The translations under genes and the position numbers were made by a program. DNA of 64,000 nucleotides from Acidobacteriota bacterium. Lineage in GTDB: Bacteria; Acidobacteriota; Thermoanaerobaculia; Gp7-AA8. Positions 1-64,000 of the stretch are shown here, piece after piece. Under the pieces are notes generated by a model. It was not told where the DNA came from. It ran no database searches and saw only the letters and a list, made by a program, of their open reading frames with translations. Location: contig JAFATB010000026.1 in the NCBI GenBank assembly GCA_019244185.1, positions 64,001-128,000 on the forward strand, written 5' to 3'. Position 1 is the stretch's first letter. Each line of letters starts with the position of its first letter.

Positions 1-659
1 ACGGCGGCGCTGATGATCTGCAGCGTGTTCACGCCGGCGGAGAGGTCGTTGGTCGTTCCGCCCTGGCGGATGCGCCACTTCGGCGTGCCGCCGTCAAAGA
101 ACGACTCGACGAACCAGAAGTCGGGCGCGCCGGCGTTCGCGGAGTTCAGCATCACGACGTCGTTTTCGACGACGCCGCGCAGCGTCTTGGTGGCGGCGTC
201 GAAGACGTTCGGCCCGGCGTTCAGCGTGATGCGCACGCGCATGTTGCCGCCCGCGCCGGGGAAGCGCGCCGAGACGAGCAGCGCGCCGGTCTGCTGCGAG
301 ACGCCCACGCCCGGCGGGAACGCGACCGGCGAGTCGAGCGGCGAGGCGTTCACGACTTCCGGCGAACCGCCGCGGAACGTGCGGGCGATGTACAGCCGCT
401 TGCCGCCGTTCTCGAAAAACATCCGGACGGCGTGCCACATGTAATTGTGGATGGCGCCGCTGCCGAAATCGAGCGGCTGCCGGTCGCCGTAGATGCGCTC
501 GTATTCGACGAGACCGGTGATCACGTCGGGGACGAGATCGATGGGGCCGAAGCGCGTCGGCCCGATGAACGCGGTCGTGGTCGTGCTCACGCCCTCGATC
601 GATTTCGAGCGGAACGAGACCTCTTCGACGTAGACGCCTGGAGCTAGATATTCTGGCAT
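1..659 (-). CDS. Phage tail sheath family protein (contractile injection system-like); 5' part only, runs off the window
   Basis: Not in the ORF track. Reverse complement from ATG at 659 reads MPEYLAPGVYVEEVSFRSKSIEGVSTTTTAFIGPTRFGP, the typical sheath N-terminus (PGVYVEE...IEGVST...AFIG). GAGGAG RBS upstream. Confidence 0.9.
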   Translation of the reverse strand, partial: MPEYLAPGVYVEEVSFRSKSIEGVSTTTTAFIGPTRFGPIDLVPDVITGLVEYERIYGDRQPLDFGSGAIHNYMWHAVRMFFENGGKRLYIARTFRGGSPEVVNASPLDSPVAFPPGVGVSQQTGALLVSARFPGAGGNMRVRITLNAGPNVFDAATKTLRGVVENDVVMLNSANAGAPDFWFVESFFDGGTPKWRIRQGGTTNDLSAGVNTLQIISAA

Positions 660-678
660 TCGGTTCTCCTCGTTTCGT

Positions 679-1554
679 TCAGGGCGGCGACCCCGCCGGA
701 GTGATGAGCAATGTCGGCGTCGCGCCGCCGCCGGCGTGCGTGGAGAGGCGCAGCTCGCGCCCGAACTGCAGCGTGGTCTGCGTCCACGGCGTCAGCGGCG
801 AGGTCTCCTCCCACGCCGTCGCGGGCGGCTGCGTGAGGACGTCGACGAGATCGGGAAGCGCGGGTACCGGCGTGCGCCGGCGATAGCGAACGGTGAAGTC
901 GACCGCCCAGGTCTGCTGCGTCAGCGGCGTGTTGACGCTGCCGGGCGAGCCGAGGGTGATCACGGGCTTCGGATAGAAGAGCGGCAGCATCACGCGGCCC
1001 TGCGCGTCGGCCATTCCGGTGACGAGGCGCTGCTCGCCGGCCTTCGCTTCCACGAGCGCCCACGCCGCGGGCTCGCCGGTCTCCGCGTCGATGAGCTCCG
1101 CGCGCAACACGCCCATGCCGTCCGGCGCGTTGCGCGTCGGGGCGGAGAAGAGCGGGACGAACGGCGCGGCGGGCGGCGAGGTCGCGTAGTCGATGCCGAA
1201 GACGCCGCGATGCGGCACCTCGACGCTGAACCAGCAGGGGAGATACAGCCCCCCGAGGTCGCGCACTTCGACGATGAACGTGCGCGTCGTCTGCGTGGCC
1301 CAGAACGCGTCGTCGCCGTCGCCGTGCTCGACGTCGCGCATCCACGGCAGATCGCGGAAGACGAAGATGCCGGACGGATTGGCGAGGCCGCTCGTGCGCA
1401 GTTCGGGAAGACCTTCGGGATACGCCTGCACGAGGAGCGACGACGACGCGTACTCGCGCGTCGCCTCGTCGCGGAAGCGCACCGCGAGCGGCGTGAGCAT
1501 CGGGACGCGCTCGAGCACGATGACTTCCATGCCCGTGCCCACGTCGACGCTCAT
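679..1554 (-). CDS. Hypothetical protein of the CIS operon (possible carboxypeptidase-regulatory/Ig-like domain)
   Basis: ATG at 1554 overlaps the stop of the DUF4255 gene; sits between DUF4255 and sheath; D.ETGEP...A.VE...TD.QGR-like beta-sandwich motif. Confidence 0.7.
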   Translation of the reverse strand: MSVDVGTGMEVIVLERVPMLTPLAVRFRDEATREYASSSLLVQAYPEGLPELRTSGLANPSGIFVFRDLPWMRDVEHGDGDDAFWATQTTRTFIVEVRDLGGLYLPCWFSVEVPHRGVFGIDYATSPPAAPFVPLFSAPTRNAPDGMGVLRAELIDAETGEPAAWALVEAKAGEQRLVTGMADAQGRVMLPLFYPKPVITLGSPGSVNTPLTQQTWAVDFTVRYRRRTPVPALPDLVDVLTQPPATAWEETSPLTPWTQTTLQFGRELRLSTHAGGGATPTLLITPAGSPP

Positions 1555-2144
1555 GCGGGCACGCTCACTTTCCCCATGTCGAAGACGCGCGTCTGCACCG
1601 GGTCGTACTCGAACATCTCCAGCTGCGACTCGAGCGAGACGTTGCGCACGATGTACGCGGCGCACGGCTGCATCTGCGGCTTGGCCGTGTCCCAGATGAC
1701 GTTCATGTCCTGGATCGAGACGTTCTCAAGAAGAACGTCGATCGCCTCGCCCTCGCCGAAGATGTCGGGTTCTGGGCCGTATTGATTGAGGAGGCTCGCG
1801 TGCAGCAGCGGCGTGTCTTCGATCGTGCGCATGGCCCAGCCGAGAAGGCGCTGCTGCTTGAACGCGTCGCGCGCCCACGCCACGAGCAGGTAGTGGAGAT
1901 CGAGCGGCATCGACGGGCGGTAGCGCCGTCCATCGAGTCCGACGCGCGGCGGCAGGTTGCGCACGACCGAGCCGGGTGTGACGCGATGGAGATAGAGCGC
2001 GATGCCTTCTTCCATCGGCGACTGCAGGTTCTTCGACTGATAGAGCTCGAACGCCGCGCCGGCGAACTCCGGCTTCGGAACGGCGGCGGCGAGCATCGAG
2101 AGGATCGCTTTCCCGATCGCGGCAATCGCGTATGGACCAGCCAT
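1551..2144 (-). CDS. DUF4255 / Pvc16-like tail terminator protein of contractile injection systems
   Basis: IALYLHRV...RN.P...LDLHYLLVAW...QQRLLGWAMR...DTP.L and WD...P...Y motifs; RBS AAAGGAAG before MAGPY. Confidence 0.85.
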   Translation of the reverse strand: MAGPYAIAAIGKAILSMLAAAVPKPEFAGAAFELYQSKNLQSPMEEGIALYLHRVTPGSVVRNLPPRVGLDGRRYRPSMPLDLHYLLVAWARDAFKQQRLLGWAMRTIEDTPLLHASLLNQYGPEPDIFGEGEAIDVLLENVSIQDMNVIWDTAKPQMQPCAAYIVRNVSLESQLEMFEYDPVQTRVFDMGKVSVPA

Positions 2145-2160
2145 GGACGCCGCTTCCTTT

Positions 2161-2280
2161 TTCAACGGCGCTGCCATGACTGCGACACGGCAAAGTGTCT
2201 TTGGAATCTATACGTTACGCTGCGAGCGCCCTTCGAGCGAAGCTGTTACACGTTACGTTTGTAACGCGGCGCGTGTTACA
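2161..2280 (-). promoter_or_regulatory. Possible sigma-54 promoter (-24/-12 TGGCAgcgccgTTGA) plus clustered GTTAC/GTAAC putative activator sites
   Basis: Minus strand 2176-2162 matches TGGCAC-N5-TTGC spacing with mismatches. GTTAC or GTAAC at 2214, 2245, 2252, 2261 and 2275. Adjacent gene is a sigma-54 activator. Confidence 0.4.
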
Positions 2281-2285
2281 CGCGA

Positions 2286-3635
2286 TCAGGCGCTCGCGTT
2301 GCGGTCGTACGCGCCCGGTTCTTCCGCGTGCGGAAAGAGGTCGTACTTGACCATCTTGCGGTAGAGCGTCATGCGCGAGCAGCCGAGGATGCGCGCGGCG
2401 TCGTTGCGGTTCCAGCCGCTGGCGCGCAGCGCGCCGAGCACTTTCTCGCGCTCCGATTCGCGCTTGCGCTCCTCGCTGGCGAAGAGCGCGCGGAGATACG
2501 GCGGGAGGTCTCGCCGCGTGACGCGCGTCGAGTGGCAGAAGACGAGCGTCGACTCGACGACGTTGCGCAGCTCGCGGACGTTGCCCGGCCAATCGTATTG
2601 CAGGAGCGATTCGAAAAAGGAGGAGTCGATGTCGTCGATGCGGCGGTCCGCGGTCTCCGCGAGCTCCCGCGCGAGATGCGCGACGAGCGCCGGGATGTCC
2701 TCGGTGTGCTCGCGCAGCGGCGGGAGATGCAGGCGCGCCACGTTGAGCCGAAAGTAAAGATCTTGACGAAATTTCTGCTGCGACGTCAGCTGCTCGAGGT
2801 TCTGGTTCGTCGCCGCGATGATGCGGATGTTGACGGCGATCTCGCGGTTGCCGCCGAGGCGCTGCACTTTGCGGCTCTCGATCGCGCGCAGGATCTTGGC
2901 CTGCGCGTAGAGGCTCATGTCGCCGATCTCGTCGAGGAAGAGCGTGCCGCCCTGCGCGTACTGCAGCTTGCCTTCACGCGCCGCATGCGCACCCGTGAAC
3001 GCGCCGCGCTCGTAGCCGAATAGCTCGCTTTCCAGCAGCCCTTCCGGAATGGCCGCGCAGTTGAGCGAGACGAACGGGCGGTCGCGCCGTTTGCTGTTGC
3101 GATGAATGAGCTCCGCCGTGAGCTCCTTGCCGGTGCCGGTCTCGCCGGTGATGAGGACGTTGCTGTCCGACAGCGCCACGCGCTCGATCGCGCGCCGCAC
3201 CTGTTCGACGCACCAGCTGCCGCCGACGAGCCGCTCGCCGTTGCGCAACGTCGTCTTCGGCGCGTCCGCCACCCACCCGCCTCGCGCGCGTCCGATGGCC
3301 TCGTCGATCTCCGCCGGGGAGCTGTCGTCCGTCAGCAGATCGTTCACGCCCGCGCGCATCGCGGACAACACGAGCGAGGCTTCGCAGCGCGCCAGGACGA
3401 AGACGAGCGTGACCCGCTCGTCCGCGCGCCGCACATGCCGCGCCGCGGCGAGCATTTCGGAGGTGAGCAGGTCTCCCTGAACCACCACCCACTCCGGCAC
3501 ATCCGCCCGAATCCCGGCCAGCAGCTCGAGCTCGTCCCCCGCCTCCTGCACCACCCACCCTCGCTCGGCCAACGCCGCCGCCACCCGTCCACCCTCAACG
3601 ACAGAGTCCTCGGCCTTCCACCACAGCGCACGCAT
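2286..3635 (-). CDS. Sigma-54-dependent enhancer-binding transcriptional regulator (receiver-like, AAA+, Fis HTH)
   Basis: GETGTGKE Walker A, ESELFGYERGAFTGA, LFLDEIG, WPGNVRELRN, C-terminal AARILGCSRMTLYRK. Confidence 0.95.
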   Translation of the reverse strand: MRALWWKAEDSVVEGGRVAAALAERGWVVQEAGDELELLAGIRADVPEWVVVQGDLLTSEMLAAARHVRRADERVTLVFVLARCEASLVLSAMRAGVNDLLTDDSSPAEIDEAIGRARGGWVADAPKTTLRNGERLVGGSWCVEQVRRAIERVALSDSNVLITGETGTGKELTAELIHRNSKRRDRPFVSLNCAAIPEGLLESELFGYERGAFTGAHAAREGKLQYAQGGTLFLDEIGDMSLYAQAKILRAIESRKVQRLGGNREIAVNIRIIAATNQNLEQLTSQQKFRQDLYFRLNVARLHLPPLREHTEDIPALVAHLARELAETADRRIDDIDSSFFESLLQYDWPGNVRELRNVVESTLVFCHSTRVTRRDLPPYLRALFASEERKRESEREKVLGALRASGWNRNDAARILGCSRMTLYRKMVKYDLFPHAEEPGAYDRNASA

Positions 3636-3789
3636 CGATACAAAATCCTTTGGAGGATAGTGAAGGATGGGCGGAAATCGTTACAGACGCCGTGAGGGAC
3701 ATCACAGGGTAGGCAATGACCGGCTCTCGCGCGCGGGAACTTCGTCCGAATCGAGCGACGCGGCATCGCTTCTGCGTTCGTCGCCGGGC

Positions 3790-4464
3790 GTGGCAGTCGC
3801 GAAGAAGCTGCGCTTCAACATCCACGTCGTGCTGCGGCGCATCCGGGCGGCGGTGGCGGAGCACGCGGACGCGGCGATGTTCGAGCTGGCGGAGCGCGGC
3901 TACCGGAGCGTGTTCCAGCAGCTCGTCGCGTGCATCATCTCCATCCGCACGCGCGACGAGGTGAGTTTGCCGACGGCGGTGAAGCTGTTCGATCGGGCGC
4001 CCACGCCGGCGGCGGTGGCAACGCTGACGGTCGCGCAGATCGATGCGCTCATTCACGCGAGCAGTTTTCACGAGGCGAAGGCGGCGCAGATCCGCGAGAT
4101 CGCGCGACGGACGGTCGACGAGTTCGGCGACGAGCTGCCGTGCGACTTCGACGTGCTGACGTCATTCCGCGGCGTCGGCCCGAAGTGCGCGAATCTGACG
4201 ATGGGCGTGGCGTGCGGAGCGAAACGGATCAGCGTCGACATCCACGTGCATCGCGTGACGAACCGCTGGGGCTACGTCGCGACGCGCGCGCCCGAGGACA
4301 CGATGCGGGCGCTGGAGGAGAAGCTGCCGCGCGAGTACTGGATCGACATCAACCGCCTGCTCGTGCCGTTCGGAAAGCACATCTGCACGGGCGTGCGGCC
4401 TCGCTGTTCGACGTGTCCTGTACTCGACTACTGCCAGCAGGCCGGCGTGACGTCGCATCGTTAG
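3790..4464 (+). CDS. nth: Endonuclease III (HhH-GPD glycosylase with 4Fe-4S cluster)
   Basis: L..F.GVGPKCAN HhH, VDIHVHRV, C-x6-C-x2-C-x5-C; start (GTG 3790) uncertain. Confidence 0.9.
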   Translation: MAVAKKLRFNIHVVLRRIRAAVAEHADAAMFELAERGYRSVFQQLVACIISIRTRDEVSLPTAVKLFDRAPTPAAVATLTVAQIDALIHASSFHEAKAAQIREIARRTVDEFGDELPCDFDVLTSFRGVGPKCANLTMGVACGAKRISVDIHVHRVTNRWGYVATRAPEDTMRALEEKLPREYWIDINRLLVPFGKHICTGVRPRCSTCPVLDYCQQAGVTSHR

Positions 4465-4513
4465 ACGCGGATGCGAGCACGCCGCGGCGCAGGGCGCCGC
4501 GGCGTTGCGGGAT

Positions 4514-5089
4514 CTAGTTCGACGGCGCGGCGCACGCCGTCGCGGATGGATTCGTCGGCTGATTGTTCTTCGTCATCCACCAGTAGTAATAGTCGTTCGC
4601 GAACTTGCTCTCTCCCGGCGTCGCGCCCGACCAGAGCTTGCCGCAGACGGAGCTCGGATTGGCGCACAGGCCGTTCGCGACCAGGACCACGGTCGGCTTG
4701 GTGCTCGTGGGGCACTTGCAGATCGCGCGCGTCGGATCGTGCGGGTCGGCCTCGCATTTGGCGCCGTAGCACCACGCCCATTGCGTCGCGGCCGGACAGC
4801 TGACCGTGCCGCTGCCGAGGTTGAAGAGGTTCGAGTAGGTGGAGGTGAGAGTCTTCTGGCGATCGCTGCACGAGTTCGGGCCGAGGTTCCAGCCGGTCTC
4901 GAGGACGCACTCGCATGGGTAGAGGTTGTTCGCGTCCGGCTTCTTTTCACAGGGCGCTTTGATGCAGAGCGCGTAGGTGCTGTTGCACATCGTCGCGGCG
5001 CCCTTGAAGTCGGCCGGCTTCTTCGGTGCGTCCGCGGCGGCGGCAGACATAGCTATGGCGAGCAGGAGTACCGTAGCTGCATTTTTCAT
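4514..5089 (-). CDS. Secreted cysteine-rich protein (14 Cys, internal duplication)
   Basis: Signal peptide MKNAATVLLLAIAMSAAAA; two [YW]AxC-x4-C-x11-CxC units. Confidence 0.8.
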   Translation of the reverse strand: MKNAATVLLLAIAMSAAAADAPKKPADFKGAATMCNSTYALCIKAPCEKKPDANNLYPCECVLETGWNLGPNSCSDRQKTLTSTYSNLFNLGSGTVSCPAATQWAWCYGAKCEADPHDPTRAICKCPTSTKPTVVLVANGLCANPSSVCGKLWSGATPGESKFANDYYYWWMTKNNQPTNPSATACAAPSN

Positions 5090-5166
5090 GATGTGGAGAT
5101 CCTACGCCTGCGGAGCTCGCTTTGCACGCCAGCCTCGCCGCGAACTGCGAAAATGCGGTTCTCACG

Positions 5167-7680
5167 ATGACTCCCAACCTTCTCGAACGCGACGCCCCGC
5201 TCGCGGAGCTCGAACGCGCGAAAGACGATGCGGTCGCCGGCCGCGGCTCGGCGGTCGCCGTCATCGGCGAGGCGGGCATCGGCAAAAGCTCGCTGCTGCA
5301 GGTCTTCGCGAGCGCGGCGCGTGACGACCTTCGTCTGCTCGCGTCGGGCTGCGAGGCGCTCTTCACGCCGCGTCCGCTCGGCCCGCTCTACGATCTCGCT
5401 CCGGAGCTCGGCGTCGACATGGAGCTGCCGCGCGAGCGCCTGTTTCCCGCGGTGCTGGCGGCACTGCGACGCGAGCCGACGATCCTCATCGTCGAGGACG
5501 TGCACTGGGCCGACCGCGCCACGCTCGATCTTCTCAAGTACCTCGGCCGCCGCCTCGCGGGCGCGGGCGTGCTGCTCGTGGTCAGCTACCGCGACGACGA
5601 GATCGCGCCCGATCATCCGCTGATCACGCTCCTCGGCGATCTCGGTTCCGCGCTGCGCCGTATCCGCCTCGCGGCGCTGTCACCGGATGCGGTTCGCGAG
5701 CTCGCCGGCGATCGCGGCGAAGGGCTGCACGAGCTGACCTCCGGCAATCCGTTCTACGTGACCGAGGTGCTCGCCGCCGGCGCCGAGCGCGTGCCGCCGA
5801 CCGTGCGCGATGCGGTGCTCGCGCGAGCGGCCGGACTCGCGCCGGAAGCGCGGCGGCTCATCGAGCTCGCGTCGCTGATTCCGGGTCGCGCGGAACTGCA
5901 TCTGCTCGACGCGAGCGTCGATGATGCGGAAGCCGCGGCGCGCAGCGGCATCGTGCGCATCGAGCACGCGTCGATCGTGTTTCGTCACGAGCTGGCGCGG
6001 CGTGCGATCGAGGACTCGCTCTTCGACGCGCGGCGCATGCCGATGCATCGGCTCATCCTCGAACGCCTGCTGGGCGCACACGAGAAGTCGTTCGCGCGAC
6101 TCGCGCATCACGCCGCCGGCGCGCGCGACGCGGCGGCGATCCTTCACTACGCGCCGCTCGCCGCGGCCGAGGCGGCGAAAGCGAGCGCGCATCAGGAGGC
6201 CGCCGCGCACTATCGCACCGCGCTGCAGTACTCTGGCGCGGCGAGCGAAGCGGAGCGCGCGGCGCTGCTCGACGCGCTGTCGTACGAGTGCTATCTCACC
6301 GACCGTCTCGACGAGGCGCTCGAGCGTCGCGTCGAGGTGCTCGCGATCTGGCACGCCCTCGGCGAGACGCGCAAGGAAGGCGACAACCTGCGCTGGCAGT
6401 CGCGCCTGCACTGGTTCCTCGGCCACAACGCGGCGGCGCACGACTGCGCCACGCGCGCGATCGCGATCCTCGAGCCGCTGCTGCCGAGCCGCGAGCTGGC
6501 GATGGCGTACAGCAACAAGGCGCAGCTGCACATGCTCGCGCAGGAACGCGACGAGGCGGCGGCGTGGGGCGCGCGCGCGATCGCGCTGGCCGAGGAGTTC
6601 GACGACCAGGAGATCCTCGCGCACGCGCTGAACAACGTCGGCACCGCGGAGGATTACGACGAGCTGATCGAGCGCAGCCTGCGCATCGCGCTGCAGCACG
6701 GCTATCAGGAGCACGTCGCGCGCGCGTACACGAACCTCGCCTCGGCGAACGTGCGGCGCTGCAGCTACGACGCGGCCGCGCGGTGGCTCGAGGAGGGCAT
6801 CGCGTATTGCCGTGACCGCGATCTCGATTCGTGGGTGCTGTACATGCGCGCGTGGCGCGCGCGGCTGCACCTCGAGCGTGGCGCGTGGGATGCGGCAGCG
6901 GAGGACGCGGAGGTGGTGCTCGCGCGCGGCGCGTCGTCGGTCACGCGCGTGCCGGCGGCGGCGGTGCTGGGACGCATCCGCATCCGCCGCGGCGATCCGG
7001 GAGGGATGGCGCTCCTCGACGAGGCGCGCGAGCTGGCGTTGCGCACGGGCGAGTTTCAGCGGATCGCGCCGGTCGCGTCCGCGCGTGCCGAGGCGGCGTG
7101 GCTGCGCGGGGAGACGAGCGGGGCGGCGATGGAGGCGCGCGACGCGTTCGCGATGTCGGAAGGACTCGCGGAGCCATGGGCGCGCGGCAGCCTGGCGATG
7201 TGGCTGGAGCTCGACGCGCCGCCGGACGGGATCGCGGAGCCGTTTGCGTTGCTGCTCGCTGGACGTTGCGTCGAAGCGGCGGATGCATTCCAAGCGGTCG
7301 GGCGGCCGTACGAGGCGGCGCTCTCGCTGGCGCGGGCGGACGATGTCGACGCGCTGCGCCGCGCCGCCGCGATGCTCGAGCGCCTCGGCGACGGCTCGCT
7401 GATCGACGTCGTGCGGCGCAAGCTGCGCGCGCTCGGCGTGCGCGGTCCGCGCGAGACCACGCGTGCGAATCCCTCGGGACTCACCGAGCGCGAGATCGAG
7501 ATCCTCCGGCTGCTCGACGAGGGACTGCGCAACGCCGACATCGCCGCGCAGCTGTTCGTCTCGCCGAAGACCGTCGACCATCACGTCTCGTCGATCCTCG
7601 GCAAGCTCGGCGTGCGCAGCCGGCGCGAGGCGGCGCGCGTCTTCCGCGCCCAACTTGGGGAATCCGCCGCCGAAAAATAG
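5167..7680 (+). CDS. LuxR-family regulator with N-terminal AAA/STAND ATPase and TPR region
   Basis: GEAGIGKS, VEDVHWAD, SGNPFY, C-terminal GLTEREIEIL...GLRNADIA.QLFVSPKTVDHHVSSILGKLG. Confidence 0.92.
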   Translation: MTPNLLERDAPLAELERAKDDAVAGRGSAVAVIGEAGIGKSSLLQVFASAARDDLRLLASGCEALFTPRPLGPLYDLAPELGVDMELPRERLFPAVLAALRREPTILIVEDVHWADRATLDLLKYLGRRLAGAGVLLVVSYRDDEIAPDHPLITLLGDLGSALRRIRLAALSPDAVRELAGDRGEGLHELTSGNPFYVTEVLAAGAERVPPTVRDAVLARAAGLAPEARRLIELASLIPGRAELHLLDASVDDAEAAARSGIVRIEHASIVFRHELARRAIEDSLFDARRMPMHRLILERLLGAHEKSFARLAHHAAGARDAAAILHYAPLAAAEAAKASAHQEAAAHYRTALQYSGAASEAERAALLDALSYECYLTDRLDEALERRVEVLAIWHALGETRKEGDNLRWQSRLHWFLGHNAAAHDCATRAIAILEPLLPSRELAMAYSNKAQLHMLAQERDEAAAWGARAIALAEEFDDQEILAHALNNVGTAEDYDELIERSLRIALQHGYQEHVARAYTNLASANVRRCSYDAAARWLEEGIAYCRDRDLDSWVLYMRAWRARLHLERGAWDAAAEDAEVVLARGASSVTRVPAAAVLGRIRIRRGDPGGMALLDEARELALRTGEFQRIAPVASARAEAAWLRGETSGAAMEARDAFAMSEGLAEPWARGSLAMWLELDAPPDGIAEPFALLLAGRCVEAADAFQAVGRPYEAALSLARADDVDALRRAAAMLERLGDGSLIDVVRRKLRALGVRGPRETTRANPSGLTEREIEILRLLDEGLRNADIAAQLFVSPKTVDHHVSSILGKLGVRSRREAARVFRAQLGESAAEK

Positions 7681-7747
7681 GGAGTTTCTCCCGATGTGCG
7701 CGAAGCGCGGATGACCGATCTTTCGCGGCGAAGGAGAAACTCGAACA

Positions 7748-8020
7748 ATGCCTCGTTACATGATCGAACGGACGTTCCCCGACGGACTGCACATCCCCAT
7801 CAACAACGTGGGCGCCGCGACGGCCGCGCAGGTCGGCGCCGTCAACGCCGGCGAAGGCGTGCACTGGGTGCACAGCTACGTGAGCGACGACAAGAAGCGC
7901 ACGTATTGCGTCTACGACGGCCCGAACCCGGAAGCCATCCGGCGCGCCGCGTCGAAGAACGGCCTGCCCATCGACAAGATGATGGAAGTGTCGGTTCTCA
8001 CGCCGTCGTTCTACTACTGA
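7748..8020 (+). CDS. DUF4242 domain-containing small protein
   Basis: MPRYMIERTFP...V.WVHSYVS.DK..TYCVYDGP.PEAIR pattern; AGGAG RBS. Confidence 0.85.
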   Translation: MPRYMIERTFPDGLHIPINNVGAATAAQVGAVNAGEGVHWVHSYVSDDKKRTYCVYDGPNPEAIRRAASKNGLPIDKMMEVSVLTPSFYY

Positions 8021-8249
8021 GCGCCGCGTCCCGCGGTCAATAAGAGCGCCGTCCCGCGGATGCGGGGCGGCGCCTCGTCGTCGTGCCGCTCCGCGTCGTC
8101 GTGCCGCTCCCACGCGACGTCCAGCCACGCGCAGAGGCGCTGCAGAAGCGCGCCGCGCGGCGTCTTCGCACGCGCAAATCCGCGCCTTCCGCGGCATGTC
8201 GCTTGCGTAGGGAACCCCGCCTAGCCATTACAATTTACTTCCGGCGGTC

Positions 8250-11051
8250 ATGAATCACGCAGACGGATCGATTCTGCAGTTCGGTACCTTTCACCTCGCG
8301 CACGGTGTCGAACTGCTCTATCGCGGCGAAGAGGTCGTGCCGCTCGAGCCGCGCGCCGTGCGCGTGCTCCGCTATCTCGTCGAGCACAACGACCGCGTGC
8401 TGTCGAAGGAAGAGCTGCTCGAGGAAGTGTGGCCCGACGTCTTCACGACGGACGGCGTGCTGAAGAAAGCGGTCTCGCAGATCCGCCGCACGATCGGCGA
8501 CGACGCCGAGCAGTCGCGCTTCATCGCCACGTACCACGGCCGCGGCTATCGCTTCATCGCGCCGGTGACACGCATTGGCGCCGCGACGCCGAAAATTGTC
8601 ACTACGACGGAGTCGGAGCTCGTTCCGAACTACGACCAGCTGGCCGCGCGCGACGCCGAGCTGCTCACGCTGCGCGCCGAGTTTCGCAGCGCGCTCGAAG
8701 GCTCGCCGCGGCCGGTCGCCATCGTCGGCGAGACCGGCATCGGCAAGACGCAGCTCGTCCGCCACTTCCGCCGCTGGGCCGTCGAGCAGGGCGCGATCTC
8801 GCTCTACGGACGCTTCTTCGATTACCGCGGCGCGCGGCTCGCGCCGTACGAGCTGTTCATCGATCTGCTCCGCACTGCGGTCGTCAACGGCAAGCCGCCC
8901 GACGGCACGCCGCTGCGCGATGCGATCGAGGCGGCGTGCGGCGTGCGGCTGCCCGCGGAGCTGTTCGAAGACTCGCATCGCGTCGATGCCGCGGGCGCGA
9001 AACCGGTCGGGGGCAACGCCGGCGATCACTTCCGCATCATCGTGCCGATCTGCCGCGCGTGGCTCGCGCTGAGCCGCCGGCAGCCGCTCGTCATCGCCCT
9101 CGACGATCTGCAGTGGGCCGATCCGGCGAGCCTCGACGTGATCGGCTGTCTCATGCGGATGGTGGAGAACGAGCCGCTGATGCTCATCAACATCATCCGC
9201 AGCGGCGAGGCCGAGAGCGCGGACCAGCGCGTCGAGTCGTGGCTCGCCGAGCAGGCGGTGCGGCGCACGTACACGACGGTGCGCCTGCAGCGGCTGGGCG
9301 AGGAGCACTGCCGCGACATGATCGGCAGGATCTTCGGCATGCGGCGCGGCGGCGAAGTGCCGCGCAACGACGTCGAGACGCTGTACGGCCTCACCGGAGG
9401 CAATCCGTACTTTCTCGTCGAGACGCTGCGGCATCTCGTCGCCGTCGGCGCGATCGCGCCCGACGCCGAGTCGCACGGCTGGCAATGGAACGGCGTGCGC
9501 GATCTCTCGCTGCCGGAGACGATCGTCACCGCCGCGCGCGCGAAGATCAACCGCCTCTCCGAGCGCCTGCGCGCGCTGCTCGAGCCCGCGGCCGTCATCG
9601 GCGAGGAGTTTCACGTCGCGACGCTGTGCGGCGTCGCCGGCGCGAGCGTCGAAGAAGTGGAAGAGCTGCTGAGCGAGGGAGTGCGCCGCGGCGTGCTGTC
9701 GATTCAGGGGCTCACGCCGGGCGAGGATTGCCGCTTTCAGCATTCGCTTCTACGCCGTGTCGTGTACGACGCCATTCCGCCGCGCCGCCGCCGCGAGCTG
9801 CACGCGCGCACCGCGGCGGCGCTCGAGTCGGTGTACGGCGCGGAGAGCGAGCGCGTCGCCGAGGCGCTGGCGGCGCATCATTCGGCCGCCGGCGATCTGC
9901 GGCGCTCGTTCGAAGCGGGCATGCGCGCGTGGCGCGCGGCGAGCAGCCGCTCCGAGTGGCGCAAGGCGGTCGCGCTGATTCAGCGCGTCGATGAGCTCTC
10001 GCGACACTTGACGCTCACTCCCGCGGAGTCTCTCGACGTCCTCCTCGCCCTCGGCGAGTCGTGGCGCGCCGCGGGACGCATCCGCGAGTCGGCGAAGGCG
10101 CTCGATCGCGCCGTCGCCATCGCCGCGTCCGCCGGCGATCCGCTTCCCCTGGGACACGCGCTGCTGCGCCGCGGCCTCACGGACATCGCGCTCAGCGACT
10201 ACACTGCCGCGCGCGCGTCGCTTGCGCAGGCGCTCGATCTCTTTCTCGACCGCGACGACGGCGGCGCGATCTCGTACGCGCTCGTGCATCTCGCCGGCGT
10301 CGAGGCATCCACCGGCAACTACGAACGCGCGGCCTTGCTCGTCGAGGAACTGCGGGCCGGCGAGCCGGGCGCCGAGCTCGCGGCGCTCGCCGACGGCATC
10401 ATGGGCTGGTCGCTCGCGCTCCGCGGCGACTACGCGGAGGGCACCGCGCTCATGGCGCGCGCGCTCGACTATCACGATCGCGCCGGCGAGATCCGCGAGC
10501 GCGCGCTGCTGTTGCGCCGCCTGCATTGGGCGTATCTCTCGCGCGGCGACTACGAGCAGGCCATCGAGCTGGCCGTGCGCGCGCGCACCGATTCCGAGAC
10601 CGTCGGCGACGTGAACGGCGAGGCGAAGGCGAACATGGGCATCGGCCAGGCGCATCTCGCGCGCGGCGCGCATGCCGAGGCGATCTCGTATCTCACGCGA
10701 GCGATCGGTCAGCTGAAGTCGAGCGGCGACGCCCATTGCGAAGCCGAATGCTTCTGGCTCCTCGGCCGCGCGCGCTGTGAGATCGGCGCGCTCGACGAGT
10801 CCGCGCATCTGCTCGACCGCGCGCTGACGATGATCCGCCGCATCGGCGACCGCGACGACGAGTTCCGCATCCTCACCGACCTCGCGCGCCTCGCGATCGC
10901 GCGCGGCGACCACGACGCGGGCCGCGCCCGCGCGCTCGAAGCCCGCGATCTCGCCGCGACGCTCGGCAACCGCCAGGGCGTGGAAGAAGCCGAGGCGGAA
11001 CTCGCGCGCTGCGCCGGGAGGGCGGGCGGGGTGGCTAGGGCGGGGCGGTGA
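8250..11051 (+). CDS. Winged-helix (OmpR/CadC-type) plus AAA ATPase plus TPR regulator
   Basis: N-terminal FG.F.L...LEPR...VL.YL...VLSKEELL..VW...I.T..GRGYRF; GETGIGKT; LDDLQWAD; GGNPYF; C-terminal helical repeats. Confidence 0.9.
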   Translation: MNHADGSILQFGTFHLAHGVELLYRGEEVVPLEPRAVRVLRYLVEHNDRVLSKEELLEEVWPDVFTTDGVLKKAVSQIRRTIGDDAEQSRFIATYHGRGYRFIAPVTRIGAATPKIVTTTESELVPNYDQLAARDAELLTLRAEFRSALEGSPRPVAIVGETGIGKTQLVRHFRRWAVEQGAISLYGRFFDYRGARLAPYELFIDLLRTAVVNGKPPDGTPLRDAIEAACGVRLPAELFEDSHRVDAAGAKPVGGNAGDHFRIIVPICRAWLALSRRQPLVIALDDLQWADPASLDVIGCLMRMVENEPLMLINIIRSGEAESADQRVESWLAEQAVRRTYTTVRLQRLGEEHCRDMIGRIFGMRRGGEVPRNDVETLYGLTGGNPYFLVETLRHLVAVGAIAPDAESHGWQWNGVRDLSLPETIVTAARAKINRLSERLRALLEPAAVIGEEFHVATLCGVAGASVEEVEELLSEGVRRGVLSIQGLTPGEDCRFQHSLLRRVVYDAIPPRRRRELHARTAAALESVYGAESERVAEALAAHHSAAGDLRRSFEAGMRAWRAASSRSEWRKAVALIQRVDELSRHLTLTPAESLDVLLALGESWRAAGRIRESAKALDRAVAIAASAGDPLPLGHALLRRGLTDIALSDYTAARASLAQALDLFLDRDDGGAISYALVHLAGVEASTGNYERAALLVEELRAGEPGAELAALADGIMGWSLALRGDYAEGTALMARALDYHDRAGEIRERALLLRRLHWAYLSRGDYEQAIELAVRARTDSETVGDVNGEAKANMGIGQAHLARGAHAEAISYLTRAIGQLKSSGDAHCEAECFWLLGRARCEIGALDESAHLLDRALTMIRRIGDRDDEFRILTDLARLAIARGDHDAGRARALEARDLAATLGNRQGVEEAEAELARCAGRAGGVARAGR

Positions 11052-11159
11052 GCGAAACCGGCCGGTAATCCCTGCCGTCACCAAACGGTCACCCAACCGT
11101 CAGGAGCTTTTGCGCGCCGCGCTCTAACTTCCTTCGCGAACAACACAAAGGAGGAAGTC

Positions 11160-14100
11160 ATGAAGGGCCGATCGGTGCGCGTGGTGTGTCTCGTCTTTTT
11201 GCTCGCGCTGTCGTGCGCGTCCCTGTTCGCGCAGGAGCGGAGAAGCGACAGCTCGGTGTACGACAAATATCCGCTGGTGGAGCCGATCGCCGGCGAGCAG
11301 AAAGAGGATTTCGAACAGAGCTTCGAGCTGTACCAGCAGCTGTTCAGCGAAGAGGGCGGCGAGGCGCGCGTGCGCGCGTACAGCGAGCTCACCGCGATGC
11401 GGCGCGCGCGGCATCCGCGCCCGCGCACGAACGGCCCGAACGAAACCGACGCGAACGGCTGCGCGTGGGTCAGCGCTGGTCCGACGAACATCAATGGGCG
11501 CGTGACGCAGATCGCCGTCGATCCGACCGATGGCAACAAGGTCTATGCGACCACCGTCGGCGGCATCTGGCGGTCGGTGGACGGCGCCCGGCGCTGGCAG
11601 CGCGTGTCGGATGATTTCCTGTCTACGGTCTTCAGTTCGATCGCGGTGAATCCGTCGACGCCGAGCGAAGTCATTGCCGGCGGCGGTGACGCCGACTACC
11701 AGAACTCGTACCGAGGCGGTATCGGCATCTGGCGCTCGACCAATTTCGGCGCGCCCGGCTCGTGGAAGAAAGTCAGCCCGCCCGATTTCGACAACAAGAT
11801 CATCTTCCGCATCCGCATCGATCCGGCCTCACCGAACGACATCTACGTCGCGACCAACCACGGCGTCTGGCTCGGCGTCCACAATGGCGGGAACATCACG
11901 TTCTCGCGCATCGGGAACTTCGACGCCGCCACGAGCGATCTCGTGGTCGATTTCGCGTCGACGCCGCACAAAGTCTTCGCCGGCGTGTACAGCCCCAGCG
12001 CATCGTTCGGCAAAGGCATCTGGAAGTGGGACGGCGCGTCGTGGGTGAAGAAAGACAACGGCATTCCCACGGACAACATTCGCCTCGTCGCGCTCGCAAT
12101 GGCGAAAACGCACCCGAACGTGCTCTATGCGCGCATGGTCGCCACCGACGGCCAGCAGCAGGGCATTTACAAGACCATTCTGTCGGGCGATTTATGGGAT
12201 GTGCTGCCGAGCGCGGTGATCGTCAATGACTCCGGCAGCGCCAACTTCTTCTGGTATTCCTGGTACAACAACGTGATCGAGGTCGATCCGACGGACGCGA
12301 ACCGCGTCTATGCGGCCGGCCTCAGTATGTACCGCAGCCTCAATGGCGGTTTCGATTGGGAAATCATCTCCGCGGGACACGATCCCGATTATCCCTACAA
12401 CACGCACGGCGACCACCACGCCCTCACCTTCGACCCGGTCAATCCGAAAATCCTCTATGCCGGCAACGACGGCGGCGTCGATAAATCGACCGACTCCGGC
12501 CAGAACGTCTGGCATTGGCACGACGCGTCCCACGGCATGATCATGACCGAGTTCTATTACATGACCTCGGAGCACGAGCATCCGTCTCTCATCGCCGGCG
12601 GCTCGCAGGACAACGGCACCGAGATCACCTTCGGCAACCGCACCTGGTACAACCCGGGCGGCTGCGACGGCTTCCAGGTCGGCGTCGACGCGAAGAATCC
12701 CGACACGCTCTATGCAAACTGCAATCACAATGAATACGAGATCGCCAATCCCGTCCCCGGGACGATCGGCGGACAGTCGCAGATCGCATGGAACACTCCC
12801 GTGCCCGTGCGCGAGCCCGCGACGACGGATCGCCTTTATGCAGGCGGCGCGCTCGCCGGAGGCGGGGATCTGTGCGACAAACAGACCGTCCTCAAGACCA
12901 CGGACGGCGTGAACTGGTTCTTTACGAACACCGCGTTTCCGGCGGGCGGAAAGGCGCGCGTGATCGCCAGCGCGTCCGCGGCGAATTTCCAGACGTACAT
13001 GGCCGCCGTCGCGTACAACCCTCCCTCGCTCAATGATTGTCCGAATTTCCAGGGCGTGTCGTTCACGCCGGTCATCTGGCGCACCGACAACGGCGGCGCG
13101 AACTGGACCGCCAATGCCACCGGCCTGCCGAAGCTGCTGCCGACGTCGATCGTGTTCGATCCGAACGATCCCTTCCGCGTCTTCATCTCGTACTCCGGCG
13201 GCAACGCGCCGCTCTACATGACGACGGACGGCACCAATTACGTGCCGGTGTCCGGCAGCGGCGCTACCGGTCTGCCGCCGTCGAGCGGCGTGATGGAAGT
13301 GGCCGTCGATCCGTTCGACGCGGACATCGTTTACGCCGCGACGACCGTCGGCGTCTTCCGCGGCGTCATTACGCCGGGCGCGCCGCCGTCGGCGGTCTGG
13401 ACGCCGTTCGACGAAGGAATGCCGGACGGCACGTTCATCAACGGCATCTGGTCCGATCCGAAGACCGGCGTCCTCTATGCCGGCACGTTCGGCCACGGCG
13501 TCTATCGCCGCGACATCCATCCCGACGCGAAGTGCCCGGCGCGCATGCTCGTCGTGCGCGACAACGTCTACGACGACGGCGTCGAGCCTTCGCCTTATGG
13601 CATTCCCGACGCCGAGCATCCGATCCCCGATCCCGCGCGCCCGCAGTTCTACAAGCCGGACGACACGTGGGGCGGCAGAACGTACTGGTGGACGTCGAGC
13701 GACATTCGCGTCTACGTCCCGTCGGAGGCGCTGCCGAAGAACACGTTCTCGCGCGTCGATCACGTGGAGTTCGAAGTCTGTCCGACGACGCTCGGCGATT
13801 GCCCGGCCGGCACGATGGTCGACGCGGCGCCGGTCTCCGGCAAGACCGCGCACGTCTACGTGCAGGTGCAGAACCGCGGCGTGCAGCCGGTGGAGAAGAC
13901 GCGCGTGATCGCGATCTGGGCGCCGCTGTCGGCCGCGTTGCCGCCGCTGCCGCCGTCGTTCTGGTCGACGACATTCCCCGCGAACGGTCCGTGCGGCGCG
14001 ATCGATCCGAGCACCGGCTGGCAGCTCATCGATCCGGTTAATCCGTGCCGGCAGATCGCGAACATCGATGCCGAGGTGCCGGAGCTGGCGCGGTTCGAAT

Positions 14101-14684
14101 GGTCGGTGCCGAAGGGAGTGGATGGACATGCATGCATCCTCACCATCGTCGAATCGCCCGACGATCCGCTCGATCCGAGCATCCGCGCGCAGAACCTCCT
14201 CAAGCCGGAAGAGTTCGTCCCGATCTCGCGCCACATCGCGCAGCGCAACGTCACGATCCAGAAGTTCAAGATGAAGATGCTCGCGCCGATCCTCTTCCCG
14301 ATCCAGCTCATCGATCCGCCGGAGGAGCGCGGCTTCGAGGTCGTGGTGTCGAAGCCCGATCTCCGCGACGCCGTGAAGCTCGCGCTGCCGCGCGGCATGG
14401 CCGCACGTCCGACGTTCGGCGAGGCGCGGCCGATCCGCATCGAAGTAACGCCGGAGCTGATGCGCCAGCTCGAGTCGATGGGTCTCGATCCTGACAACGC
14501 GTGGCAGCTCGAAGGTGACGAGGCCGGCCTCTTCCTCGACATGCGTCCCGGCGATCGCACCACGATCGGCGTCATCGGCAGCCCCGGCTCCGACACGACG
14601 TCGTCGCGCTTCTCGGTCGTGCAGCGCGTCGGAGGCAAGGCCATCGGCGGCAACGTCTATCTCTTCCGACCCGAAGCGCAATGA
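11160..14684 (+). CDS. Secreted BNR/VPS10-like beta-propeller (glycosyl hydrolase/sialidase-like) protein with C-terminal extension
   Basis: Signal peptide; W.S.GP..I.GRV, repeated S.DGG..W Asp-boxes, H.DHH, GGSQDNG, GTFG.G. Confidence 0.85.
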   Translation: MKGRSVRVVCLVFLLALSCASLFAQERRSDSSVYDKYPLVEPIAGEQKEDFEQSFELYQQLFSEEGGEARVRAYSELTAMRRARHPRPRTNGPNETDANGCAWVSAGPTNINGRVTQIAVDPTDGNKVYATTVGGIWRSVDGARRWQRVSDDFLSTVFSSIAVNPSTPSEVIAGGGDADYQNSYRGGIGIWRSTNFGAPGSWKKVSPPDFDNKIIFRIRIDPASPNDIYVATNHGVWLGVHNGGNITFSRIGNFDAATSDLVVDFASTPHKVFAGVYSPSASFGKGIWKWDGASWVKKDNGIPTDNIRLVALAMAKTHPNVLYARMVATDGQQQGIYKTILSGDLWDVLPSAVIVNDSGSANFFWYSWYNNVIEVDPTDANRVYAAGLSMYRSLNGGFDWEIISAGHDPDYPYNTHGDHHALTFDPVNPKILYAGNDGGVDKSTDSGQNVWHWHDASHGMIMTEFYYMTSEHEHPSLIAGGSQDNGTEITFGNRTWYNPGGCDGFQVGVDAKNPDTLYANCNHNEYEIANPVPGTIGGQSQIAWNTPVPVREPATTDRLYAGGALAGGGDLCDKQTVLKTTDGVNWFFTNTAFPAGGKARVIASASAANFQTYMAAVAYNPPSLNDCPNFQGVSFTPVIWRTDNGGANWTANATGLPKLLPTSIVFDPNDPFRVFISYSGGNAPLYMTTDGTNYVPVSGSGATGLPPSSGVMEVAVDPFDADIVYAATTVGVFRGVITPGAPPSAVWTPFDEGMPDGTFINGIWSDPKTGVLYAGTFGHGVYRRDIHPDAKCPARMLVVRDNVYDDGVEPSPYGIPDAEHPIPDPARPQFYKPDDTWGGRTYWWTSSDIRVYVPSEALPKNTFSRVDHVEFEVCPTTLGDCPAGTMVDAAPVSGKTAHVYVQVQNRGVQPVEKTRVIAIWAPLSAALPPLPPSFWSTTFPANGPCGAIDPSTGWQLIDPVNPCRQIANIDAEVPELARFEWSVPKGVDGHACILTIVESPDDPLDPSIRAQNLLKPEEFVPISRHIAQRNVTIQKFKMKMLAPILFPIQLIDPPEERGFEVVVSKPDLRDAVKLALPRGMAARPTFGEARPIRIEVTPELMRQLESMGLDPDNAWQLEGDEAGLFLDMRPGDRTTIGVIGSPGSDTTSSRFSVVQRVGGKAIGGNVYLFRPEAQ

Positions 14685-14793
14685 AGGAACCTCGTCGCCG
14701 AATGCCGCACGGCATTCGGCGACGAGGACTTCGCGGCGCCCTGCGTCGCCGTGCGTGCAAGAAACGGCGGCGCGAAGTAATCTCTCGCACCGC

Positions 14794-15978
14794 ATGGGAT
14801 CGAATCCGGCGGTTGACCTGTACGACACCGAGCTCACGTTCCGCGGTGTCCCGACCTGGAAGCTGCACCTCATCCGCCTGATGTTCCGCTCGATCCTGCC
14901 GCGCCTCGTCGCGCACGGCGAGACGCTCGGGCTCCTCACGCTGCGCATTCCGATCCTCGGCAAGCTGCTCGTGCGCTACATCGGGCCGTTTCCGTACTTT
15001 TGCGGCGGCACCAGCATCGAAGACTGCGAAGGCACGGTGAAGCGCCTGCACCAGCGCGGCATCCGCTCGATCCTCGACTACTCCGCGGAAGGATTGAAAA
15101 ACGAGGCCGGCTTCGACGTCACGCGCGACGAGGTGCTGCACGCGCTGCGTCACGCGTCGTCGTCGAGCGATGAGCCCTTCGGCGTCTTCAAGATCACCGG
15201 CGTCGGCGACAAGGATCTGCTCGAGAAAGTGTCGTCGGGTGCAGCGTTGACTGCGAACGAACGCGCGGCATTCGACCGCACCGTTGCGCGCGTGCGGCAG
15301 ATCTGCGCGACCGCCGCGGAAGATCGCCTGCGCGTGCTCATCGATGCCGAGGAGTCGTGGATTCAGAAGGCGATCGACGACATCGCCGAGGAAATGATGG
15401 CGGAGTTCAACCGCGAGCAGGCCATCATCTACACGACCGTGCAGATGTACCGCGTCGACCGGCTCGACTACCTGCAGCGCCTGTACGAGCGCGGCGTGAG
15501 CGGCGGCTTCATCCCGGGCGTGAAGCTCGTGCGCGGCGCCTACATGGAAGCCGAACGCGCGCGCGCCGCGGCGACCGGCCAGCCCGATCCGATCCACGCG
15601 ACGAAGGAAGCAACCGACGCGGCATTCGACGCCGCGGTGGCGTTCTGCATCGAGCACATCGATCGCATCGCGCTCGTCGCCGGCACGCACAACGAGGCGT
15701 CCGTCGCGAAGCTGCTCGACCAGATGTCGCGCCGCGGCCTCACGCCCGGCGATCCGCGCGTCGAATGCTCCCAGCTCCTCGGCATGAGCGACAACCTCAG
15801 TCGCGCGCTCGCCGAGCACGGCTACAACACGTCGAAGTACGTTCCCTACGGCCCGCTCGAAACCGCAATCCCGTATCTCGTCCGCCGCGCGCAGGAGAAC
15901 TCGTCCGTCGCGGGACAAACCGATCGCGAGCTACGCCTCGTGACGACGGAGCTCGCGCGCCGTCGCGGCGCGAAGTAG
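14794..15978 (+). CDS. Proline dehydrogenase (monofunctional)
   Basis: FCGG, ILDYSAE, LIDAEES, GVKLVRGAYM..ER, GTHN, QLLGM.D, KYVPYGP...YL.RRA.EN; start uncertain. Confidence 0.92.
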   Translation: MGSNPAVDLYDTELTFRGVPTWKLHLIRLMFRSILPRLVAHGETLGLLTLRIPILGKLLVRYIGPFPYFCGGTSIEDCEGTVKRLHQRGIRSILDYSAEGLKNEAGFDVTRDEVLHALRHASSSSDEPFGVFKITGVGDKDLLEKVSSGAALTANERAAFDRTVARVRQICATAAEDRLRVLIDAEESWIQKAIDDIAEEMMAEFNREQAIIYTTVQMYRVDRLDYLQRLYERGVSGGFIPGVKLVRGAYMEAERARAAATGQPDPIHATKEATDAAFDAAVAFCIEHIDRIALVAGTHNEASVAKLLDQMSRRGLTPGDPRVECSQLLGMSDNLSRALAEHGYNTSKYVPYGPLETAIPYLVRRAQENSSVAGQTDRELRLVTTELARRRGAK

Positions 15979-16043
15979 GGAACGGGTTGTCGCGTTACAA
16001 TTGCGCGCGGTCCGAAATCCATTAACGATCCCCAAAGCCCTCG

Positions 16044-18293
16044 ATGCCAAAACTCTCCAGATCCACGATGCTCGCGGTCTGTCTCGCCGCGGCACTCGTG
16101 ACCGTCTCCGCGTCCGCCGCCGAGACCCTGCGCCGCGTCCCGCTCTATCGCACCGGAATCCAGTCCGATTACGTCGGGGGTGCGCACATCGTCGTGGGCA
16201 ACGTCTACGGCAGCGCCTCGAGTGCGCCGGAGATCGTCACCTGCAGCAACGGCGCGGCGTTCGCGCTCAGCGCCGTCACGTCCTCGTCCTACCGGACCGT
16301 CTGGTTCACGCAGCGCACGAACTGCGTGGCCGTTGCGGTGGGCGACGTCGACGCGGACGGCGCGAATGAAGTCCTCGTGGGCACCGACGAAGGCTCCGGA
16401 AAGCCCGGACTGATCCAGATCTACACGCCCCTCGGCTTCGGCGGTCCGCGCGCCACGATCACCCTTCCGGGCACTGAAGCCGTCCAGGATGTCGCGATCG
16501 GAAACGCGGACGCCGATCCCGGCCTGGAAATCGTCGTTGCCACGCTCAGTAACACGTACGTCTACGACGCGGCGACGCGGGCACTCGAGTGGACGGCGGC
16601 GGGCCGCGGCGGAACCTTCGTCGCCGTCGCGGACCTCGAGAATGACGGCGTTCCGGAAATCATTCTGAGCGGCGACAGCGACGGCCAGGTGCTCAACGGC
16701 GTCACGCACGCGTTCAAGTGGGGCTTTGCCGGCGGGTTCGGCGTTCACGTCGCCGTCGGCGACGTCGATGGCGATGGCAAGCCGGAGATCGTCGGCAGCG
16801 ACGCGTGGAGCGGAACCGTGCGCGTCGTGCAGGGCGACACGCACACGGTGTCGTCCTTCACCGCTGCGGAGCGAACGGTGCAGAGCCTCGGCATCGGCGA
16901 CGGGAACCACGACGGGCAGAACGAGATCCTCACCGGCGACGATCAGTGGGGATTCGTCTACGGCTTTTCATGGACCGGCACGGAACTGTGGCGCGTCTCC
17001 AATCCTGAACATGGCGTGAGCGGCATCGCCGCCGGCGACGTCGACGGCGATGGCGCGGGAGAAGTGATCTGGGGCGCGGGATTCAGCTCGTCCGGCAAAG
17101 ACGCGGCATTCATCGCCGGCACCGCCTCGAAGACCATCGAATGGTCCACGTCCGATCTGGACGGTCCGTTCCATGCGTCGATCGCCGACCTCGATGGCGA
17201 CGGCCGCAAAGAGCTCGTAGCGGTGACCGCCACGACGGACAGCGGATACAGCAGCGGTCAGGTGCAGATCCACGATCTGGGCGGCAACGTCACGGCGTGG
17301 TACAGCGGCGGAAGCTTCGAGGGGAACACCGACATCGCGACCGGTCAGGTCGACGCCGATCCGGCTCGGGAGATCGTGGTGATGGGCGGCCGCTATTCGG
17401 ATGGCCGCATTTCCGTCTATGACGGAGTCTCCCACGCGCTCGAGTGGACGAGTCCCGCGAGCAACATCACAGCCTCCAGCGGAATGATCGTGCGCAACAT
17501 CGATGCGGATCCTACCGACGAGATCGTCGTCGCGGCCACGAACAAGGTCGAGGTCCTCGATGGCGCGTCGCCGTTCGTGCAGGCCTCGACGCCTGCACTC
17601 GACGATCTCGTGCAGAACTTCGCGATCGCCGATCTCGACGGCGACAGCGTGCCCGATCTCGTCGTGGTGACGTACTCCGGTTTTTACGTCTTCCGCATGT
17701 CGGACATGTCGGAGCGCATCCACACCTCCATGACCGGCATCTCGAAGGTCGCTGCAACGGCGGGGGAGTTCGCCCTCATCGTCACGTCCGGCAGCCCGGT
17801 GATCATCAGCTATTCAGGAACCACGCTCGCCGAGCAGTGGCGCTGCAGCCCCGGCACTTACGCATTGGCGGCCGATTACGTCACGCTCGGCGGCGCAAAG
17901 TGGCTCGCCGTTGCGGACGACCAGACCCTGCGCCTCTATCCCACCGGCGGCACGTCTTGTCCAACGACGGCGGCCGCGGAATACGCCCTGCCGTACCTCG
18001 ACAACGTTCGCTTTCAGGACCTCAACGGTGACGGTGCGCCGGAGCTGATCGCCGGAACGTGGAACGGTGCATCGATCGATCTCCTCGCGCTTGGCAGCGC
18101 TCCTCGCGGCGACGCCGACAACGACGGTCTCGTGACGGATGCAGACATGGACGCCATCGCGCGCTATTACTTCGGCGACGGCGCCATCCCCGCGGCCGGC
18201 GCCGACGTCAACGGCGATTCATCGCTGCGCGTCGACGACCTGCTCTATCTCATCAACGACCGTCGCGGAACCGGAGCGGCGCCTCCGCAATAG
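16044..18293 (+). CDS. Secreted FG-GAP/VCBS repeat protein with C-terminal dockerin-like domain
   Basis: Signal peptide; many GDVDGDG..EI repeats; C-terminal GDADNDG.V...D and ADVNGD...D. Confidence 0.85.
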   Translation: MPKLSRSTMLAVCLAAALVTVSASAAETLRRVPLYRTGIQSDYVGGAHIVVGNVYGSASSAPEIVTCSNGAAFALSAVTSSSYRTVWFTQRTNCVAVAVGDVDADGANEVLVGTDEGSGKPGLIQIYTPLGFGGPRATITLPGTEAVQDVAIGNADADPGLEIVVATLSNTYVYDAATRALEWTAAGRGGTFVAVADLENDGVPEIILSGDSDGQVLNGVTHAFKWGFAGGFGVHVAVGDVDGDGKPEIVGSDAWSGTVRVVQGDTHTVSSFTAAERTVQSLGIGDGNHDGQNEILTGDDQWGFVYGFSWTGTELWRVSNPEHGVSGIAAGDVDGDGAGEVIWGAGFSSSGKDAAFIAGTASKTIEWSTSDLDGPFHASIADLDGDGRKELVAVTATTDSGYSSGQVQIHDLGGNVTAWYSGGSFEGNTDIATGQVDADPAREIVVMGGRYSDGRISVYDGVSHALEWTSPASNITASSGMIVRNIDADPTDEIVVAATNKVEVLDGASPFVQASTPALDDLVQNFAIADLDGDSVPDLVVVTYSGFYVFRMSDMSERIHTSMTGISKVAATAGEFALIVTSGSPVIISYSGTTLAEQWRCSPGTYALAADYVTLGGAKWLAVADDQTLRLYPTGGTSCPTTAAAEYALPYLDNVRFQDLNGDGAPELIAGTWNGASIDLLALGSAPRGDADNDGLVTDADMDAIARYYFGDGAIPAAGADVNGDSSLRVDDLLYLINDRRGTGAAPPQ

Positions 18294-18322
18294 AGGCACC
18301 GAGCCTTGCCCGCGGATGTCGT

Positions 18323-18718
18323 TCAGGCGCCCGGCCGCGGCAGCGCCTTGATCGCGCGGCGTTCATCCATCGCGCGATATCCCCCGGCCACCTGCGCAAG
18401 CGGCAGCGTCAGATCGAAGACTTTCCCCGGATCGATCCTGCCGTCCCACACCATTTCGATTAGTGCGGGAAGGAAGCGCCGCGCCGACGCGGGACCGCCG
18501 CGCAGATGCACGTGCGAGAAGAACAGCTCCACGCCGTCGAGCACCACGCCGTGCGGGACGCCGACGTAGCCGACGTGACCGCCGGGCCGCGTCGAGCGGA
18601 TCGCCTGCGTCTTCGCGGACAGCACGCCGAGGAGACCGACCGCGCCGTCGCCGCCGACGACGGTCGTCTTGCCCGGTTGCACGTTCGCGGCTTCCGCGGC
18701 GAACCAGCCCGTGCTCAC
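18323..18718 (-). pseudogene. Truncated, internally deleted zinc-dependent alcohol dehydrogenase remnant
   Basis: Only the C-terminal part (TGWFAA...GDGAVGL...GYVGVPH...GYRAMDERRAIKAL) remains; no N-terminal catalytic half. Confidence 0.75.
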
Positions 18719-18788
18719 ATTGCACGACTCCTTGCCGCGGACCGAACTCGCCGCTGCAGTCTGGCGCGCCCGATCGCGCGATGCGCGC

Positions 18789-19346
18789 CTACGGCGTCAC
18801 GGTCCCGAAGACCGGCGTCGCCGCATTGCGTCGCGAGAAGCTGAACTCCATCAGCGTGTGGTCGTTCGGCATCGCCGTCGCGTGCAGCGAAAGCCACGAC
18901 GACGGCACGCTCGTGACGTTCATCGGCGATGACGGCGTGACCGTGAGCGCCGCCTGCTGCGCGCGCGCATACCACCCGCTCACGCTCATCCAGTCGACCG
19001 GCTGTGCCGTGACTCTCGTATCGACCGCGCCCGACGCGGCAGGGGAGAAGCGCATCGCTGGCAGGAGCGAGGCGGACGCGAAAAACCAGACGCGATCGTT
19101 CACCACCGCGCCACCGACGGAGCCGTCGTAACGGTTTCCGCCGAACGCACCGAAGTCCCGCGAGAGCGACAGCGTGCCCGACAACCGCTCGCGCGATTTC
19201 GTGACCATCTCCAGCGCGCCCCCGTCCGCCCGCCCGAACTCGCTCGACGACGGCGGCGCGATCGCGACCGTCGGCTGCGCGACGGCGCTGATCGCAATCA
19301 ACGCGAATGCGGCGGTGAGAGGTGCGATCTTGCGGATGAGCATCAT
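18789..19346 (-). CDS. Secreted hypothetical protein resembling a TonB-dependent receptor fragment
   Basis: Signal peptide; SEFGRA.GG.L..VTKS and S.GG.VV.DR.WFF motifs typical of Oar-like receptors, but only 185 aa. Confidence 0.55.
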   Translation of the reverse strand: MMLIRKIAPLTAAFALIAISAVAQPTVAIAPPSSSEFGRADGGALEMVTKSRERLSGTLSLSRDFGAFGGNRYDGSVGGAVVNDRVWFFASASLLPAMRFSPAASGAVDTRVTAQPVDWMSVSGWYARAQQAALTVTPSSPMNVTSVPSSWLSLHATAMPNDHTLMEFSFSRRNAATPVFGTVTP

Positions 19347-19875
19347 GGCGTCCAGCCAGCAATTCTACTCGCGATGTCCCTGATCCTTCGCCTCGACTCC
19401 GACTTCGTCTGACCGTTCTGTTACATCGCGGAGGGAAGCGTCGGGTCAGGCATGGGCGGGGGAAGCATCAAGAGACGATCCCAGGCCGGTTCGATCGGCG
19501 TGGCCGCGGCGAGAAGCGCGAGGCTTCGGTTCGGCCGGCACAAGAACTTGAACAAGGGCGTCAAGGTGGACGCCGCATCGCTGCCCGCTGTTCGACCTTC
19601 TGCTCTCGACCCGGCCGCGCAAGGCTGAGACCTACATCCACCCGAAGTCCGCGACCGGCTAACCGCACGTTGACATCCGCAGGCAGTGAAACGGTTAAGC
19701 GCCGTTGCAAAGGCGGAACTAGTTGATCCCGTCGCCGCCGGTTGTAACCAAAATCGCCCGAGCAGGCAGTCGCGCCGAATAACTATACCGTCGATTCCCA
19801 TTGACACCTCGCAAAATCACGCGGTCATTGAGTGTTCAAAACGAGTGCGTCACTTTGCGGCAATGTCTCGCAGCC

Positions 19876-19901
19876 AACAAAAAAGCCGCCAAGTGGCGGC
19901 T
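19876..19901 (-). terminator. Intrinsic terminator downstream of the outer tRNA-Asp 3' fragment
   Basis: GCCGCC/GGCGGC hairpin followed by a T-run on the minus strand. Confidence 0.65.
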
Positions 19902-19917
19902 GGTGAGCATTTTAATT

Positions 19918-19966
19918 TGGCGGCCCGACGGGGCTCGGACCCGCGACCTCCGGCGTGACAGGCCGG
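19918..19966 (-). repeat. Degenerate copy of the tRNA-Asp 3' end (att site of the outer element)
   Basis: tggcggcccgacggggctcggacccgcgacctccggcgtgacaggccgg matches 53168-53217 with one indel and two mismatches. Confidence 0.9.
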
Positions 19967-20062
19967 AGGGCTAATGGGTGCTTCGATGAAGTCGGTAGCG
20001 TCTTCTTAGACCCATGAGGCGTTTGGGTCAGCGGCCGCGTCAGTATCGGACGCGAGAGATCT

Positions 20063-21706
20063 CTACGAACCAGCATCGGTGGTAGGTAGCGGGGGCAGGC
20101 CGAGCTCGTTCAAGAACCGGTTGTGCTCGCGGGTTGCCCTGCGTAACTCGTCCTCGATCGCGACGAGTTCCGCGTGAGCCGCCGCAAGGTCGATCTCCGT
20201 TTCCCGTTCGGCGGTGCTGACATAACGGGAGATGTTGAGGTTGTAGTCGTTCTCGATGATCTCTTGCATCTCGACGCGCCGCGCGTAACGCTCGACCTCC
20301 GCCGGGCGTTCCTGGTACGTCTCGATGATCGTTCGTATGTGGGCGTCGGTCAGGTAGTTCTGCCGCTTGCCCTTCTCGAAATGATCCGCCGCGTTGATGA
20401 ACAGCACGTCATCGGACTTCTTGCAGCGCTTGAGCACGAGGATGCAGACCGGGATGCCTGTCGAGTAGAACAGGTTGGCCGGCAGCCCGATGACGGTGTC
20501 GATGTGGCCATCGTCGAGAAGTTTCTTGCGAATGTCGGCTTCCTTGCCACCGCGGAACAGCACGCCGTGGGGCAGGATGATCGCCATCACACCGTCGTCC
20601 TTGAGGTAGTGAAAGCCGTGGAGGAGGAACGCGAAGTCTGCGGCGGACTTGGGCGCCAGGCCGTGATTCTTGAATCGGACGTCCTCGCCCATGGCCTCGG
20701 CCGGTTCCCACCGGTAGCTGAAAGGGGGATTCGCCACCACCGCATCGAACTTGGGCATCTTTGCGGGATTGGTCTCGCGGAGCATGTCCCAGTCGTTGAG
20801 CAGGGTGTCGCCGTGATAGATCTCGAACTCCGTGTCCTTGACCCCGTGCAGCAACATGTTCATGCGCGCGAGGTTATAGGTGGTGATGTTCTTCTCCTGG
20901 CCGTAGATCTTGCCGATCCCATGCGCCCCCATGCGCTTCCGCACGTTGAGCAGCAAGGAGCCGGATCCGCATGCGAAGTCAAAGATGCTTTCGAGCCGAG
21001 CTTTTCTGCCGGTCGCCGGCTCATGGCTGTCGAGGGTGATGATCTCCGAAAGGATGTCCGAGATCCGCTGCGGTGTGTAGAACTCGCCCGCCTTCTTCCC
21101 CGACCCGGCGGCGAACTGGCCGATGAGGTACTCGTACGCATCGCCGAGCGTATCCGAGTCGGTGGAGAACATGGCCAGCCCTCGCGCGATCTCGCTGACG
21201 ATGGCGCACAGCTTGGCGTTCCGGGCCTCGTAGTTCCGCCCCAGCTTGTCCGAGGTGAGGTTGATTTCCGAGAACAAGCCTTGGAAGTTCGTCGAGAAGG
21301 ACTCTTCTTCGATGTGCTTGAAACCCCTATGCAGCGTATCGAGCAGTTTGTCGCTCTGCCTTCGAGCCAGGTCGGTGATGTTCCCCCAGAGGTAGGGGGG
21401 CTCGATGACGTAATGCACCTTGCGGCGCATCTGCTTCTCGAAGGCGGCGACGTCCTGCTTGTTCTCCTCGTACCAGATCTGAAGCGGCGTCGTTGCCCCG
21501 GTCCGCGCCATGACGTCGAGAGGGACATCGGGGTAGTCCTTTCCGAGCTCTCGCTTCGCAGCGGCCTCGTAGTTGTCGGACAGGTACCGCAAGAACAGGA
21601 ACGACAGCATGTAGTCGCGGAAATCGTCCGCGTTCATCGCTCCGCGCAACTGGTCGGCAATGTTCCAGAGAGTCTTTCCGAGTTGTTTCTGGTTTTGTTC
21701 GGTCAT
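20063..21706 (-). CDS. hsdM: Type I restriction-modification methyltransferase subunit M
   Basis: LW.IAD.LRG, LGDAYEYLIGQFAAGSGKKAGEFYTP, DFACGSGSLL, NPPF, LPHGVLFRG, YNLNISRYV. Confidence 0.97.
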   Translation of the reverse strand: MTEQNQKQLGKTLWNIADQLRGAMNADDFRDYMLSFLFLRYLSDNYEAAAKRELGKDYPDVPLDVMARTGATTPLQIWYEENKQDVAAFEKQMRRKVHYVIEPPYLWGNITDLARRQSDKLLDTLHRGFKHIEEESFSTNFQGLFSEINLTSDKLGRNYEARNAKLCAIVSEIARGLAMFSTDSDTLGDAYEYLIGQFAAGSGKKAGEFYTPQRISDILSEIITLDSHEPATGRKARLESIFDFACGSGSLLLNVRKRMGAHGIGKIYGQEKNITTYNLARMNMLLHGVKDTEFEIYHGDTLLNDWDMLRETNPAKMPKFDAVVANPPFSYRWEPAEAMGEDVRFKNHGLAPKSAADFAFLLHGFHYLKDDGVMAIILPHGVLFRGGKEADIRKKLLDDGHIDTVIGLPANLFYSTGIPVCILVLKRCKKSDDVLFINAADHFEKGKRQNYLTDAHIRTIIETYQERPAEVERYARRVEMQEIIENDYNLNISRYVSTAERETEIDLAAAHAELVAIEDELRRATREHNRFLNELGLPPLPTTDAGS

Positions 21707-21712
21707 CGAGTC

Positions 21713-22828
21713 CTACTTCGCGGCGGTCGCAGGCTCCGTCTTGACCTCAGCCGGGAACAATGCCTGGCTGAACGGATGGCGGCTGATGAACTGCCGCAAC
21801 ACGCGACCGAAATGCTCCTTGTTCTCCTGCATCATTTCCCGTGGCTCGTACAGGGAGTAGTCACCGTGGCTCATCAGATCGATCACCCGTTTGTAGACCG
21901 TGCCGTTCGCGTCGTCATCCTCGGGCCGGATGCACTGGTCCCATCGTTCGTACCCGAAGAAGCAGGCTGTCTGCTCCATGACGCGGCGCATCATGTTGAA
22001 GTGGTGCGTGTATAGCGCACCCGATTTCTGGGCTTCGTGCAACTCGACCAGGGAGGCCAGGTGATACAGGAACGGCGTGCTCTTCGTATCCCGCACGACG
22101 AAGGACCCTTTCGGGTCCTTCGCCAGAAAATACTTGCGCGCCTTCTTCGTCTCGTTGCACAGCACGTTGAAGAAGAGCACGTGGTGCGTTGATACGACCA
22201 TCCGCAACCGATCCGGTGATTTTTCGAGCATCTGCGCGAGATGGTGAGCGACCAGCACTGCGTTGTTGTCATCGAGCGACGAAACCGGGTCGTCAATGTA
22301 AATGTACCTGACCCACTTGTACGCCTCGGCGCCGTCCAGTACGAGCTGAACGATCGCCAGGAAGAAGCACCAGATGAAGATGTTTTCCTCGCCGCGTGAC
22401 ACTTTGATGTCGTCGATGGTGACGAGCCTTTCCCCGTTCTGGACGTTTCGGGAGAAGCTGACTTCCCACTCGTCCGTGTCGATGCGGAAGTCGAAATCGG
22501 CATACCGGTCGAGCAGGGGGCGGATCCGGTTATCCATCTCCAGTTCCCAGAGCCCGGCGAAGAAGCGTGAGTCCTTGTTGATCTTCAGCACCCGCTCCTG
22601 GTCGTTCTCCAGGTCGTTGTCCCAGGAGAACAGGTCTTCCGTGAAGGCATTGAAGTAGAGCGTGTCACCGAGGTCGCCGCTCTTGCCGAGGTTCTTGAAC
22701 TCGGTCGATAGCCGCGTCTTACCCGTGCCGTTGTAGGCATAGAGCAAGACGAATTTCTTTCCCTCGAGCTCCTCGCGCAGGTGCGTGGCCAAGGCCGCTA
22801 CATCGGCGAATGTGCCGGCCGTGCTCAT
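21713..22828 (-). CDS. prrC: PrrC-family anticodon nuclease (ABC-type NTPase plus HEPN)
   Basis: YAYNGTGKTRLS, YFNAFTEDLF.WDND PrrC box, SRGEE signature, YIDDPVSSLD, STHH, RRVME and R-x5-SH HEPN-like motifs; embedded in the hsd operon. Confidence 0.88.
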   Translation of the reverse strand: MSTAGTFADVAALATHLREELEGKKFVLLYAYNGTGKTRLSTEFKNLGKSGDLGDTLYFNAFTEDLFSWDNDLENDQERVLKINKDSRFFAGLWELEMDNRIRPLLDRYADFDFRIDTDEWEVSFSRNVQNGERLVTIDDIKVSRGEENIFIWCFFLAIVQLVLDGAEAYKWVRYIYIDDPVSSLDDNNAVLVAHHLAQMLEKSPDRLRMVVSTHHVLFFNVLCNETKKARKYFLAKDPKGSFVVRDTKSTPFLYHLASLVELHEAQKSGALYTHHFNMMRRVMEQTACFFGYERWDQCIRPEDDDANGTVYKRVIDLMSHGDYSLYEPREMMQENKEHFGRVLRQFISRHPFSQALFPAEVKTEPATAAK

Positions 22829-22831
22829 GCC

Positions 22832-24136
22832 TCAAGTCCTCTCCGGTGATGGGAAAAGTTGCTGCATGAGGCCTACCTTGTGGGTCTTGAGGGCGGTGAG
22901 AGCATCCACCTGCGCGGCAACAAGGTCATCGAGCGATGAGAGGCACCCGACGATTTTCTCTTGTTCGGAACGATCGTCGGGATAGCTAAACGGCAGGGCG
23001 CGGATGAGTCGCTGGCTGAGATTCTCTTGACCTCCGCTGTTGCTGAGCGCTCGAAGTTCCTCGTAGCGCGCCCCCAAGCTCAAAAACGTGAAGGTTGGGT
23101 CGATCGGTCCCAACGGCAGCACGGCGGCGCACGCTTGGTTCGTCGTTGCTTCTATCTCGAGAATTGCCACTTTACCGCGAGTCTTGCCTTGGCCGTACAG
23201 TGCGATCAGTACCGTCCCGGCAGGGAAGAGCTTCGCGGAGGAATTCTCTAGGCCCTGTTCCGTGATGAACTCCTCTGCCGTCCGGATGACGTTCCCGTCG
23301 ACAAGAGAGGTGGTAATCCACGGGATCCCGCCGCCCCAATATTCCTTGATCGCCCGGTCGGGTGTGCCTCCCGTTCCTGTCTCGAAGAGATCGCCCAACG
23401 GCTTCCTGGACCATTCCGGCTTGTCACGGAACTCGGGGAAGCGAAGGCTCGGTAGAGTTTCGCCTGCGCGGGGGAAGAGCTGTTGCATCAGCCCTTTCTT
23501 GTGAGCCTGCAAGATCTCCAGCTTTCGGCCGTGAGCGGCGATCACCTCGTCCAGCGACGTTAGGCAGTTGGCGATCTTCTGCTGCTCAGCTAAAGAGGAC
23601 TTGCCCCTGGGAAGCGGCACCGGCAAGGCGAGGAGATCGTAGTCACGAACGTTTAAAGACCCATGAGCGCGAGCGCCGACGGTGAGAAAAGTTTTGAGCC
23701 ACCTGCCGTGCAGGTTGCTAGCAAACAGGTAGTCGAGATATGTCGGGTCGACCTCCGACTCGTTCACTCGGAAGCAGGTAAAGATGCTGTTCGGAACGGC
23801 GCCCGGATCGTCGTCGTGTAGATACCGTGCAATGTAGCCTTGCGGGAACGCTTTCGTGGCGCTCTTGTTGTAGGCAAAATCGTTCTTCTTCAACCGCAGG
23901 TAGTTCTTGAACGAGTTACCCGCGATTGTGCGGCCGAACTTCTCCTGCTGACTGACCAGACCAACGCCCGAGGTAACCGTGTAAGGTGTGCATTTGGCTG
24001 CTCCGACGCGGTCCTTGACCAACATGGCGTAAGCGCGCAGTGGCGCTTTGGTCCATCCGGGCTCCTCACGAAACTCCGGAAACCGCAACTTCGGCAACAA
24101 GGTCTGTTTACTGTCGCCCTTCATCGCCTCGCTCAT
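22832..24136 (-). CDS. hsdS: Type I restriction-modification specificity subunit S
   Basis: Two P.LRFPEF...W repeats, EQ.KI...L.SLD, KKGLMQQLFP. Confidence 0.95.
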   Translation of the reverse strand: MSEAMKGDSKQTLLPKLRFPEFREEPGWTKAPLRAYAMLVKDRVGAAKCTPYTVTSGVGLVSQQEKFGRTIAGNSFKNYLRLKKNDFAYNKSATKAFPQGYIARYLHDDDPGAVPNSIFTCFRVNESEVDPTYLDYLFASNLHGRWLKTFLTVGARAHGSLNVRDYDLLALPVPLPRGKSSLAEQQKIANCLTSLDEVIAAHGRKLEILQAHKKGLMQQLFPRAGETLPSLRFPEFRDKPEWSRKPLGDLFETGTGGTPDRAIKEYWGGGIPWITTSLVDGNVIRTAEEFITEQGLENSSAKLFPAGTVLIALYGQGKTRGKVAILEIEATTNQACAAVLPLGPIDPTFTFLSLGARYEELRALSNSGGQENLSQRLIRALPFSYPDDRSEQEKIVGCLSSLDDLVAAQVDALTALKTHKVGLMQQLFPSPERT

Positions 24137-27100
24137 CCTTCGTACGCGCTCAGCCCCGAGATCTCCCGTCCGCCTGCCCGTTTCTTCAGCAGAGGCACGA
24201 GATCTTCCATGAGGGCCAGTTCCTTCTCCGTGCGGGCGCGCCAGCCGAGGTCGAGAGGGGCGAGCAGGGTCGTGAGTCCTTCACCATCGAAGATCATCCG
24301 GCCGACGATGGTCTCGACGAACGACTGCAGCGACTCGGCGGTCAGCGTGTGCTTGTCGGCGATGGCGGCGATTTCCCTGGCGTCGCGCTCGGCCTTGAAC
24401 GCAGCGTAGTCGGCTCGCACGGCGCCCTCGTTCATCGGCCGCCCGGCCTCCAGCGTTCTGACGTACTGCGTGATCGCCTCCCGCTCGTCCATGAATTTCG
24501 CATCCGACTCGATCAGCCCGATGAGCGCTTCCCTGCTGATCCTGAGCTTCTGCTTCGGGTCCTGTCCGGTGAAGCGGGCGATCAGGTTCATGATGTAGTC
24601 GTAGTCGATCAGAGCGGAGGCGAAGAGGACGAACTCGAAATCGAGCTGATCGAGGTCGGGACTCGACTTCTCTCCGTCGCCGGCGCGTTTGGCCTGCTGT
24701 TCGCGCAGCCGTTGGGCGGTTTCGAGGTAGGCTCCGCGCAAGCCCCGGAGTTGCTCGCGCGGCAGGATCCGCTGGATGGTCCCCTTCTCGCTCTCGGTGA
24801 GGTCGGTGTACTGGTCGAGTTGGGTCTGGAGCTTCTGCACTTCCTTGAACTGCTTGACGAACACCATGCGGGCGTCATCGCCCCTGAGGTTCGGGACGTC
24901 TTCGGGCCTGATTTGCAGCCCTTGCGACTTCATGAAGGCGTCGAGGCGTCGGACGGCGGCCTCGAGCTTCTCAATCACCATAGGGGCCTTGTCCACGAGC
25001 CAGATTTCGCGGGCGCGGTCGGCCCTGGCGCCGGAGAAGAGGGCGATGGCTTCGTCGACCGCGGCCTGCTGGCCACGAAAGTCGAGGATGTGGCCGAACG
25101 GCTTGCTCGCGTTCAGCACGCGGTTGGTGCGGCTGAACGCTTGGACCAGGCCGTGGTGTTTAAGGTTTTTGTCGACGTAGAGCGTGTTGAGATACTTCGA
25201 GTCGAATCCCGTCAGGAGCATGTCGACGACGATCGTGAGATCGATCTTCTCGCGGCCCTTTTTGGGCAGGTCGGCGTTGGGAAACTGATGGTCCTTAATC
25301 CGCTTCTGCACGTCCTGGTAATAGAGGTCGAACTCCCCGATCGCGTGGTTGGTGCCGTACCGCGCGTTGTAGTCGGCAATGATCGCTTCCAGCGCCTCTT
25401 TCTTCTCTTCCGGATGCTGCTGGTTGTCGGCCCTCTCCTGAGGCAGATCTTCCTGGATCTGACGCACGTCAGCGCTGACGTCACCCGGTGGCGAGAAGAC
25501 CGCGGCCACCTTGAGCGGGACGAACCGGGGGTGCGCCGCCTGACGCTCCGCCTGCATCCTCTTGAACCCCTCGTAGTACTCGATCGCGTCGTCGATCGAC
25601 GCGGTGGCGAGGAGCGCGTTGAACTTCCGGTCGGCGGTCGCGGCGTCGTGCTTGTCCAAGATGGTGTCGATGACCGCCCGCATCGCGATCGTCTCGCCGG
25701 GTTTAACGGGCGTGCCATCGGGAAGCTTGTAGTACTCGACGTTGAACCGTAGGACGTTCCCGTCGTCGATAGCGTGGGTGATGGTGTACTCGTGAAGTGA
25801 GCGCTGGAAGAGATCCTCGGTGGTTCGGAGCGTTTGCTCTTCGCCGGCGACTTGGCGGACGGTGGCGTTCTCTTCGAAGATGGGCGTGCCGGTGAAGCCG
25901 AAGAGCTGGGCCTGGGGGAAGAAGGACTTGATGGCCTTGTGATTGTCGCCGAACTGCGAGCGATGGCACTCGTCGAAAATGAAGACCATCCGCTTGTCGC
26001 GCAACGGCTCGAGCATCTCGGCGTAGGTCTTTCTGCCGTCGATCTTGCGCTGGACGTTTCGGCGGCTGCCCTCATCGAGTGCCAGGCCGAGCTTCTGAAT
26101 CGTGGTGACGATGACCTTGTCGGCATAGTCGTCCGAGAGCAGCCGGCGGACCAACGCGCCAGTGTTAGTGTTCTCTTCGACGCAGCCCTCCTGAAACCGG
26201 TTGAACTCCTCACGGGTCTGGCGGTCGAGGTCCTTTCGGTCCACGACGAACAGACATTTCTCGATTCCCGGGTTGTCCTTCAGAAGCGTTGAAGCCTTGA
26301 AGCTGGTGAGGGTCTTGCCGCTGCCCGTCGTATGCCAGACATAGCCGTTGCCATCGTTCTGCTCGATACACTGGACGATGTGCTTGACTGCGTAAATCTG
26401 ATACGGGCGCATGATCAGCAGCTTCTGCTCGCTGGCGACGAGGACCATGTAACGGCTGATCATCTGGCCGAGCGTACATTTCGCCAAAAACCTCTCGGCG
26501 AAGCCGTCGAGGTGCGTGATCTTGGTGTTGTCTTCGGCCGCATGCTGGTAGACGGGGAGGAACCGCTCGTCGGCGTTGAAGCTGAAATGGCGTATGTTGT
26601 TGTTGGCGAAGTACCAGGTGCTATCGCGGTTGCTGACGACGAAGAGCTGGACGAAGCAGAGCAGCGTTCGCGTGTAGCCGCTTCCGGGGTCGTTCTTGTA
26701 GTCGACGATCTGCTCCATTGCCCGGCGGGGGTTGATGCCGAGCGTCTTAAGCTCGATCTGGACGGCGGGCACACCGTTGATGAGCAGAATCGCGTCGTAC
26801 CGGTGGTGGCTATTGTCGGTGTTGACGCGGAGTTGGTTGACGACTTCGAAGCTGTTCTTGCACCAGTCCCTGATGTTGACCAGCGTGTAGTTCAGGGGTG
26901 TACCGTCATCGCGGGTGAAGCTGTTCATCACGCGAAGCGTCTTGGCGGCGGTGAAGACGTCAGGGGTCGTGATCTCGTCGAGCAGGCGATGGAACTCGCC
27001 GTCAGTGAGCGTGACGCGGTTGAGAGCCTGAAACTTCTCGCGGAAGTTCTTCTCCAGCGCAGCACGGTCGCGGATGTCTTCGCGGTGTTCGTACTTGAGT

Positions 27101-27153
27101 TCGCGGAGCTTGTCGATCAGATGCCGTTCAAGTTCGGTTTCGGATGAAGTCAT
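24133..27153 (-). CDS. hsdR: Type I restriction endonuclease subunit R
   Basis: RYD...LINGVP.VQIELK, WHTTGSGKT, DECHRSQ, GFTGTP, IVVDMLLTGFD, QAFSRTNR. Confidence 0.97.
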   Translation of the reverse strand: MTSSETELERHLIDKLRELKYEHREDIRDRAALEKNFREKFQALNRVTLTDGEFHRLLDEITTPDVFTAAKTLRVMNSFTRDDGTPLNYTLVNIRDWCKNSFEVVNQLRVNTDNSHHRYDAILLINGVPAVQIELKTLGINPRRAMEQIVDYKNDPGSGYTRTLLCFVQLFVVSNRDSTWYFANNNIRHFSFNADERFLPVYQHAAEDNTKITHLDGFAERFLAKCTLGQMISRYMVLVASEQKLLIMRPYQIYAVKHIVQCIEQNDGNGYVWHTTGSGKTLTSFKASTLLKDNPGIEKCLFVVDRKDLDRQTREEFNRFQEGCVEENTNTGALVRRLLSDDYADKVIVTTIQKLGLALDEGSRRNVQRKIDGRKTYAEMLEPLRDKRMVFIFDECHRSQFGDNHKAIKSFFPQAQLFGFTGTPIFEENATVRQVAGEEQTLRTTEDLFQRSLHEYTITHAIDDGNVLRFNVEYYKLPDGTPVKPGETIAMRAVIDTILDKHDAATADRKFNALLATASIDDAIEYYEGFKRMQAERQAAHPRFVPLKVAAVFSPPGDVSADVRQIQEDLPQERADNQQHPEEKKEALEAIIADYNARYGTNHAIGEFDLYYQDVQKRIKDHQFPNADLPKKGREKIDLTIVVDMLLTGFDSKYLNTLYVDKNLKHHGLVQAFSRTNRVLNASKPFGHILDFRGQQAAVDEAIALFSGARADRAREIWLVDKAPMVIEKLEAAVRRLDAFMKSQGLQIRPEDVPNLRGDDARMVFVKQFKEVQKLQTQLDQYTDLTESEKGTIQRILPREQLRGLRGAYLETAQRLREQQAKRAGDGEKSSPDLDQLDFEFVLFASALIDYDYIMNLIARFTGQDPKQKLRISREALIGLIESDAKFMDEREAITQYVRTLEAGRPMNEGAVRADYAAFKAERDAREIAAIADKHTLTAESLQSFVETIVGRMIFDGEGLTTLLAPLDLGWRARTEKELALMEDLVPLLKKRAGGREISGLSAYEG

Positions 27154-27383
27154 GGAGGATCTTCCGAGCGTCTGCCTGGTTCATCCGCGCTCCGAGTTTA
27201 ACTAGGTCGCCGATGGCCGCCATAGTGTAACGAACCGCGCCTTGCGCCAGCGGTTGGTTAGGTCGACCGGTCGCGTGGAACATCCCTATTTTGCGCGTGA
27301 TGTGCCTGAGATAGAAGCCTCTGAAGACTGGCACCTTGTGCGGAATTATGTGCGGATCGATTGGACCAGATAGATTCGACGGC

Positions 27384-27409
27384 AACAAAAAAGCCGCCGA
27401 AATGGCGGC
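27384..27409 (-). terminator. Intrinsic terminator downstream of the inner tRNA-Asp 3' fragment
   Basis: GCCGCC/GGCGGC hairpin plus T-run, nearly identical to 19876-19901. Confidence 0.65.
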
Positions 27410-27424
27410 GAATGAAGCACTTAA

Positions 27425-27474
27425 TTTGGCGGGGCCGACGGGGCTCGAACCCGCGACCTCCGGCGTGACAGGCC
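27425..27474 (-). repeat. Exact 50-bp copy of the tRNA-Asp 3' end (att site of the inner element)
   Basis: Identical to 53166-53215. Confidence 0.95.
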
Positions 27475-27560
27475 CGTGGTCGCGGGTATTTAGAGAGGGA
27501 GCGTTCTACACGGGGTGGGATAACTCGCTGATTCCGAGGGGGTTAGCGATTCCAAATCCC

Positions 27561-27603
27561 GACCTTGCGAGTCACCTTGCGAGTTTAGTGCGACTCGCAA
27601 GGT
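27561..27603. repeat. Putative integrase arm-binding sites (ACCTTGCGAGT twice direct, once inverted)
   Basis: gACCTTGCGAGT cACCTTGCGAGT at 27561-27584 and ACTCGCAAGGT at 27593-27603; the same tandem recurs at 53073-53096. Confidence 0.7.
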
Positions 27604-27695
27604 GCCCACGTTTTTGTGCGTGGAACACATACGTAAATCCGTGGAACATTCGGTTATTTCGCTGCGTCGCCGCGTTGCGCCGATCCTCTCTCGCG

Positions 27696-27947
27696 TCACT
27701 TTTCGAGCAGCGAGCGCAGATCGGCGTTGGTGAACGGCGAGAGCAGGTCGGTGGGTTTGCAGCCGATCGCGGCGGCCAGCTTCAGCAGCGTTACGAGGCT
27801 CGGCATTCGCTCCCCGTGCTCCAACTCGCTGATGTGATTCTGCGCCAGCCCCGAACGCTCCGACACTTGGACCTGCGTCAACTTGTGCTTGCGCCGGACT
27901 TCGCGCAGCCGCTCGCCGAACATCTCGCCGACGTTCAACCGCGGCAC
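27696..27947 (-). CDS. XRE-family HTH transcriptional regulator
   Basis: FGERLREVR...LTQ.QVSERSGL.QNHISELE.GER.PSL.TL.KLA. Confidence 0.9.
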   Translation of the reverse strand: MPRLNVGEMFGERLREVRRKHKLTQVQVSERSGLAQNHISELEHGERMPSLVTLLKLAAAIGCKPTDLLSPFTNADLRSLLEK

Positions 27948-28022
27948 AAAACCTCGCTGTCCGAGTTGACTCTTAAGAGTTCCGAATATAGAATATGTGG
28001 GATATTCGAGAGAGACTGAGTC

Positions 28023-28508
28023 ATGCTCGCAAGCGCCCTCGTCGAGTCCATCCGAGCCATCTTCCTACATCGGGAACCCTACGTCACGAAGAAGGAAGCG
28101 GCTGCGCTGCTCCGCTGCTCCGTCGCTCAAATCAAAGTGGCGATCGCGGCGGGCGATGTCGAGACTTACGAGACGTGCCGCGGCGAGCGCCTGCCGTTGC
28201 ATGAAGTCGCGACGCTCGCTCGCTCACGCTGGCAAATCGCCGCAATCGAAGATGCGCTAGGCGCGGATGCGTCGGCGATTCTTCCGCCGGTTCTGTGGAC
28301 GCGCCCGGTCAGCGTGCGGCTTTCGCGCTATCAGGTCCAGATGCTCGACTACTTCGCGGCGAAGGAAGGCGTGTCGGTCGACGCGATCGCCGCACGTGCG
28401 TTCGACGATTTCATCGCCTCGAACGCTGACGAACTCGCCGACGTGATCGACGACTACCGCGTCGCGATCGACTGGCCCGAAGCGCACGACGTCACGCCGA
28501 GCGCGTGA
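28023..28508 (+). CDS. Excisionase-like HTH protein with possible C-terminal ribbon-helix-helix
   Basis: VT..EAA.LL.CS...I..AI..G; C-terminal VSVRLS.YQ..ML...A.KEG.S. Confidence 0.6.
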   Translation: MLASALVESIRAIFLHREPYVTKKEAAALLRCSVAQIKVAIAAGDVETYETCRGERLPLHEVATLARSRWQIAAIEDALGADASAILPPVLWTRPVSVRLSRYQVQMLDYFAAKEGVSVDAIAARAFDDFIASNADELADVIDDYRVAIDWPEAHDVTPSA

Positions 28509-28543
28509 ACGGATCCACGCATCCACCGCAAGGAGGGAAGACC

Positions 28544-29299
28544 ATGCTTGCTCCTGACGTAGCCGCGAACATTCGCGCAATCTTCGTGCACGACGGCACG
28601 CCCGTCACCGTTGATGACGCCGCGGTGTTGTTGGGCTGGCCGCTCAACACGATGGACGACGCAATCAAGTGGCGCGCGGTAGCGATCGACGCAGGCTCAG
28701 AACGTGAGCCGCGCATCAGCCGCCGGCAGCTTCTCGAGCATGCTTTTGATCAGTGGTCGCTCGCCGACATCAAAGCCGCGCTTTCGCCCGCGGAGTGGAA
28801 AGCATTGCGCAAGAACTGCGGAACCGGCTACGGCCGACTCGTCGTCTGCGATCGGGACACGCTGCGCGCTGCAGCGGAACGGCCCGCACACGACGCCGTG
28901 GCTTCCGCCGCGCTCCTTCGTCCCGAGGCGGCAGCCACGCTGCGCCGTCGCGCGGAACGCGAGCGCAAAGCTAAGGTCATCGTGCCGCCGCAGTTCAAGC
29001 GTCCTTGCCGTACCGATGGTGTGCGCCAGTTCACGCTGACCGCCTTTGAGCTTCGCTATCGCGATCTCGTACCCATGCTGCGCTTGCGCGGTCGCTGGCT
29101 CGCGCGGCTCGGCTTCAAGCCCGGCATGCGCGTGTACCTCGTCGCGCAACCGGGCGCGTTCCTCGTTACGACGACCGATCCAGCGAAGAGGCGCGGCGAG
29201 TCGAGCGCTTCGCCGGCAGGGGCGGTGAGCGCGGCTTCGCCGCTCGCGCTTCCCGCGCCATCGTCCGCGGTCGCACGCGTAGCCGCATCAGCCGAGTAG
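28544..29299 (+). CDS. HTH paralogue fused to a C-terminal SymE-like domain
   Basis: AGGAGG RBS; N-terminus similar to the upstream gene (IRAIF.H...VT...AA.LL); C-terminal P.LRLRGRWL..LGF.PG..V. Confidence 0.65.
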   Translation: MLAPDVAANIRAIFVHDGTPVTVDDAAVLLGWPLNTMDDAIKWRAVAIDAGSEREPRISRRQLLEHAFDQWSLADIKAALSPAEWKALRKNCGTGYGRLVVCDRDTLRAAAERPAHDAVASAALLRPEAAATLRRRAERERKAKVIVPPQFKRPCRTDGVRQFTLTAFELRYRDLVPMLRLRGRWLARLGFKPGMRVYLVAQPGAFLVTTTDPAKRRGESSASPAGAVSAASPLALPAPSSAVARVAASAE

Positions 29300-29409
29300 C
29301 CGAGGGTTACGTACATGCCGCGAACGCCCAAACCGCACGTGTCTCGCCACACCGTTATGGACAAACCGCGCGGCAGCGGGGGTGCGCCGGAAGCGGGGAG
29401 GATGGCCCG

Positions 29410-29970
29410 GTGAGATACACGCGCGTCCGTGCCACCGCAGGCTACACGGTTGACCCGCTCGTCGTCGTCAACGCCTGCGTCGCTGCGCGTGAACTCGCAC
29501 GCAACCACCCGCGCATCGGCCTTTACAACTTCATCAGCGGAATCGCCGACGCGCACCTTGGTTGGTTCGACCTCTTCCTCGACTCGGTTGTTATGCACGT
29601 CGAGCGCTCGCAACGCGTCACTAATCGCTTCCGCACCTGGCGCAACAGCAAGCGGCAGCGGCCTCGCGTTATCGGGAAGCCTGACCCTATCGGGGCACCG
29701 TCACGTCGCGTCCGTCGCTTTCGCGACCACTTCATGGACATCAACGCGCCGATCGCCACAACGCTTGCCGTTCGTGCGCTCGATCGCGAGGAGCACACCA
29801 ACACGTCCCACGATTTTGTGCAGCTACTTAGAAGGGCATACCAAGGCCAGATCTACGCGTTAATTGAGGCGTTCATCGAACTCGTGGAACGCGATCGCCG
29901 CTTCGCGCGGCGCTTCCGAAGCTGGCGCCGCGCGAAGGCGCGTCGTCAGCAACAGGGGAGGCCGCGATGA
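29410..29970 (+). CDS. Hypothetical protein with an internal duplication (RFR[TS]WR)
   Basis: GAGGA RBS before GTG; VERSQRVTNRFRTWR resembles VERDRRFARRFRSWR. Confidence 0.5.
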   Translation: MRYTRVRATAGYTVDPLVVVNACVAARELARNHPRIGLYNFISGIADAHLGWFDLFLDSVVMHVERSQRVTNRFRTWRNSKRQRPRVIGKPDPIGAPSRRVRRFRDHFMDINAPIATTLAVRALDREEHTNTSHDFVQLLRRAYQGQIYALIEAFIELVERDRRFARRFRSWRRAKARRQQQGRPR

Positions 29971-30957
29971 TCCCGGCCGAAGCTGCGCCGCCGTCGTTTT
30001 CATTTTTAAGTGCCCGCCGCTCGCTTTCACGTGACCGCTGCTCACTTGAAAGTGATCGCGCGTCGCTTACTTCTCGTCTGGAGGACAGTGAAAGTGGTCG
30101 CGCGTCGCTTTAATCTCAACTTGAGGACAGTTGCACGTGCCCGAGCGTCGCTTTTATATGTTCGCGCGGCACTTTCATTCGGCGGCAGCACGCGTGAAAG
30201 TGTTGGCTGGTCACTTTCGCGAGCTCGCCGGCGTTCGCTCTACCGGCGGCCGGCCTGATCGCGCAAGTGTCCGAGGGACTCTACTCCAGGTAGAGCCGGC
30301 CGCGCGCCCCCCGCGCGTCGCGCCCGTTGCTTCGCAACGGTCACGCCGCGCTGCCCACCCCTGGTGGAACCTCCACAGGCCGTAGAATCCCCCGCGCTCC
30401 CCCCGCCCGTCACGTCCGTTGCCTCCGCAACGGCCGCGCCGGGCTTCCCTCCCCGGGGGCTTCCCGCCGCCAAAAGCCACGAGAGGCGTTACCTGCCTTT
30501 CGCATCCAGCGCGTGCACGATAGCGCATCGAGGCTTCGGGTAAGACATAAGCGCGTAAAACATCCCCTTACCCTGTAAGGGTGTCGTTCCAGCCAAAAGC
30601 CCTACCTACGACCGTCGCCCGTTTTCGTGCCACAGTTTCCTTCTTCAGCCCCAAACTTCTCAGTTTTGAGGTCTGGAAGCTTCTCAAACTTGTATGCTTA
30701 AACACCATAAAAAGACGGATAAGCGGCCTAAAATTAAGTCTTTAAGAATCAAGGCGGGGGACAAATAATTGACCCTCGTTACAATTTGGTAACGAACCAG
30801 ATTTGCGGATGTAACGTATCTTAGGCGCAGGTCCAGACCGCTACTCAGTTGCTGCAGCAACGATCGCCCGCCTCGTTTCGGCCGAAACGAGGCCGGTAAC
30901 ACGTAGTCACCGCGCCGCCCGCGCGTGGCGTGCGGCTAGGTGAGGAAGGACTGGTGT

Positions 30958-31614
30958 ATGGCCACCACAAGAGCCTCCACCGCAAACGCCGCCGTACCGG
31001 AACCCGGAGACGGCACCGCCACACCGCCGGTTACCACTCCCACACCGACGGTCACGCATTACCAGCAAGTCGCCGCAGAGTTCATGTCCGCGCTCGACGA
31101 GATCTCGCAGATCATCCCCAAGCTGGAGGCCATCCATGTCTCCACTGCGAATCTCGTTCGCTCCCGCCTCAACGTTCCGAACGAGTTCCTGGCCACCGTC
31201 ACCGCGGCCGTCGAACAGGTTCCCGAACTTCAGGCGATCCAGAAGCTCGACGTGAACGCTGCCCACGACACGCTGCAGTTCCTCGAAGCGTTCCGCCCTG
31301 TCCGTGACAAGGTCGATGCGTTCGCGAAGAACCTGAAGTACACGATGGACTCGCGCAAAGCGAAACTCGCCACCGACTCGCTGTTGACGTACGACGTGGC
31401 GAAAGGCCTTGCGCGGGATCCGAACAGCGCCACCATCGCTTCACTCGTCGCCAACATGAAACGTGATCTCGGCCGCCGCGGCCGTCCCAAGACGCCTCTA
31501 GCGTTGCGCAAGACCACCCCGGCACCTGGCATCGGCGTTCCCACGCCGCGGCTTCTCCCGCCGAACGAACCGGAAGGATGGGTGCCGCGTGACGACGCGG
31601 GGCCGCGTGGCTAG
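30958..31614 (+). CDS. Hypothetical protein
   Basis: GAGGAAGGA RBS, host-like codon usage, predicted helical; no family recognised. Confidence 0.7.
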   Translation: MATTRASTANAAVPEPGDGTATPPVTTPTPTVTHYQQVAAEFMSALDEISQIIPKLEAIHVSTANLVRSRLNVPNEFLATVTAAVEQVPELQAIQKLDVNAAHDTLQFLEAFRPVRDKVDAFAKNLKYTMDSRKAKLATDSLLTYDVAKGLARDPNSATIASLVANMKRDLGRRGRPKTPLALRKTTPAPGIGVPTPRLLPPNEPEGWVPRDDAGPRG

Positions 31615-31675
31615 ACGCGACCCCGCTCTGACACGAACACCCCCCGTCTGCTAGGACAAAAGGAGCACCAGTGTC

Positions 31676-32836
31676 ATGCCGAACATACCTCAGAAGTATG
31701 TCTGCGGCGCCATCCCGCCTCACATCCTGACGCGGGTTGCCGAGCACACCTCCAACGAAGCAAGCGGCACCGCCCGCGCGACGCTCGAGCACATGCGCGA
31801 GCTCGCCACGGGTCGCGCCGCATCGCTTCTCCAACGACCCACCGAAGTTGCGGCCACGGCCGTCTCCACGCGGAAACGTCGCAACGTCTACACCGCTAAC
31901 CACACTCTCCGTCTCCCCGGCAAACTCGTGCTCAGCGAGCACAAGGCCCGCGGCACGGATGTCGAAGTCAACGAGGCTTACGACGGCAGCGGTTCGACGT
32001 ACGATTTTTTCGCCTCCGTCTTTCGGCGATCCTCCATCGATGGCAGGGGAATGCGTCTCGACTCCACCGTGCACTACGGCGAGTCCTTCGAGAACGCTCT
32101 CTGGAACGGCCGTCAGATGGTCTACGGCCACGCCGATGGACGTATCTTCTCGCGCTTCACCGCGTCCGTCGATGTGATCGCCCATGAGCTCACGCACGGT
32201 GTCACGCAGTTCGCTGCGGCTCTCGGGTATCACGGTCAGACCGGCGCGCTGAACGAGCACCTTTCCGACGCCTTCGGAATCATGGTCAAGCAGTGGTTGC
32301 TCGGCCAGACCGCGGACAAGTCGGACTGGCTCATCGGCGCGGAAATCTTCGGCCCCGCCGTGAACGGCGTCGCCGTGCGTTCGATGGCTGCACCGGGCAC
32401 CGCCTACGACGATCCGCTCCTGGGCAAAGACCCGCAGCCCTCGCACATGCACGACTACGTCGAAACCACCGAAGACAACGGCGGCGTCCACATCAACTCC
32501 GGCATTCTCAATCACGGCTTCTACCGCGCGGCGATCGCGCTCGGCGGCAGGACGTGGGAGGTGCTGGGGCGCATCTGGTACGTCGCGCTCACGGACCGCC
32601 TTCGACCCGAAGCGGACTTCGCCGACTTCGTTCAAGCCACCGTCGACATTGCCGGGGAGTTGTACGGCATGGGCGGCAAGGTGCAACGGATCGTCGCCGA
32701 GGCTTGGTCGGACGTGGGCCTGTTCGTCCTCCACGTCGGGTGTGCGACGCAGCACATCCCCATCAAAAAGCCGCGCCAGCGCGCAGCCGTCGTCGCCGCA
32801 CGGACGCTTCCGTCGCGTCGCCGGCCGACGCGCTGA
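31676..32836 (+). CDS. M4 family metalloprotease, protealysin-type (short propeptide)
   Basis: IPPHIL propeptide motif, NALWNG.QMVYG, HELTH, GALNE..SD, DNGGVHINSGI.N. Confidence 0.93.
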   Translation: MPNIPQKYVCGAIPPHILTRVAEHTSNEASGTARATLEHMRELATGRAASLLQRPTEVAATAVSTRKRRNVYTANHTLRLPGKLVLSEHKARGTDVEVNEAYDGSGSTYDFFASVFRRSSIDGRGMRLDSTVHYGESFENALWNGRQMVYGHADGRIFSRFTASVDVIAHELTHGVTQFAAALGYHGQTGALNEHLSDAFGIMVKQWLLGQTADKSDWLIGAEIFGPAVNGVAVRSMAAPGTAYDDPLLGKDPQPSHMHDYVETTEDNGGVHINSGILNHGFYRAAIALGGRTWEVLGRIWYVALTDRLRPEADFADFVQATVDIAGELYGMGGKVQRIVAEAWSDVGLFVLHVGCATQHIPIKKPRQRAAVVAARTLPSRRRPTR

Positions 32837-32889
32837 CCGGCTCTCACTTTCCACCATCACCTGACATCTCTCGAAAGGAGATCGCTCAC

Positions 32890-33231
32890 ATGAGCACGAA
32901 TCCCAAGGAACTGAATCCCCTCGAAGCATCCAAAACCATGATCGAGAAGAGCAAGCGCTCGACCGATCGCACACTGCGCGCGCTCAACCTCGACATGGAG
33001 CAGGAGAACACGCTCGTGCAGGACACGCCGAACGGCCGCCTGCAGAAGGTGCTGAAGATCTGGCGCGGCATCAAGCCGGTGTTCGCCGTCATCGGTTCGC
33101 TCCCCCTCATCCCGTCCACCTGGCGCGGCGCCATCGTCGTCTTCACGCAGGCGCTCGACGCGCTGACCGCCATCGGCGGCGACATCACGGCCGAGTTCAA
33201 GGCGGGCAAGGACCTCGCGGAGCAGGAATGA
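32890..33231 (+). CDS. Small hypothetical protein with a hydrophobic segment, ending ...EFKAGKDLAEQE
   Basis: AAAGGAG RBS, ATG at 32890; stop overlaps the next ATG. Confidence 0.75.
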   Translation: MSTNPKELNPLEASKTMIEKSKRSTDRTLRALNLDMEQENTLVQDTPNGRLQKVLKIWRGIKPVFAVIGSLPLIPSTWRGAIVVFTQALDALTAIGGDITAEFKAGKDLAEQE

Positions 33232-33488
33232 GCACCGTCCGCAAAGTCGCTCGCAGTGCCTCGTCCGGCCGGTTCATTTCCGCTCGCGACGCGCGCCGCT
33301 GGCCGCAATACACGGTCGTCGAGACGATCAGCTATCCGTCTCCTCGTCGTGTCGGCCGCCGGCGCTCCGCGCGTCACCTCACCGAGGAGAACCAGATGGA
33401 GCGGCCGTTCAAAGCCGGCAGAGACCTTCGCACCGGCGCGAAGAAAAAGCGCGCCACGTCCGAGTTCAAAGCCGGCAAAGACATCTGA
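33228..33488 (+). CDS. Small basic protein; internal RBS and ATG at 33396 could yield a 30-aa peptide with two FKAG[KR]D[LI] motifs
   Basis: R...SGRFI....A.R.P..TVVETI motif; GAGGAG at 33384 before MERPFKAGRDL...EFKAGKDI. Confidence 0.6.
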   Translation: MSTVRKVARSASSGRFISARDARRWPQYTVVETISYPSPRRVGRRRSARHLTEENQMERPFKAGRDLRTGAKKKRATSEFKAGKDI

Positions 33489-33553
33489 CCCATTCACGCA
33501 GTTGACCGGTGGGGCGCGCGTTCGCGCGCGCTCCACCACTTCGGAGGGCAATC

Positions 33554-34213
33554 ATGAACGTTCAGCAATACCCGCTCAAAAAGGGCCAATACTTCTCAGA
33601 CCTCACCGCCAAGAAATTCGTCGTCTGGCACGGCACGGCCGGCCGCACGCTGCACACGCCGGTCTCCGGCCGCCCCGGCAAAGCCACAACGTCGATCGAC
33701 GCGTGGAACCTCAACGCCGATCGCGTCGGCGCTCCGTGGCTCGTCGATCGCGACGGCTCGATCTACCAGACCTTCAACGACTCCGCGTGGATTTTCCATC
33801 TCGGGCTCAAGGGCGTGAAGGGGCTCTACGACAAGCAATCCGTCGCGATCGAGTTCGCGAACGAAGGGCCGCTCGACCTGGACGGCGACCGCCTCTACGC
33901 CTTCGGCATGAACACGCCGAACACCATCTACAACGGGCCGTTCATCAACCACGACTGGCGCGGCTTCAGCTACTTCGCGCAGATGGACGAGGCTCAAGTC
34001 GATGCCGGGATCGCGCTCACGCTCGACATCTGCCAGCGCCACAAGATCGAGCCGGTCTTCTACTACCCGTCAACCACATTCGACTTCCCGCGATGCTTCC
34101 AAGTCGCCACGATCATCTGCCACTCCAACTGCCGCGCCGACAAGACCGATCTCTGTCTGCCGCAATGGGTCTTCGAGAAGATCGAAGCGGCCGGCATTCG
34201 CATCGCCTCATGA
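33554..34213 (+). CDS. N-acetylmuramoyl-L-alanine amidase (Amidase_2-like)
   Basis: VVWHGTAG, VDRDG.IYQ, W.FHLG, S..IE..NEG, ICH...R.DKTD; GGAGGG RBS. Confidence 0.85.
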   Translation: MNVQQYPLKKGQYFSDLTAKKFVVWHGTAGRTLHTPVSGRPGKATTSIDAWNLNADRVGAPWLVDRDGSIYQTFNDSAWIFHLGLKGVKGLYDKQSVAIEFANEGPLDLDGDRLYAFGMNTPNTIYNGPFINHDWRGFSYFAQMDEAQVDAGIALTLDICQRHKIEPVFYYPSTTFDFPRCFQVATIICHSNCRADKTDLCLPQWVFEKIEAAGIRIAS

Positions 34214-34527
34214 AGGAGTCGAACCATGGACGAGATTCTTTGGTTACTCGACCAGGCGATGCGCGACCTTCAGGCGGCACGCCGCCGCGCTGGCAGCAAG
34301 AAGGTCCGCGCGCATCTGCGCCTCGCGATCGCGCGCATCAACCAAATCCATCACATGCTCACCACGTAACGAAGAGGGGAGCCGCGCGGCCACTTCCCGC
34401 GGCCCCCTGCACCGCTAACGGTGGTCTCCCCGGTGGGCGATCACATGCCATACGACGATATTGGATGAGGCGTGAAACGGCACGCTGGTCGTCCGGGAAA
34501 CACCACGGTGACACCGGGGCACAGTGC

Positions 34528-36024
34528 TTAGCGCTTGCTATCTCGTTTTAGCAGCGCCCACAGGGACTCGCCTCGCCGGGTCAAACTTTGTTGATTATCA
34601 TGTAGTGCGACAAGGCCGGGTCCCAAACGTTGCAGTATCCTGCCGATGCCGTCCGGATTCTCTGCCCTCGCAATCTTAGACTTTAAGGAGCGTCGGGCCG
34701 CGCTCTCCCGGTGTCGACCAGCGCGAAGCGTGGCAACAGTTTGGTCGATGTTGTTGAGAAACGCCGTAATGTCGGAGTGATTTACAAGGTGAGCGTCGCA
34801 AATTAGTTTACCGAAGACGGCCGCACCATATGCATCGTCTCGCCGCGACGTCTCGTCGAACTTAAGCGGCTCGACCTGTGAGTTATCACGTGAGCGAGCT
34901 TTAGCACGGAGAAGACGAACACTTGACCTTGACGAAACGTTCAATATTGCGAATGGTCGTCCAAGCTCATGCGATGCTCTCATTACAGTCGCGAGCCCCT
35001 CAAGTGTGCGGCAGCCGGTGTATACAATCGGGGAGTAGATCTCGTCTAGAATTGGCGCAACAATCTTGGCTTCAACTATATCCTCACCGGCCATTTCAAA
35101 TAGTGCATCGGCCAGATCGAACATCGACGCGTAATCTGAGGCCGACTGTCCAAGAGCTGTGGCGGCCGCAGCTAGTGCCGTGCTTCCTTCGACGTGATAG
35201 AAGCCTCGATGTAGCGCGAGATAATGACCCAGAGACGTCTTGCCGGCGGCAGTACTTCCGATCACAACTAGAACAATATCGTTCGCGTCTTGCGGGAAAA
35301 TGGTCAACTGCGCAGGATTGCGTCGCGCTGACATTGAAGCATGCCGCGTGCTAGCTGCTGGCAGATTGAGGATCGAGGCATATTCCTCTAGCCGCTCGCT
35401 GAGCTGCTTCAAGCTATTCACACGGAAGTCGTACCGCAACGACTCCTCTAGCTCCAGAGCGGCGAGAACCGTCTTCGCGCCTTCCGGCACGAACCACGAG
35501 CTGAAATCCTGCCGCCCGAGCCATGGATATAATGGATTCTGCCGCACCTCGGGCACCGTATCCGCGACAACACCGCGCGTGGTACCTGAAAAGATAGGAA
35601 AGTCCGGAAATAGACCCGGAACGTATAGTGCGATGTCCGAGGAAACGGTGACACGCTTGTCGCCACCGGCGGCATTCAGTGCTGATAGTAGTTCGTCGTG
35701 TGTTGTTTCGGCGAACCACTCTTTTGTGGCCTGTCCTGGGTAGTCAGCCCCCCTTCCGAGTGCAGGAATGCTGACGGTCGTGTCTTCGATGAACACGATT
35801 CCTGTGGCACCCGCTCGCGATACGACCTCATCTAGACCTGCCTTAAGAAATGCTCGCTTAGGCAAACCGTATGGTTCGACATATGGCTCGCGGTGAGCTT
35901 CCAGCAGTTCAACGTCGAAGCCACTCGACTGGAGAATTAGTCGCGCTTGCAGGAATTTGGGTATATTCGATGTCGAGAACCGAATCGGAGCAAGGCGAAT
36001 CGCGCGACGGAGGTATCGGTTCAT
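34528..36024 (-). CDS. HAM1/ITPase-like pyrophosphatase fused to a P-loop nucleotide kinase domain
   Basis: N-terminal F.TSN..KF, FIEDT...I.AL...YPG..TK.W, FSG.T.G.V; C-terminal VIGSTAAGKT...GCR. Confidence 0.8.
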   Translation of the reverse strand: MNRYLRRAIRLAPIRFSTSNIPKFLQARLILQSSGFDVELLEAHREPYVEPYGLPKRAFLKAGLDEVVSRAGATGIVFIEDTTVSIPALGRGADYPGQATKEWFAETTHDELLSALNAAGGDKRVTVSSDIALYVPGLFPDFPIFSGTTRGVVADTVPEVRQNPLYPWLGRQDFSSWFVPEGAKTVLAALELEESLRYDFRVNSLKQLSERLEEYASILNLPAASTRHASMSARRNPAQLTIFPQDANDIVLVVIGSTAAGKTSLGHYLALHRGFYHVEGSTALAAAATALGQSASDYASMFDLADALFEMAGEDIVEAKIVAPILDEIYSPIVYTGCRTLEGLATVMRASHELGRPFAILNVSSRSSVRLLRAKARSRDNSQVEPLKFDETSRRDDAYGAAVFGKLICDAHLVNHSDITAFLNNIDQTVATLRAGRHRESAARRSLKSKIARAENPDGIGRILQRLGPGLVALHDNQQSLTRRGESLWALLKRDSKR

Positions 36025-36998
36025 GCCGGCCCGTTATAGATTTCCAGCTCGTGACCGGCGTTTTGAAAGTCGTACGGCCCGCTGAGATCAATTCCACGCA
36101 ACACTTCGGTGATTCGCGCAAAAGAGCCACGCCCATGGACGGCAAAGACGGTTGGTCCTAGGCTACTTAACCCGGCGGGAATTCCGGCCTCCCACAGATG
36201 CTCGATTGCTACACGGACCGCCTGCGGCTGTGCTGCAATCTCACGGGCTTTGAACCCCTTAACCTGAAATCGGCGCAAGGACAGCCCGAATTGGTCGAGG
36301 TCAGTCTCAAGCAGCGCCGGAATCATTCCATGGAACACATCTGCAATTTGCTGCAGAGTATCGGTGTCGGCAGTGGGCGTATTCTTCTCAAAGAAGCTGC
36401 GCTCGCTGCCAGGGTTGACGGTTGGTGGGTCGTTGACGAAGGCTAGACTGACGTTCCAGTCGGTCGGCATCTCCCAGCGGCCGAGGAATAGGGATGGTGA
36501 CCGTCCTTCCGGCGCGATCGAAGGAAGGTACGACGTGGTTCGGCTACCGCCTGGCTGTCCGGCGTCTACTATCAATCCACCAAGGAAGAATCCGTTGCAC
36601 CCTATCGCAGATGTTCGTCCGCGCCCGCTCAGTCGGATCAGTTCCCGGCTGTCAATCGTCCAGCGATTTAAAACCGCCAGCGCCTTCATCACCGCGAGTG
36701 TCGTCGCTGTCGTTGAGCCGAGGCCTACGTGGCCGGGTGGTCGTTTCAACACAGTTACACTGCCTGACAGTGGGAGTCCGCTCGCGCGGGCGCGCAGCGC
36801 GGCGTCACCTACCTTCGTTTCCTCGTCGCCGTGACTTGGCCCAAGATCAAGCGCGAAGCTTGAGTCCGCTCGACCCTCGACACGTACTTCCGGCCCGCGA
36901 AAATGCGCGCCGATACCACCGTACGATCGGCCCGTCGCTCCAGCAAGATCTGTGAGCCCGAAATGAAGTCGCGGGTACGCGACCACCGATACCTTCAC
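36021..36998 (-). CDS. Beta-RFA-P synthase / C-glycoside synthase-like GHMP-superfamily enzyme
   Basis: PRLHFGL.DL...R.YGGIG, P.HVGLGSTT, GRGRTSAIG...F..GG.IVDAG, GFKAREI, GLSS.GPTVF. Confidence 0.88.
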   Translation of the reverse strand: MKVSVVAYPRLHFGLTDLAGATGRSYGGIGAHFRGPEVRVEGRADSSFALDLGPSHGDEETKVGDAALRARASGLPLSGSVTVLKRPPGHVGLGSTTATTLAVMKALAVLNRWTIDSRELIRLSGRGRTSAIGCNGFFLGGLIVDAGQPGGSRTTSYLPSIAPEGRSPSLFLGRWEMPTDWNVSLAFVNDPPTVNPGSERSFFEKNTPTADTDTLQQIADVFHGMIPALLETDLDQFGLSLRRFQVKGFKAREIAAQPQAVRVAIEHLWEAGIPAGLSSLGPTVFAVHGRGSFARITEVLRGIDLSGPYDFQNAGHELEIYNGPA

Positions 36999-37771
36999 TT
37001 GTGGCTCCCGGGTGCACGAGAGAGCTTCTCGCTCGTAAATATCTCGTCAAAGTGATCGACCAACCGGTCGAACATATACCCGGGCCGCTTTACAATCATT
37101 GTCGGCAAGTTGCGACTGGCTCTTCCGAATCGAGACGAGGACACAAGGTACGGTCCCCAAAATGCCTCATCGTCAATGCGAAACATGTTCACACTGGGAA
37201 GTGTCGTAGCGAGCCGCAACTCGAAATTACTGTCACTCCGAGACCACAGGGGTTGCGTGTCAGTTATGAAGCGTAATACCTCGGCGCGCGTACGGCCCGA
37301 GGTATTCGATTCCTCCATGTCACGTATGTCCACATACCTGCTATTCGATCTCGGAGCGTCTGGATCTACCAACAAGATGCGTACACGTGCACGGGTGGCC
37401 CATTCTGAGAACTGGTCGAGGAAATCCTCTCGCAGTGCGTTTAAACCGAAGCCCATCACATCAATCGACTGCGAGGCTGCACGCAGTCTGCGCTGATACT
37501 CGTCTTTGATCTGGATCGAACGATGCGGGAATGCTGTCACAAAACCAAACGCGTCTAATACTCTTCGACGGTCGGCCTCGGCTTCGTCGAATACGACCCA
37601 ACCAAAGACGACCATGCCACCTACGCCTGTTGCAATCATCGACGTGCCGACAGCGACACCTACAGGCCCCATCGTGGCAATGAGAGCGCCCACCAGGACA
37701 AGAATCAACTGCAGCGCCATATACAGCAAGAACCGTGAGCTCTGCAGTCGTCTGGAAATCCCAACTTTCAT
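36995..37771 (-). CDS. Two-TM membrane protein with a DUF5919/PLD-like cytoplasmic domain
   Basis: Two N-terminal hydrophobic helices; IDVMG..L, VRILLVDPD, P...MFRIDD...GPYL...P......F.....HFD. Confidence 0.7.
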   Translation of the reverse strand: MKVGISRRLQSSRFLLYMALQLILVLVGALIATMGPVGVAVGTSMIATGVGGMVVFGWVVFDEAEADRRRVLDAFGFVTAFPHRSIQIKDEYQRRLRAASQSIDVMGFGLNALREDFLDQFSEWATRARVRILLVDPDAPRSNSRYVDIRDMEESNTSGRTRAEVLRFITDTQPLWSRSDSNFELRLATTLPSVNMFRIDDEAFWGPYLVSSSRFGRASRNLPTMIVKRPGYMFDRLVDHFDEIFTSEKLSRAPGSHK

Positions 37772-38763
37772 TCCGGGCTCTCCTCGCTGTGAGTAGTGCT
37801 GGTCATGATTCGATAGCCATCTGTCGTCGTGGTTATTGTCGAGTGAATGAAGCCCGCTCCGTTGAGCAACTCAGCCAACTCGCGATCGGTACGTTCTCTG
37901 CCTCCGAAGAGGATATGCATGTCGAGATCGCGAGAAGAATCAGCCAGATCACGGGGGTTCCAGCGTCGTTCGATGATGAGTAATTCAGAGCTGTGGTCTA
38001 GCGTTTGCCGGCATCGTCGGAGCAGGCCGAGGGCGTCTGCATCATCCAAATTGTGCAGAATGCTTCCAAGTATGTAGATTCCTGCGCCCGTCGGCATGCG
38101 GTCGCTAAAGTCGTCCTGAAGTACGTCGATACGTTCGCGTAGCTCGGGCGATGCCGTCCGCACTAGCCATCCTGCGTCTTCATAGCAATCGAAGACGACA
38201 CCCCGCCAGTCAGCGGGAAGCTGGCTGAGAAGGTCGATGGCGTAGTGACCTGGCCCACCCCCAATATCGGCGATCAGTCGGGCCATTTTTGGCCTTGGAT
38301 ATATCGCGAGTTCTTTGGTCCTGCGCCGGATCATGTGTTCATCGAAGGCTCGCGACAAGATGGGGTCGGACCGGATCTCGCTCCACGTTCGCAGAGCAGG
38401 TTCCGCAGGCGAGCCCCGAGTATCCAGTAGTATTTCGCCGAGTTCTCGACGCTTAAGGTAGAGGTACCTCGTGAGTGGGTCAGGCGATGTCCGATCCGAC
38501 TCCAATCGTGCACGAGCGATCGGGAGCAGCGCTACGATTTGCGGCTGCAGCTTGACGGGCCCGGGAGGAGGGGATTGCACCAACTGCAGGAGTTCGAGAT
38601 GCCGTAGGACAGCGAGTGAAAGTTGCTGCAAAGAGTGGTGCAGAGTGTTAGGCGAATTCAGACGGGTTACCACCTGGCCGTTTTCGAAAGCCAGAACAAC
38701 GTACGGCGCCAACGGATCAACCCGTATGGCACGAATCAACTCCTCAGCATTAACTAGAGTCAC
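37768..38763 (-). CDS. SAM-dependent methyltransferase (O-methyltransferase type 2-like)
   Basis: ADIGGGPG, VVFD, DDF, ILHN.DD......L..C...L, D..M....GGRERT..E...LL..AGF. Confidence 0.88.
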   Translation of the reverse strand: MTLVNAEELIRAIRVDPLAPYVVLAFENGQVVTRLNSPNTLHHSLQQLSLAVLRHLELLQLVQSPPPGPVKLQPQIVALLPIARARLESDRTSPDPLTRYLYLKRRELGEILLDTRGSPAEPALRTWSEIRSDPILSRAFDEHMIRRRTKELAIYPRPKMARLIADIGGGPGHYAIDLLSQLPADWRGVVFDCYEDAGWLVRTASPELRERIDVLQDDFSDRMPTGAGIYILGSILHNLDDADALGLLRRCRQTLDHSSELLIIERRWNPRDLADSSRDLDMHILFGGRERTDRELAELLNGAGFIHSTITTTTDGYRIMTSTTHSEESPE

Positions 38764-38775
38764 GAGAGATCGCTG

Positions 38776-39012
38776 TTAGCTTCCGCGGATCTTCCGGAGC
38801 AACTCGCTCAAAGACTCGACTCCCTCGTCTCTGAGCACGTTTCCCAGTTGCTTATCGCTTCTGACGCCAAGATCCACGTGGTACATCTCCTCGATCGTCC
38901 CGGCCTGTGTGTCGCTTCGCTTCCGCCGGAGCGTCCCTTCGTCGGTGCGGCCGCGCTCGCCGCTCATGCTCGGATCGTCGTTGCGAACAGATGGCGCTTT
39001 TCGGTGTGACAT
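38776..39012 (-). CDS. Small hypothetical protein (R..G.LR.KR.DT..GT...Y...GVRSD..L type)
   Basis: AAGGGG RBS; stop lies 12 bp upstream of the methyltransferase start. Confidence 0.65.
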   Translation of the reverse strand: MSHRKAPSVRNDDPSMSGERGRTDEGTLRRKRSDTQAGTIEEMYHVDLGVRSDKQLGNVLRDEGVESLSELLRKIRGS

Positions 39013-39162
39013 CTGATTTCCCCTTGAAATTGATGTGTCGGCCACGAGGTGCGAAAGCTGTTCGATTCGATTCACTTCGGGCCGCTTGACATCATGCCAT
39101 CCGTCATGGAGAATGTCAACGTTCACGTCAATGTGATGATGAACGCGCGAAAGGATCTCCTA

Positions 39163-40428
39163 ATGGATATGCCGCTCACGCCTCGCCTCATCCATGCTGT
39201 TCCGCCGCAACTCGGCACCTATCTTCGGCCGAACCGCGTTGATCACAAAGCGCTGCTGGCGTTCATCGCCGAAGGCACTCCGGCCGGTCTCGAAGGCATC
39301 GTTTTCGACCCGACGCTCGACTCGATCCATACCGAGCTCCGCGACGAGGCTCGAGAGCGGAAGATCGAAGCGGTTCTCGATACGCGTGCGATGGAGCTCG
39401 CGCTCGAGGGCGGATACGTCGGCTCGCGATGCGCGCTGCCGTGGGCAGGTGAGGAGATGCACCGAACGGACAGCCTTCGCGGCGAAGCTGGCCGTGACTG
39501 CGCGAAACGGATCACCGACTGGATGGCGCCGCGCCGCTACTGCAGCGTCCTCGCGCCCACGCACTACCTCGCGGCCGGCGCCGCCGATCCCTGGTTCGCA
39601 GTCGACCGCGACTTGACGATCGCGCTGCGCGCCGCGCTCGATGCCGCCGGCCTCGCTGCCGTCCCCATTTACTATCCGCTCGCGATCAAAGGCGAGGCGT
39701 TTTTCGATGCTCGTCAGCGCGAGCAGTTCCGGCTCGCCCTCACTTCACTTCCGGTCGATGCAATCTGGCTCCGTGTTCAGCCGTTCGGCTCGCGAAGCGG
39801 CGGCAACGTCGTTCGCAAATACATCCGCGCCTGCGCCGATCTCCATTCGTCGGCTCTGCCGCTCGTCGCGGAGAAGTCCGGCACAACCGGCCTCGCGCTC
39901 CTCGCGTTCGGCGCTGTCGGCGGCATCGAAAGCGGCATCACGATCGGTGAGCACTTCGACGCCAACAGTTTGATCTCGCGTCGCGAAGGCGGCAAACCGT
40001 TCACGCCTCAAGCGCGCGTCTACATCACCGCTTTGCAGACGTTCATGTCGAAGCAACAGGCGCGGCCTTTCTTCGATAACCGCACGTTGCGCACCTATTT
40101 CGCCTGCAAGGATCGCTGCTGCCCGCGCGGCTCCGACGACATGATCATGTATCCGAAGCGCCACTTCCTCCTCCGCCGCACCGCCGAGATCAGCCGGCTG
40201 AGCGCTTTGCCGGAAACTGTACGCGCGTCGCGCTACATGGAAGAGATTCTCCGCCCCGCCACTGACCAGATGGCGAAAGCCGTTAAAGCAGCGGAACATC
40301 TGGAAACGACACGTCAGCGCCTCGACATGCTGCGCAGTGTGCTCGGCGCGATCCTCGAAGACTCACAGCCGGTCAGCTTCTCGGCTGTGCCGGAGGGCAA
40401 ACGAATTCAGACACGGCGCGGCGCCTAA
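39163..40428 (+). CDS. Uncharacterised putative TIM-barrel protein with a C-terminal Cys/His cluster
   Basis: Alternating beta/alpha pattern (AVLDT, VLAPTHY, IYYPL, IWLRV, GIESG) and C-x3-CC...H; fold is inferred. Confidence 0.6.
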   Translation: MDMPLTPRLIHAVPPQLGTYLRPNRVDHKALLAFIAEGTPAGLEGIVFDPTLDSIHTELRDEARERKIEAVLDTRAMELALEGGYVGSRCALPWAGEEMHRTDSLRGEAGRDCAKRITDWMAPRRYCSVLAPTHYLAAGAADPWFAVDRDLTIALRAALDAAGLAAVPIYYPLAIKGEAFFDARQREQFRLALTSLPVDAIWLRVQPFGSRSGGNVVRKYIRACADLHSSALPLVAEKSGTTGLALLAFGAVGGIESGITIGEHFDANSLISRREGGKPFTPQARVYITALQTFMSKQQARPFFDNRTLRTYFACKDRCCPRGSDDMIMYPKRHFLLRRTAEISRLSALPETVRASRYMEEILRPATDQMAKAVKAAEHLETTRQRLDMLRSVLGAILEDSQPVSFSAVPEGKRIQTRRGA

Positions 40429-40469
40429 CCATCTATCCAAAATCTGTGAAACGGAAAGGTTGTGTAACC

Positions 40470-40808
40470 ATGGCTTCAGCACTTGCAGAACGCCTCGACA
40501 AAATCAAAGAACTCGGGGGGATCACCGGGCGCGACGTCGCGCAACTGCTGGACACAACGCCTGAAACGGTCTCGCGTTGGAGTACGGGCAAGATTGATCC
40601 ACAACGCGAGAGGCTACAGCGCCTTCTCGAACTCGAATTTTTTCTGACGGAACTCTCGGAATTCTACTCGCCAGAGGAAGCGAAGCTCTGGTTGTTCAGT
40701 CCCCACAAATCGCTCGGCGGTGAAACGGCGGCGGCGCGCATTCAGGCCGGCCGAACGCAAGACGTGTTTACGCTTCTCGATCAGCTTCGTTCCGGTGCCT
40801 ACATCTAG
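40470..40808 (+). CDS. Xre/MbcA/ParS-type antitoxin (HTH plus toxin-binding domain)
   Basis: DVAQLL.TTPETVSRW..G; WL..PH..LGG....I..G....V..LL..L..GAY. Confidence 0.85.
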   Translation: MASALAERLDKIKELGGITGRDVAQLLDTTPETVSRWSTGKIDPQRERLQRLLELEFFLTELSEFYSPEEAKLWLFSPHKSLGGETAAARIQAGRTQDVFTLLDQLRSGAYI

Positions 40809-41327
40809 ATGATCTATCCGCCGGACATGTTGGACATCTTGCAATCCGCACGGGCGTCGGCATGGTCCGGCACCGTGTACCGCCACATGTTCGGCTCGTA
40901 CCCGCCGGCCCGTAGCAACACGACCGGCGCTCGCTGGAACGATACGAACCTCGAAGCCATTTACACGAGTTGCGAGCGAGAAACCGCGTTGGCGGAAGCC
41001 GAGTACCACATCGCGATGCAGCCACTTCGACCGCGCGCGAAGCGAACGCTGTACACCATTAACGTATCGCTCAAAAACGTTCTTGACCTCACCGTACCCG
41101 GCCTGCTCGATCAACTCGGGATCACTGCCGACGTTCTCTCCAGCACCGATCACACTCCATGCCGCACGGTCGGCGGTGCCGTGAACTGGCTCGGCCACGA
41201 TGGCCTGCTAGTGCCGTCCGCGCGGCGCATCGCCGGTACAAACCTAGTGATCTTCCAGCAGGATCTCTCAACGACCGAGTTTGAAGTCACAGCCGAAGAG
41301 GTAGTCGCTGAAGACGCTCGGCTGTAG
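40809..41327 (+). CDS. RES-domain toxin (putative NAD+ phosphorylase)
   Basis: VYRH, GARWN...IYTS...TALAE, DGLLVPSAR...NLVIF. Confidence 0.9.
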   Translation: MIYPPDMLDILQSARASAWSGTVYRHMFGSYPPARSNTTGARWNDTNLEAIYTSCERETALAEAEYHIAMQPLRPRAKRTLYTINVSLKNVLDLTVPGLLDQLGITADVLSSTDHTPCRTVGGAVNWLGHDGLLVPSARRIAGTNLVIFQQDLSTTEFEVTAEEVVAEDARL

Positions 41328-41376
41328 GCGCGACTCGTCTCGCCGGTGCGCGCACGAGATCGCGACGGAGCCCAAC

Positions 41377-42102
41377 TTGCCCAGCTACTACAACATTCGC
41401 ATCAACTACACCCGGAATAGCGTTCGCCACTTGCCCGATCCTGTGCTGAAGAGAGCCGTGGCGCGCACCCATGTGAGGCTATTCCTGGCGCCGCCCGATT
41501 CGTCACAGATCATCTCCGACGCGTCGATTCCCGATTACCTCGTCACCGATTCGATGATCGATCGGTATCTCATCATCGAACCGCCGCAGGCTTCGGTCAT
41601 GCCGGAGTTCGATGCAATCGTTAACGAGATCGAACGTGCGTACGTGTTTGGCTTGTATTTCTCGGCGCTATCGGCGGCCTGCGTCTCGATCGAGCGAACG
41701 CTGAACCTGCTGCGCATCAAGTTGCACCCCTTTCACCCAGGCACAGCGACGGAGATTGAAGGCCTAGGACCGATCGACAACTGGAAGAAGAACATCGACG
41801 CGCTCGTGCAATGGGGATATCTGCAAGAGGATGATTCAACCGCATTGCTGCGCAAGCAATACTTCATCCGGAGCAAGTATCTGCACAGCGGCCCGCTCGA
41901 TGAGTTACCGGTCGACACTCTGACCAGCATCAACGTCGCGTACGACCTACTAAAAATGACGTTGGCTTTCCCAAACTCTCTTTTCATGTATTCGAGCGGT
42001 GGTATTCGATGTAAAGACCCTTCGCATCCGCTGTTTGTCGCGTTCTATAAGCCGATCATCGTCACGGCGCCTGATGACACGCCTCAAGCTCCATCTGGTT
42101 AA
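41377..42102 (+). CDS. Hypothetical protein
   Basis: 241-aa ORF in island-like composition; G.YFSA...ACVSIER and R-x3-LH reminiscent of HEPN/DUF4145-like domains; start uncertain. Confidence 0.55.
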   Translation: MPSYYNIRINYTRNSVRHLPDPVLKRAVARTHVRLFLAPPDSSQIISDASIPDYLVTDSMIDRYLIIEPPQASVMPEFDAIVNEIERAYVFGLYFSALSAACVSIERTLNLLRIKLHPFHPGTATEIEGLGPIDNWKKNIDALVQWGYLQEDDSTALLRKQYFIRSKYLHSGPLDELPVDTLTSINVAYDLLKMTLAFPNSLFMYSSGGIRCKDPSHPLFVAFYKPIIVTAPDDTPQAPSG

Positions 42103-42126
42103 TGCGATTGTGGGTTTGCGCATGTC

Positions 42127-43032
42127 GTGCGTGCTATCGAGCGCCTCGCCCGAGCTATCATCGGAAAGCGATCGCGCGTAGCATCACAGCGGACTCCACC
42201 GCCCGCGCCTCAGGCAGCCATGTTTCGAGCTTTTTTTGATGAATCTGAAGTCGATCCTGTCTACCTGGTAGCCGGCTGGGTGGCATCCGCGGAAGAGTGG
42301 ACTAAATTCGATATCGCGTGGAATGCAGCGCTAGCGGCCGATTCCTCCATCCGATACTTCAGTCATCATGATGCGAAGATGTTGAAGGGCGAGTTTGAAG
42401 GGTGGTCGAACGAAGACACTCAGACGAAGCTCGATGCGCTCGTGAAGGTGATTTGCGATCACGAGATGTACGGCGTTACGACCGGCCTCAACACGACGAC
42501 GTGGAGGCAGGCATTCCATTCAGAGCTCAGTCGTAAGCGGTTAAAGGGCATTCTTAAATTTACGCACCACTACCAGTCATGTTTTCACAGCGCTGTCGCG
42601 ATGGTGATGCAACGGCAGCTAGAGTTGGGCCACACGTCTGACGTCGTTGATCTGGTGTTCGATCAGCAAGACGGCCTCTTGAAAGACAGCATCAAGCATT
42701 ACTCGAGCTTTAAAAGCTCATTTCCTCCCGCAGTGCAAAAAATCGCAGGCGAGATTTCGGTCGGGAACGACAAGAACACCCCTGCTCTCCAAGCCGCCGA
42801 TCTTCTGGCCGGCCAGTTAACGACGATGTTGAAGTCTGGACCGGGCCCGACGTATAAAACGATCGTGAAGTGTCATCAGGTGATACACGCGAAAGCCTAT
42901 CCTCCCCAATTCCAGACGTTCCCCGCGATCATCAAAGCGGTCAGTTGGGCATGGACCGAGAAGCGCACGCTAGATGCACAGATTGCCGCGGAGGACGAGC
43001 ATTCACCCGACAAGAAGAGGAACGACAAGTAG
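42127..43032 (+). CDS. DUF3800 (RNase H-like) domain protein
   Basis: AFFDES...YLVAG, LVFD, LQAADLLA; alternative start at ATG 42220. Confidence 0.8.
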   Translation: MRAIERLARAIIGKRSRVASQRTPPPAPQAAMFRAFFDESEVDPVYLVAGWVASAEEWTKFDIAWNAALAADSSIRYFSHHDAKMLKGEFEGWSNEDTQTKLDALVKVICDHEMYGVTTGLNTTTWRQAFHSELSRKRLKGILKFTHHYQSCFHSAVAMVMQRQLELGHTSDVVDLVFDQQDGLLKDSIKHYSSFKSSFPPAVQKIAGEISVGNDKNTPALQAADLLAGQLTTMLKSGPGPTYKTIVKCHQVIHAKAYPPQFQTFPAIIKAVSWAWTEKRTLDAQIAAEDEHSPDKKRNDK

Positions 43033-43624
43033 CGTCGTGGTTGCATTCGCACCCGTGGACCAGCCTCTAGGGGAGCCCCACATCACTTATAAGCGACCCG
43101 GCCGCAAAATCGGCTGCGGCGGGCTCGAAAACGGCTACCGTGAGCTCCAAAACACTCCCCGGAGCATCATTTAGGCCTTCCGCGGCATCACCGCGAAGTG
43201 CCCCGCGGCCGAAAAATCGTGCCCGGCATCACCCGCGAGTCCCCGGAGCCGATTTTTACGACCCCGGGGCCCGTTTAGCGATCACCGAGCATCGCCGCGA
43301 CGCCACCACCGCCCACTTAAAAGCGATCCGACATCGATGGCGCGCGAAGCCCGATCTCTGCCATTCATGTCGTCCCGGCTCGAAACCACACCCCATCGCT
43401 TTAATCCGACTCGCGCGCACATCACGCCGGCAACGCGCCGGATCACGCCGACGACGCCGCAAGCGATTACGACGGCCGCTCACTTCATGCAGAGTCCCGC
43501 GCAACGCGAAATCATCGTGCGCGAACGCAAAACCATCGCGCATGACTTCCACGCGATCCGCGATCGATTTCCGATGCCCGGCAATCGAATAGCGCTCGCG
43601 CGACTCCGCCCACCCACGCCGCGG

Positions 43625-44215
43625 CGTCACGCCTCTTGCACGCTCGTACCGCGATGAAGCGGCCGTACTTCGCCCGCAACGGTCGCGCCGCCGCGGCTCC
43701 CGCCCCCGCGAGTGGCACGTTCTGCGCGGATGCCACACCCGCCCGCCCTCGCGTCACGCCCGTTGCATGCTCGGACCGCCATGAAGCCGCCGTACTCGCG
43801 GCAACGGTCGCGCCGCTTTCCCCCGCGCGAGTGGCACGCGCATCGCGGACCGCCCGCCGGCCCGCCCGCCCTCGCCGCGACACGTCCGTTGCCTGCCGCC
43901 AGCTGCGGTTAACGTTCGTGCATCGCGTGCAACCGACGTGTCGCGGCTCCCGCCCGCGCAGATGCCATCTGTTGCGCGATCTGCTCCGGTCCCTGCCGCG
44001 CCGCGTCACGTCCGTTGCCGGCCACCAGCTGCGATTACCGTTCGTTCAGCGCGTGTAACCGACGTGACGCGGCTCCCACCCCGCGAGTGGCGCGTGCATC
44101 GCGACCGCCACCCTCCCGCCCTCGCGCGTCACGCCCGTTGCACGCTCGCGGCTCGCTATCGCTCGCCGCCTCGCGCCGCAACGGTCGCGCCACGCTCCCG
44201 CCCCCGCACGTGGGG
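43625..44215. repeat. Five degenerate units of about 125 bp, each a CGTCACGYCCGTTGC...GCAACGGTCGCG hairpin
   Basis: Unit starts at 43625, 43752, 43878, 44004 and 44127. Confidence 0.75.
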
Positions 44216-44267
44216 GAGTTCGTCGCCGAGGATCACCGGAACGCCGCCGCCCTTCACCTCTTTTGCC

Positions 44268-44851
44268 TCACGTCCCGCGACGATGAAACAGGTCCGCCGG
44301 CCCTTTCTTCTGCGAGTACTCCGCATGCTTCACCTTGAACCACTCTGTTGTCATCGCGTACGGGTCAGCGCCACGTCTCGCGACGATCCCCTCGAGGTCC
44401 ATCTTCGTGACTGCGTCAATCAACCGGGGATCGTCGGTAGCCTCGACGGTTTGCACCTGGCCGCTTCTCACAACTTTCTCGAGCTCGTGTTTTCGCCGAC
44501 GCAGCGGCAGCGCTCGAAGGTCACTTCCGTTCAACCACAACACATCGAACGCCACATAACTCGCCGGCTTTCGGTCATCATCAGCGAGGAGAAGTCCGGC
44601 CGCCCTTCTCTCATGACCACAATCTCGCCATCGAGGATTACATCGCGGGCGGGGAGCTCCCGCGCGATCGCGTTCGCCAGCGCATCGAAACGTCTCATCG
44701 GCTTCTTCGTCTTCGACAAGAACCGCCCGCGCTCATCCTCGACATACAACGTTCCGCGGAACCCATCCAGCTTCAACTTATATAGCCAATCACGTCCGCG
44801 AGGGACATCACGAACGAGCTTTGGCAGAATGGGATCGGTCTGCGGCAGCAC
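44268..44851 (-). pseudogene. Frameshifted ATP-dependent DNA ligase adenylation domain (LigD/LigC-like)
   Basis: KLDGFR and LDGEIVV in one frame; AFD.LWLNG.DLR..PL..R, EGIVA and W.KVK in another; shift near 44570-44580. Confidence 0.8.
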
Positions 44852-46365
44852 GCGATTACACCCCGATCACTTTTAAGGCACCGGCTATCACTGATGCTTG
44901 TCCCATAGTCACTATCCCCGCGCTGCCTACTGTGCTTTTTTTGTTCCGTCCACAGCCCACCCATCACGCAACTGCTCGTTGCATGGCGGTGTGCCGCGCG
45001 ACGTCGCCCGCTGCGTGCTAACACCTCAGCGGCGTCGCGCGCATCGTACCGAGTTTCGTTTGCGTATCCGCACGCTCTACACGCGGTAGCACGCGCCCCC
45101 TCGCCGCGTCACCGCTTTGCAGAGCGGGTTGTACAAACAGGCGCGGCCCATCCGCAAAAGCGGCGCCGCGGCTGCACGCCCGCCCTCGTCGTTCGGTTCA
45201 CTCGCTCATTCACGTTCGCTTCCCCTCCCATGCGCGGTCACGCCGTTTGCAGCGGGTGTTTCTATCGCGGCTGCACCTCCATCGCGGGCAAACGTCGCGC
45301 CCGCGCCCCGGGGAACCTCAAAGGAATGACATTGCTTTGCCGCCCGCCGCCCGGTCCCGCGAGCTCGCCACGCCCGCGTCCGAGGATCCTCGCGAAGGCC
45401 CGCGGCGCGTCACGCCGTTTGCAGTCGCGCGCGAAAAGGAATGCGTCAGTGCGCGCAGCAAACGGCGCGCCACGCCGCTCCTGCATCGCCTGTTGGTTCG
45501 CGCATCCCGGCATCACGTTTCCGCCCGTTCCCGTGGCTCGAGCGCGCGTCGCCTGTGGCTGCGCCTAAGGCCGCCGCTGAAGCTGTCGTGGCCCGCTTCT
45601 CCGTGGCTTCGCGCGTTTCCACGCGCTCGGTTTTCGCAAGCAGGGTAGGGCACTGCTGCGAATCACTTTCAAGCGGTCCACGCAGCTTAGCGGAGCCTTA
45701 GGCGCGAACGGTTTGTCGCGGCCGCACGTTTCCACCGCCCAACCCTTCGGCTTCACGTGCAGCGTCGCCGCGATACCGCGTCGCGGCTGCACGTTTCCCC
45801 CTCGCCGCGGACGCTGCGCCAGGCAGCGCGCCCACCACACACCCTCCCGCGCGGCTGCCGCGGCGCAGCTCGCGGGCCGCATGCGGCGCTGTCGCTGCCG
45901 CAAGCGTCCCGCGCCGCGGCTCCCACCCGGCGCCGCGCCCTGCTCGCTGGGCCGGGCGGCTAATCGCCGCCCCGGCCCAGCATTGCAGGGTTTCCCATTC
46001 GGCGGCTGCGCTCTTGCGACTTCTTCGTCTTTGCGCAGCAGCCTCGCGGTTGCAACAGCGGCATGCCCGGAACGCCCCGCGCTTCGCGCGTTGCGTTCCT
46101 CGTCGTCGATCGCAACCGCATCGGCGCGGCACGCTCCGCCACCCTCGCCGCGCCGCGTGCGCTCGCCTTCGGCTCGCGCACCGCCGCTCCGCGCGACTGC
46201 GGCCGCCCACCGCCCGCGCCCCCTGCCGCCGCAGTCGTGCTCCGCGGCCCGGCGCTTCCACCCTCCCGCCGCGGAACCCAATTACCGTCCGCACCCCCTC
46301 ACATCCGCGGACGGCAATTCGGTTCCGCGGCCCCCGGCGCCGGCGGCGCGGCTCCCGCCCCGGAG

Positions 46366-46650
46366 CTACGCCACCCGCCCATCCTCCGGTGAGACATCGA
46401 CCCACGAGATGCTCCCGCTTCGATGCTCGATGCGTTTCTTCCCGAGGACGTGATGGCCTGCGATCAACTCGCACGTCTTGCCACCGAACAGGCGCGTCTT
46501 CGCTCCGCACGTTCCGATCCGATCGCGCAGTTGCTCCATCTTTCGTCGCGCCGCGTCTTCGCTGAGGGCTGTTTCGTCGAGGTCCGGCCGGCCGTCGATG
46601 TAGCCGTGCCATTTCGATCCGACCTTCTTCGTCGTGATTTCCGCATTCAT
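46366..46650 (-). CDS. Small hypothetical protein
   Basis: 94-aa ORF with protein-like composition amid GC-rich non-coding repeats. Confidence 0.5.
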   Translation of the reverse strand: MNAEITTKKVGSKWHGYIDGRPDLDETALSEDAARRKMEQLRDRIGTCGAKTRLFGGKTCELIAGHHVLGKKRIEHRSGSISWVDVSPEDGRVA

Positions 46651-47302
46651 CGTCGAAAAGCCTGTGGATAAATGGAGCGCGAGGTCAACGATCGCGCGTT
46701 CTGCCGCGGTGTGGAGCGCAATGCACAGCCACTTGTTCTACCGCGAGTGGACGCGCGCGGAGGTGTCGGTCACGTCGAAGGCGCGATCATCGCGCGGGGA
46801 GTGAGGCCGCGGCTCCGCTGATGCGTGACTTGCGCTCGAAGCACATTCGTCGTGAGTGGTTCGCTTGTGTTTTTTTGTTTCGCCCACGGCCCGCCCATCA
46901 CGCAACCATTCGTGCCATCGGGCGCGCACCGCAACCCTGCTCGCCTCGGCGCGATCCACCAGGTGTAGATCGCGCGCCCCCTCGTGGCGTCACCGTTTTT
47001 GCAGAACGGTCGGATGAAACCGGCGCGGCCCAGCCGCAAAACCGGCGCCGCCACTTCCCACCCTCCCATCGCCTGTGGGTTCGCATCTCTCGGTCGCACG
47101 TTTCCCCCGCCCATGCGCCGTCACGTCGCTTGCAGCGGGTGTCCGTATCGTGCACGCGCATCTCTCGCGGGCAAGCGCCGCGCCGGCGCCCCCCCACAAA
47201 AATGTCCTATCGCGGCGCGCACATCGCACGGCGGGGTAGGGAAAACCGCGCTCGAATCACTCCTTAAATAACGACAGATTCTGTCGAGGAAAAGAGGGCA
47301 AT

Positions 47303-47407
47303 ATGGGAATCAGTGAGACGCACGAGCTTGAGTTTTCCGAGTTCCCGGATTTCGATCAATGGTTTGTCACCGAGTACGTCCCCCTGGCCGGGGGTTGGCA
47401 ATATTGA
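47303..47407 (+). CDS. Unannotated 34-aa peptide MGISETHELEFSEFPDFDQWFVTEYVPLAGGWQY (putative RiPP precursor)
   Basis: GAGG 5 nt upstream of ATG; its TGA (47405-47407) directly abuts the ATG of the next gene. Confidence 0.65.
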   Translation: MGISETHELEFSEFPDFDQWFVTEYVPLAGGWQY

Positions 47408-48250
47408 ATGGCGTCGTCCCGCCTCTCGGTCGAGGGGCCGGCGTTTGCACAAGCTGTCAAACATGCTACGAAGCTCGTTGACAAACTCGAGATCAACAAT
47501 TGGGACTTCGCCCTCGCACCGGAGCTGTACGCGAAACAATCACGCGCCGACGTTCTGGCGAAGGAGTTGGTGTTCGTCCACGACGGGAGGCAGCAGACGA
47601 TCTACGGTCGCCTCGTGACCGGCGGCTTTGGTGAAACCTTCAACCTAATGGGGCCCATTCACGCCAACGCCGAGTTCCGCCTCCGTGAGACCGACATCTT
47701 TGATCAGGTCCACCGCCACACCGGGACGAAGGGACTTTCCGATCTCGAAGAGTTCCGAGCGCTACCGCCGGCGCAACCCGTCCACCTTTACAACTACACG
47801 TATTTTTTCACGCTGCGCGACCTCATCTTCTGGCACGCGCTGCACAATTCCGGCTCCTATCCCAGCACGTTGGAGCATATGGCTCGCAATTTCCCGATGG
47901 GGAAGGTGATCCAGAACAGCATGTACTCGCCACCGAAGCCATCGTCCGATGATTCGAACCCGGCGATCATGACCTTCGACCGTCTCACCGTGACCTTTCC
48001 GACTCCGCACGTCGAGTGGATGGAGCAGCCGCTGTTCGGGGGGCTGGTGAAAGAGACGATTCAAGTGGAATACCTCGTTACTCCCGATCGAAGCACTGCG
48101 ACGCATCCTTACTTGCCTCTCGTCAACGAGTCCGCGATGGAATGGAAAGGCTCAAAGTGGAACGTTCGTGTTTTCTCCGGCGTCACGCCGAAGGACGCAC
48201 AGGTGGGCCCGGGATATCTGCCCGAGGGAGGAAAGCGAGCTGATTCATGA
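47408..48250 (+). CDS. Hypothetical protein (280 aa), putative peptide-modifying enzyme
   Basis: Translationally coupled on both sides; HxH and HxxH motifs; no family recognised. Confidence 0.7.
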   Translation: MASSRLSVEGPAFAQAVKHATKLVDKLEINNWDFALAPELYAKQSRADVLAKELVFVHDGRQQTIYGRLVTGGFGETFNLMGPIHANAEFRLRETDIFDQVHRHTGTKGLSDLEEFRALPPAQPVHLYNYTYFFTLRDLIFWHALHNSGSYPSTLEHMARNFPMGKVIQNSMYSPPKPSSDDSNPAIMTFDRLTVTFPTPHVEWMEQPLFGGLVKETIQVEYLVTPDRSTATHPYLPLVNESAMEWKGSKWNVRVFSGVTPKDAQVGPGYLPEGGKRADS

Positions 48251-49776
48251 CCGCCGTCGGGTTGAACGTCCGCGGAGAGATTCCAACCGCGGTGCAAGGT
48301 TCATTCATCGTAGCGATGAGCCGTCGCGACAAGCGGCATGACCACTTTTCAAGGTGGCACGACTCGCAAGCAGATCTCGTTCGCATCGACGTGATTCCCG
48401 GCCGCCCGGGACGAGCAAGCGCTCAACTACTCGAGGTTGATCCTAGCGGTGCAAGCGTCGGTGACGGCTTCGCTTCGACAGAGTTCGACCGAGCAAGCTA
48501 TCGCACGGAGCCGCGATACGGCTACGCGACGCAACCAAACCACGGTCTCAACCTGGCCGGAAACACCTTGTGGGCGACGAATCTACTCTTCGGTGCTCCA
48601 CTGGAGATTGATGTTCCGCGCTGGCGTGCCACGCGAATTCTTCGATACGTCACCCCGTCCGTAGGTGCTCCGCGTGTAAGCGGAACGTCCCACTTCGCGT
48701 GGAGTTTGGATGGGCGCTACGCCTACTTCCACCAGTCGCTATTCGCTCAGCGGACAAACGGACCAGTCGCCACCGAGGACCTCCGGCTCGTCCGGCTCGA
48801 CGTCCGCACCGGCGCAGAAAAAATCTGGACGCTTATCCCGCCCGATGCTGATCGCGCGAGCTCCGAGATCAACTTTCATTCAGCGTTCTATTTCGAGGAA
48901 GCCGGGAAACGATTCGTTGGCCTTCTCAAGACCGGTGCGATCGTCGAGAATCTGGCACCGCACACGATGCCGTTTGATCACACCGTCATTCCCATGACTG
49001 CTTCAACGATTTGGATCGTTGAGCTTGATGAGAACCGGTCCGACTTGAAGGCCTCGCTTCTCGCCGGCATTCGCGAAGTCGATGGTCTCGCGCTCTCTCA
49101 CTTGGACGTCGACAACCGATCCGGCGATGGCTTCGTTCTGTTTGCCAATTACAAAGAAGCGGACGTCGCTGAGGAGACTCATGGCTCCAATATCTTCGAC
49201 GAAGCGCCCGAAGTCGTGTCCGAGCACTATGCGGGAATGACCGTGCAGCCTATCAATGTGGGTCAAGTCATCCGCGTGGCTCGGAAGAACGGCACGACAA
49301 CCATCCGGTCGTTCAAGCGTCATTACGACGTGGGACGAACTTCTCTGGGCCACACTTGGATGCCGATCAATATCGAGCTCGACGAATCAAGATCACATCT
49401 CTTCTGCAGTTTTGCGGGATTACGACCACGGCTCGTTCCACGACACATCTCTACGGCATATCCAACGCGAGTATTTGACCCGAAAAACGTGTCGTACGTC
49501 CCACCCGTCCTGATGCGATTCGATGCTGACACGCTCGAGCCGGAGTACAGCAAACGTCGTGACTATCTCAGCTATGCGGAACCGATCGCGATGACTGTGG
49601 TCGGCCGCGTCGGCGACGGCTATGTCTGTACCTTTTCGCCCGAAGTTGGCTTGCGCATGTATCGTGCGGACGACCTTTCGACCATGGTGGCTCACATCAA
49701 CTGTCATCCCATCTGGCAATGGGGCGACACTCACTTTCACCCAGAACCAGCTCACATGATCTTCGCTGCGAGATGA
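48247..49776 (+). CDS. Divergent carotenoid-oxygenase/RPE65-like 4-His beta-propeller metalloenzyme
   Basis: N-terminal L.V.GEIP..V.G, PN......L.A.....P.EID; His149, His211, His285 and His503 spaced like the Fe ligands of CCD enzymes. Confidence 0.6.
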   Translation: MTAVGLNVRGEIPTAVQGSFIVAMSRRDKRHDHFSRWHDSQADLVRIDVIPGRPGRASAQLLEVDPSGASVGDGFASTEFDRASYRTEPRYGYATQPNHGLNLAGNTLWATNLLFGAPLEIDVPRWRATRILRYVTPSVGAPRVSGTSHFAWSLDGRYAYFHQSLFAQRTNGPVATEDLRLVRLDVRTGAEKIWTLIPPDADRASSEINFHSAFYFEEAGKRFVGLLKTGAIVENLAPHTMPFDHTVIPMTASTIWIVELDENRSDLKASLLAGIREVDGLALSHLDVDNRSGDGFVLFANYKEADVAEETHGSNIFDEAPEVVSEHYAGMTVQPINVGQVIRVARKNGTTTIRSFKRHYDVGRTSLGHTWMPINIELDESRSHLFCSFAGLRPRLVPRHISTAYPTRVFDPKNVSYVPPVLMRFDADTLEPEYSKRRDYLSYAEPIAMTVVGRVGDGYVCTFSPEVGLRMYRADDLSTMVAHINCHPIWQWGDTHFHPEPAHMIFAAR

Positions 49777-50213
49777 TGTCGCTTCTGATACATGAGCAGG
49801 TTGTACGCGAGATGATTGCCGATTCACGCTCGCTCGAACCCCGCGAAGCCGTTGGCCTGCTGGCGGCGCCCACGCCGGGTTCGCCGGTCACTCGGTGTTT
49901 TCCGCTGCCGAACATTGCAACTGAGGATCACCTGTACTGGGCTGACCCCTTTGCGCAATGGCAGGCATTTCGTAGCATCTTTCAGGAACGTCTTCGGCCG
50001 GTCGCTGTCTATCACTCCCACCCTGGAGGCGGCACTGAGCTGTCTGCTCGCGACATTGCGTTTGCGCGGGAACTGGGCCTCCTGCAGGTGGTGATCGCCT
50101 TGGGAGATCGCGTCGAAAGGCTAGCTGCACATGCAGTCGATCCCGACGGTTCCGCACGACCAGTCGAAATATCGATGGTGATCTCAACACTAAATCCTAC
50201 CGTCACGTCATAG
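49773..50213 (+). CDS. JAB/Mov34/MPN metallopeptidase (M67)
   Basis: P.EAVGLL and YHSHP-x6-S-x2-D JAMM motif; ATGA overlap with the upstream gene. Confidence 0.92.
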   Translation: MMSLLIHEQVVREMIADSRSLEPREAVGLLAAPTPGSPVTRCFPLPNIATEDHLYWADPFAQWQAFRSIFQERLRPVAVYHSHPGGGTELSARDIAFARELGLLQVVIALGDRVERLAAHAVDPDGSARPVEISMVISTLNPTVTS

Positions 50214-50408
50214 ACACGACTGGAACATCATGTCGTTCTGTGCTCTCGACCGCGTGCCTGCTCGCTCCCGCGCCCGTAGAATCCAACCGTGACATCTGCG
50301 GTTGCGCGCACTCGGTGCCGCCGCCGCGTCGCTGAGTGAGCATCGCGACCAGAACCTCTCACATTTGAGCATCGCTCAAACACGACCGTCGGCCATCGCG
50401 CGAGAACG

Positions 50409-50478
50409 TCGTGTCGTACGCCGCCGTTGTCAAGTCACCCCCGCCACACCGACTTGACAACGGCGGCGTACGACACGA
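50409..50478. repeat. Perfect 28-bp inverted repeat with a 14-nt loop
   Basis: tcgtgtcgtacgccgccgttgtcaagtc and gacttgacaacggcggcgtacgacacga. Confidence 0.9.
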
Positions 50479-50577
50479 TGGAAGAAGTGTAGCGACGGCC
50501 GACGGAGCGCGGCGTGCTCTGGCCTCTGGAGCTCGCATCTTCCACCGACCGACCCCGTGGCCTGCACCCCCGGCGGC

Positions 50578-51048
50578 TTACTTGCGACGGCGCGGGCGGA
50601 CCGCCTCGAACTCGTCGTGACGCGCGAGCGCTACGAACCCTTCAACAGCCAGGCCCGCGGCCTCGATGTAGCGCGAGTGCCCGGACGCTTCGAGCGCGCG
50701 CACACTAGCGCGCAGCCGCGGATTGCGCACGTCCTCGCGCACCTCGGGTGCTTTGAGTCCGACCAGTTCGTCGAGTGCAACTTCCAGCACCTCGGCCAGC
50801 TTCGCCGCTTTTTCCAACTGCGGCGTGTGACGGCCGCTCTCGTACTCCGACAAGCGGCCGGAATGCATGCCGGCTTTGTCCGCGAGCTCCTCGAGTGTGA
50901 AGCCGCGCTCCTCGCGCTTCGCTTTCAGCCGCTCGCCGAACTCCTCGCCGAACGTCGTTGCCGTGCCCCTCGGTGTGCGCGTTCCCATTGCTCGGAGTAT
51001 CGCTCCGCTTTTGCCTCGGGGCTTTCTGCTCGGCCGTCGTTTGCGCAT
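50578..51048 (-). CDS. XRE-family HTH repressor divergent from the integrase
   Basis: FGERLK..RE..G.T.EELA...G.....LS.YE.G...P......KLA..L.V..DEL; start 51048 or 50988. Confidence 0.88.
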   Translation of the reverse strand: MRKRRPSRKPRGKSGAILRAMGTRTPRGTATTFGEEFGERLKAKREERGFTLEELADKAGMHSGRLSEYESGRHTPQLEKAAKLAEVLEVALDELVGLKAPEVREDVRNPRLRASVRALEASGHSRYIEAAGLAVEGFVALARHDEFEAVRPRRRK

Positions 51049-51203
51049 GATTCTCAATGATGATAGCACTTGATTTCTCAGAAGTGAGAACTTATAATTT
51101 CCCCTTGACAGGTGATCGATGGTCGAGCGCATTTCAGGAAGAATCGGAACGAAGCGTCGCTCAGTCACTTTCACCCCTGCCGCGCCGAGTAAGGGGAGGC
51201 TGC

Positions 51204-52577
51204 TTGGCTTACAAAGATGAACCGAATTGGGTTTCCGGTCGTCTCGGCCGCCTCACGCTCGAACCGCCCATCACGCACCCGGCCTTCTGCCCGTGCTCGA
51301 TGTGCCCGAAGCACCGCGAGAAGCGCGCGGCGCGTCTCGGCCTGCCGCTCGCGCAGGTGGTAGCCGAGTCGATCGACATCCGCGTCAAGCGAAACTCGCC
51401 GCATCCGCGCAATCGTTCACTGTCGAAGGAAGCCGCGCTCCGCATGAAGGACGCGGAGGAGAAGCGGCTAAACGAGCTTGTTGCAGGTGTGCAGGCCGCG
51501 CAGGTCGCGAAGACCAACGCTGTCCCGTTTTCGCGGGTGGTTGAGCACTACCGGAACTATATGATCGCCCACAAGAAGGGCTACGAGCACGAGCGCTACC
51601 GCATCGACAAGATCGAGGCGTTCATCGGCGCAGATCGCGACGTCGCCACCATCGATTACGATCTCTATCTGGCGCTGCTCGACGAGTACAAAGAGATGAG
51701 CGCGCAGACCCGCCGGCACTACGCAACCACGCTGCTCGCGATGCTCAAGCGCGCGAAGGCCGAACGCGTCATCAAGTCGCACCAACTCTCGGACATCATT
51801 CTTCCGCCGGCGCCGCGCAACGGCGATCCTCAGCCGTGGACGCGCCGCGAGCTCGGCATCATCATGGGGCCGGCCCTCCTCGAGTACGAAGCGGACCAAG
51901 CCGCGTGGAATGCTAAGGTCGCGGAGGAGAAAAAGAACCGCGGTCTTCGCTCGCCGTCCGCCGTTCCTCTCCGCGGTTACTGCCTCATCGGCTACTACAC
52001 GATGATGCGGCCGGACTGCAATCTGCACCTCCGTTGGGATGAAGTGACGCTCGACGCGAAGAACCTCACCGGCTGGTACAAGCTCGACCAACACAAGAAC
52101 GTCAACAAGGGCATCAAGGCGGAAGGGCCGCTCGCCGAGGAGGTTGTCGAATACCTGCTCTCCATCCGGCCGGCGAATCCAGGTAACGCGCCGATCCACT
52201 TCAACCCTGAAACGGACCTGCCGTACGTGGACATCCGCAAGCAGTGGGAGCGGCTGATGGTGATCGCCAGCCGCATGCTCCGCTACGACCTCGAAGACAA
52301 GAAGCGGACGTTCTTCAACTTCCGGCATACCGGCGCGTCTCACATCGCGCAGCGCGGCAAGACGCCCGCTCACTTGCTCGCCGTCGTGCAGATGATGGGC
52401 GATACCAGCGTTGCGACGGTCAACCGCCACTACTTCAAGATGGAGCCGGAGTTGATGCGGGAACTCGTACTCGGGTGGAAGCGCCCGGACGTGGACGTGC
52501 CCTCTGTCGCCGCGGCCGATCTTTTCGGCGCCGAGCACTCACGCATTTGCGAGATCGAGCTTCCACTCGCAAGCTAG
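51204..52577 (+). CDS. Tyrosine recombinase / integrase
   Basis: GGGGAGG RBS before TTG 51204; YTMMR....L.WD.V, HKN, FFNFRHTGAS, MGDTS.....HY; adjacent to the tRNA att site. Confidence 0.88.
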   Translation: MAYKDEPNWVSGRLGRLTLEPPITHPAFCPCSMCPKHREKRAARLGLPLAQVVAESIDIRVKRNSPHPRNRSLSKEAALRMKDAEEKRLNELVAGVQAAQVAKTNAVPFSRVVEHYRNYMIAHKKGYEHERYRIDKIEAFIGADRDVATIDYDLYLALLDEYKEMSAQTRRHYATTLLAMLKRAKAERVIKSHQLSDIILPPAPRNGDPQPWTRRELGIIMGPALLEYEADQAAWNAKVAEEKKNRGLRSPSAVPLRGYCLIGYYTMMRPDCNLHLRWDEVTLDAKNLTGWYKLDQHKNVNKGIKAEGPLAEEVVEYLLSIRPANPGNAPIHFNPETDLPYVDIRKQWERLMVIASRMLRYDLEDKKRTFFNFRHTGASHIAQRGKTPAHLLAVVQMMGDTSVATVNRHYFKMEPELMRELVLGWKRPDVDVPSVAAADLFGAEHSRICEIELPLAS

Positions 52578-52596
52578 CGCGCGTCGGGAACATGCC

Positions 52597-52869
52597 ATGC
52601 CGAAACGTCGAGCGCGATTCCCTCACCGCTACACGATGGGGCGCCTTACGCGCGACGGGAAGCGCGTGCCGTTAGTGCGCGTCTCCGGTCGTTGGCTCGA
52701 AGCGTTCGGCTTTAAAGAGGGCGCGAAGTACACCGCGATCGGCGTCGAGGGCGGGCTACTCGTCCTCACCGTCTACGAAGCCGCGCCAGGCGGCGGCACG
52801 TCGCGGCCTGAGACCTCGCGCGCGCTCGATGCGCAGAATGATGCACTTCCGCCCCGCAACCGCACGTGA
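52597..52869 (+). CDS. SymE-family (AbrB-fold) toxin-like protein
   Basis: VP.VR.SGRWLE..GF..G......V..G.LVLT. Confidence 0.75.
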   Translation: MPKRRARFPHRYTMGRLTRDGKRVPLVRVSGRWLEAFGFKEGAKYTAIGVEGGLLVLTVYEAAPGGGTSRPETSRALDAQNDALPPRNRT

Positions 52870-53072
52870 CCTTCTCGCGCCAGTAATCGCGCTCCGATCC
52901 GCGCCATGCTAACCCGCCGCACCGCACACCCTCGCCCCGGTCGCGCCCCCGCTCTGCGCTCGCTTTCAAGTGTCGTCGCGGCGCATTTTTTCCGTGGAAC
53001 ACTCACGCCGAATGCGCAACATTTCGCATTTCTGGTCGCGGGTCAGCGCAAATTTTCGCTCGTGAAAATCAC

Positions 53073-53096
53073 GACCTTGCGAGTGACTTTGCGAGT
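53073..53096. repeat. Putative integrase arm-binding tandem (GACCTTGCGAGT GACTTTGCGAGT)
   Basis: Same motif as 27561-27584; about 70 bp from the tRNA 3' end. Confidence 0.7.
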
Positions 53097-53167
53097 CTGC
53101 AATTTTCTAAAGCACCCTGCAGAAACACGAAACGCCGCGAAGTCGCGGCGCATGAGAGCTTTAGTTT

Positions 53168-53244
53168 TGGCGGGGCCGACGGGGCTCGAACCCGCGACCT
53201 CCGGCGTGACAGGCCGGCGTTCTAACCGACTGAACTACGACCCC
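53168..53244 (-). tRNA. tRNA-Asp(GTC)
   Basis: GGGGTCGTAGTTCAGTCGGTTAGAACGCCGGCCTGTCACGCCGGAGGTCGCGGGTTCGAGCCCCGTCGGCCCCGCCA; cloverleaf with encoded CCA. Confidence 0.97.
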
Positions 53245-53367
53245 GCGTTGGGTGGGTGACTCCGCCGAGTTGGGGGGCGGCGGCGTCGGAACCTCGGTAA
53301 CCGGGGGGCTCGGGGGAGCATTCCAGGAGCCGAGGAGGGCGCATCGTAGACGGGTGGGCGGGGGGTG

Positions 53368-53910
53368 TCAAGACTCGAAGAGGGCGGCGGCGTCGAGGGT
53401 GGGGGCGTGGGCGTCTTTGTCGGACACGATCGGGGTCTCGACGCGCCAGTCGATGGCGAGGGTGGGGTCGTTCCAGAGGAGGCTGCGGTCGCTCTCTTTG
53501 CTCCAGAGCGTCGTGCATTTGTAGAGCACCTCGGAGTCATCGGCGAGCGTCGAGAAGCCGTGGGCGAAGCGTTCGGGGATGTAGAGCATGCGGCGGTTCT
53601 CGGCCGACAGCTCAACGCCGGTCCATTTGCCGAAGTGGGGGGAGTTGCGGCGGATGTCGACGGCGACGTCGAAGATCGCGCCGCGGATGCAGCGGACGAG
53701 CTTTCCCTGCGGCGCGATGAGCTGATAGTGCAGGCCGCGGACGACGCCGGCGGCGGAGGTCGAGTGATTGTCCTGCAGCCATGTTTCCGGCAGTCCGTGC
53801 TTCCGGAACACGTCGGCATTGAACGTCTCCATGAACCAGCCGCGCGGGTCATCGAAGACGCGCGGCTCGAGGATCAGCACTCCCGGCAATTCTGTCGGTA
53901 CGACGTTCAA
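53368..53910 (-). CDS. rfbC: dTDP-4-dehydrorhamnose 3,5-epimerase
   Basis: F.D.RG.F.E, QDNHS.S..GV.RGLHYQ, QGKLVR, DVAVDIR..SP.FG.W, FAHGF, W.DP...I.W; TTG start. Confidence 0.95.
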   Translation of the reverse strand: MNVVPTELPGVLILEPRVFDDPRGWFMETFNADVFRKHGLPETWLQDNHSTSAAGVVRGLHYQLIAPQGKLVRCIRGAIFDVAVDIRRNSPHFGKWTGVELSAENRRMLYIPERFAHGFSTLADDSEVLYKCTTLWSKESDRSLLWNDPTLAIDWRVETPIVSDKDAHAPTLDAAALFES

Positions 53911-53948
53911 GCGGCGCGGATGATAGCGCGGAGTAGTAGAGTGCGGCC

Positions 53949-55076
53949 ATGGCAGAAATCGTCGATTCCACGGGCGCATCGCTCGAAGACCGCCCGCAGT
54001 GGCGACTGACGGGCGTGATCTTCTTCGGCATCCTCGCATTGCTGCTGCTGTACGCAGCGTATCTGATCATCGCGCCGTTCATGACGGCGGTCCTGCTTGG
54101 CGCAATTCTGGTCACGCTGACGTTTCATCTCTTCGCGCGCGTGCGGACGCGCATGCACGGCAACTCGACGCGCGCGGCCATCGTGATGCTGCTGTTGATG
54201 ACGGTCATCATCGTGATCCCCGCGGTGATCCTCGGCATCCTGCTCGTCGGACAGGCAAACGTCGTCGTCGAGAAACTGCAATCGGGCGAGGCGCAGCAGA
54301 TGATCGGGCGCATCGATCTCACGCGCTCGCTGGGGTGGATCCGCCGCATCGCGCCGAACTTCGATCCGGCGACGCTCAGCCCGCAGCGGATGCTCCTGCC
54401 GGCGGTCCAGCAGATCCCGGGGTGGGTCGCGCGCCACGGCGGCACGGTGCTCGGTGGCATCGCGGGGATGGTGCTCGGCTTCGCGCTGGTGTTGCTGTCG
54501 ATGTTCTTCTTCTACGTCGAAGGCGAATCGATCGTCGAACAGCTCTCGGTGCTCTCGCCGCTGCCGAAGCAGTACGACCGCGAGTTCGCGGCGCGCTTCA
54601 AGGACGTGATCGACGCGACGTTTCGCGGACAGCTCTTCACCGCGCTCGCGCAGGGGATCGCGACGGGAATCGGCCTCGCGATCGCGCGTGTGCCCGGCGC
54701 CGCCTTCTGGGCCGCGGTCGCGGCGTTGCTCTCGCTCGTGCCGATGGTCGGCGCGGCGGCGGTGTGGGTGCCGGCAGCGATCTATCTCTCGATCGCGGCG
54801 TCGATGGGCGGGCGGCCGTGGTGGCAGGCGATCTTTCTCATCGTGTGGGGCGTGCTCGTAGTGTCGACCGTCGACAACATCGTGCGGCCGTGGGCGATGA
54901 AAGGGAAAGCGCAGCTGCCTGCGATCCCGCTGCTGTTCGCGGTGCTCGGCGGGATGCAGGCATTCGGCTTCGTGGGACTGGTGATCGGACCGCTCGTATT
55001 CTCGCTGCTGATGTCGATCATCGAGATCTACAAGCAATCGTTCCGACTGCCGGCGAGCGGGACGACCATCGCCTAA
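53949..55076 (+). CDS. AI-2E family transporter
   Basis: Multiple TM helices; P.VG...VW.P, DN..RP, GG...FG..GL..GP. Confidence 0.92.
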   Translation: MAEIVDSTGASLEDRPQWRLTGVIFFGILALLLLYAAYLIIAPFMTAVLLGAILVTLTFHLFARVRTRMHGNSTRAAIVMLLLMTVIIVIPAVILGILLVGQANVVVEKLQSGEAQQMIGRIDLTRSLGWIRRIAPNFDPATLSPQRMLLPAVQQIPGWVARHGGTVLGGIAGMVLGFALVLLSMFFFYVEGESIVEQLSVLSPLPKQYDREFAARFKDVIDATFRGQLFTALAQGIATGIGLAIARVPGAAFWAAVAALLSLVPMVGAAAVWVPAAIYLSIAASMGGRPWWQAIFLIVWGVLVVSTVDNIVRPWAMKGKAQLPAIPLLFAVLGGMQAFGFVGLVIGPLVFSLLMSIIEIYKQSFRLPASGTTIA

Positions 55077-55444
55077 ACCTTCTTCTCGTAGAACTGCTGG
55101 ATGTGCTCGTAGACCTGCTCGGGGAAGTGCAGGTCGCGATAGACGTTGCATTCGTCGGGGTCGGGGCAGATGGGGAACGCCTGCTCGCGCTGCCATTCGA
55201 GGATGCGCTCGCGGCGCGGCGGGTTGTAGTCGCGGCCTTCGACCTGGCGGCAGAGGATGCGCGCGTCGTGATCGCTGACGCCGGGGTTCTTCTGCAGCCA
55301 GGCGCAGAGCTCGTCCTCGCCGAGGAAGTGGCGGGCGACCATGGCGAACACGAGCCGGCCGTAGTGGCCGATGTCTTCGCCGCGATCGAGCGCGTCGAGC
55401 AGGTGGGACATCATCGCGTTGCGTCGGAGTTGTTCGAGTGCCAT
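55073..55444 (-). CDS. Conserved hypothetical protein
   Basis: MM.HLLDAL..G.DIGHYGRLVF.MV...Y.PP.R..IL.WQ..Q.FPI...D..NVY. Confidence 0.8.
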   Translation of the reverse strand: MALEQLRRNAMMSHLLDALDRGEDIGHYGRLVFAMVARHFLGEDELCAWLQKNPGVSDHDARILCRQVEGRDYNPPRRERILEWQREQAFPICPDPDECNVYRDLHFPEQVYEHIQQFYEKKV

Positions 55445-55563
55445 GCACCGATGAAGTGCGGGATGTGTTCCACGAGCTCTACGGTTCGTAGACGCCAAGA
55501 ATCACGGACTTCACGAAACGATCACGAATCTTTGGCAGCTTATTTGTAAGTGTGTTCCCACGC

Positions 55564-56001
55564 ATGGCAGTCGTATCGAGCTCTCGGGTGCTGATCGCCG
55601 ACGGTGATGCGACGCTGCGGCGGCGCTTGTACGCCGCGCTTCTCGAGGCCGACATCTTCTCCGACTGCGTCTCCACGACGGTCGATGCGATGGAGCATCT
55701 GCACGACCGGCCGTACGCGGTGATCGTGGTCGACATCGGACTGCCGGGCGGCGACATCGATCGCGTGGTCGACAGCATCGGCGCGATCGCGCAGCACCAG
55801 CGTCCCGTGGTGCTGGTGCTCGCGGCGAACGCGGAGGCGGCGCGCACGCTCGACGTCGAGATCGTGCAGATCGTACTGCGCAAGCCGGTGCATCTGCGGC
55901 AGCTGGTCGAGCTGATTCGCAGCTGCATCCGCGGCGTCGATACGCGGCTGGCCGAGCCGCCGGAGAAGGGGAACGGAAACGGCGATCACCTGACGTCGTG
56001 A
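55564..56001 (+). CDS. Receiver-domain (response regulator-like) protein
   Basis: VLIAD, VVDIGLP, LRKP. Confidence 0.75.
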   Translation: MAVVSSSRVLIADGDATLRRRLYAALLEADIFSDCVSTTVDAMEHLHDRPYAVIVVDIGLPGGDIDRVVDSIGAIAQHQRPVVLVLAANAEAARTLDVEIVQIVLRKPVHLRQLVELIRSCIRGVDTRLAEPPEKGNGNGDHLTS

Positions 56002-56354
56002 CCGGCGCTTCGCAGGACGCCGGCGGCGTTCTCGAATGATTCGGCTTTCACGAGCACATAGTCGGTATCGTACGTTGCGATCGGGAAGACGCTGATGCGC
56101 GCGTTCGCGAGCGGACCCACTAGCGCTGCGGCGACGCCGGTGACCTCGAACGGAATCGGACCTTCGACCTGAAACGCGCGCCAGCCGCGCTCCGCCTGCA
56201 CGTCGTCAGGCACCGCGTCTTCATCGCAGACGATCGAGAGCTCGTCGCGCGTGCGCGTCACGCACGTGAACGCGCCGCGCGGCCACGACGGGAGCTCCGC
56301 GTCGGACGCGAGCCTGCAGACGGCGAGACGAACGTCGAGCATCGCGATGCGCAT
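55986..56354 (-). CDS. ACT domain protein
   Basis: TRT.DELSIVC, W....V.GP..F...G.......LA...IS.F.I.TYDTDY.LV. Confidence 0.9.
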   Translation of the reverse strand: MRIAMLDVRLAVCRLASDAELPSWPRGAFTCVTRTRDELSIVCDEDAVPDDVQAERGWRAFQVEGPIPFEVTGVAAALVGPLANARISVFPIATYDTDYVLVKAESFENAAGVLRSAGHDVR

Positions 56355-56364
56355 GACGAACGGC

Positions 56365-56757
56365 TCAAACCTCGTTCGCCGCGAGCAGGCGCGCGATCGC
56401 GCTCGTGAGCTCGTCGGGCGTGAACGGCTTGCGCACGACCTCGAAGACTTCGCCCTCGATCGTTCTCAGCACCGCGTCGGGCGAGCCGGTGACGACGAGC
56501 ACGCGGCGCAGCATCGCGGGACGCGCCTCGCGCAGATGCCGGATGACGGTCATGCCGCCTTCGGTCGGCGTCATGAGATCGAGCAGCAGCGCGTCGTACT
56601 CCTGTTCGTCGAGCCGTTCGATGGCTTGGTTGCCGCCGCTGACAACGTCGACGCGGTGGCCTTCGCGGCGCAGCAGCGTGCCCATGAGCTTCTGCATGGA
56701 GGTGTCGTCGTCGAGGACGAGCAAGCGCGCCTTGGGGCGAAGGAGGGAGAGCACCAT
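56365..56757 (-). CDS. Single-domain response regulator
   Basis: LVLDDD, LLDLM.P..GG, VVTG, RKPF. Confidence 0.9.
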   Translation of the reverse strand: MVLSLLRPKARLLVLDDDTSMQKLMGTLLRREGHRVDVVSGGNQAIERLDEQEYDALLLDLMTPTEGGMTVIRHLREARPAMLRRVLVVTGSPDAVLRTIEGEVFEVVRKPFTPDELTSAIARLLAANEV

Positions 56758-56784
56758 CGGCGCGCGAGTCTACACGAGGCGTGC

Positions 56785-56859
56785 TGGTGCGGAGTGAGGG
56801 ATTCGAACCCCCGACCCCCTCGGTGTAAGCGAGATGCTCTACCGCTGAGCTAACCCCGC
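56785..56859 (-). tRNA. tRNA-Val(TAC)
   Basis: GCGGGGTTAGCTCAGCGGTAGAGCATCTCGCTTACACCGAGGGGGTCGGGGGTTCGAATCCCTCACTCCGCACCA. Confidence 0.95.
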
Positions 56860-56887
56860 ACGCGCCGTCGAGAATAGCACGCGCCGA

Positions 56888-57388
56888 TCACGCCTCGTTC
56901 GCGAGCGCATCGAGCGCGTCGCCGGCGAGGCGATAGATCATCCACTGGTCGTTCGGGCGCGCGCCGAGGGAGCGGTAGAAACGGATGGCGGGCTCGTTCC
57001 AGGTGAGCACAGCCCATTCGACGCGGCCGCAGTGGCGCTGCTTCGCGAGCGAGGCGAGATGCGCGAGCAGCGTGCGGCCGTAGCCGCGGCCGCGCATTTC
57101 GGGGCGGACGTACAGATCCTCGAGGTAAATCCCCGGACGTCCGACGAACGTCGAGAAGTTGTGAAAGAAGAGCGCGAAGCCGGCAGGCTCGCCATCGACA
57201 TCGCCGATCACGACCTCCGCGTACGCGCGATTGCCGAAGAGCGTCTCGCGCAACAGTTCTTCCGTGGCGACGACTTCGTGCGCGAGCCGCTCGTATTCGG
57301 CGAGCTCGCGGATGAAGCGGAGGATGAGCGGCACGTCGTCGACGGTGGCCGTGCGAATGCGGAGCGGTGGTGCCGCGGATTGTGTCAC
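56888..57388 (-). CDS. GNAT N-acetyltransferase (spermidine/diamine acetyltransferase-like)
   Basis: IRELAEYE, FF.NFST..G..GIYLEDLYV.P..RG.G.G, W.VL.WN.PAI.FY. Confidence 0.92.
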   Translation of the reverse strand: MTQSAAPPLRIRTATVDDVPLILRFIRELAEYERLAHEVVATEELLRETLFGNRAYAEVVIGDVDGEPAGFALFFHNFSTFVGRPGIYLEDLYVRPEMRGRGYGRTLLAHLASLAKQRHCGRVEWAVLTWNEPAIRFYRSLGARPNDQWMIYRLAGDALDALANEA

Positions 57389-57435
57389 GGCGGCGCATCC
57401 TACCTCGGCTACAATCGGCGGCGTTCCCCAACGCG

Positions 57436-60231
57436 ATGAACACCAGGCACGTCGTGACGCTTTGCCGGGTCGAGTTCGTCGCCGCGGTCGCGCTCGTTCT
57501 CGTCAACTTCTACAGCCTCGCCACGCGTCCCTCGCTCGGCTTCGACTACAGCACGAGCGACGCGCGCGTGCTGAGCGTGACGCCGGGCGGCCCGGCGGCG
57601 CGCGCGGGGATTGCGCCGGGCGACCGCGTGCTCTCGATCAACGGGGACGTTGTCGCGGCGGACGCGATGCCGCTCTTCTTCGTGCGCGCGGGACAGAGCG
57701 TGCCGGTGATCGTCCAGCGCGGCGAGAACGTGCGCACGATTGCGTTGAGCGCCGTGTCGGCCGAGGAGCAGCGGGAAGAGGCGCTGCGCGCGGGAGGAGC
57801 GCGTGCGGTCAGCGCGATCACGGGATACCTCAACTACCCGCTGCACATCTGGATGCTCGGACTCGCGGCGGCGCTGCTCGTGCTGCGGCCGGGCAACTTC
57901 GACGCGCGACTCGCGGCGCTTTCGCTGACGTCATGGGCGGGGAGTCTCTTTCTCTTCCGCTACTCGGGGATGGGCATCGTGCTCGACGCGCTGCCGGCGC
58001 CGGCGGCGTGGCTGCTGGTGGCGCTCGACGGCACGTTCTCGGCGGGATTCTTCGCGGTCAACCTGCACTTCGCGCTGGTCTTCGCGAGCGAGCGCGCGAC
58101 GCGCGTGTCTCGGACGTGGCAGACGATTCCGTACATCGCGGCGCTGCCGATCTTCATCGAGACATACGCGAACGGGATGCTGCGGCTCCGACACGACGTG
58201 CACGCGGCGGCGCTGCCGTTCGCGAATCTCTACTCGCCGGTCGGCTCGCTGCTGCTCGTGGCGTCGCTGGTCGCGCTGGCGGTGCGTTTCTCGCGGATGC
58301 GCGATGCGAACGCGCGTCGCCGTCTGCTACTGCTGTTTCTGGCGCTGCTGCCGGGCACGATCGCGTTCGCATTCGGATATCTCGTCGACGCGCTGCACCT
58401 CGGCTACGGCTGGGAAGTGACCGCGCGCCTGCTGCACACGCCGACGACGATGCTCGGCTCGTCGATCTTCGCGTACGCGGTCGTGCGCCATCGCATGTTC
58501 AACATCCGCGTGCTGGTGCGGCGCAGCCTGCAGTACGCGCTCGCGCGCGGCACGCTGCTCGCGGTGATGTCGCTGCCGCTGATCGGCTTGGCGCTGTTTC
58601 TCTACGCGCATCGGCGCGACTCGCTGGCGGTGCTGCTGACCGGCACGCCCGCGGTGTACCTGCTCGTCATCCTGCCGCTGCTCGCGGTCGTGCGGTACCG
58701 CAAGCCGCTGCTCGAGGCGCTCGACCGCCGCTTCTTCCGCGAACAGTACGACGCGCGCCGGCTGCTGCTGCACGTCGTGTCGATCATCCGCGGCGGCTCG
58801 GACATGCTCGCGTTGTCGCGCGCGGCGCTCGATGAGATCGACAAGGCGCTGCATCCGAAGCATCTCTCGTTGTGGCAGGCGGATTCGGACGGCGCGGAGC
58901 TGCGCCGCGGGTTCGCGCGCGGCGACGGCACGCATGAGACGCCGCCGCTCGCGGTGAGCGGGACGCTTGCGACGCTGCTGTCTGCCGACGACGAGCCGCT
59001 CGACATCCACAGCCGCCAGACGCGCACGCTGTTGCAGCGATTGCCGGGAGCGGAACGCGACTGGCTGCGGAGCACGGACGCGTATCTGCTCGTGCCGCTG
59101 CTCATCGAGAAGCGGCTCGGCGGACTCCTCGTCCTCGGCGAGCGCAAATCGGAAGAGCCGTACAGCCGCGAAGACCGCGAGCTGCTGCGGATGCTCGGCG
59201 CGCAGCTCGCGCTGACGCTCGACTACTCGCGGCTCAAGCAGTCGCCGTCGCTCGTGTGGGGCACGGCGTCGTCCCCCGCGCCGGTGCATCTCTTCGTCAG
59301 CGACGGACTGCAGCTCTGCCCGCGCTGCGGCCGCTGCTACGCCGCCGACGCGCGCCAGTGCGAGAACGACGAACAGGCGCTCGTCCCCGAGTCGGGCGTG
59401 CCGCGCATGATCGAGGACAAGTACGTCGTCACGCGACTCCTCGGCCGCGGCGGCATGGGCTCGGTCTATCTCGCGACGCAGACGCGGCTCAATCGTCCCG
59501 TGGCGATCAAGGTGCTGCTCTCGCACCTCGTCGGCAGCTCGTCGATGCGCACGCGCTTCGAGCGCGAGGCGCGCATCGTGGCGCGGCTGCGTCATCCGGC
59601 GATCGTGACGATCCACGACTTCGGCGTGCTGCCGTCGGGGCACGCGTATCTCGTGATGGAGTATCTCGACGGCGACACGCTGCGGAAGACGATCACGTCG
59701 GGGCCGCAGGCGCTCGCGCCGGCGCTCGGCATTCTGCGTCCCGTTGCCGAGGCCATCGATGCCGCGCATCGCGCGGGCGTCGTGCATCGCGATCTCAAGC
59801 CGGAGAACATCATGCTCGTGCGCGACGACGCGAACAGCACGCCGCGCGTGCTCGACTTCGGTCTCGCGAAGATGACTGGGCCGATCGGCGAAGACGAGGC
59901 GACGCTCGTACAGTCGAACCACAGCGCGGGCGTGGTCGGGACGCTCATGTACATGGCGCCGGAGGTGCTGAGCGGACATGCGGCGGATGCGCGCGCGGAT
60001 CAGTACAGCCTCGCGCTGATCGCGTACGAGCTGCTCGCCGGCGAGCATCCGCTCGGGCGTTCGACCGACCTCGCGTCCGTCGTGCGCGGGCACACGGAGA
60101 CGGCGATGATGCCGATTCGCTCACGCGTGGACGTCCCGCAGCACGTGTCCGATGCGATCGACCGCGCGCTGTCGAAGAGAGCGGATGCGCGCTTCGCGAG
60201 CGTCGGCGAGTTTCTCGCGGCGCTCGGTTAG
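57436..60231 (+). CDS. Membrane Ser/Thr protein kinase (PDZ, multi-TM, GAF, CxxC, kinase)
   Basis: GGPAARAGI.PGD.V..ING; LGRGGMG.VY, VAIK, HRDLKPEN, DFGLA, YMAPE. Confidence 0.92.
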   Translation: MNTRHVVTLCRVEFVAAVALVLVNFYSLATRPSLGFDYSTSDARVLSVTPGGPAARAGIAPGDRVLSINGDVVAADAMPLFFVRAGQSVPVIVQRGENVRTIALSAVSAEEQREEALRAGGARAVSAITGYLNYPLHIWMLGLAAALLVLRPGNFDARLAALSLTSWAGSLFLFRYSGMGIVLDALPAPAAWLLVALDGTFSAGFFAVNLHFALVFASERATRVSRTWQTIPYIAALPIFIETYANGMLRLRHDVHAAALPFANLYSPVGSLLLVASLVALAVRFSRMRDANARRRLLLLFLALLPGTIAFAFGYLVDALHLGYGWEVTARLLHTPTTMLGSSIFAYAVVRHRMFNIRVLVRRSLQYALARGTLLAVMSLPLIGLALFLYAHRRDSLAVLLTGTPAVYLLVILPLLAVVRYRKPLLEALDRRFFREQYDARRLLLHVVSIIRGGSDMLALSRAALDEIDKALHPKHLSLWQADSDGAELRRGFARGDGTHETPPLAVSGTLATLLSADDEPLDIHSRQTRTLLQRLPGAERDWLRSTDAYLLVPLLIEKRLGGLLVLGERKSEEPYSREDRELLRMLGAQLALTLDYSRLKQSPSLVWGTASSPAPVHLFVSDGLQLCPRCGRCYAADARQCENDEQALVPESGVPRMIEDKYVVTRLLGRGGMGSVYLATQTRLNRPVAIKVLLSHLVGSSSMRTRFEREARIVARLRHPAIVTIHDFGVLPSGHAYLVMEYLDGDTLRKTITSGPQALAPALGILRPVAEAIDAAHRAGVVHRDLKPENIMLVRDDANSTPRVLDFGLAKMTGPIGEDEATLVQSNHSAGVVGTLMYMAPEVLSGHAADARADQYSLALIAYELLAGEHPLGRSTDLASVVRGHTETAMMPIRSRVDVPQHVSDAIDRALSKRADARFASVGEFLAALG

Positions 60232-61010
60232 GGAACGATCATCACCGGCACGTTCGCGTGCCGCACGATGTCGAGCTTCCCTTCGCTGAGCGCGCCTTTC
60301 GCGTTGAGGAAGATCGCGTCGATGTCGCGCTTCTCCGCGTACGACACGATCTCTTCCTCGGCGCGCTTGCCGGTGACGATGGCGATGGTCGCGTTGGGCA
60401 GCGTCTGTGCGATCTGCTGCAGATGCGCCTCCGCGCGCGAACGCAACTCGCCGTCGCAGACTGTGACGAGGTGCAGCTCCTTCGCGACCTGCTTCGCGAG
60501 ATCGAGCGCGGTGTGCGCGGTCTGGTCGAGATGCACCGGCACGACGACGCGGCCGAAGACGTCCGTGCGCCTGCGGATGCCGTAGCGGATCGCGAGCACC
60601 GGCGCGGGCGGCGCGTCGAGCACCGAGCGCGTCGTCGAGCCGACGAAGAGATGCGCGACGTGATGCCGCGCGTGCGTGGCGATGACGATGAGATCGACGC
60701 CTTCGTCTTTCGCGACGTGCGCGATCTCGTCGCCGATGCCCGGCGCCTGCCGCACGATGAGGCGCGTCGCGACAGACGAGTTCGCGCGGCGCACGCGATC
60801 GCGCAGACGATCGAGCTCCGACTGTTCGACGTATTCGTAAAGCGAGGGATCGGCCTTGAACCGCAGTTCCTGAGGATGCGAAGGCCACGTCATGCGCACG
60901 TGCAGGATGAGCAGCTCGGCGCGGTCCGCCGCGGCGATGCGGACGGCATCGTCGAACACCCACTCCGACGCGGTGGAGAAGTCGGTCGGGATCAGCAGAC
61001 GGTGAAACAT
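60228..61010 (-). CDS. Universal stress protein (tandem Usp domains)
   Basis: L.PTDFS, ILHV, DLIVIATH, GS....V....P.PVL. Confidence 0.9.
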   Translation of the reverse strand: MFHRLLIPTDFSTASEWVFDDAVRIAAADRAELLILHVRMTWPSHPQELRFKADPSLYEYVEQSELDRLRDRVRRANSSVATRLIVRQAPGIGDEIAHVAKDEGVDLIVIATHARHHVAHLFVGSTTRSVLDAPPAPVLAIRYGIRRRTDVFGRVVVPVHLDQTAHTALDLAKQVAKELHLVTVCDGELRSRAEAHLQQIAQTLPNATIAIVTGKRAEEEIVSYAEKRDIDAIFLNAKGALSEGKLDIVRHANVPVMIVP

Positions 61011-61033
61011 GTCGGTTGCAGCTTCGGCAACCG

Positions 61034-61672
61034 CTATCGTGCCACAGGCGCGGCCGGTTCCGCCGCCGGTTCCGCGGTGCCGACCGTCGCAACGGCGGCG
61101 GCGGGCGCGGTGGGCGAGGGTCCCGGGGTCACGATGTAGCGGATGACGGTCTTCGGCTCCGCCTCGGTCTCGGCGACCTGCAGCGTGATCTGCTGGCCGT
61201 TCGGATCGAGTGCCTCGCCGGGGATGAACGGGTCCTGCATGGCCTGGTTGAGCTGCACCTCGAGCGTGCGCCAGTTCTTCTGCTCCGGCGGATACGGATC
61301 CTGCGCGGGGAAGGCGCGGAACTGCGCGAGGTACGTCGTGTAGTAGTGATAGACCTGCGGGAACGAGTCGTCGGTGGCGAGCGTGTAGACGCGTGCGCCG
61401 GCGCCGTACTTGTTGCGCGTCATCACGGCGTCGCGGCTGGTGAGATCGCTGCGGAACTGCGCGCCGTCGTAGATCGGGATGGCGCGGTTGATGGAGCCGA
61501 GCTCCTGCCTCGCGTCGACGTTCGGCTGCGCCGCGGTGGCGGCGGGCGCCTCACGCGCGGGCTGCTTCTCTTCGGCCGCCTTCGATTCGGTGCCGCCCGT
61601 GCAACCGGCGGCGAGAGCGGTCGAAAGCAGCGTGGCCAGCAGGGTTGCGGCGGCGCTCGTGCGGGTCGTCAT
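61034..61672 (-). CDS. Putative lipoprotein
   Basis: Hydrophobic signal ending in the lipobox LAAGC. Confidence 0.7.
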   Translation of the reverse strand: MTTRTSAAATLLATLLSTALAAGCTGGTESKAAEEKQPAREAPAATAAQPNVDARQELGSINRAIPIYDGAQFRSDLTSRDAVMTRNKYGAGARVYTLATDDSFPQVYHYYTTYLAQFRAFPAQDPYPPEQKNWRTLEVQLNQAMQDPFIPGEALDPNGQQITLQVAETEAEPKTVIRYIVTPGPSPTAPAAAVATVGTAEPAAEPAAPVAR

Positions 61673-61706
61673 CGAGCTTCGATACAGCAATGGGTATGCC
61701 GCTCTC

Positions 61707-62210
61707 TCAATTGTTCTGCGCTTGGAAGGCAACCGAACGGTACCGTTTGGCGTCGCTGCGCAGGCGTTCGAGCGCGGTCTCGCCGCCGTACTTCGCGACC
61801 AGGCGCTCGTCGTAGAGGTCGGAGATGTTGGCCACGCTGTCGAGCGAGGCGATGAGCTGCTCGGGACGGAGGCGGCGGCCGAGGAAGGAGTGCGAGTAGA
61901 AGATGTCGCCGCCGACCATGCTGAACGCGCCGAGCGGCACTTCGGCGTTGAGGCGGAGCAACTCCTGAGCGAGGTCGAACGTCGGCTCGACGCCCTGCAC
62001 GCAGAACGCGAGCACCTCGATCACCGCGTCGTCTTCCTCGAAAGGATCGATCGAGATCTCCAGCACGGTCGAGCCGTACTTGAGGTAGAAGTCACAGTGG
62101 TCGGCATCGTCGAAGTGCTCGTCGACGAGTTCGTCGAGGTACGACTTCACCTGACGATAGACTTCCTCCTGGCACTGGCTGTGGAACTGCTTGGCTCCTG
62201 AGCGCGGCAT
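61707..62210 (-). CDS. YbjN/CesT-like (T3SS chaperone-fold) domain protein
   Basis: YGS..L, LL.LN.....GAF......I...H, AN.SD.YD..L...YGG. Confidence 0.75.
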   Translation of the reverse strand: MPRSGAKQFHSQCQEEVYRQVKSYLDELVDEHFDDADHCDFYLKYGSTVLEISIDPFEEDDAVIEVLAFCVQGVEPTFDLAQELLRLNAEVPLGAFSMVGGDIFYSHSFLGRRLRPEQLIASLDSVANISDLYDERLVAKYGGETALERLRSDAKRYRSVAFQAQNN

Positions 62211-62227
62211 GTGCGGCGATTATAGCG

Positions 62228-63418
62228 ATGAAGAGTGACGACGACGCATTTGCGCGAGACCGCAGACGGCAGCTCGTCCTGAAGCGAGGCAAGGAGCGCG
62301 TCGCGGCGAATCGTCATCCGTGGATTTTCGCGGGCGCACTTCACGCGGAGCGCGGACCGGAAGACGCCGCGCTGGCGGACCTCGTCGACGCGTCCGGCGC
62401 GCGCATCGCGTCGGGCTTCTACTCGAAGCAGTCGCAGATCCGCTTACGCGCGCTGACGTTCGGCGACGAAGAGCTGACGCCGGAGCTGCTCGACGCGCGC
62501 ATCACGCGCGCGATCGCGCGTCGCAAGCCGATCTTCGACGACGCGACGAACGCCGCGCGGCTCATTCACGCGGAAGGCGATGACCTCAGTAGCATCGTCG
62601 TCGATCGCTACGACGACGTCGTCGTCGTGGAGATCGGCAGCCGCGGCGCGGAGCGACTGAAGCCGCTCATCGTCGACGCGCTGCGACGCGAGCTCGCGCC
62701 GCGCGTGATCTTCTTCAAGAACGATCTGCCCGCGCGCGCGCTCGAACAGCTGACCACGACCGCCGAACAGATCGGCGACGGCGCGCCGCGCACGACGATC
62801 CGCGAGTCGGGTTTGCGCTTTCACGTCGATCCCGCCGCGGGACAGAAGACCGGCTTCTTTCTCGATCAGCGCGAGAACCGCCGTCTCGCACGGACGCTCG
62901 CGACCGGCAAGCGCGCGCTGAATCTCTTCTCGTACAGCGGCGCGTTCGGCGTTTACGCGGCGGCGGGCGGCGCGAGCTCCGTGACGAACGTCGACGTCTC
63001 CGCGCCGGCCATTGAAACCGCGCGCGAGAACCACGCGCTCAACGGCTTCGACGCGACGCACCTCGTCGCCGACGCGTTTCAGTACGTGCGGCAGACGCGC
63101 GAGCAGTTCGACCTTCTGATCTGCGATCCGCCCGCGTTCGCGAAGTCACGCCACGACGTCGAGCGCGCGGCGCGCGGCTACAAGGACGTCAACCTCTTTG
63201 CGATGCGCCTGGTGTCGCCGGGAGGTCTCATGATGACGTTCTCGTGCTCGGGCCACATGTCGCTCGATCTCTTCCAGAAAGTCCTCTTCGCGGCGGCGCT
63301 CGACGCCGGACGGCGCGTCTCGTTCGTGCGCAGGCTCGGCGCCGGTCCCGATCATCCGGTGTCGATCTACTGTCCGGAAGGGGAGTATCTCAAGGGCTTT
63401 CTGCTCGAGATTCACTGA
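62228..63418 (+). CDS. rlmI: RlmI-like class I SAM-dependent rRNA methyltransferase
   Basis: HPWIF PUA, EGD.L....VD.Y, GQKTGFFLDQR.NR, LNLFSY.G.F, DPPAF, FSCS, PE..YLKG. Confidence 0.88.
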   Translation: MKSDDDAFARDRRRQLVLKRGKERVAANRHPWIFAGALHAERGPEDAALADLVDASGARIASGFYSKQSQIRLRALTFGDEELTPELLDARITRAIARRKPIFDDATNAARLIHAEGDDLSSIVVDRYDDVVVVEIGSRGAERLKPLIVDALRRELAPRVIFFKNDLPARALEQLTTTAEQIGDGAPRTTIRESGLRFHVDPAAGQKTGFFLDQRENRRLARTLATGKRALNLFSYSGAFGVYAAAGGASSVTNVDVSAPAIETARENHALNGFDATHLVADAFQYVRQTREQFDLLICDPPAFAKSRHDVERAARGYKDVNLFAMRLVSPGGLMMTFSCSGHMSLDLFQKVLFAAALDAGRRVSFVRRLGAGPDHPVSIYCPEGEYLKGFLLEIH

Positions 63419-64000
63419 CGCGCTCGATCCGCATCTCCACCGAGCGCTCGCTTCCGTCCCAGCGGATTTCCGCCGTTCCGGAAAGCTGGAGCGTGCGCGC
63501 GAAGTCGGTGAAGAGCAGGCCGCAGCGCGGATTCACGGCGAGGTTCCCGAGCGTGTTGAACATGTTGTTGCCCGGAAAGTCGTCCCACGCGACGCGTTGC
63601 GCGTCCGCGCGCACGAAGCCCGCCCGTCCGCCGCGGTGCGACGCGTCCGCGCCGCGTTCGGGATGCGCGGTGCCGATGAAGAACGTGTCCGCGCCGCGAA
63701 TCCACGCCTGCTGTTCGGCGGACAGCGCGTCGCCGCTCGCGCGCACGTCGAGCCGCGGCACGCGCACGTCCTGCGGCGTGATGTACTGCGGACAGTTGCC
63801 GTAGACCTCGCGCGTCGTGACGACGATCGCGTCGCCGTCGAACCGCGCGATGCCGTTGAAGCGCATGCGCCGGCGCGCGGCGAAGTCGATGACGAGCACG
63901 CCGATCGGTCCGGCGAAGACTTCGTTGCGCGCGAGCGGCGCGAGCACGAGCGTCCGCTCGTCGATCGCGCGCGCGAATCCCGGAGCGCCAACGAGCAGCG
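63390..64000 (-). CDS. Pyridoxamine 5'-phosphate oxidase-like FMN-binding protein (start lies outside the window)
   Basis: IDF..RRR.R.NG, YGNCP.YI, ADTFFI.T, DASHRGG..GFV, D..GN.MFNTLGNL..NP..GLLF.DF. Confidence 0.88.
   Translation of the reverse strand, partial: LLVGAPGFARAIDERTLVLAPLARNEVFAGPIGVLVIDFAARRRMRFNGIARFDGDAIVVTTREVYGNCPQYITPQDVRVPRLDVRASGDALSAEQQAWIRGADTFFIGTAHPERGADASHRGGRAGFVRADAQRVAWDDFPGNNMFNTLGNLAVNPRCGLLFTDFARTLQLSGTAEIRWDGSERSVEMRIERVSESRAESP

Follow-up and report, generated by a model that had tools for sequence, protein, structure and literature searches.

Within the 64,000-nucleotide stretch of Acidobacteriota DNA analysed here (the window), a minus-strand operon of four genes spanning 34528-38763 contains a three-gene cassette that we read as a candidate mobile conflict system, probably of the anti-phage abortive-infection type and undescribed, which would signal through a PRPP-derived C-nucleotide and to which a methyltransferase is an optional addition. 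We put the probability of this reading at roughly 0.55. The open reading frames of the locus are as follows:

37768-38763, minus strand: SAM-dependent methyltransferase of the PF00891 class, an accessory gene that opens the operon in this clade
36995-37771, minus strand: protein with two transmembrane helices (2TM) and a PLD-fold domain, predicted sensor-effector (AF2 model, Foldseek and conservation)
36021-36998, minus strand: ForT/RFA-P-synthase-family enzyme of the GHMP fold, predicted PRPP-dependent C-ribotide synthase (TIGR00144 and 6yqq match)
34528-36024, minus strand: fusion of a HAM1/ITPase-fold domain with an NMP-kinase-like P-loop domain, ending in a winged-helix-like tail (PF01725, profile matches and AF2)
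38776-39012: small fifth open reading frame of 78 aa, separated from the operon by a 12-base gap

An earlier note on this DNA had described five co-oriented genes, four of them joined by 4-base overlaps. The overlaps, which read ATGA, GTGA and ATGA, were confirmed; the fifth gene, set apart by its gap, is genuine, as its small product is conserved and has homologues in 76 clusters, and tblastn against 114 other fetched loci found it in none of them. The unit that is conserved elsewhere comprises the 2TM/PLD-fold, ForT/RFA-P-type and HAM1-kinase genes. Profile searches upheld the methyltransferase, RFA-P-synthase-like and HAM1 plus P-loop domain calls, and the AT-richer block is also real, with a GC content of 0.54-0.60 across 34-39 kb; the DNA immediately upstream has 0.64-0.65, and the ends of the window reach 0.68-0.70. 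The lower-GC island that holds the cassette is flanked by tRNA-Asp-derived repeats and also carries an integrase-like gene and an Xre/RES pair, and an adjoining repeat-bounded island contains a type I R-M system with PrrC.

With regard to gene order, the TM-sensor, RFA-P-like and HAM1-kinase genes followed one another in the same way in 23 of 27 genome loci; in two others the sensor gene lay downstream on the opposite strand, and two were truncated by a contig end. Among 80 metagenome loci, the RFA-P-like gene was directly upstream of the HAM1-kinase gene in 75, and the order GHMP-sensor-fusion occurred in three. A sensor gene was present in 61 of these loci, all 61 of those seen beside the HAM1-kinase gene being of the 2TM type, and 18 of the remaining 19 loci ended at a contig edge. 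The 110 loci fell into 90 non-redundant groups and spanned at least six phyla, their hosts being recorded as Actinomycetota, Chloroflexota, Myxococcota, Acidobacteriota, Alpha-, Beta- and Gammaproteobacteria and Verrucomicrobiota, many of them soil bacteria. No gene beyond the trio was conserved in the flanks of the 27 genome loci, and co-occurrence of the trio is far beyond chance. The earlier note had staked its proposal on the genes co-occurring elsewhere and on their homologues not sitting in methanopterin operons; both held for the homologues found, the trio recurring at about 90 non-redundant loci with the same order and unrelated flanks.

The cassette is horizontally mobile and patchy. 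Only three of 34 other genomes of the same genus carried a version, merely 34-35% identical, and the Actinomycetota versions were closer to that of the window (41-48% identity). Raw counts of the nearest-neighbour open reading frames (n = 119) included 15 D12 methylases, 7 N6_N4 methylases, 6 DndB-like, 4 ResIII, 2 HsdR-like and 2 AbiEii genes. The PADLOC check proposed earlier linked no cassette protein to any known system model (PADLOC-DB 2.0, seven scanned open reading frames, E<=0.01), and the cassette was not found as a described system in PADLOC or in the literature searched. This result is neutral for a new system, and homology to known defences lends the call no support.

The predicted synthase belongs to the TIGR00144 family (154.1 bits against a cut-off of 113.5) and matched the ForT/PRPP structure 6yqq (E 6.3e-16). 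Residues shown in ForT to be essential for PRPP binding, namely R19, T106 and R135 together with the H99 loop and S139 (PMC8183095), aligned with R10, T97, R126, H90 and S130 of the window protein, which were retained in 24, 24, 25, 25 and 25 of 25 cassette homologues, respectively. Because these residues are conserved, the C-ribotide chemistry proposed in the earlier note is plausible as a prediction. The absence of a methanopterin context could likewise be extended from the window to the genome, which is 98.9% complete: a whole-genome search retrieved this gene as the single RFA-P-family member (153.4 bits, over the cut-off), MCH (PF02289) gave no match in it but did in control genomes, and the score for the methanopterin equivalog NF040726 was 164.6 bits against a cut-off of 328. 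Methanopterin synthesis was thus rejected as the function of the gene. The cassette also differs from the ForT, PyfQ and RFA-P (RHP) synthases, with which it shares the family, the structural match and the PRPP-binding Arg, Thr, His and Ser, in having no formycin- or pyrazofurin-type partner genes, in lying in a genome with no methanopterin marker, and in the strict linkage of its synthase gene to those for the HAM1-kinase fusion and the predicted membrane sensor-effector.

The fusion consists of the HAM1/ITPase-fold domain (~35371-36000), the P-loop domain (~34720-35283) and the tail (~34549-34701), the latter corresponding to residues 442-492, which form helix-helix-strand-strand-helix in the AF2 model (pLDDT 85.9). 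Foldseek gave TM scores of 0.85-0.89 with ITPases, 0.88 with KomB and 0.82 with 3lw7 bound to AMP. The HAM1 domain scored 32 bits with PF01725 (cut-off 22.5) and 20 bits with the housekeeping equivalog TIGR00042 (cut-off 145), and its profile matched the PH1917 ITPase (E 4e-9), IEDSGL of the latter aligning with FIEDTTV and its Asp with D81. The catalytic and binding set (TxNxxK, Glu, Asp and C-terminal Arg) is present as the invariant residues T18, K23, E50, D81 and R201, and the catalytic Asp is kept in 24/24 sequences. In the P-loop domain the Walker A motif (G256..G261-K262-T263) is invariant, and profile matches to the SSO1041/AdkA-like 3lw7 (E 2.7e-21) and to adenylate kinases (~4e-5) indicate an NMP-kinase-like domain, the Pfam AAA_33 score being below its cut-off (18.9 against 27 bits). 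Together with NDK genes located directly downstream in four non-redundant related loci, this domain backs the earlier suggestion of phosphorylation toward a triphosphate.

The likeness to KomB had led to the idea that the HAM1 domain acts as a KomB-type sensor. In the part of the Kongming (KomABC) report drawn on here, the catalytic Asp of KomB is replaced by His, KomB never occurs without its SIR2 partner KomC, and KomA is an adenosine deaminase (10.1101/2024.12.20.629578). The cassette would resemble Kongming in placing a HAM1-fold protein beside a non-canonical, purine-type nucleotide in a defence setting, but its HAM1 domain keeps the Asp and is fused to a kinase, its nucleotide is predicted to come from a GHMP-fold synthase, and its predicted effector is the 2TM protein. 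No SIR2 or adenosine-deaminase domain was detected in the seven scanned open reading frames of the window, nor is either a conserved feature of the 27 genome loci. As far as that part of the report describes KomABC, identity with Kongming was therefore rejected, and the sensor role was not borne out for the HAM1 domain.

A better candidate for the sensor is the membrane protein, in which two N-terminal TM helices (~37592-37732) precede a cytoplasmic PLD-fold domain (~37022-37543); the AF2 model (pLDDT 87.5) showed helices at residues 3-31 and 36-75 and an alpha/beta domain at 77-250. Foldseek assigned this domain to the PLD superfamily fold, with TrmBL2/TrmB as the best match (E 6e-8), followed by vaccinia F13, PLD3, FAM83, Nuc, NucT and phosphatidylserine synthase (E 2e-5 to 1e-3). 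Since His and Lys are never invariant, or even nearly so, in 24 PLD-fold sequences, the domain is devoid of the catalytic HxK(x)4D motif. Invariant positions were R84, Y92, D104, D116, R131, E154, R198, D200, Y208, S219, R220 and T224; in a wider set of 30 sequences only R, D, R, P and D were invariant. Of the three cassette proteins, this membrane protein is the most strongly conserved (60-65% identity in L002-L005, compared to 41-48% for the HAM1 fusion). The TrmB domain binds sugar according to the title of PDB entry 2f5t; TrmB/TrmBL2 and DUF5919 are likewise non-catalytic PLD-like folds, but the window protein has no DNA-binding domain, and its domain is joined to membrane helices or effector enzymes. 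The earlier label of a TM-DUF5919-like protein holds for the TM part, whereas the likeness to DUF5919 (PF19319) is distant: the window protein has no Pfam match even at E<=10, relatives score 12-12.5 and 19.5-21.2 bits, all below the gathering score of 23.5, and DUF5919 is found on 31% of the members of one Atlas neighbour cluster.

A profile search with the PLD-fold domain retrieved 1952 representative proteins at E<=1e-3 and 94 at E<=1e-30. Long matches carried patatin, SEFIR/TIR, DUF4062, cytidine deaminase, alpha/beta hydrolase, cyclase-like, metallophosphatase, GT4-conflict or SIR2_2 domains as N-terminal partners, the patatin part of one (P0066) being 31-35% identical to annotated CBASS phospholipases, and two loci (L024 and L026) show such an exchange inside the cassette, with an alpha/beta hydrolase where the TM helices would be. 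Such fusions to diverse effector enzymes, the strongest of the new lines of evidence, fit a ligand sensor with swappable effectors, and the PLD-fold domain is the likely sensor of the membrane protein. The earlier note had treated the membrane protein only as a possible effector; the same protein likely also senses. Since this sensor-like domain is fused elsewhere to cell-suicide enzymes, the cassette is probably an undescribed anti-phage immune system; a nucleotide-signal defence with a membrane effector, as first proposed, fits the cross-phylum synteny, the defence and mobile context and the presence of the sensor-like domain in TIR, SIR2 and patatin proteins as well. The PLD-fold domain might alternatively be a new kind of enzyme or a protein-binding adaptor, and its TIR, SIR2, patatin and deaminase fusions may use other partners and ligands.

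Based on these domains, we propose that the ForT/RFA-P-family enzyme would join PRPP to a common aromatic carboxylate, pABA and 4-hydroxybenzoate being the obvious universal substrates, and yield a non-canonical C-ribonucleoside 5'-monophosphate. The NMP-kinase-like domain would convert this to the diphosphate and a cassette-encoded or host NDK to the triphosphate, which the intact HAM1 domain would hydrolyse back to the monophosphate. As kinase and HAM1 domain reside in one protein, the fusion would set the level of the phosphorylated species, although a kinase fused to a pyrophosphatase that reverses its work is odd in a simple signal generator. The arginine-rich, non-catalytic PLD-fold domain would read one phosphorylation state, by activation or by release from inhibition, and upon infection the 2TM protein would oligomerise, damage the membrane and stop the cell. 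A more specific version is offered tentatively and with clearly less confidence: the immune messenger may be a C-glycosidic aryl-ribonucleotide for which the GHMP-fold synthase uses PRPP and an aromatic acid present in all cells, pABA for instance, adjusted by the kinase/pyrophosphatase cycle and optionally methylated on an exocyclic group. Its reader would belong to a new superfamily of pseudo-PLD sensors, other members of which control TIR, SIR2, patatin and deaminase effectors. Methylation that tunes the messenger would account for the swapping of amino-methylases and an O-methyltransferase at the same operon position.

The same enzymes could instead serve a viperin-like defence or antimetabolite, an unlikely reading but the strongest of the competing ones, in which a C-nucleoside triphosphate, produced by the synthase, the kinase and NDK together, would be toxic to phage polymerases or metabolism. 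The HAM1 domain would then shield the host, and the membrane protein would act as regulator or failsafe. Synthase, NMP-kinase-like domain and the NDK of four loci lead naturally to an NTP analogue, and a catalytically intact HAM1 domain is what a sanitiser would have. Prokaryotic viperins with adjacent nucleotide kinases are likewise defence cassettes that make a modified NTP, but the cassette has no radical-SAM enzyme and possesses a dedicated sensor-effector and a fused pyrophosphatase. Moreover, the 2TM/PLD-fold protein is the most conserved of the trio, a chain terminator would not need the suicide-type effectors to which its domain is fused, and maker and destroyer share one polypeptide. 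The known ForT and PyfQ products, in the part of the source consulted, are antimetabolites (PMC8183095), which favours this reading.

Somewhat less probable still is a link to DNA methylation, with the trio serving a DNA methyltransferase module as its guard or restriction-like arm, or as supplier or monitor of a modified base. Of 44 non-redundant loci with both flanks, 22 have a methyltransferase of some family no more than 500 bp away; it often overlaps the cassette or runs in the same direction, and several unrelated families are represented. As half of the well-flanked loci have a methyltransferase of the DNA type, the system may be tied to DNA modification and not to a soluble signal. In the record of a Rhizobium plasmid, the first gene of the cassette overlaps one annotated as a DNA adenine methylase, and in seven loci a DndB-like gene occurs nearby together with a D12 methylase. 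However, half of the well-flanked loci have no methyltransferase, methylases are common bystanders of defence islands, no nuclease, glycosylase, transglycosylase or polymerase is ever conserved with the trio in the 27 genome loci, and the clade of the window has instead a small-molecule-type PF00891 enzyme (64.9 bits against a gathering score of 22.3, E 8.4e-18, residues 161-305). The stop of this gene overlaps the start of the sensor gene (ATGA), and its homologues occupy the position directly upstream of the sensor gene only in L004, L005, L029/L030, L032 and L034; elsewhere a D12 or N6_N4 methyltransferase, or none, is found there. The window type is present in 2 of 27 genome loci and in 7 of 110 loci overall, window included. 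Methylation, which the earlier note had built into the system, is thus not core to it, and the O-methyltransferase of the window is accessory and optional.

Least probable is the biosynthesis of a small molecule for own use or export, either a minimal C-nucleoside product or a cofactor-like compound with an arylribosyl unit of the methanopterin type, the membrane-anchored protein being an accessory. This reading has in its favour solid membership of the RFA-P synthase/ForT family and the natural-product-class O-methyltransferase of the window, but against it a genome with no MCH match and a sole RFA-P-family gene below the RFA-P equivalog cut-off, as well as a mobile, tiny and patchy cassette amid restriction and toxin genes; the minimal C-nucleoside pathway of the earlier note is weak because the 27 genome loci have no conserved genes for building the base, for tailoring or for export.

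The preferred reading, a C-nucleotide-signalling conflict system, shares with CBASS, Pycsar and Thoeris-type systems the combination of a small-molecule maker and a sensor domain with a swappable killing module, and the repertoire of these modules (2TM, CapV-like patatin, TIR/SEFIR and SIR2). The sensors of those systems are SAVED, CARF, STING, Macro and SLOG domains, whereas the predicted sensor of the cassette is a pseudo-PLD fold; the cassette furthermore has no CD-NTase, cyclase, TIR signal generator or PADLOC match, and its predicted signal is neither a cyclic nor an ADPR-derived nucleotide. If true, a C-nucleotide made by a GHMP-fold enzyme would join cyclic-nucleotide, ADPR-derived and dITP messengers as a chemically new class of immune signal, and the widespread new sensor domain would give a role to many TIR, SIR2 and patatin proteins that are now orphans. 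ForT-like C-glycoside synthases would acquire a physiological role beyond antibiotic and methanopterin synthesis, and the compact enzymatic route to C-nucleoside triphosphates would be of interest to nucleoside-analogue chemists. The hypothesis is open to direct testing with three or four genes. Lastly, two of the proteins retrieved with the PLD-fold profile (P0120 and P0128) combine the 2TM and sensor parts with a P-loop domain, which in P0128 is homologous to the kinase of the cassette (hhalign 95%, E 3e-8).

The gene description in the earlier note proved correct with regard to ORF coordinates, overlaps, GC content and family scans. The operon and its immediate neighbours in the window are as follows:

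31676-34213, plus strand: thermolysin-like protein (HELTHGV in the translation) and Amidase_2 protein (N-acetylmuramoyl-L-alanine amidase), downstream of the cassette
34528-36024, minus strand: gene 4, HAM1-kinase fusion, 498 aa, PF01725 plus P-loop
36021-36998, minus strand: gene 3, RFA-P synthase family (TIGR00144), 325 aa
36995-37771, minus strand: gene 2, TM-sensor, 258 aa, no family match
37768-38763, minus strand: gene 1, PF00891 methyltransferase, 331 aa
38776-39012, minus strand: fifth ORF, 78 aa, co-oriented, 12 bases upstream of gene 1
39049-40428, plus strand: 459-aa protein, divergent from the operon

Start and stop codons overlap by four bases at the three junctions of genes 1-4 (ATGA, GTGA and ATGA), and the GC content of 34-39 kb is 0.54-0.60, while the sequence just upstream has 0.64-0.65 and the ends of the window 0.68-0.70. 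In family scans, gene 1 matched the PF00891 O-methyltransferases with 64.9 bits, gene 3 matched TIGR00144 with 154.1 bits (cut-off 113.5) and gene 4 matched HAM1 PF01725 with 32 bits (cut-off 22.5), together with a weak P-loop match; no family was found for gene 2. None of the operon proteins had a match in PADLOC 2.0.

The earlier note had read these five genes as one operon that might constitute a defence system, and had proposed a gene-neighbourhood check for co-occurrence. A homologue search with the HAM1-kinase fusion yielded 28 clusters, and their alignment (A1) was used for locus scans. This retrieved 27 loci in named genomes, where a single-protein scan, in contrast, found none, as well as 112 metagenome relatives, the best 80 of which entered the analysis. 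The trio recurred: the order TM protein, RFA-P-like synthase, HAM1-kinase was found in 23 of the 27 genome loci, while in two loci (L024 and L026) the TM-protein homologue lies downstream on the opposite strand, and in two more (L022 and L027) the HAM1-kinase match begins at the contig end, with the upstream region not visible. Among the metagenome loci, the RFA-P-like gene is directly 5' of the fusion gene in 75 of 80; three (L069, L076 and L101) carry a divergent GHMP gene, then the sensor and then the fusion gene, and two (L033 and L058) have only 237 and 101 bases of upstream sequence. The variant GHMP enzymes of the former three matched the cassette RFA-P profile at only E 1e-14 to 1e-19, and this variant cassette has an N6_N4-type methylase nearby. 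The sensor gene was seen in 61 of the 80 loci; of the other 19, 18 end at a contig edge at or just before the RFA-P gene, and L043 has no sensor gene despite 1460 bases upstream. Matches to the fusion protein were also found in plasmid or chromid records of Rhizobium (two) and Cupriavidus (two), from which the loci L109 (Rhizobium, with a very divergent TM-sensor) and L110 (Cupriavidus) were retrieved. When fusion proteins at 95% identity were grouped, the 110 loci, including the window, gave 90 groups.

All-against-all clustering of the ORFs from the 27 genome loci and the window showed that only the trio is general. Gene 1 or a homologue of it is carried by seven loci out of the 110 (the window, L004, L005, L029, L030, L032 and L034). 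The 78-aa ORF, the 459-aa protein divergent from the operon and the amidase downstream of the cassette were all absent by tblastn from the 114 other fetched loci and were rejected as parts of the system. The cassette unit is therefore three genes plus accessories, so that of the proposed five-gene operon the trio stands as the core, gene 1 becomes an accessory and the 78-aa ORF does not belong. This ORF is nevertheless genuine, with homologues in 76 clusters that are 45-100% identical to it (mostly 66-90%); its family consists of well-conserved proteins of 76-79 aa, independent of the cassette, and it is preceded by a Shine-Dalgarno-like AAGGGGA and by a promoter-like site at 39091-39119. The 459-aa protein had no Pfam, NCBIfam or PADLOC family, and its Atlas model is similar to actinomycete proteins that are uncharacterised and to the portion outside the kinase in some Ser/Thr-kinase fusions.

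With regard to the synthase, the gene 3 protein matched the ForT/PRPP complex 6yqq at E 6.3e-16. In ForT, PRPP binding requires R19, T106 and R135, and further PRPP contacts include the H99-S104 GHMP loop and S139 (PMC8183095). The cassette residues aligned to this site are R10, T97, R126, H90 and S130, which are conserved in 24, 24, 25, 25 and 25 of 25 cassette homologues, respectively. Based on these residues and the 6yqq match, the prediction of gene 3 as a PRPP-using C-glycoside synthase of the ForT/RFA-P type is well supported. Because the cassette crosses phyla without base-building genes, we infer that the aromatic acid would be pABA, 4-hydroxybenzoate or another universal metabolite. 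A role in methanopterin synthesis was rejected: gene 3 scored 164.6 bits against the methanopterin equivalog NF040726, below its cut-off of 328; no methenyl-H4MPT cyclohydrolase was matched in the host genome (98.9% complete), while control archaea were matched; and gene 3 is the sole RFA-P-family member in that genome.

Searched against the PDB as a single sequence, the HAM1 domain of gene 4 gave chance antibody matches only, and the ITPase PH1917 was found by profile search (family profile, E 4e-9). The motifs TSNxxK, Glu, IEDSGL/FIEDTTV, PG and the C-terminal Arg are in register with PH1917, and 24 of 24 sequences keep T18, K23, E50, D81 and R201. The second domain matched SSO1041/AdkA-like proteins at E 2.7e-21 and adenylate kinases weakly, with an invariant Walker A motif. 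An AF2 model of the fusion (pLDDT 85.9, pTM 0.86) superposed on ITPases with TM scores of 0.85-0.89, on KomB with 0.88 and on AMP-bound SSO1041 with 0.82. Residues 442-492 of the model form a helix-helix-hairpin-helix unit that, judged by secondary structure, looks like a winged helix.

According to the Kongming preprint (10.1101/2024.12.20.629578), the defensive HAM1 proteins of this dITP anti-phage system invariably have His in place of the catalytic Asp and are linked to KomC, a SIR2 protein. The cassette HAM1 differs on both counts, with an invariant catalytic Asp and no link to KomC, and membership in Kongming was rejected. The domain is predicted to be an active pyrophosphatase rather than a sensor of KomB type. 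In four non-redundant relatives (L007, L029, L031 and L032), NDK genes lie immediately 3' of the fusion gene, which lends support to phosphorylation as far as the triphosphate.

The AF2 model of the TM protein (pLDDT 87.5) comprises two long helices (residues 3-31 and 36-75), with conserved glycines G28, G42 and G52, and an alpha/beta domain (77-250). Foldseek placed this domain in the PLD fold, with the non-catalytic domain of TrmBL2/TrmB as the best match (E 6e-8) and further matches to F13, PLD3, FAM83, Nuc and phosphatidylserine synthase. The HKD motif is absent, there being no conserved His or Lys in the aligned homologues, and four arginines (R84, R131, R198 and R220) are among the residues that never vary. 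The TM protein is the best conserved of the trio, with 60-65% identity to the relatives in L002-L005, compared to 41-48% for the fusion protein. In L024 and L026, an alpha/beta hydrolase of the PGAP1/DUF676 type takes the place of the TM helices.

Searched against 1.84 billion representatives, the domain profile matched 1952 proteins at E<=1e-3, of which 382 remained at E<=1e-10 and 94 at E<=1e-30. N-terminal partners were scanned in 30 of the longer matches among 150 listed, and comprised patatin (P0066, P0141), SEFIR/TIR (P0068, P0078, P0111), DUF4062 (P0063), cytidine deaminase (P0050), alpha/beta hydrolase (P0076), a cyclase-like domain (P0041), metallophosphatase (P0098, P0110), GT4-conflict (P0124, P0146) and SIR2_2 (P0131, P0132, P0137, P0153); two of the 30 (P0043, P0060) were merely over-extended 2TM forms. 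Annotated CBASS phospholipases share 31-35% identity with the patatin half of P0066. In P0120 and P0128, the two TM helices and the sensor are joined to a P-loop domain, which in P0128 is homologous to the cassette kinase domain (hhalign 95%, E 3e-8). When the patatin, SIR2 and TIR fusions were searched against plasmids by tblastn, either the effector halves were matched or nothing, and no full fusion; P0066 and P0131 had no match in viral contigs. This effector swapping is the most informative result of the analysis. A constant domain with interchangeable killing modules is what characterises ligand-activated effectors in signalling defence, and on this basis the PLD-fold domain is the putative receptor of the cassette product.

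The best-supported model, to which we assign a probability of roughly 55%, is that the synthase, kinase and HAM1 domains handle a nucleotide that is read by the PLD-fold 2TM effector; this and all other functional claims are based on comparative genomics and structure prediction. The synthase would use PRPP to form a C-ribonucleoside monophosphate, the kinase domain, together with NDK, would phosphorylate it, and the fused active HAM1 domain would convert the triphosphate back to the monophosphate. The arginine-rich PLD-fold domain would then bind one phosphorylation state, upon which the 2TM module would damage the membrane. The ligand may activate or restrain the effector, and the infection switch could be the winged-helix tail, changes in nucleotide pools, a phage protein blocking the pyrophosphatase or loss of methylation. 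A toxic-NTP system would draw on the same path up to the triphosphate and would have to accommodate the exchangeable modules on the putative receptor; we regard it as unlikely.

The model of a nucleotide read by a membrane effector has a working outline similar to those of CBASS, Pycsar, Thoeris and Kongming, but what the cassette has in common with them is limited to the HAM1 fold and the repertoire of effectors. PADLOC 2.0 and the literature searched gave no defence role for the signal-making enzyme class or for the sensor domain; nothing relevant was found on DUF5919, on RFA-P/GHMP enzymes in anti-phage defence or on Ham1 in conflict systems, and the publications on Ham1 in anti-phage defence concerned Kongming, were anti-phage reviews or were unrelated. 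Within that scope, both the enzyme class and the sensor domain would be new to defence biology.

The main unexplained feature of the cassette is its methyltransferases, which are also the basis of one rival explanation. Using HMMs built from the loci, a methyltransferase was found within 500 bp in at least 22 of the 44 non-redundant loci that have 900 bp or more on each side, a lower bound because these HMMs, at the threshold used, failed to detect the methylase annotated in L109; by side, at least 17 of 57 loci had one upstream and at least 13 of 56 downstream. The unrelated families D12, N6_N4 and PF00891 share one position, directly upstream, co-directional and often overlapping, and D12 genes were also found downstream of the cassette in either orientation. 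Furthermore, a DndB-like protein of about 765 aa (DGQHR motif), usually with a D12 methylase, adjoins the cassette in seven non-redundant metagenome loci (L041, L044, L050, L053, L061, L064 and L093) and lies at 3 kb in L056; this pair could represent a restriction-like module of two genes in its own right. As for the methylases in general, they could act on the nucleotide or serve as self-marking partners, or they could be bystanders, which are frequent in defence islands. A methylation-linked system, favoured by the frequency and shared position of these genes and set against the generality of the trio alone, is distinctly improbable in our estimate. Plain biosynthesis, which would account for the predicted synthase, is very unlikely.

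The surroundings of the cassette in the window include the following features:

20063-27153: type I R-M operon (HsdM, HsdS, HsdR) with PrrC, in the adjoining 19.9-27.4 kb islet
21713-22828: PrrC-like anticodon-nuclease gene between hsdM and hsdS (PADLOC PrrC, E 2e-138)
40446-41327 and 42127-43032: Xre/MbcA/ParS-type antitoxin and RES-domain toxin pair (40446-41327), then an unassigned 241-aa ORF and a DUF3800 protein, cassette island
51057-52577: integrase-like gene, cassette island
53168-53244: intact tRNA-Asp gene

A repeat search found the 3' part of tRNA-Asp three times (19905-19974, 27415-27484 and 53156-53225; 79-81% identity over 70 nt), which marks two tandem islands inserted at tRNA-Asp, at 19.9-27.4 kb and 27.4-53.2 kb, and places the cassette within the latter, of about 26 kb. 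A second repeat of 31 nt lies beside the tRNA-Asp repeats (27554-27584 and 53066-53096). The GC-rich region at 43577-47192 and 30047-30424 contains dense imperfect direct repeats of 27-91 nt with a core like GTCACG(C/T)CCGTTGC, spaced by about 120-130 nt and recurring at a distance of about 1.9 kb, and lacks a clearly assigned gene. At other loci, Pfam annotation of 119 nearest-neighbour ORFs, taken as the longest near each locus end (some spurious; three short ORFs left out), gave 15 D12, seven N6_N4, six DndB-like, four ResIII, four NDK, four PF00891, two HsdR-like and two AbiEii matches.

Within the host's genus, three of 34 other genomes carry a version of the cassette, at only 34-35% identity, and the window version is closer to those of Actinomycetota (41-48%), which argues for horizontal transfer. 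No full-length match was found in 26 sampled genomes of other genera, and the sensor profile matched none of 400 other genomes sampled from the phylum. The HAM1-kinase had no match in the GenBank phage collection; one copy of the cassette, L116, whose contig range is that of L081, is located on a 35-kb contig of a viral-contig collection.
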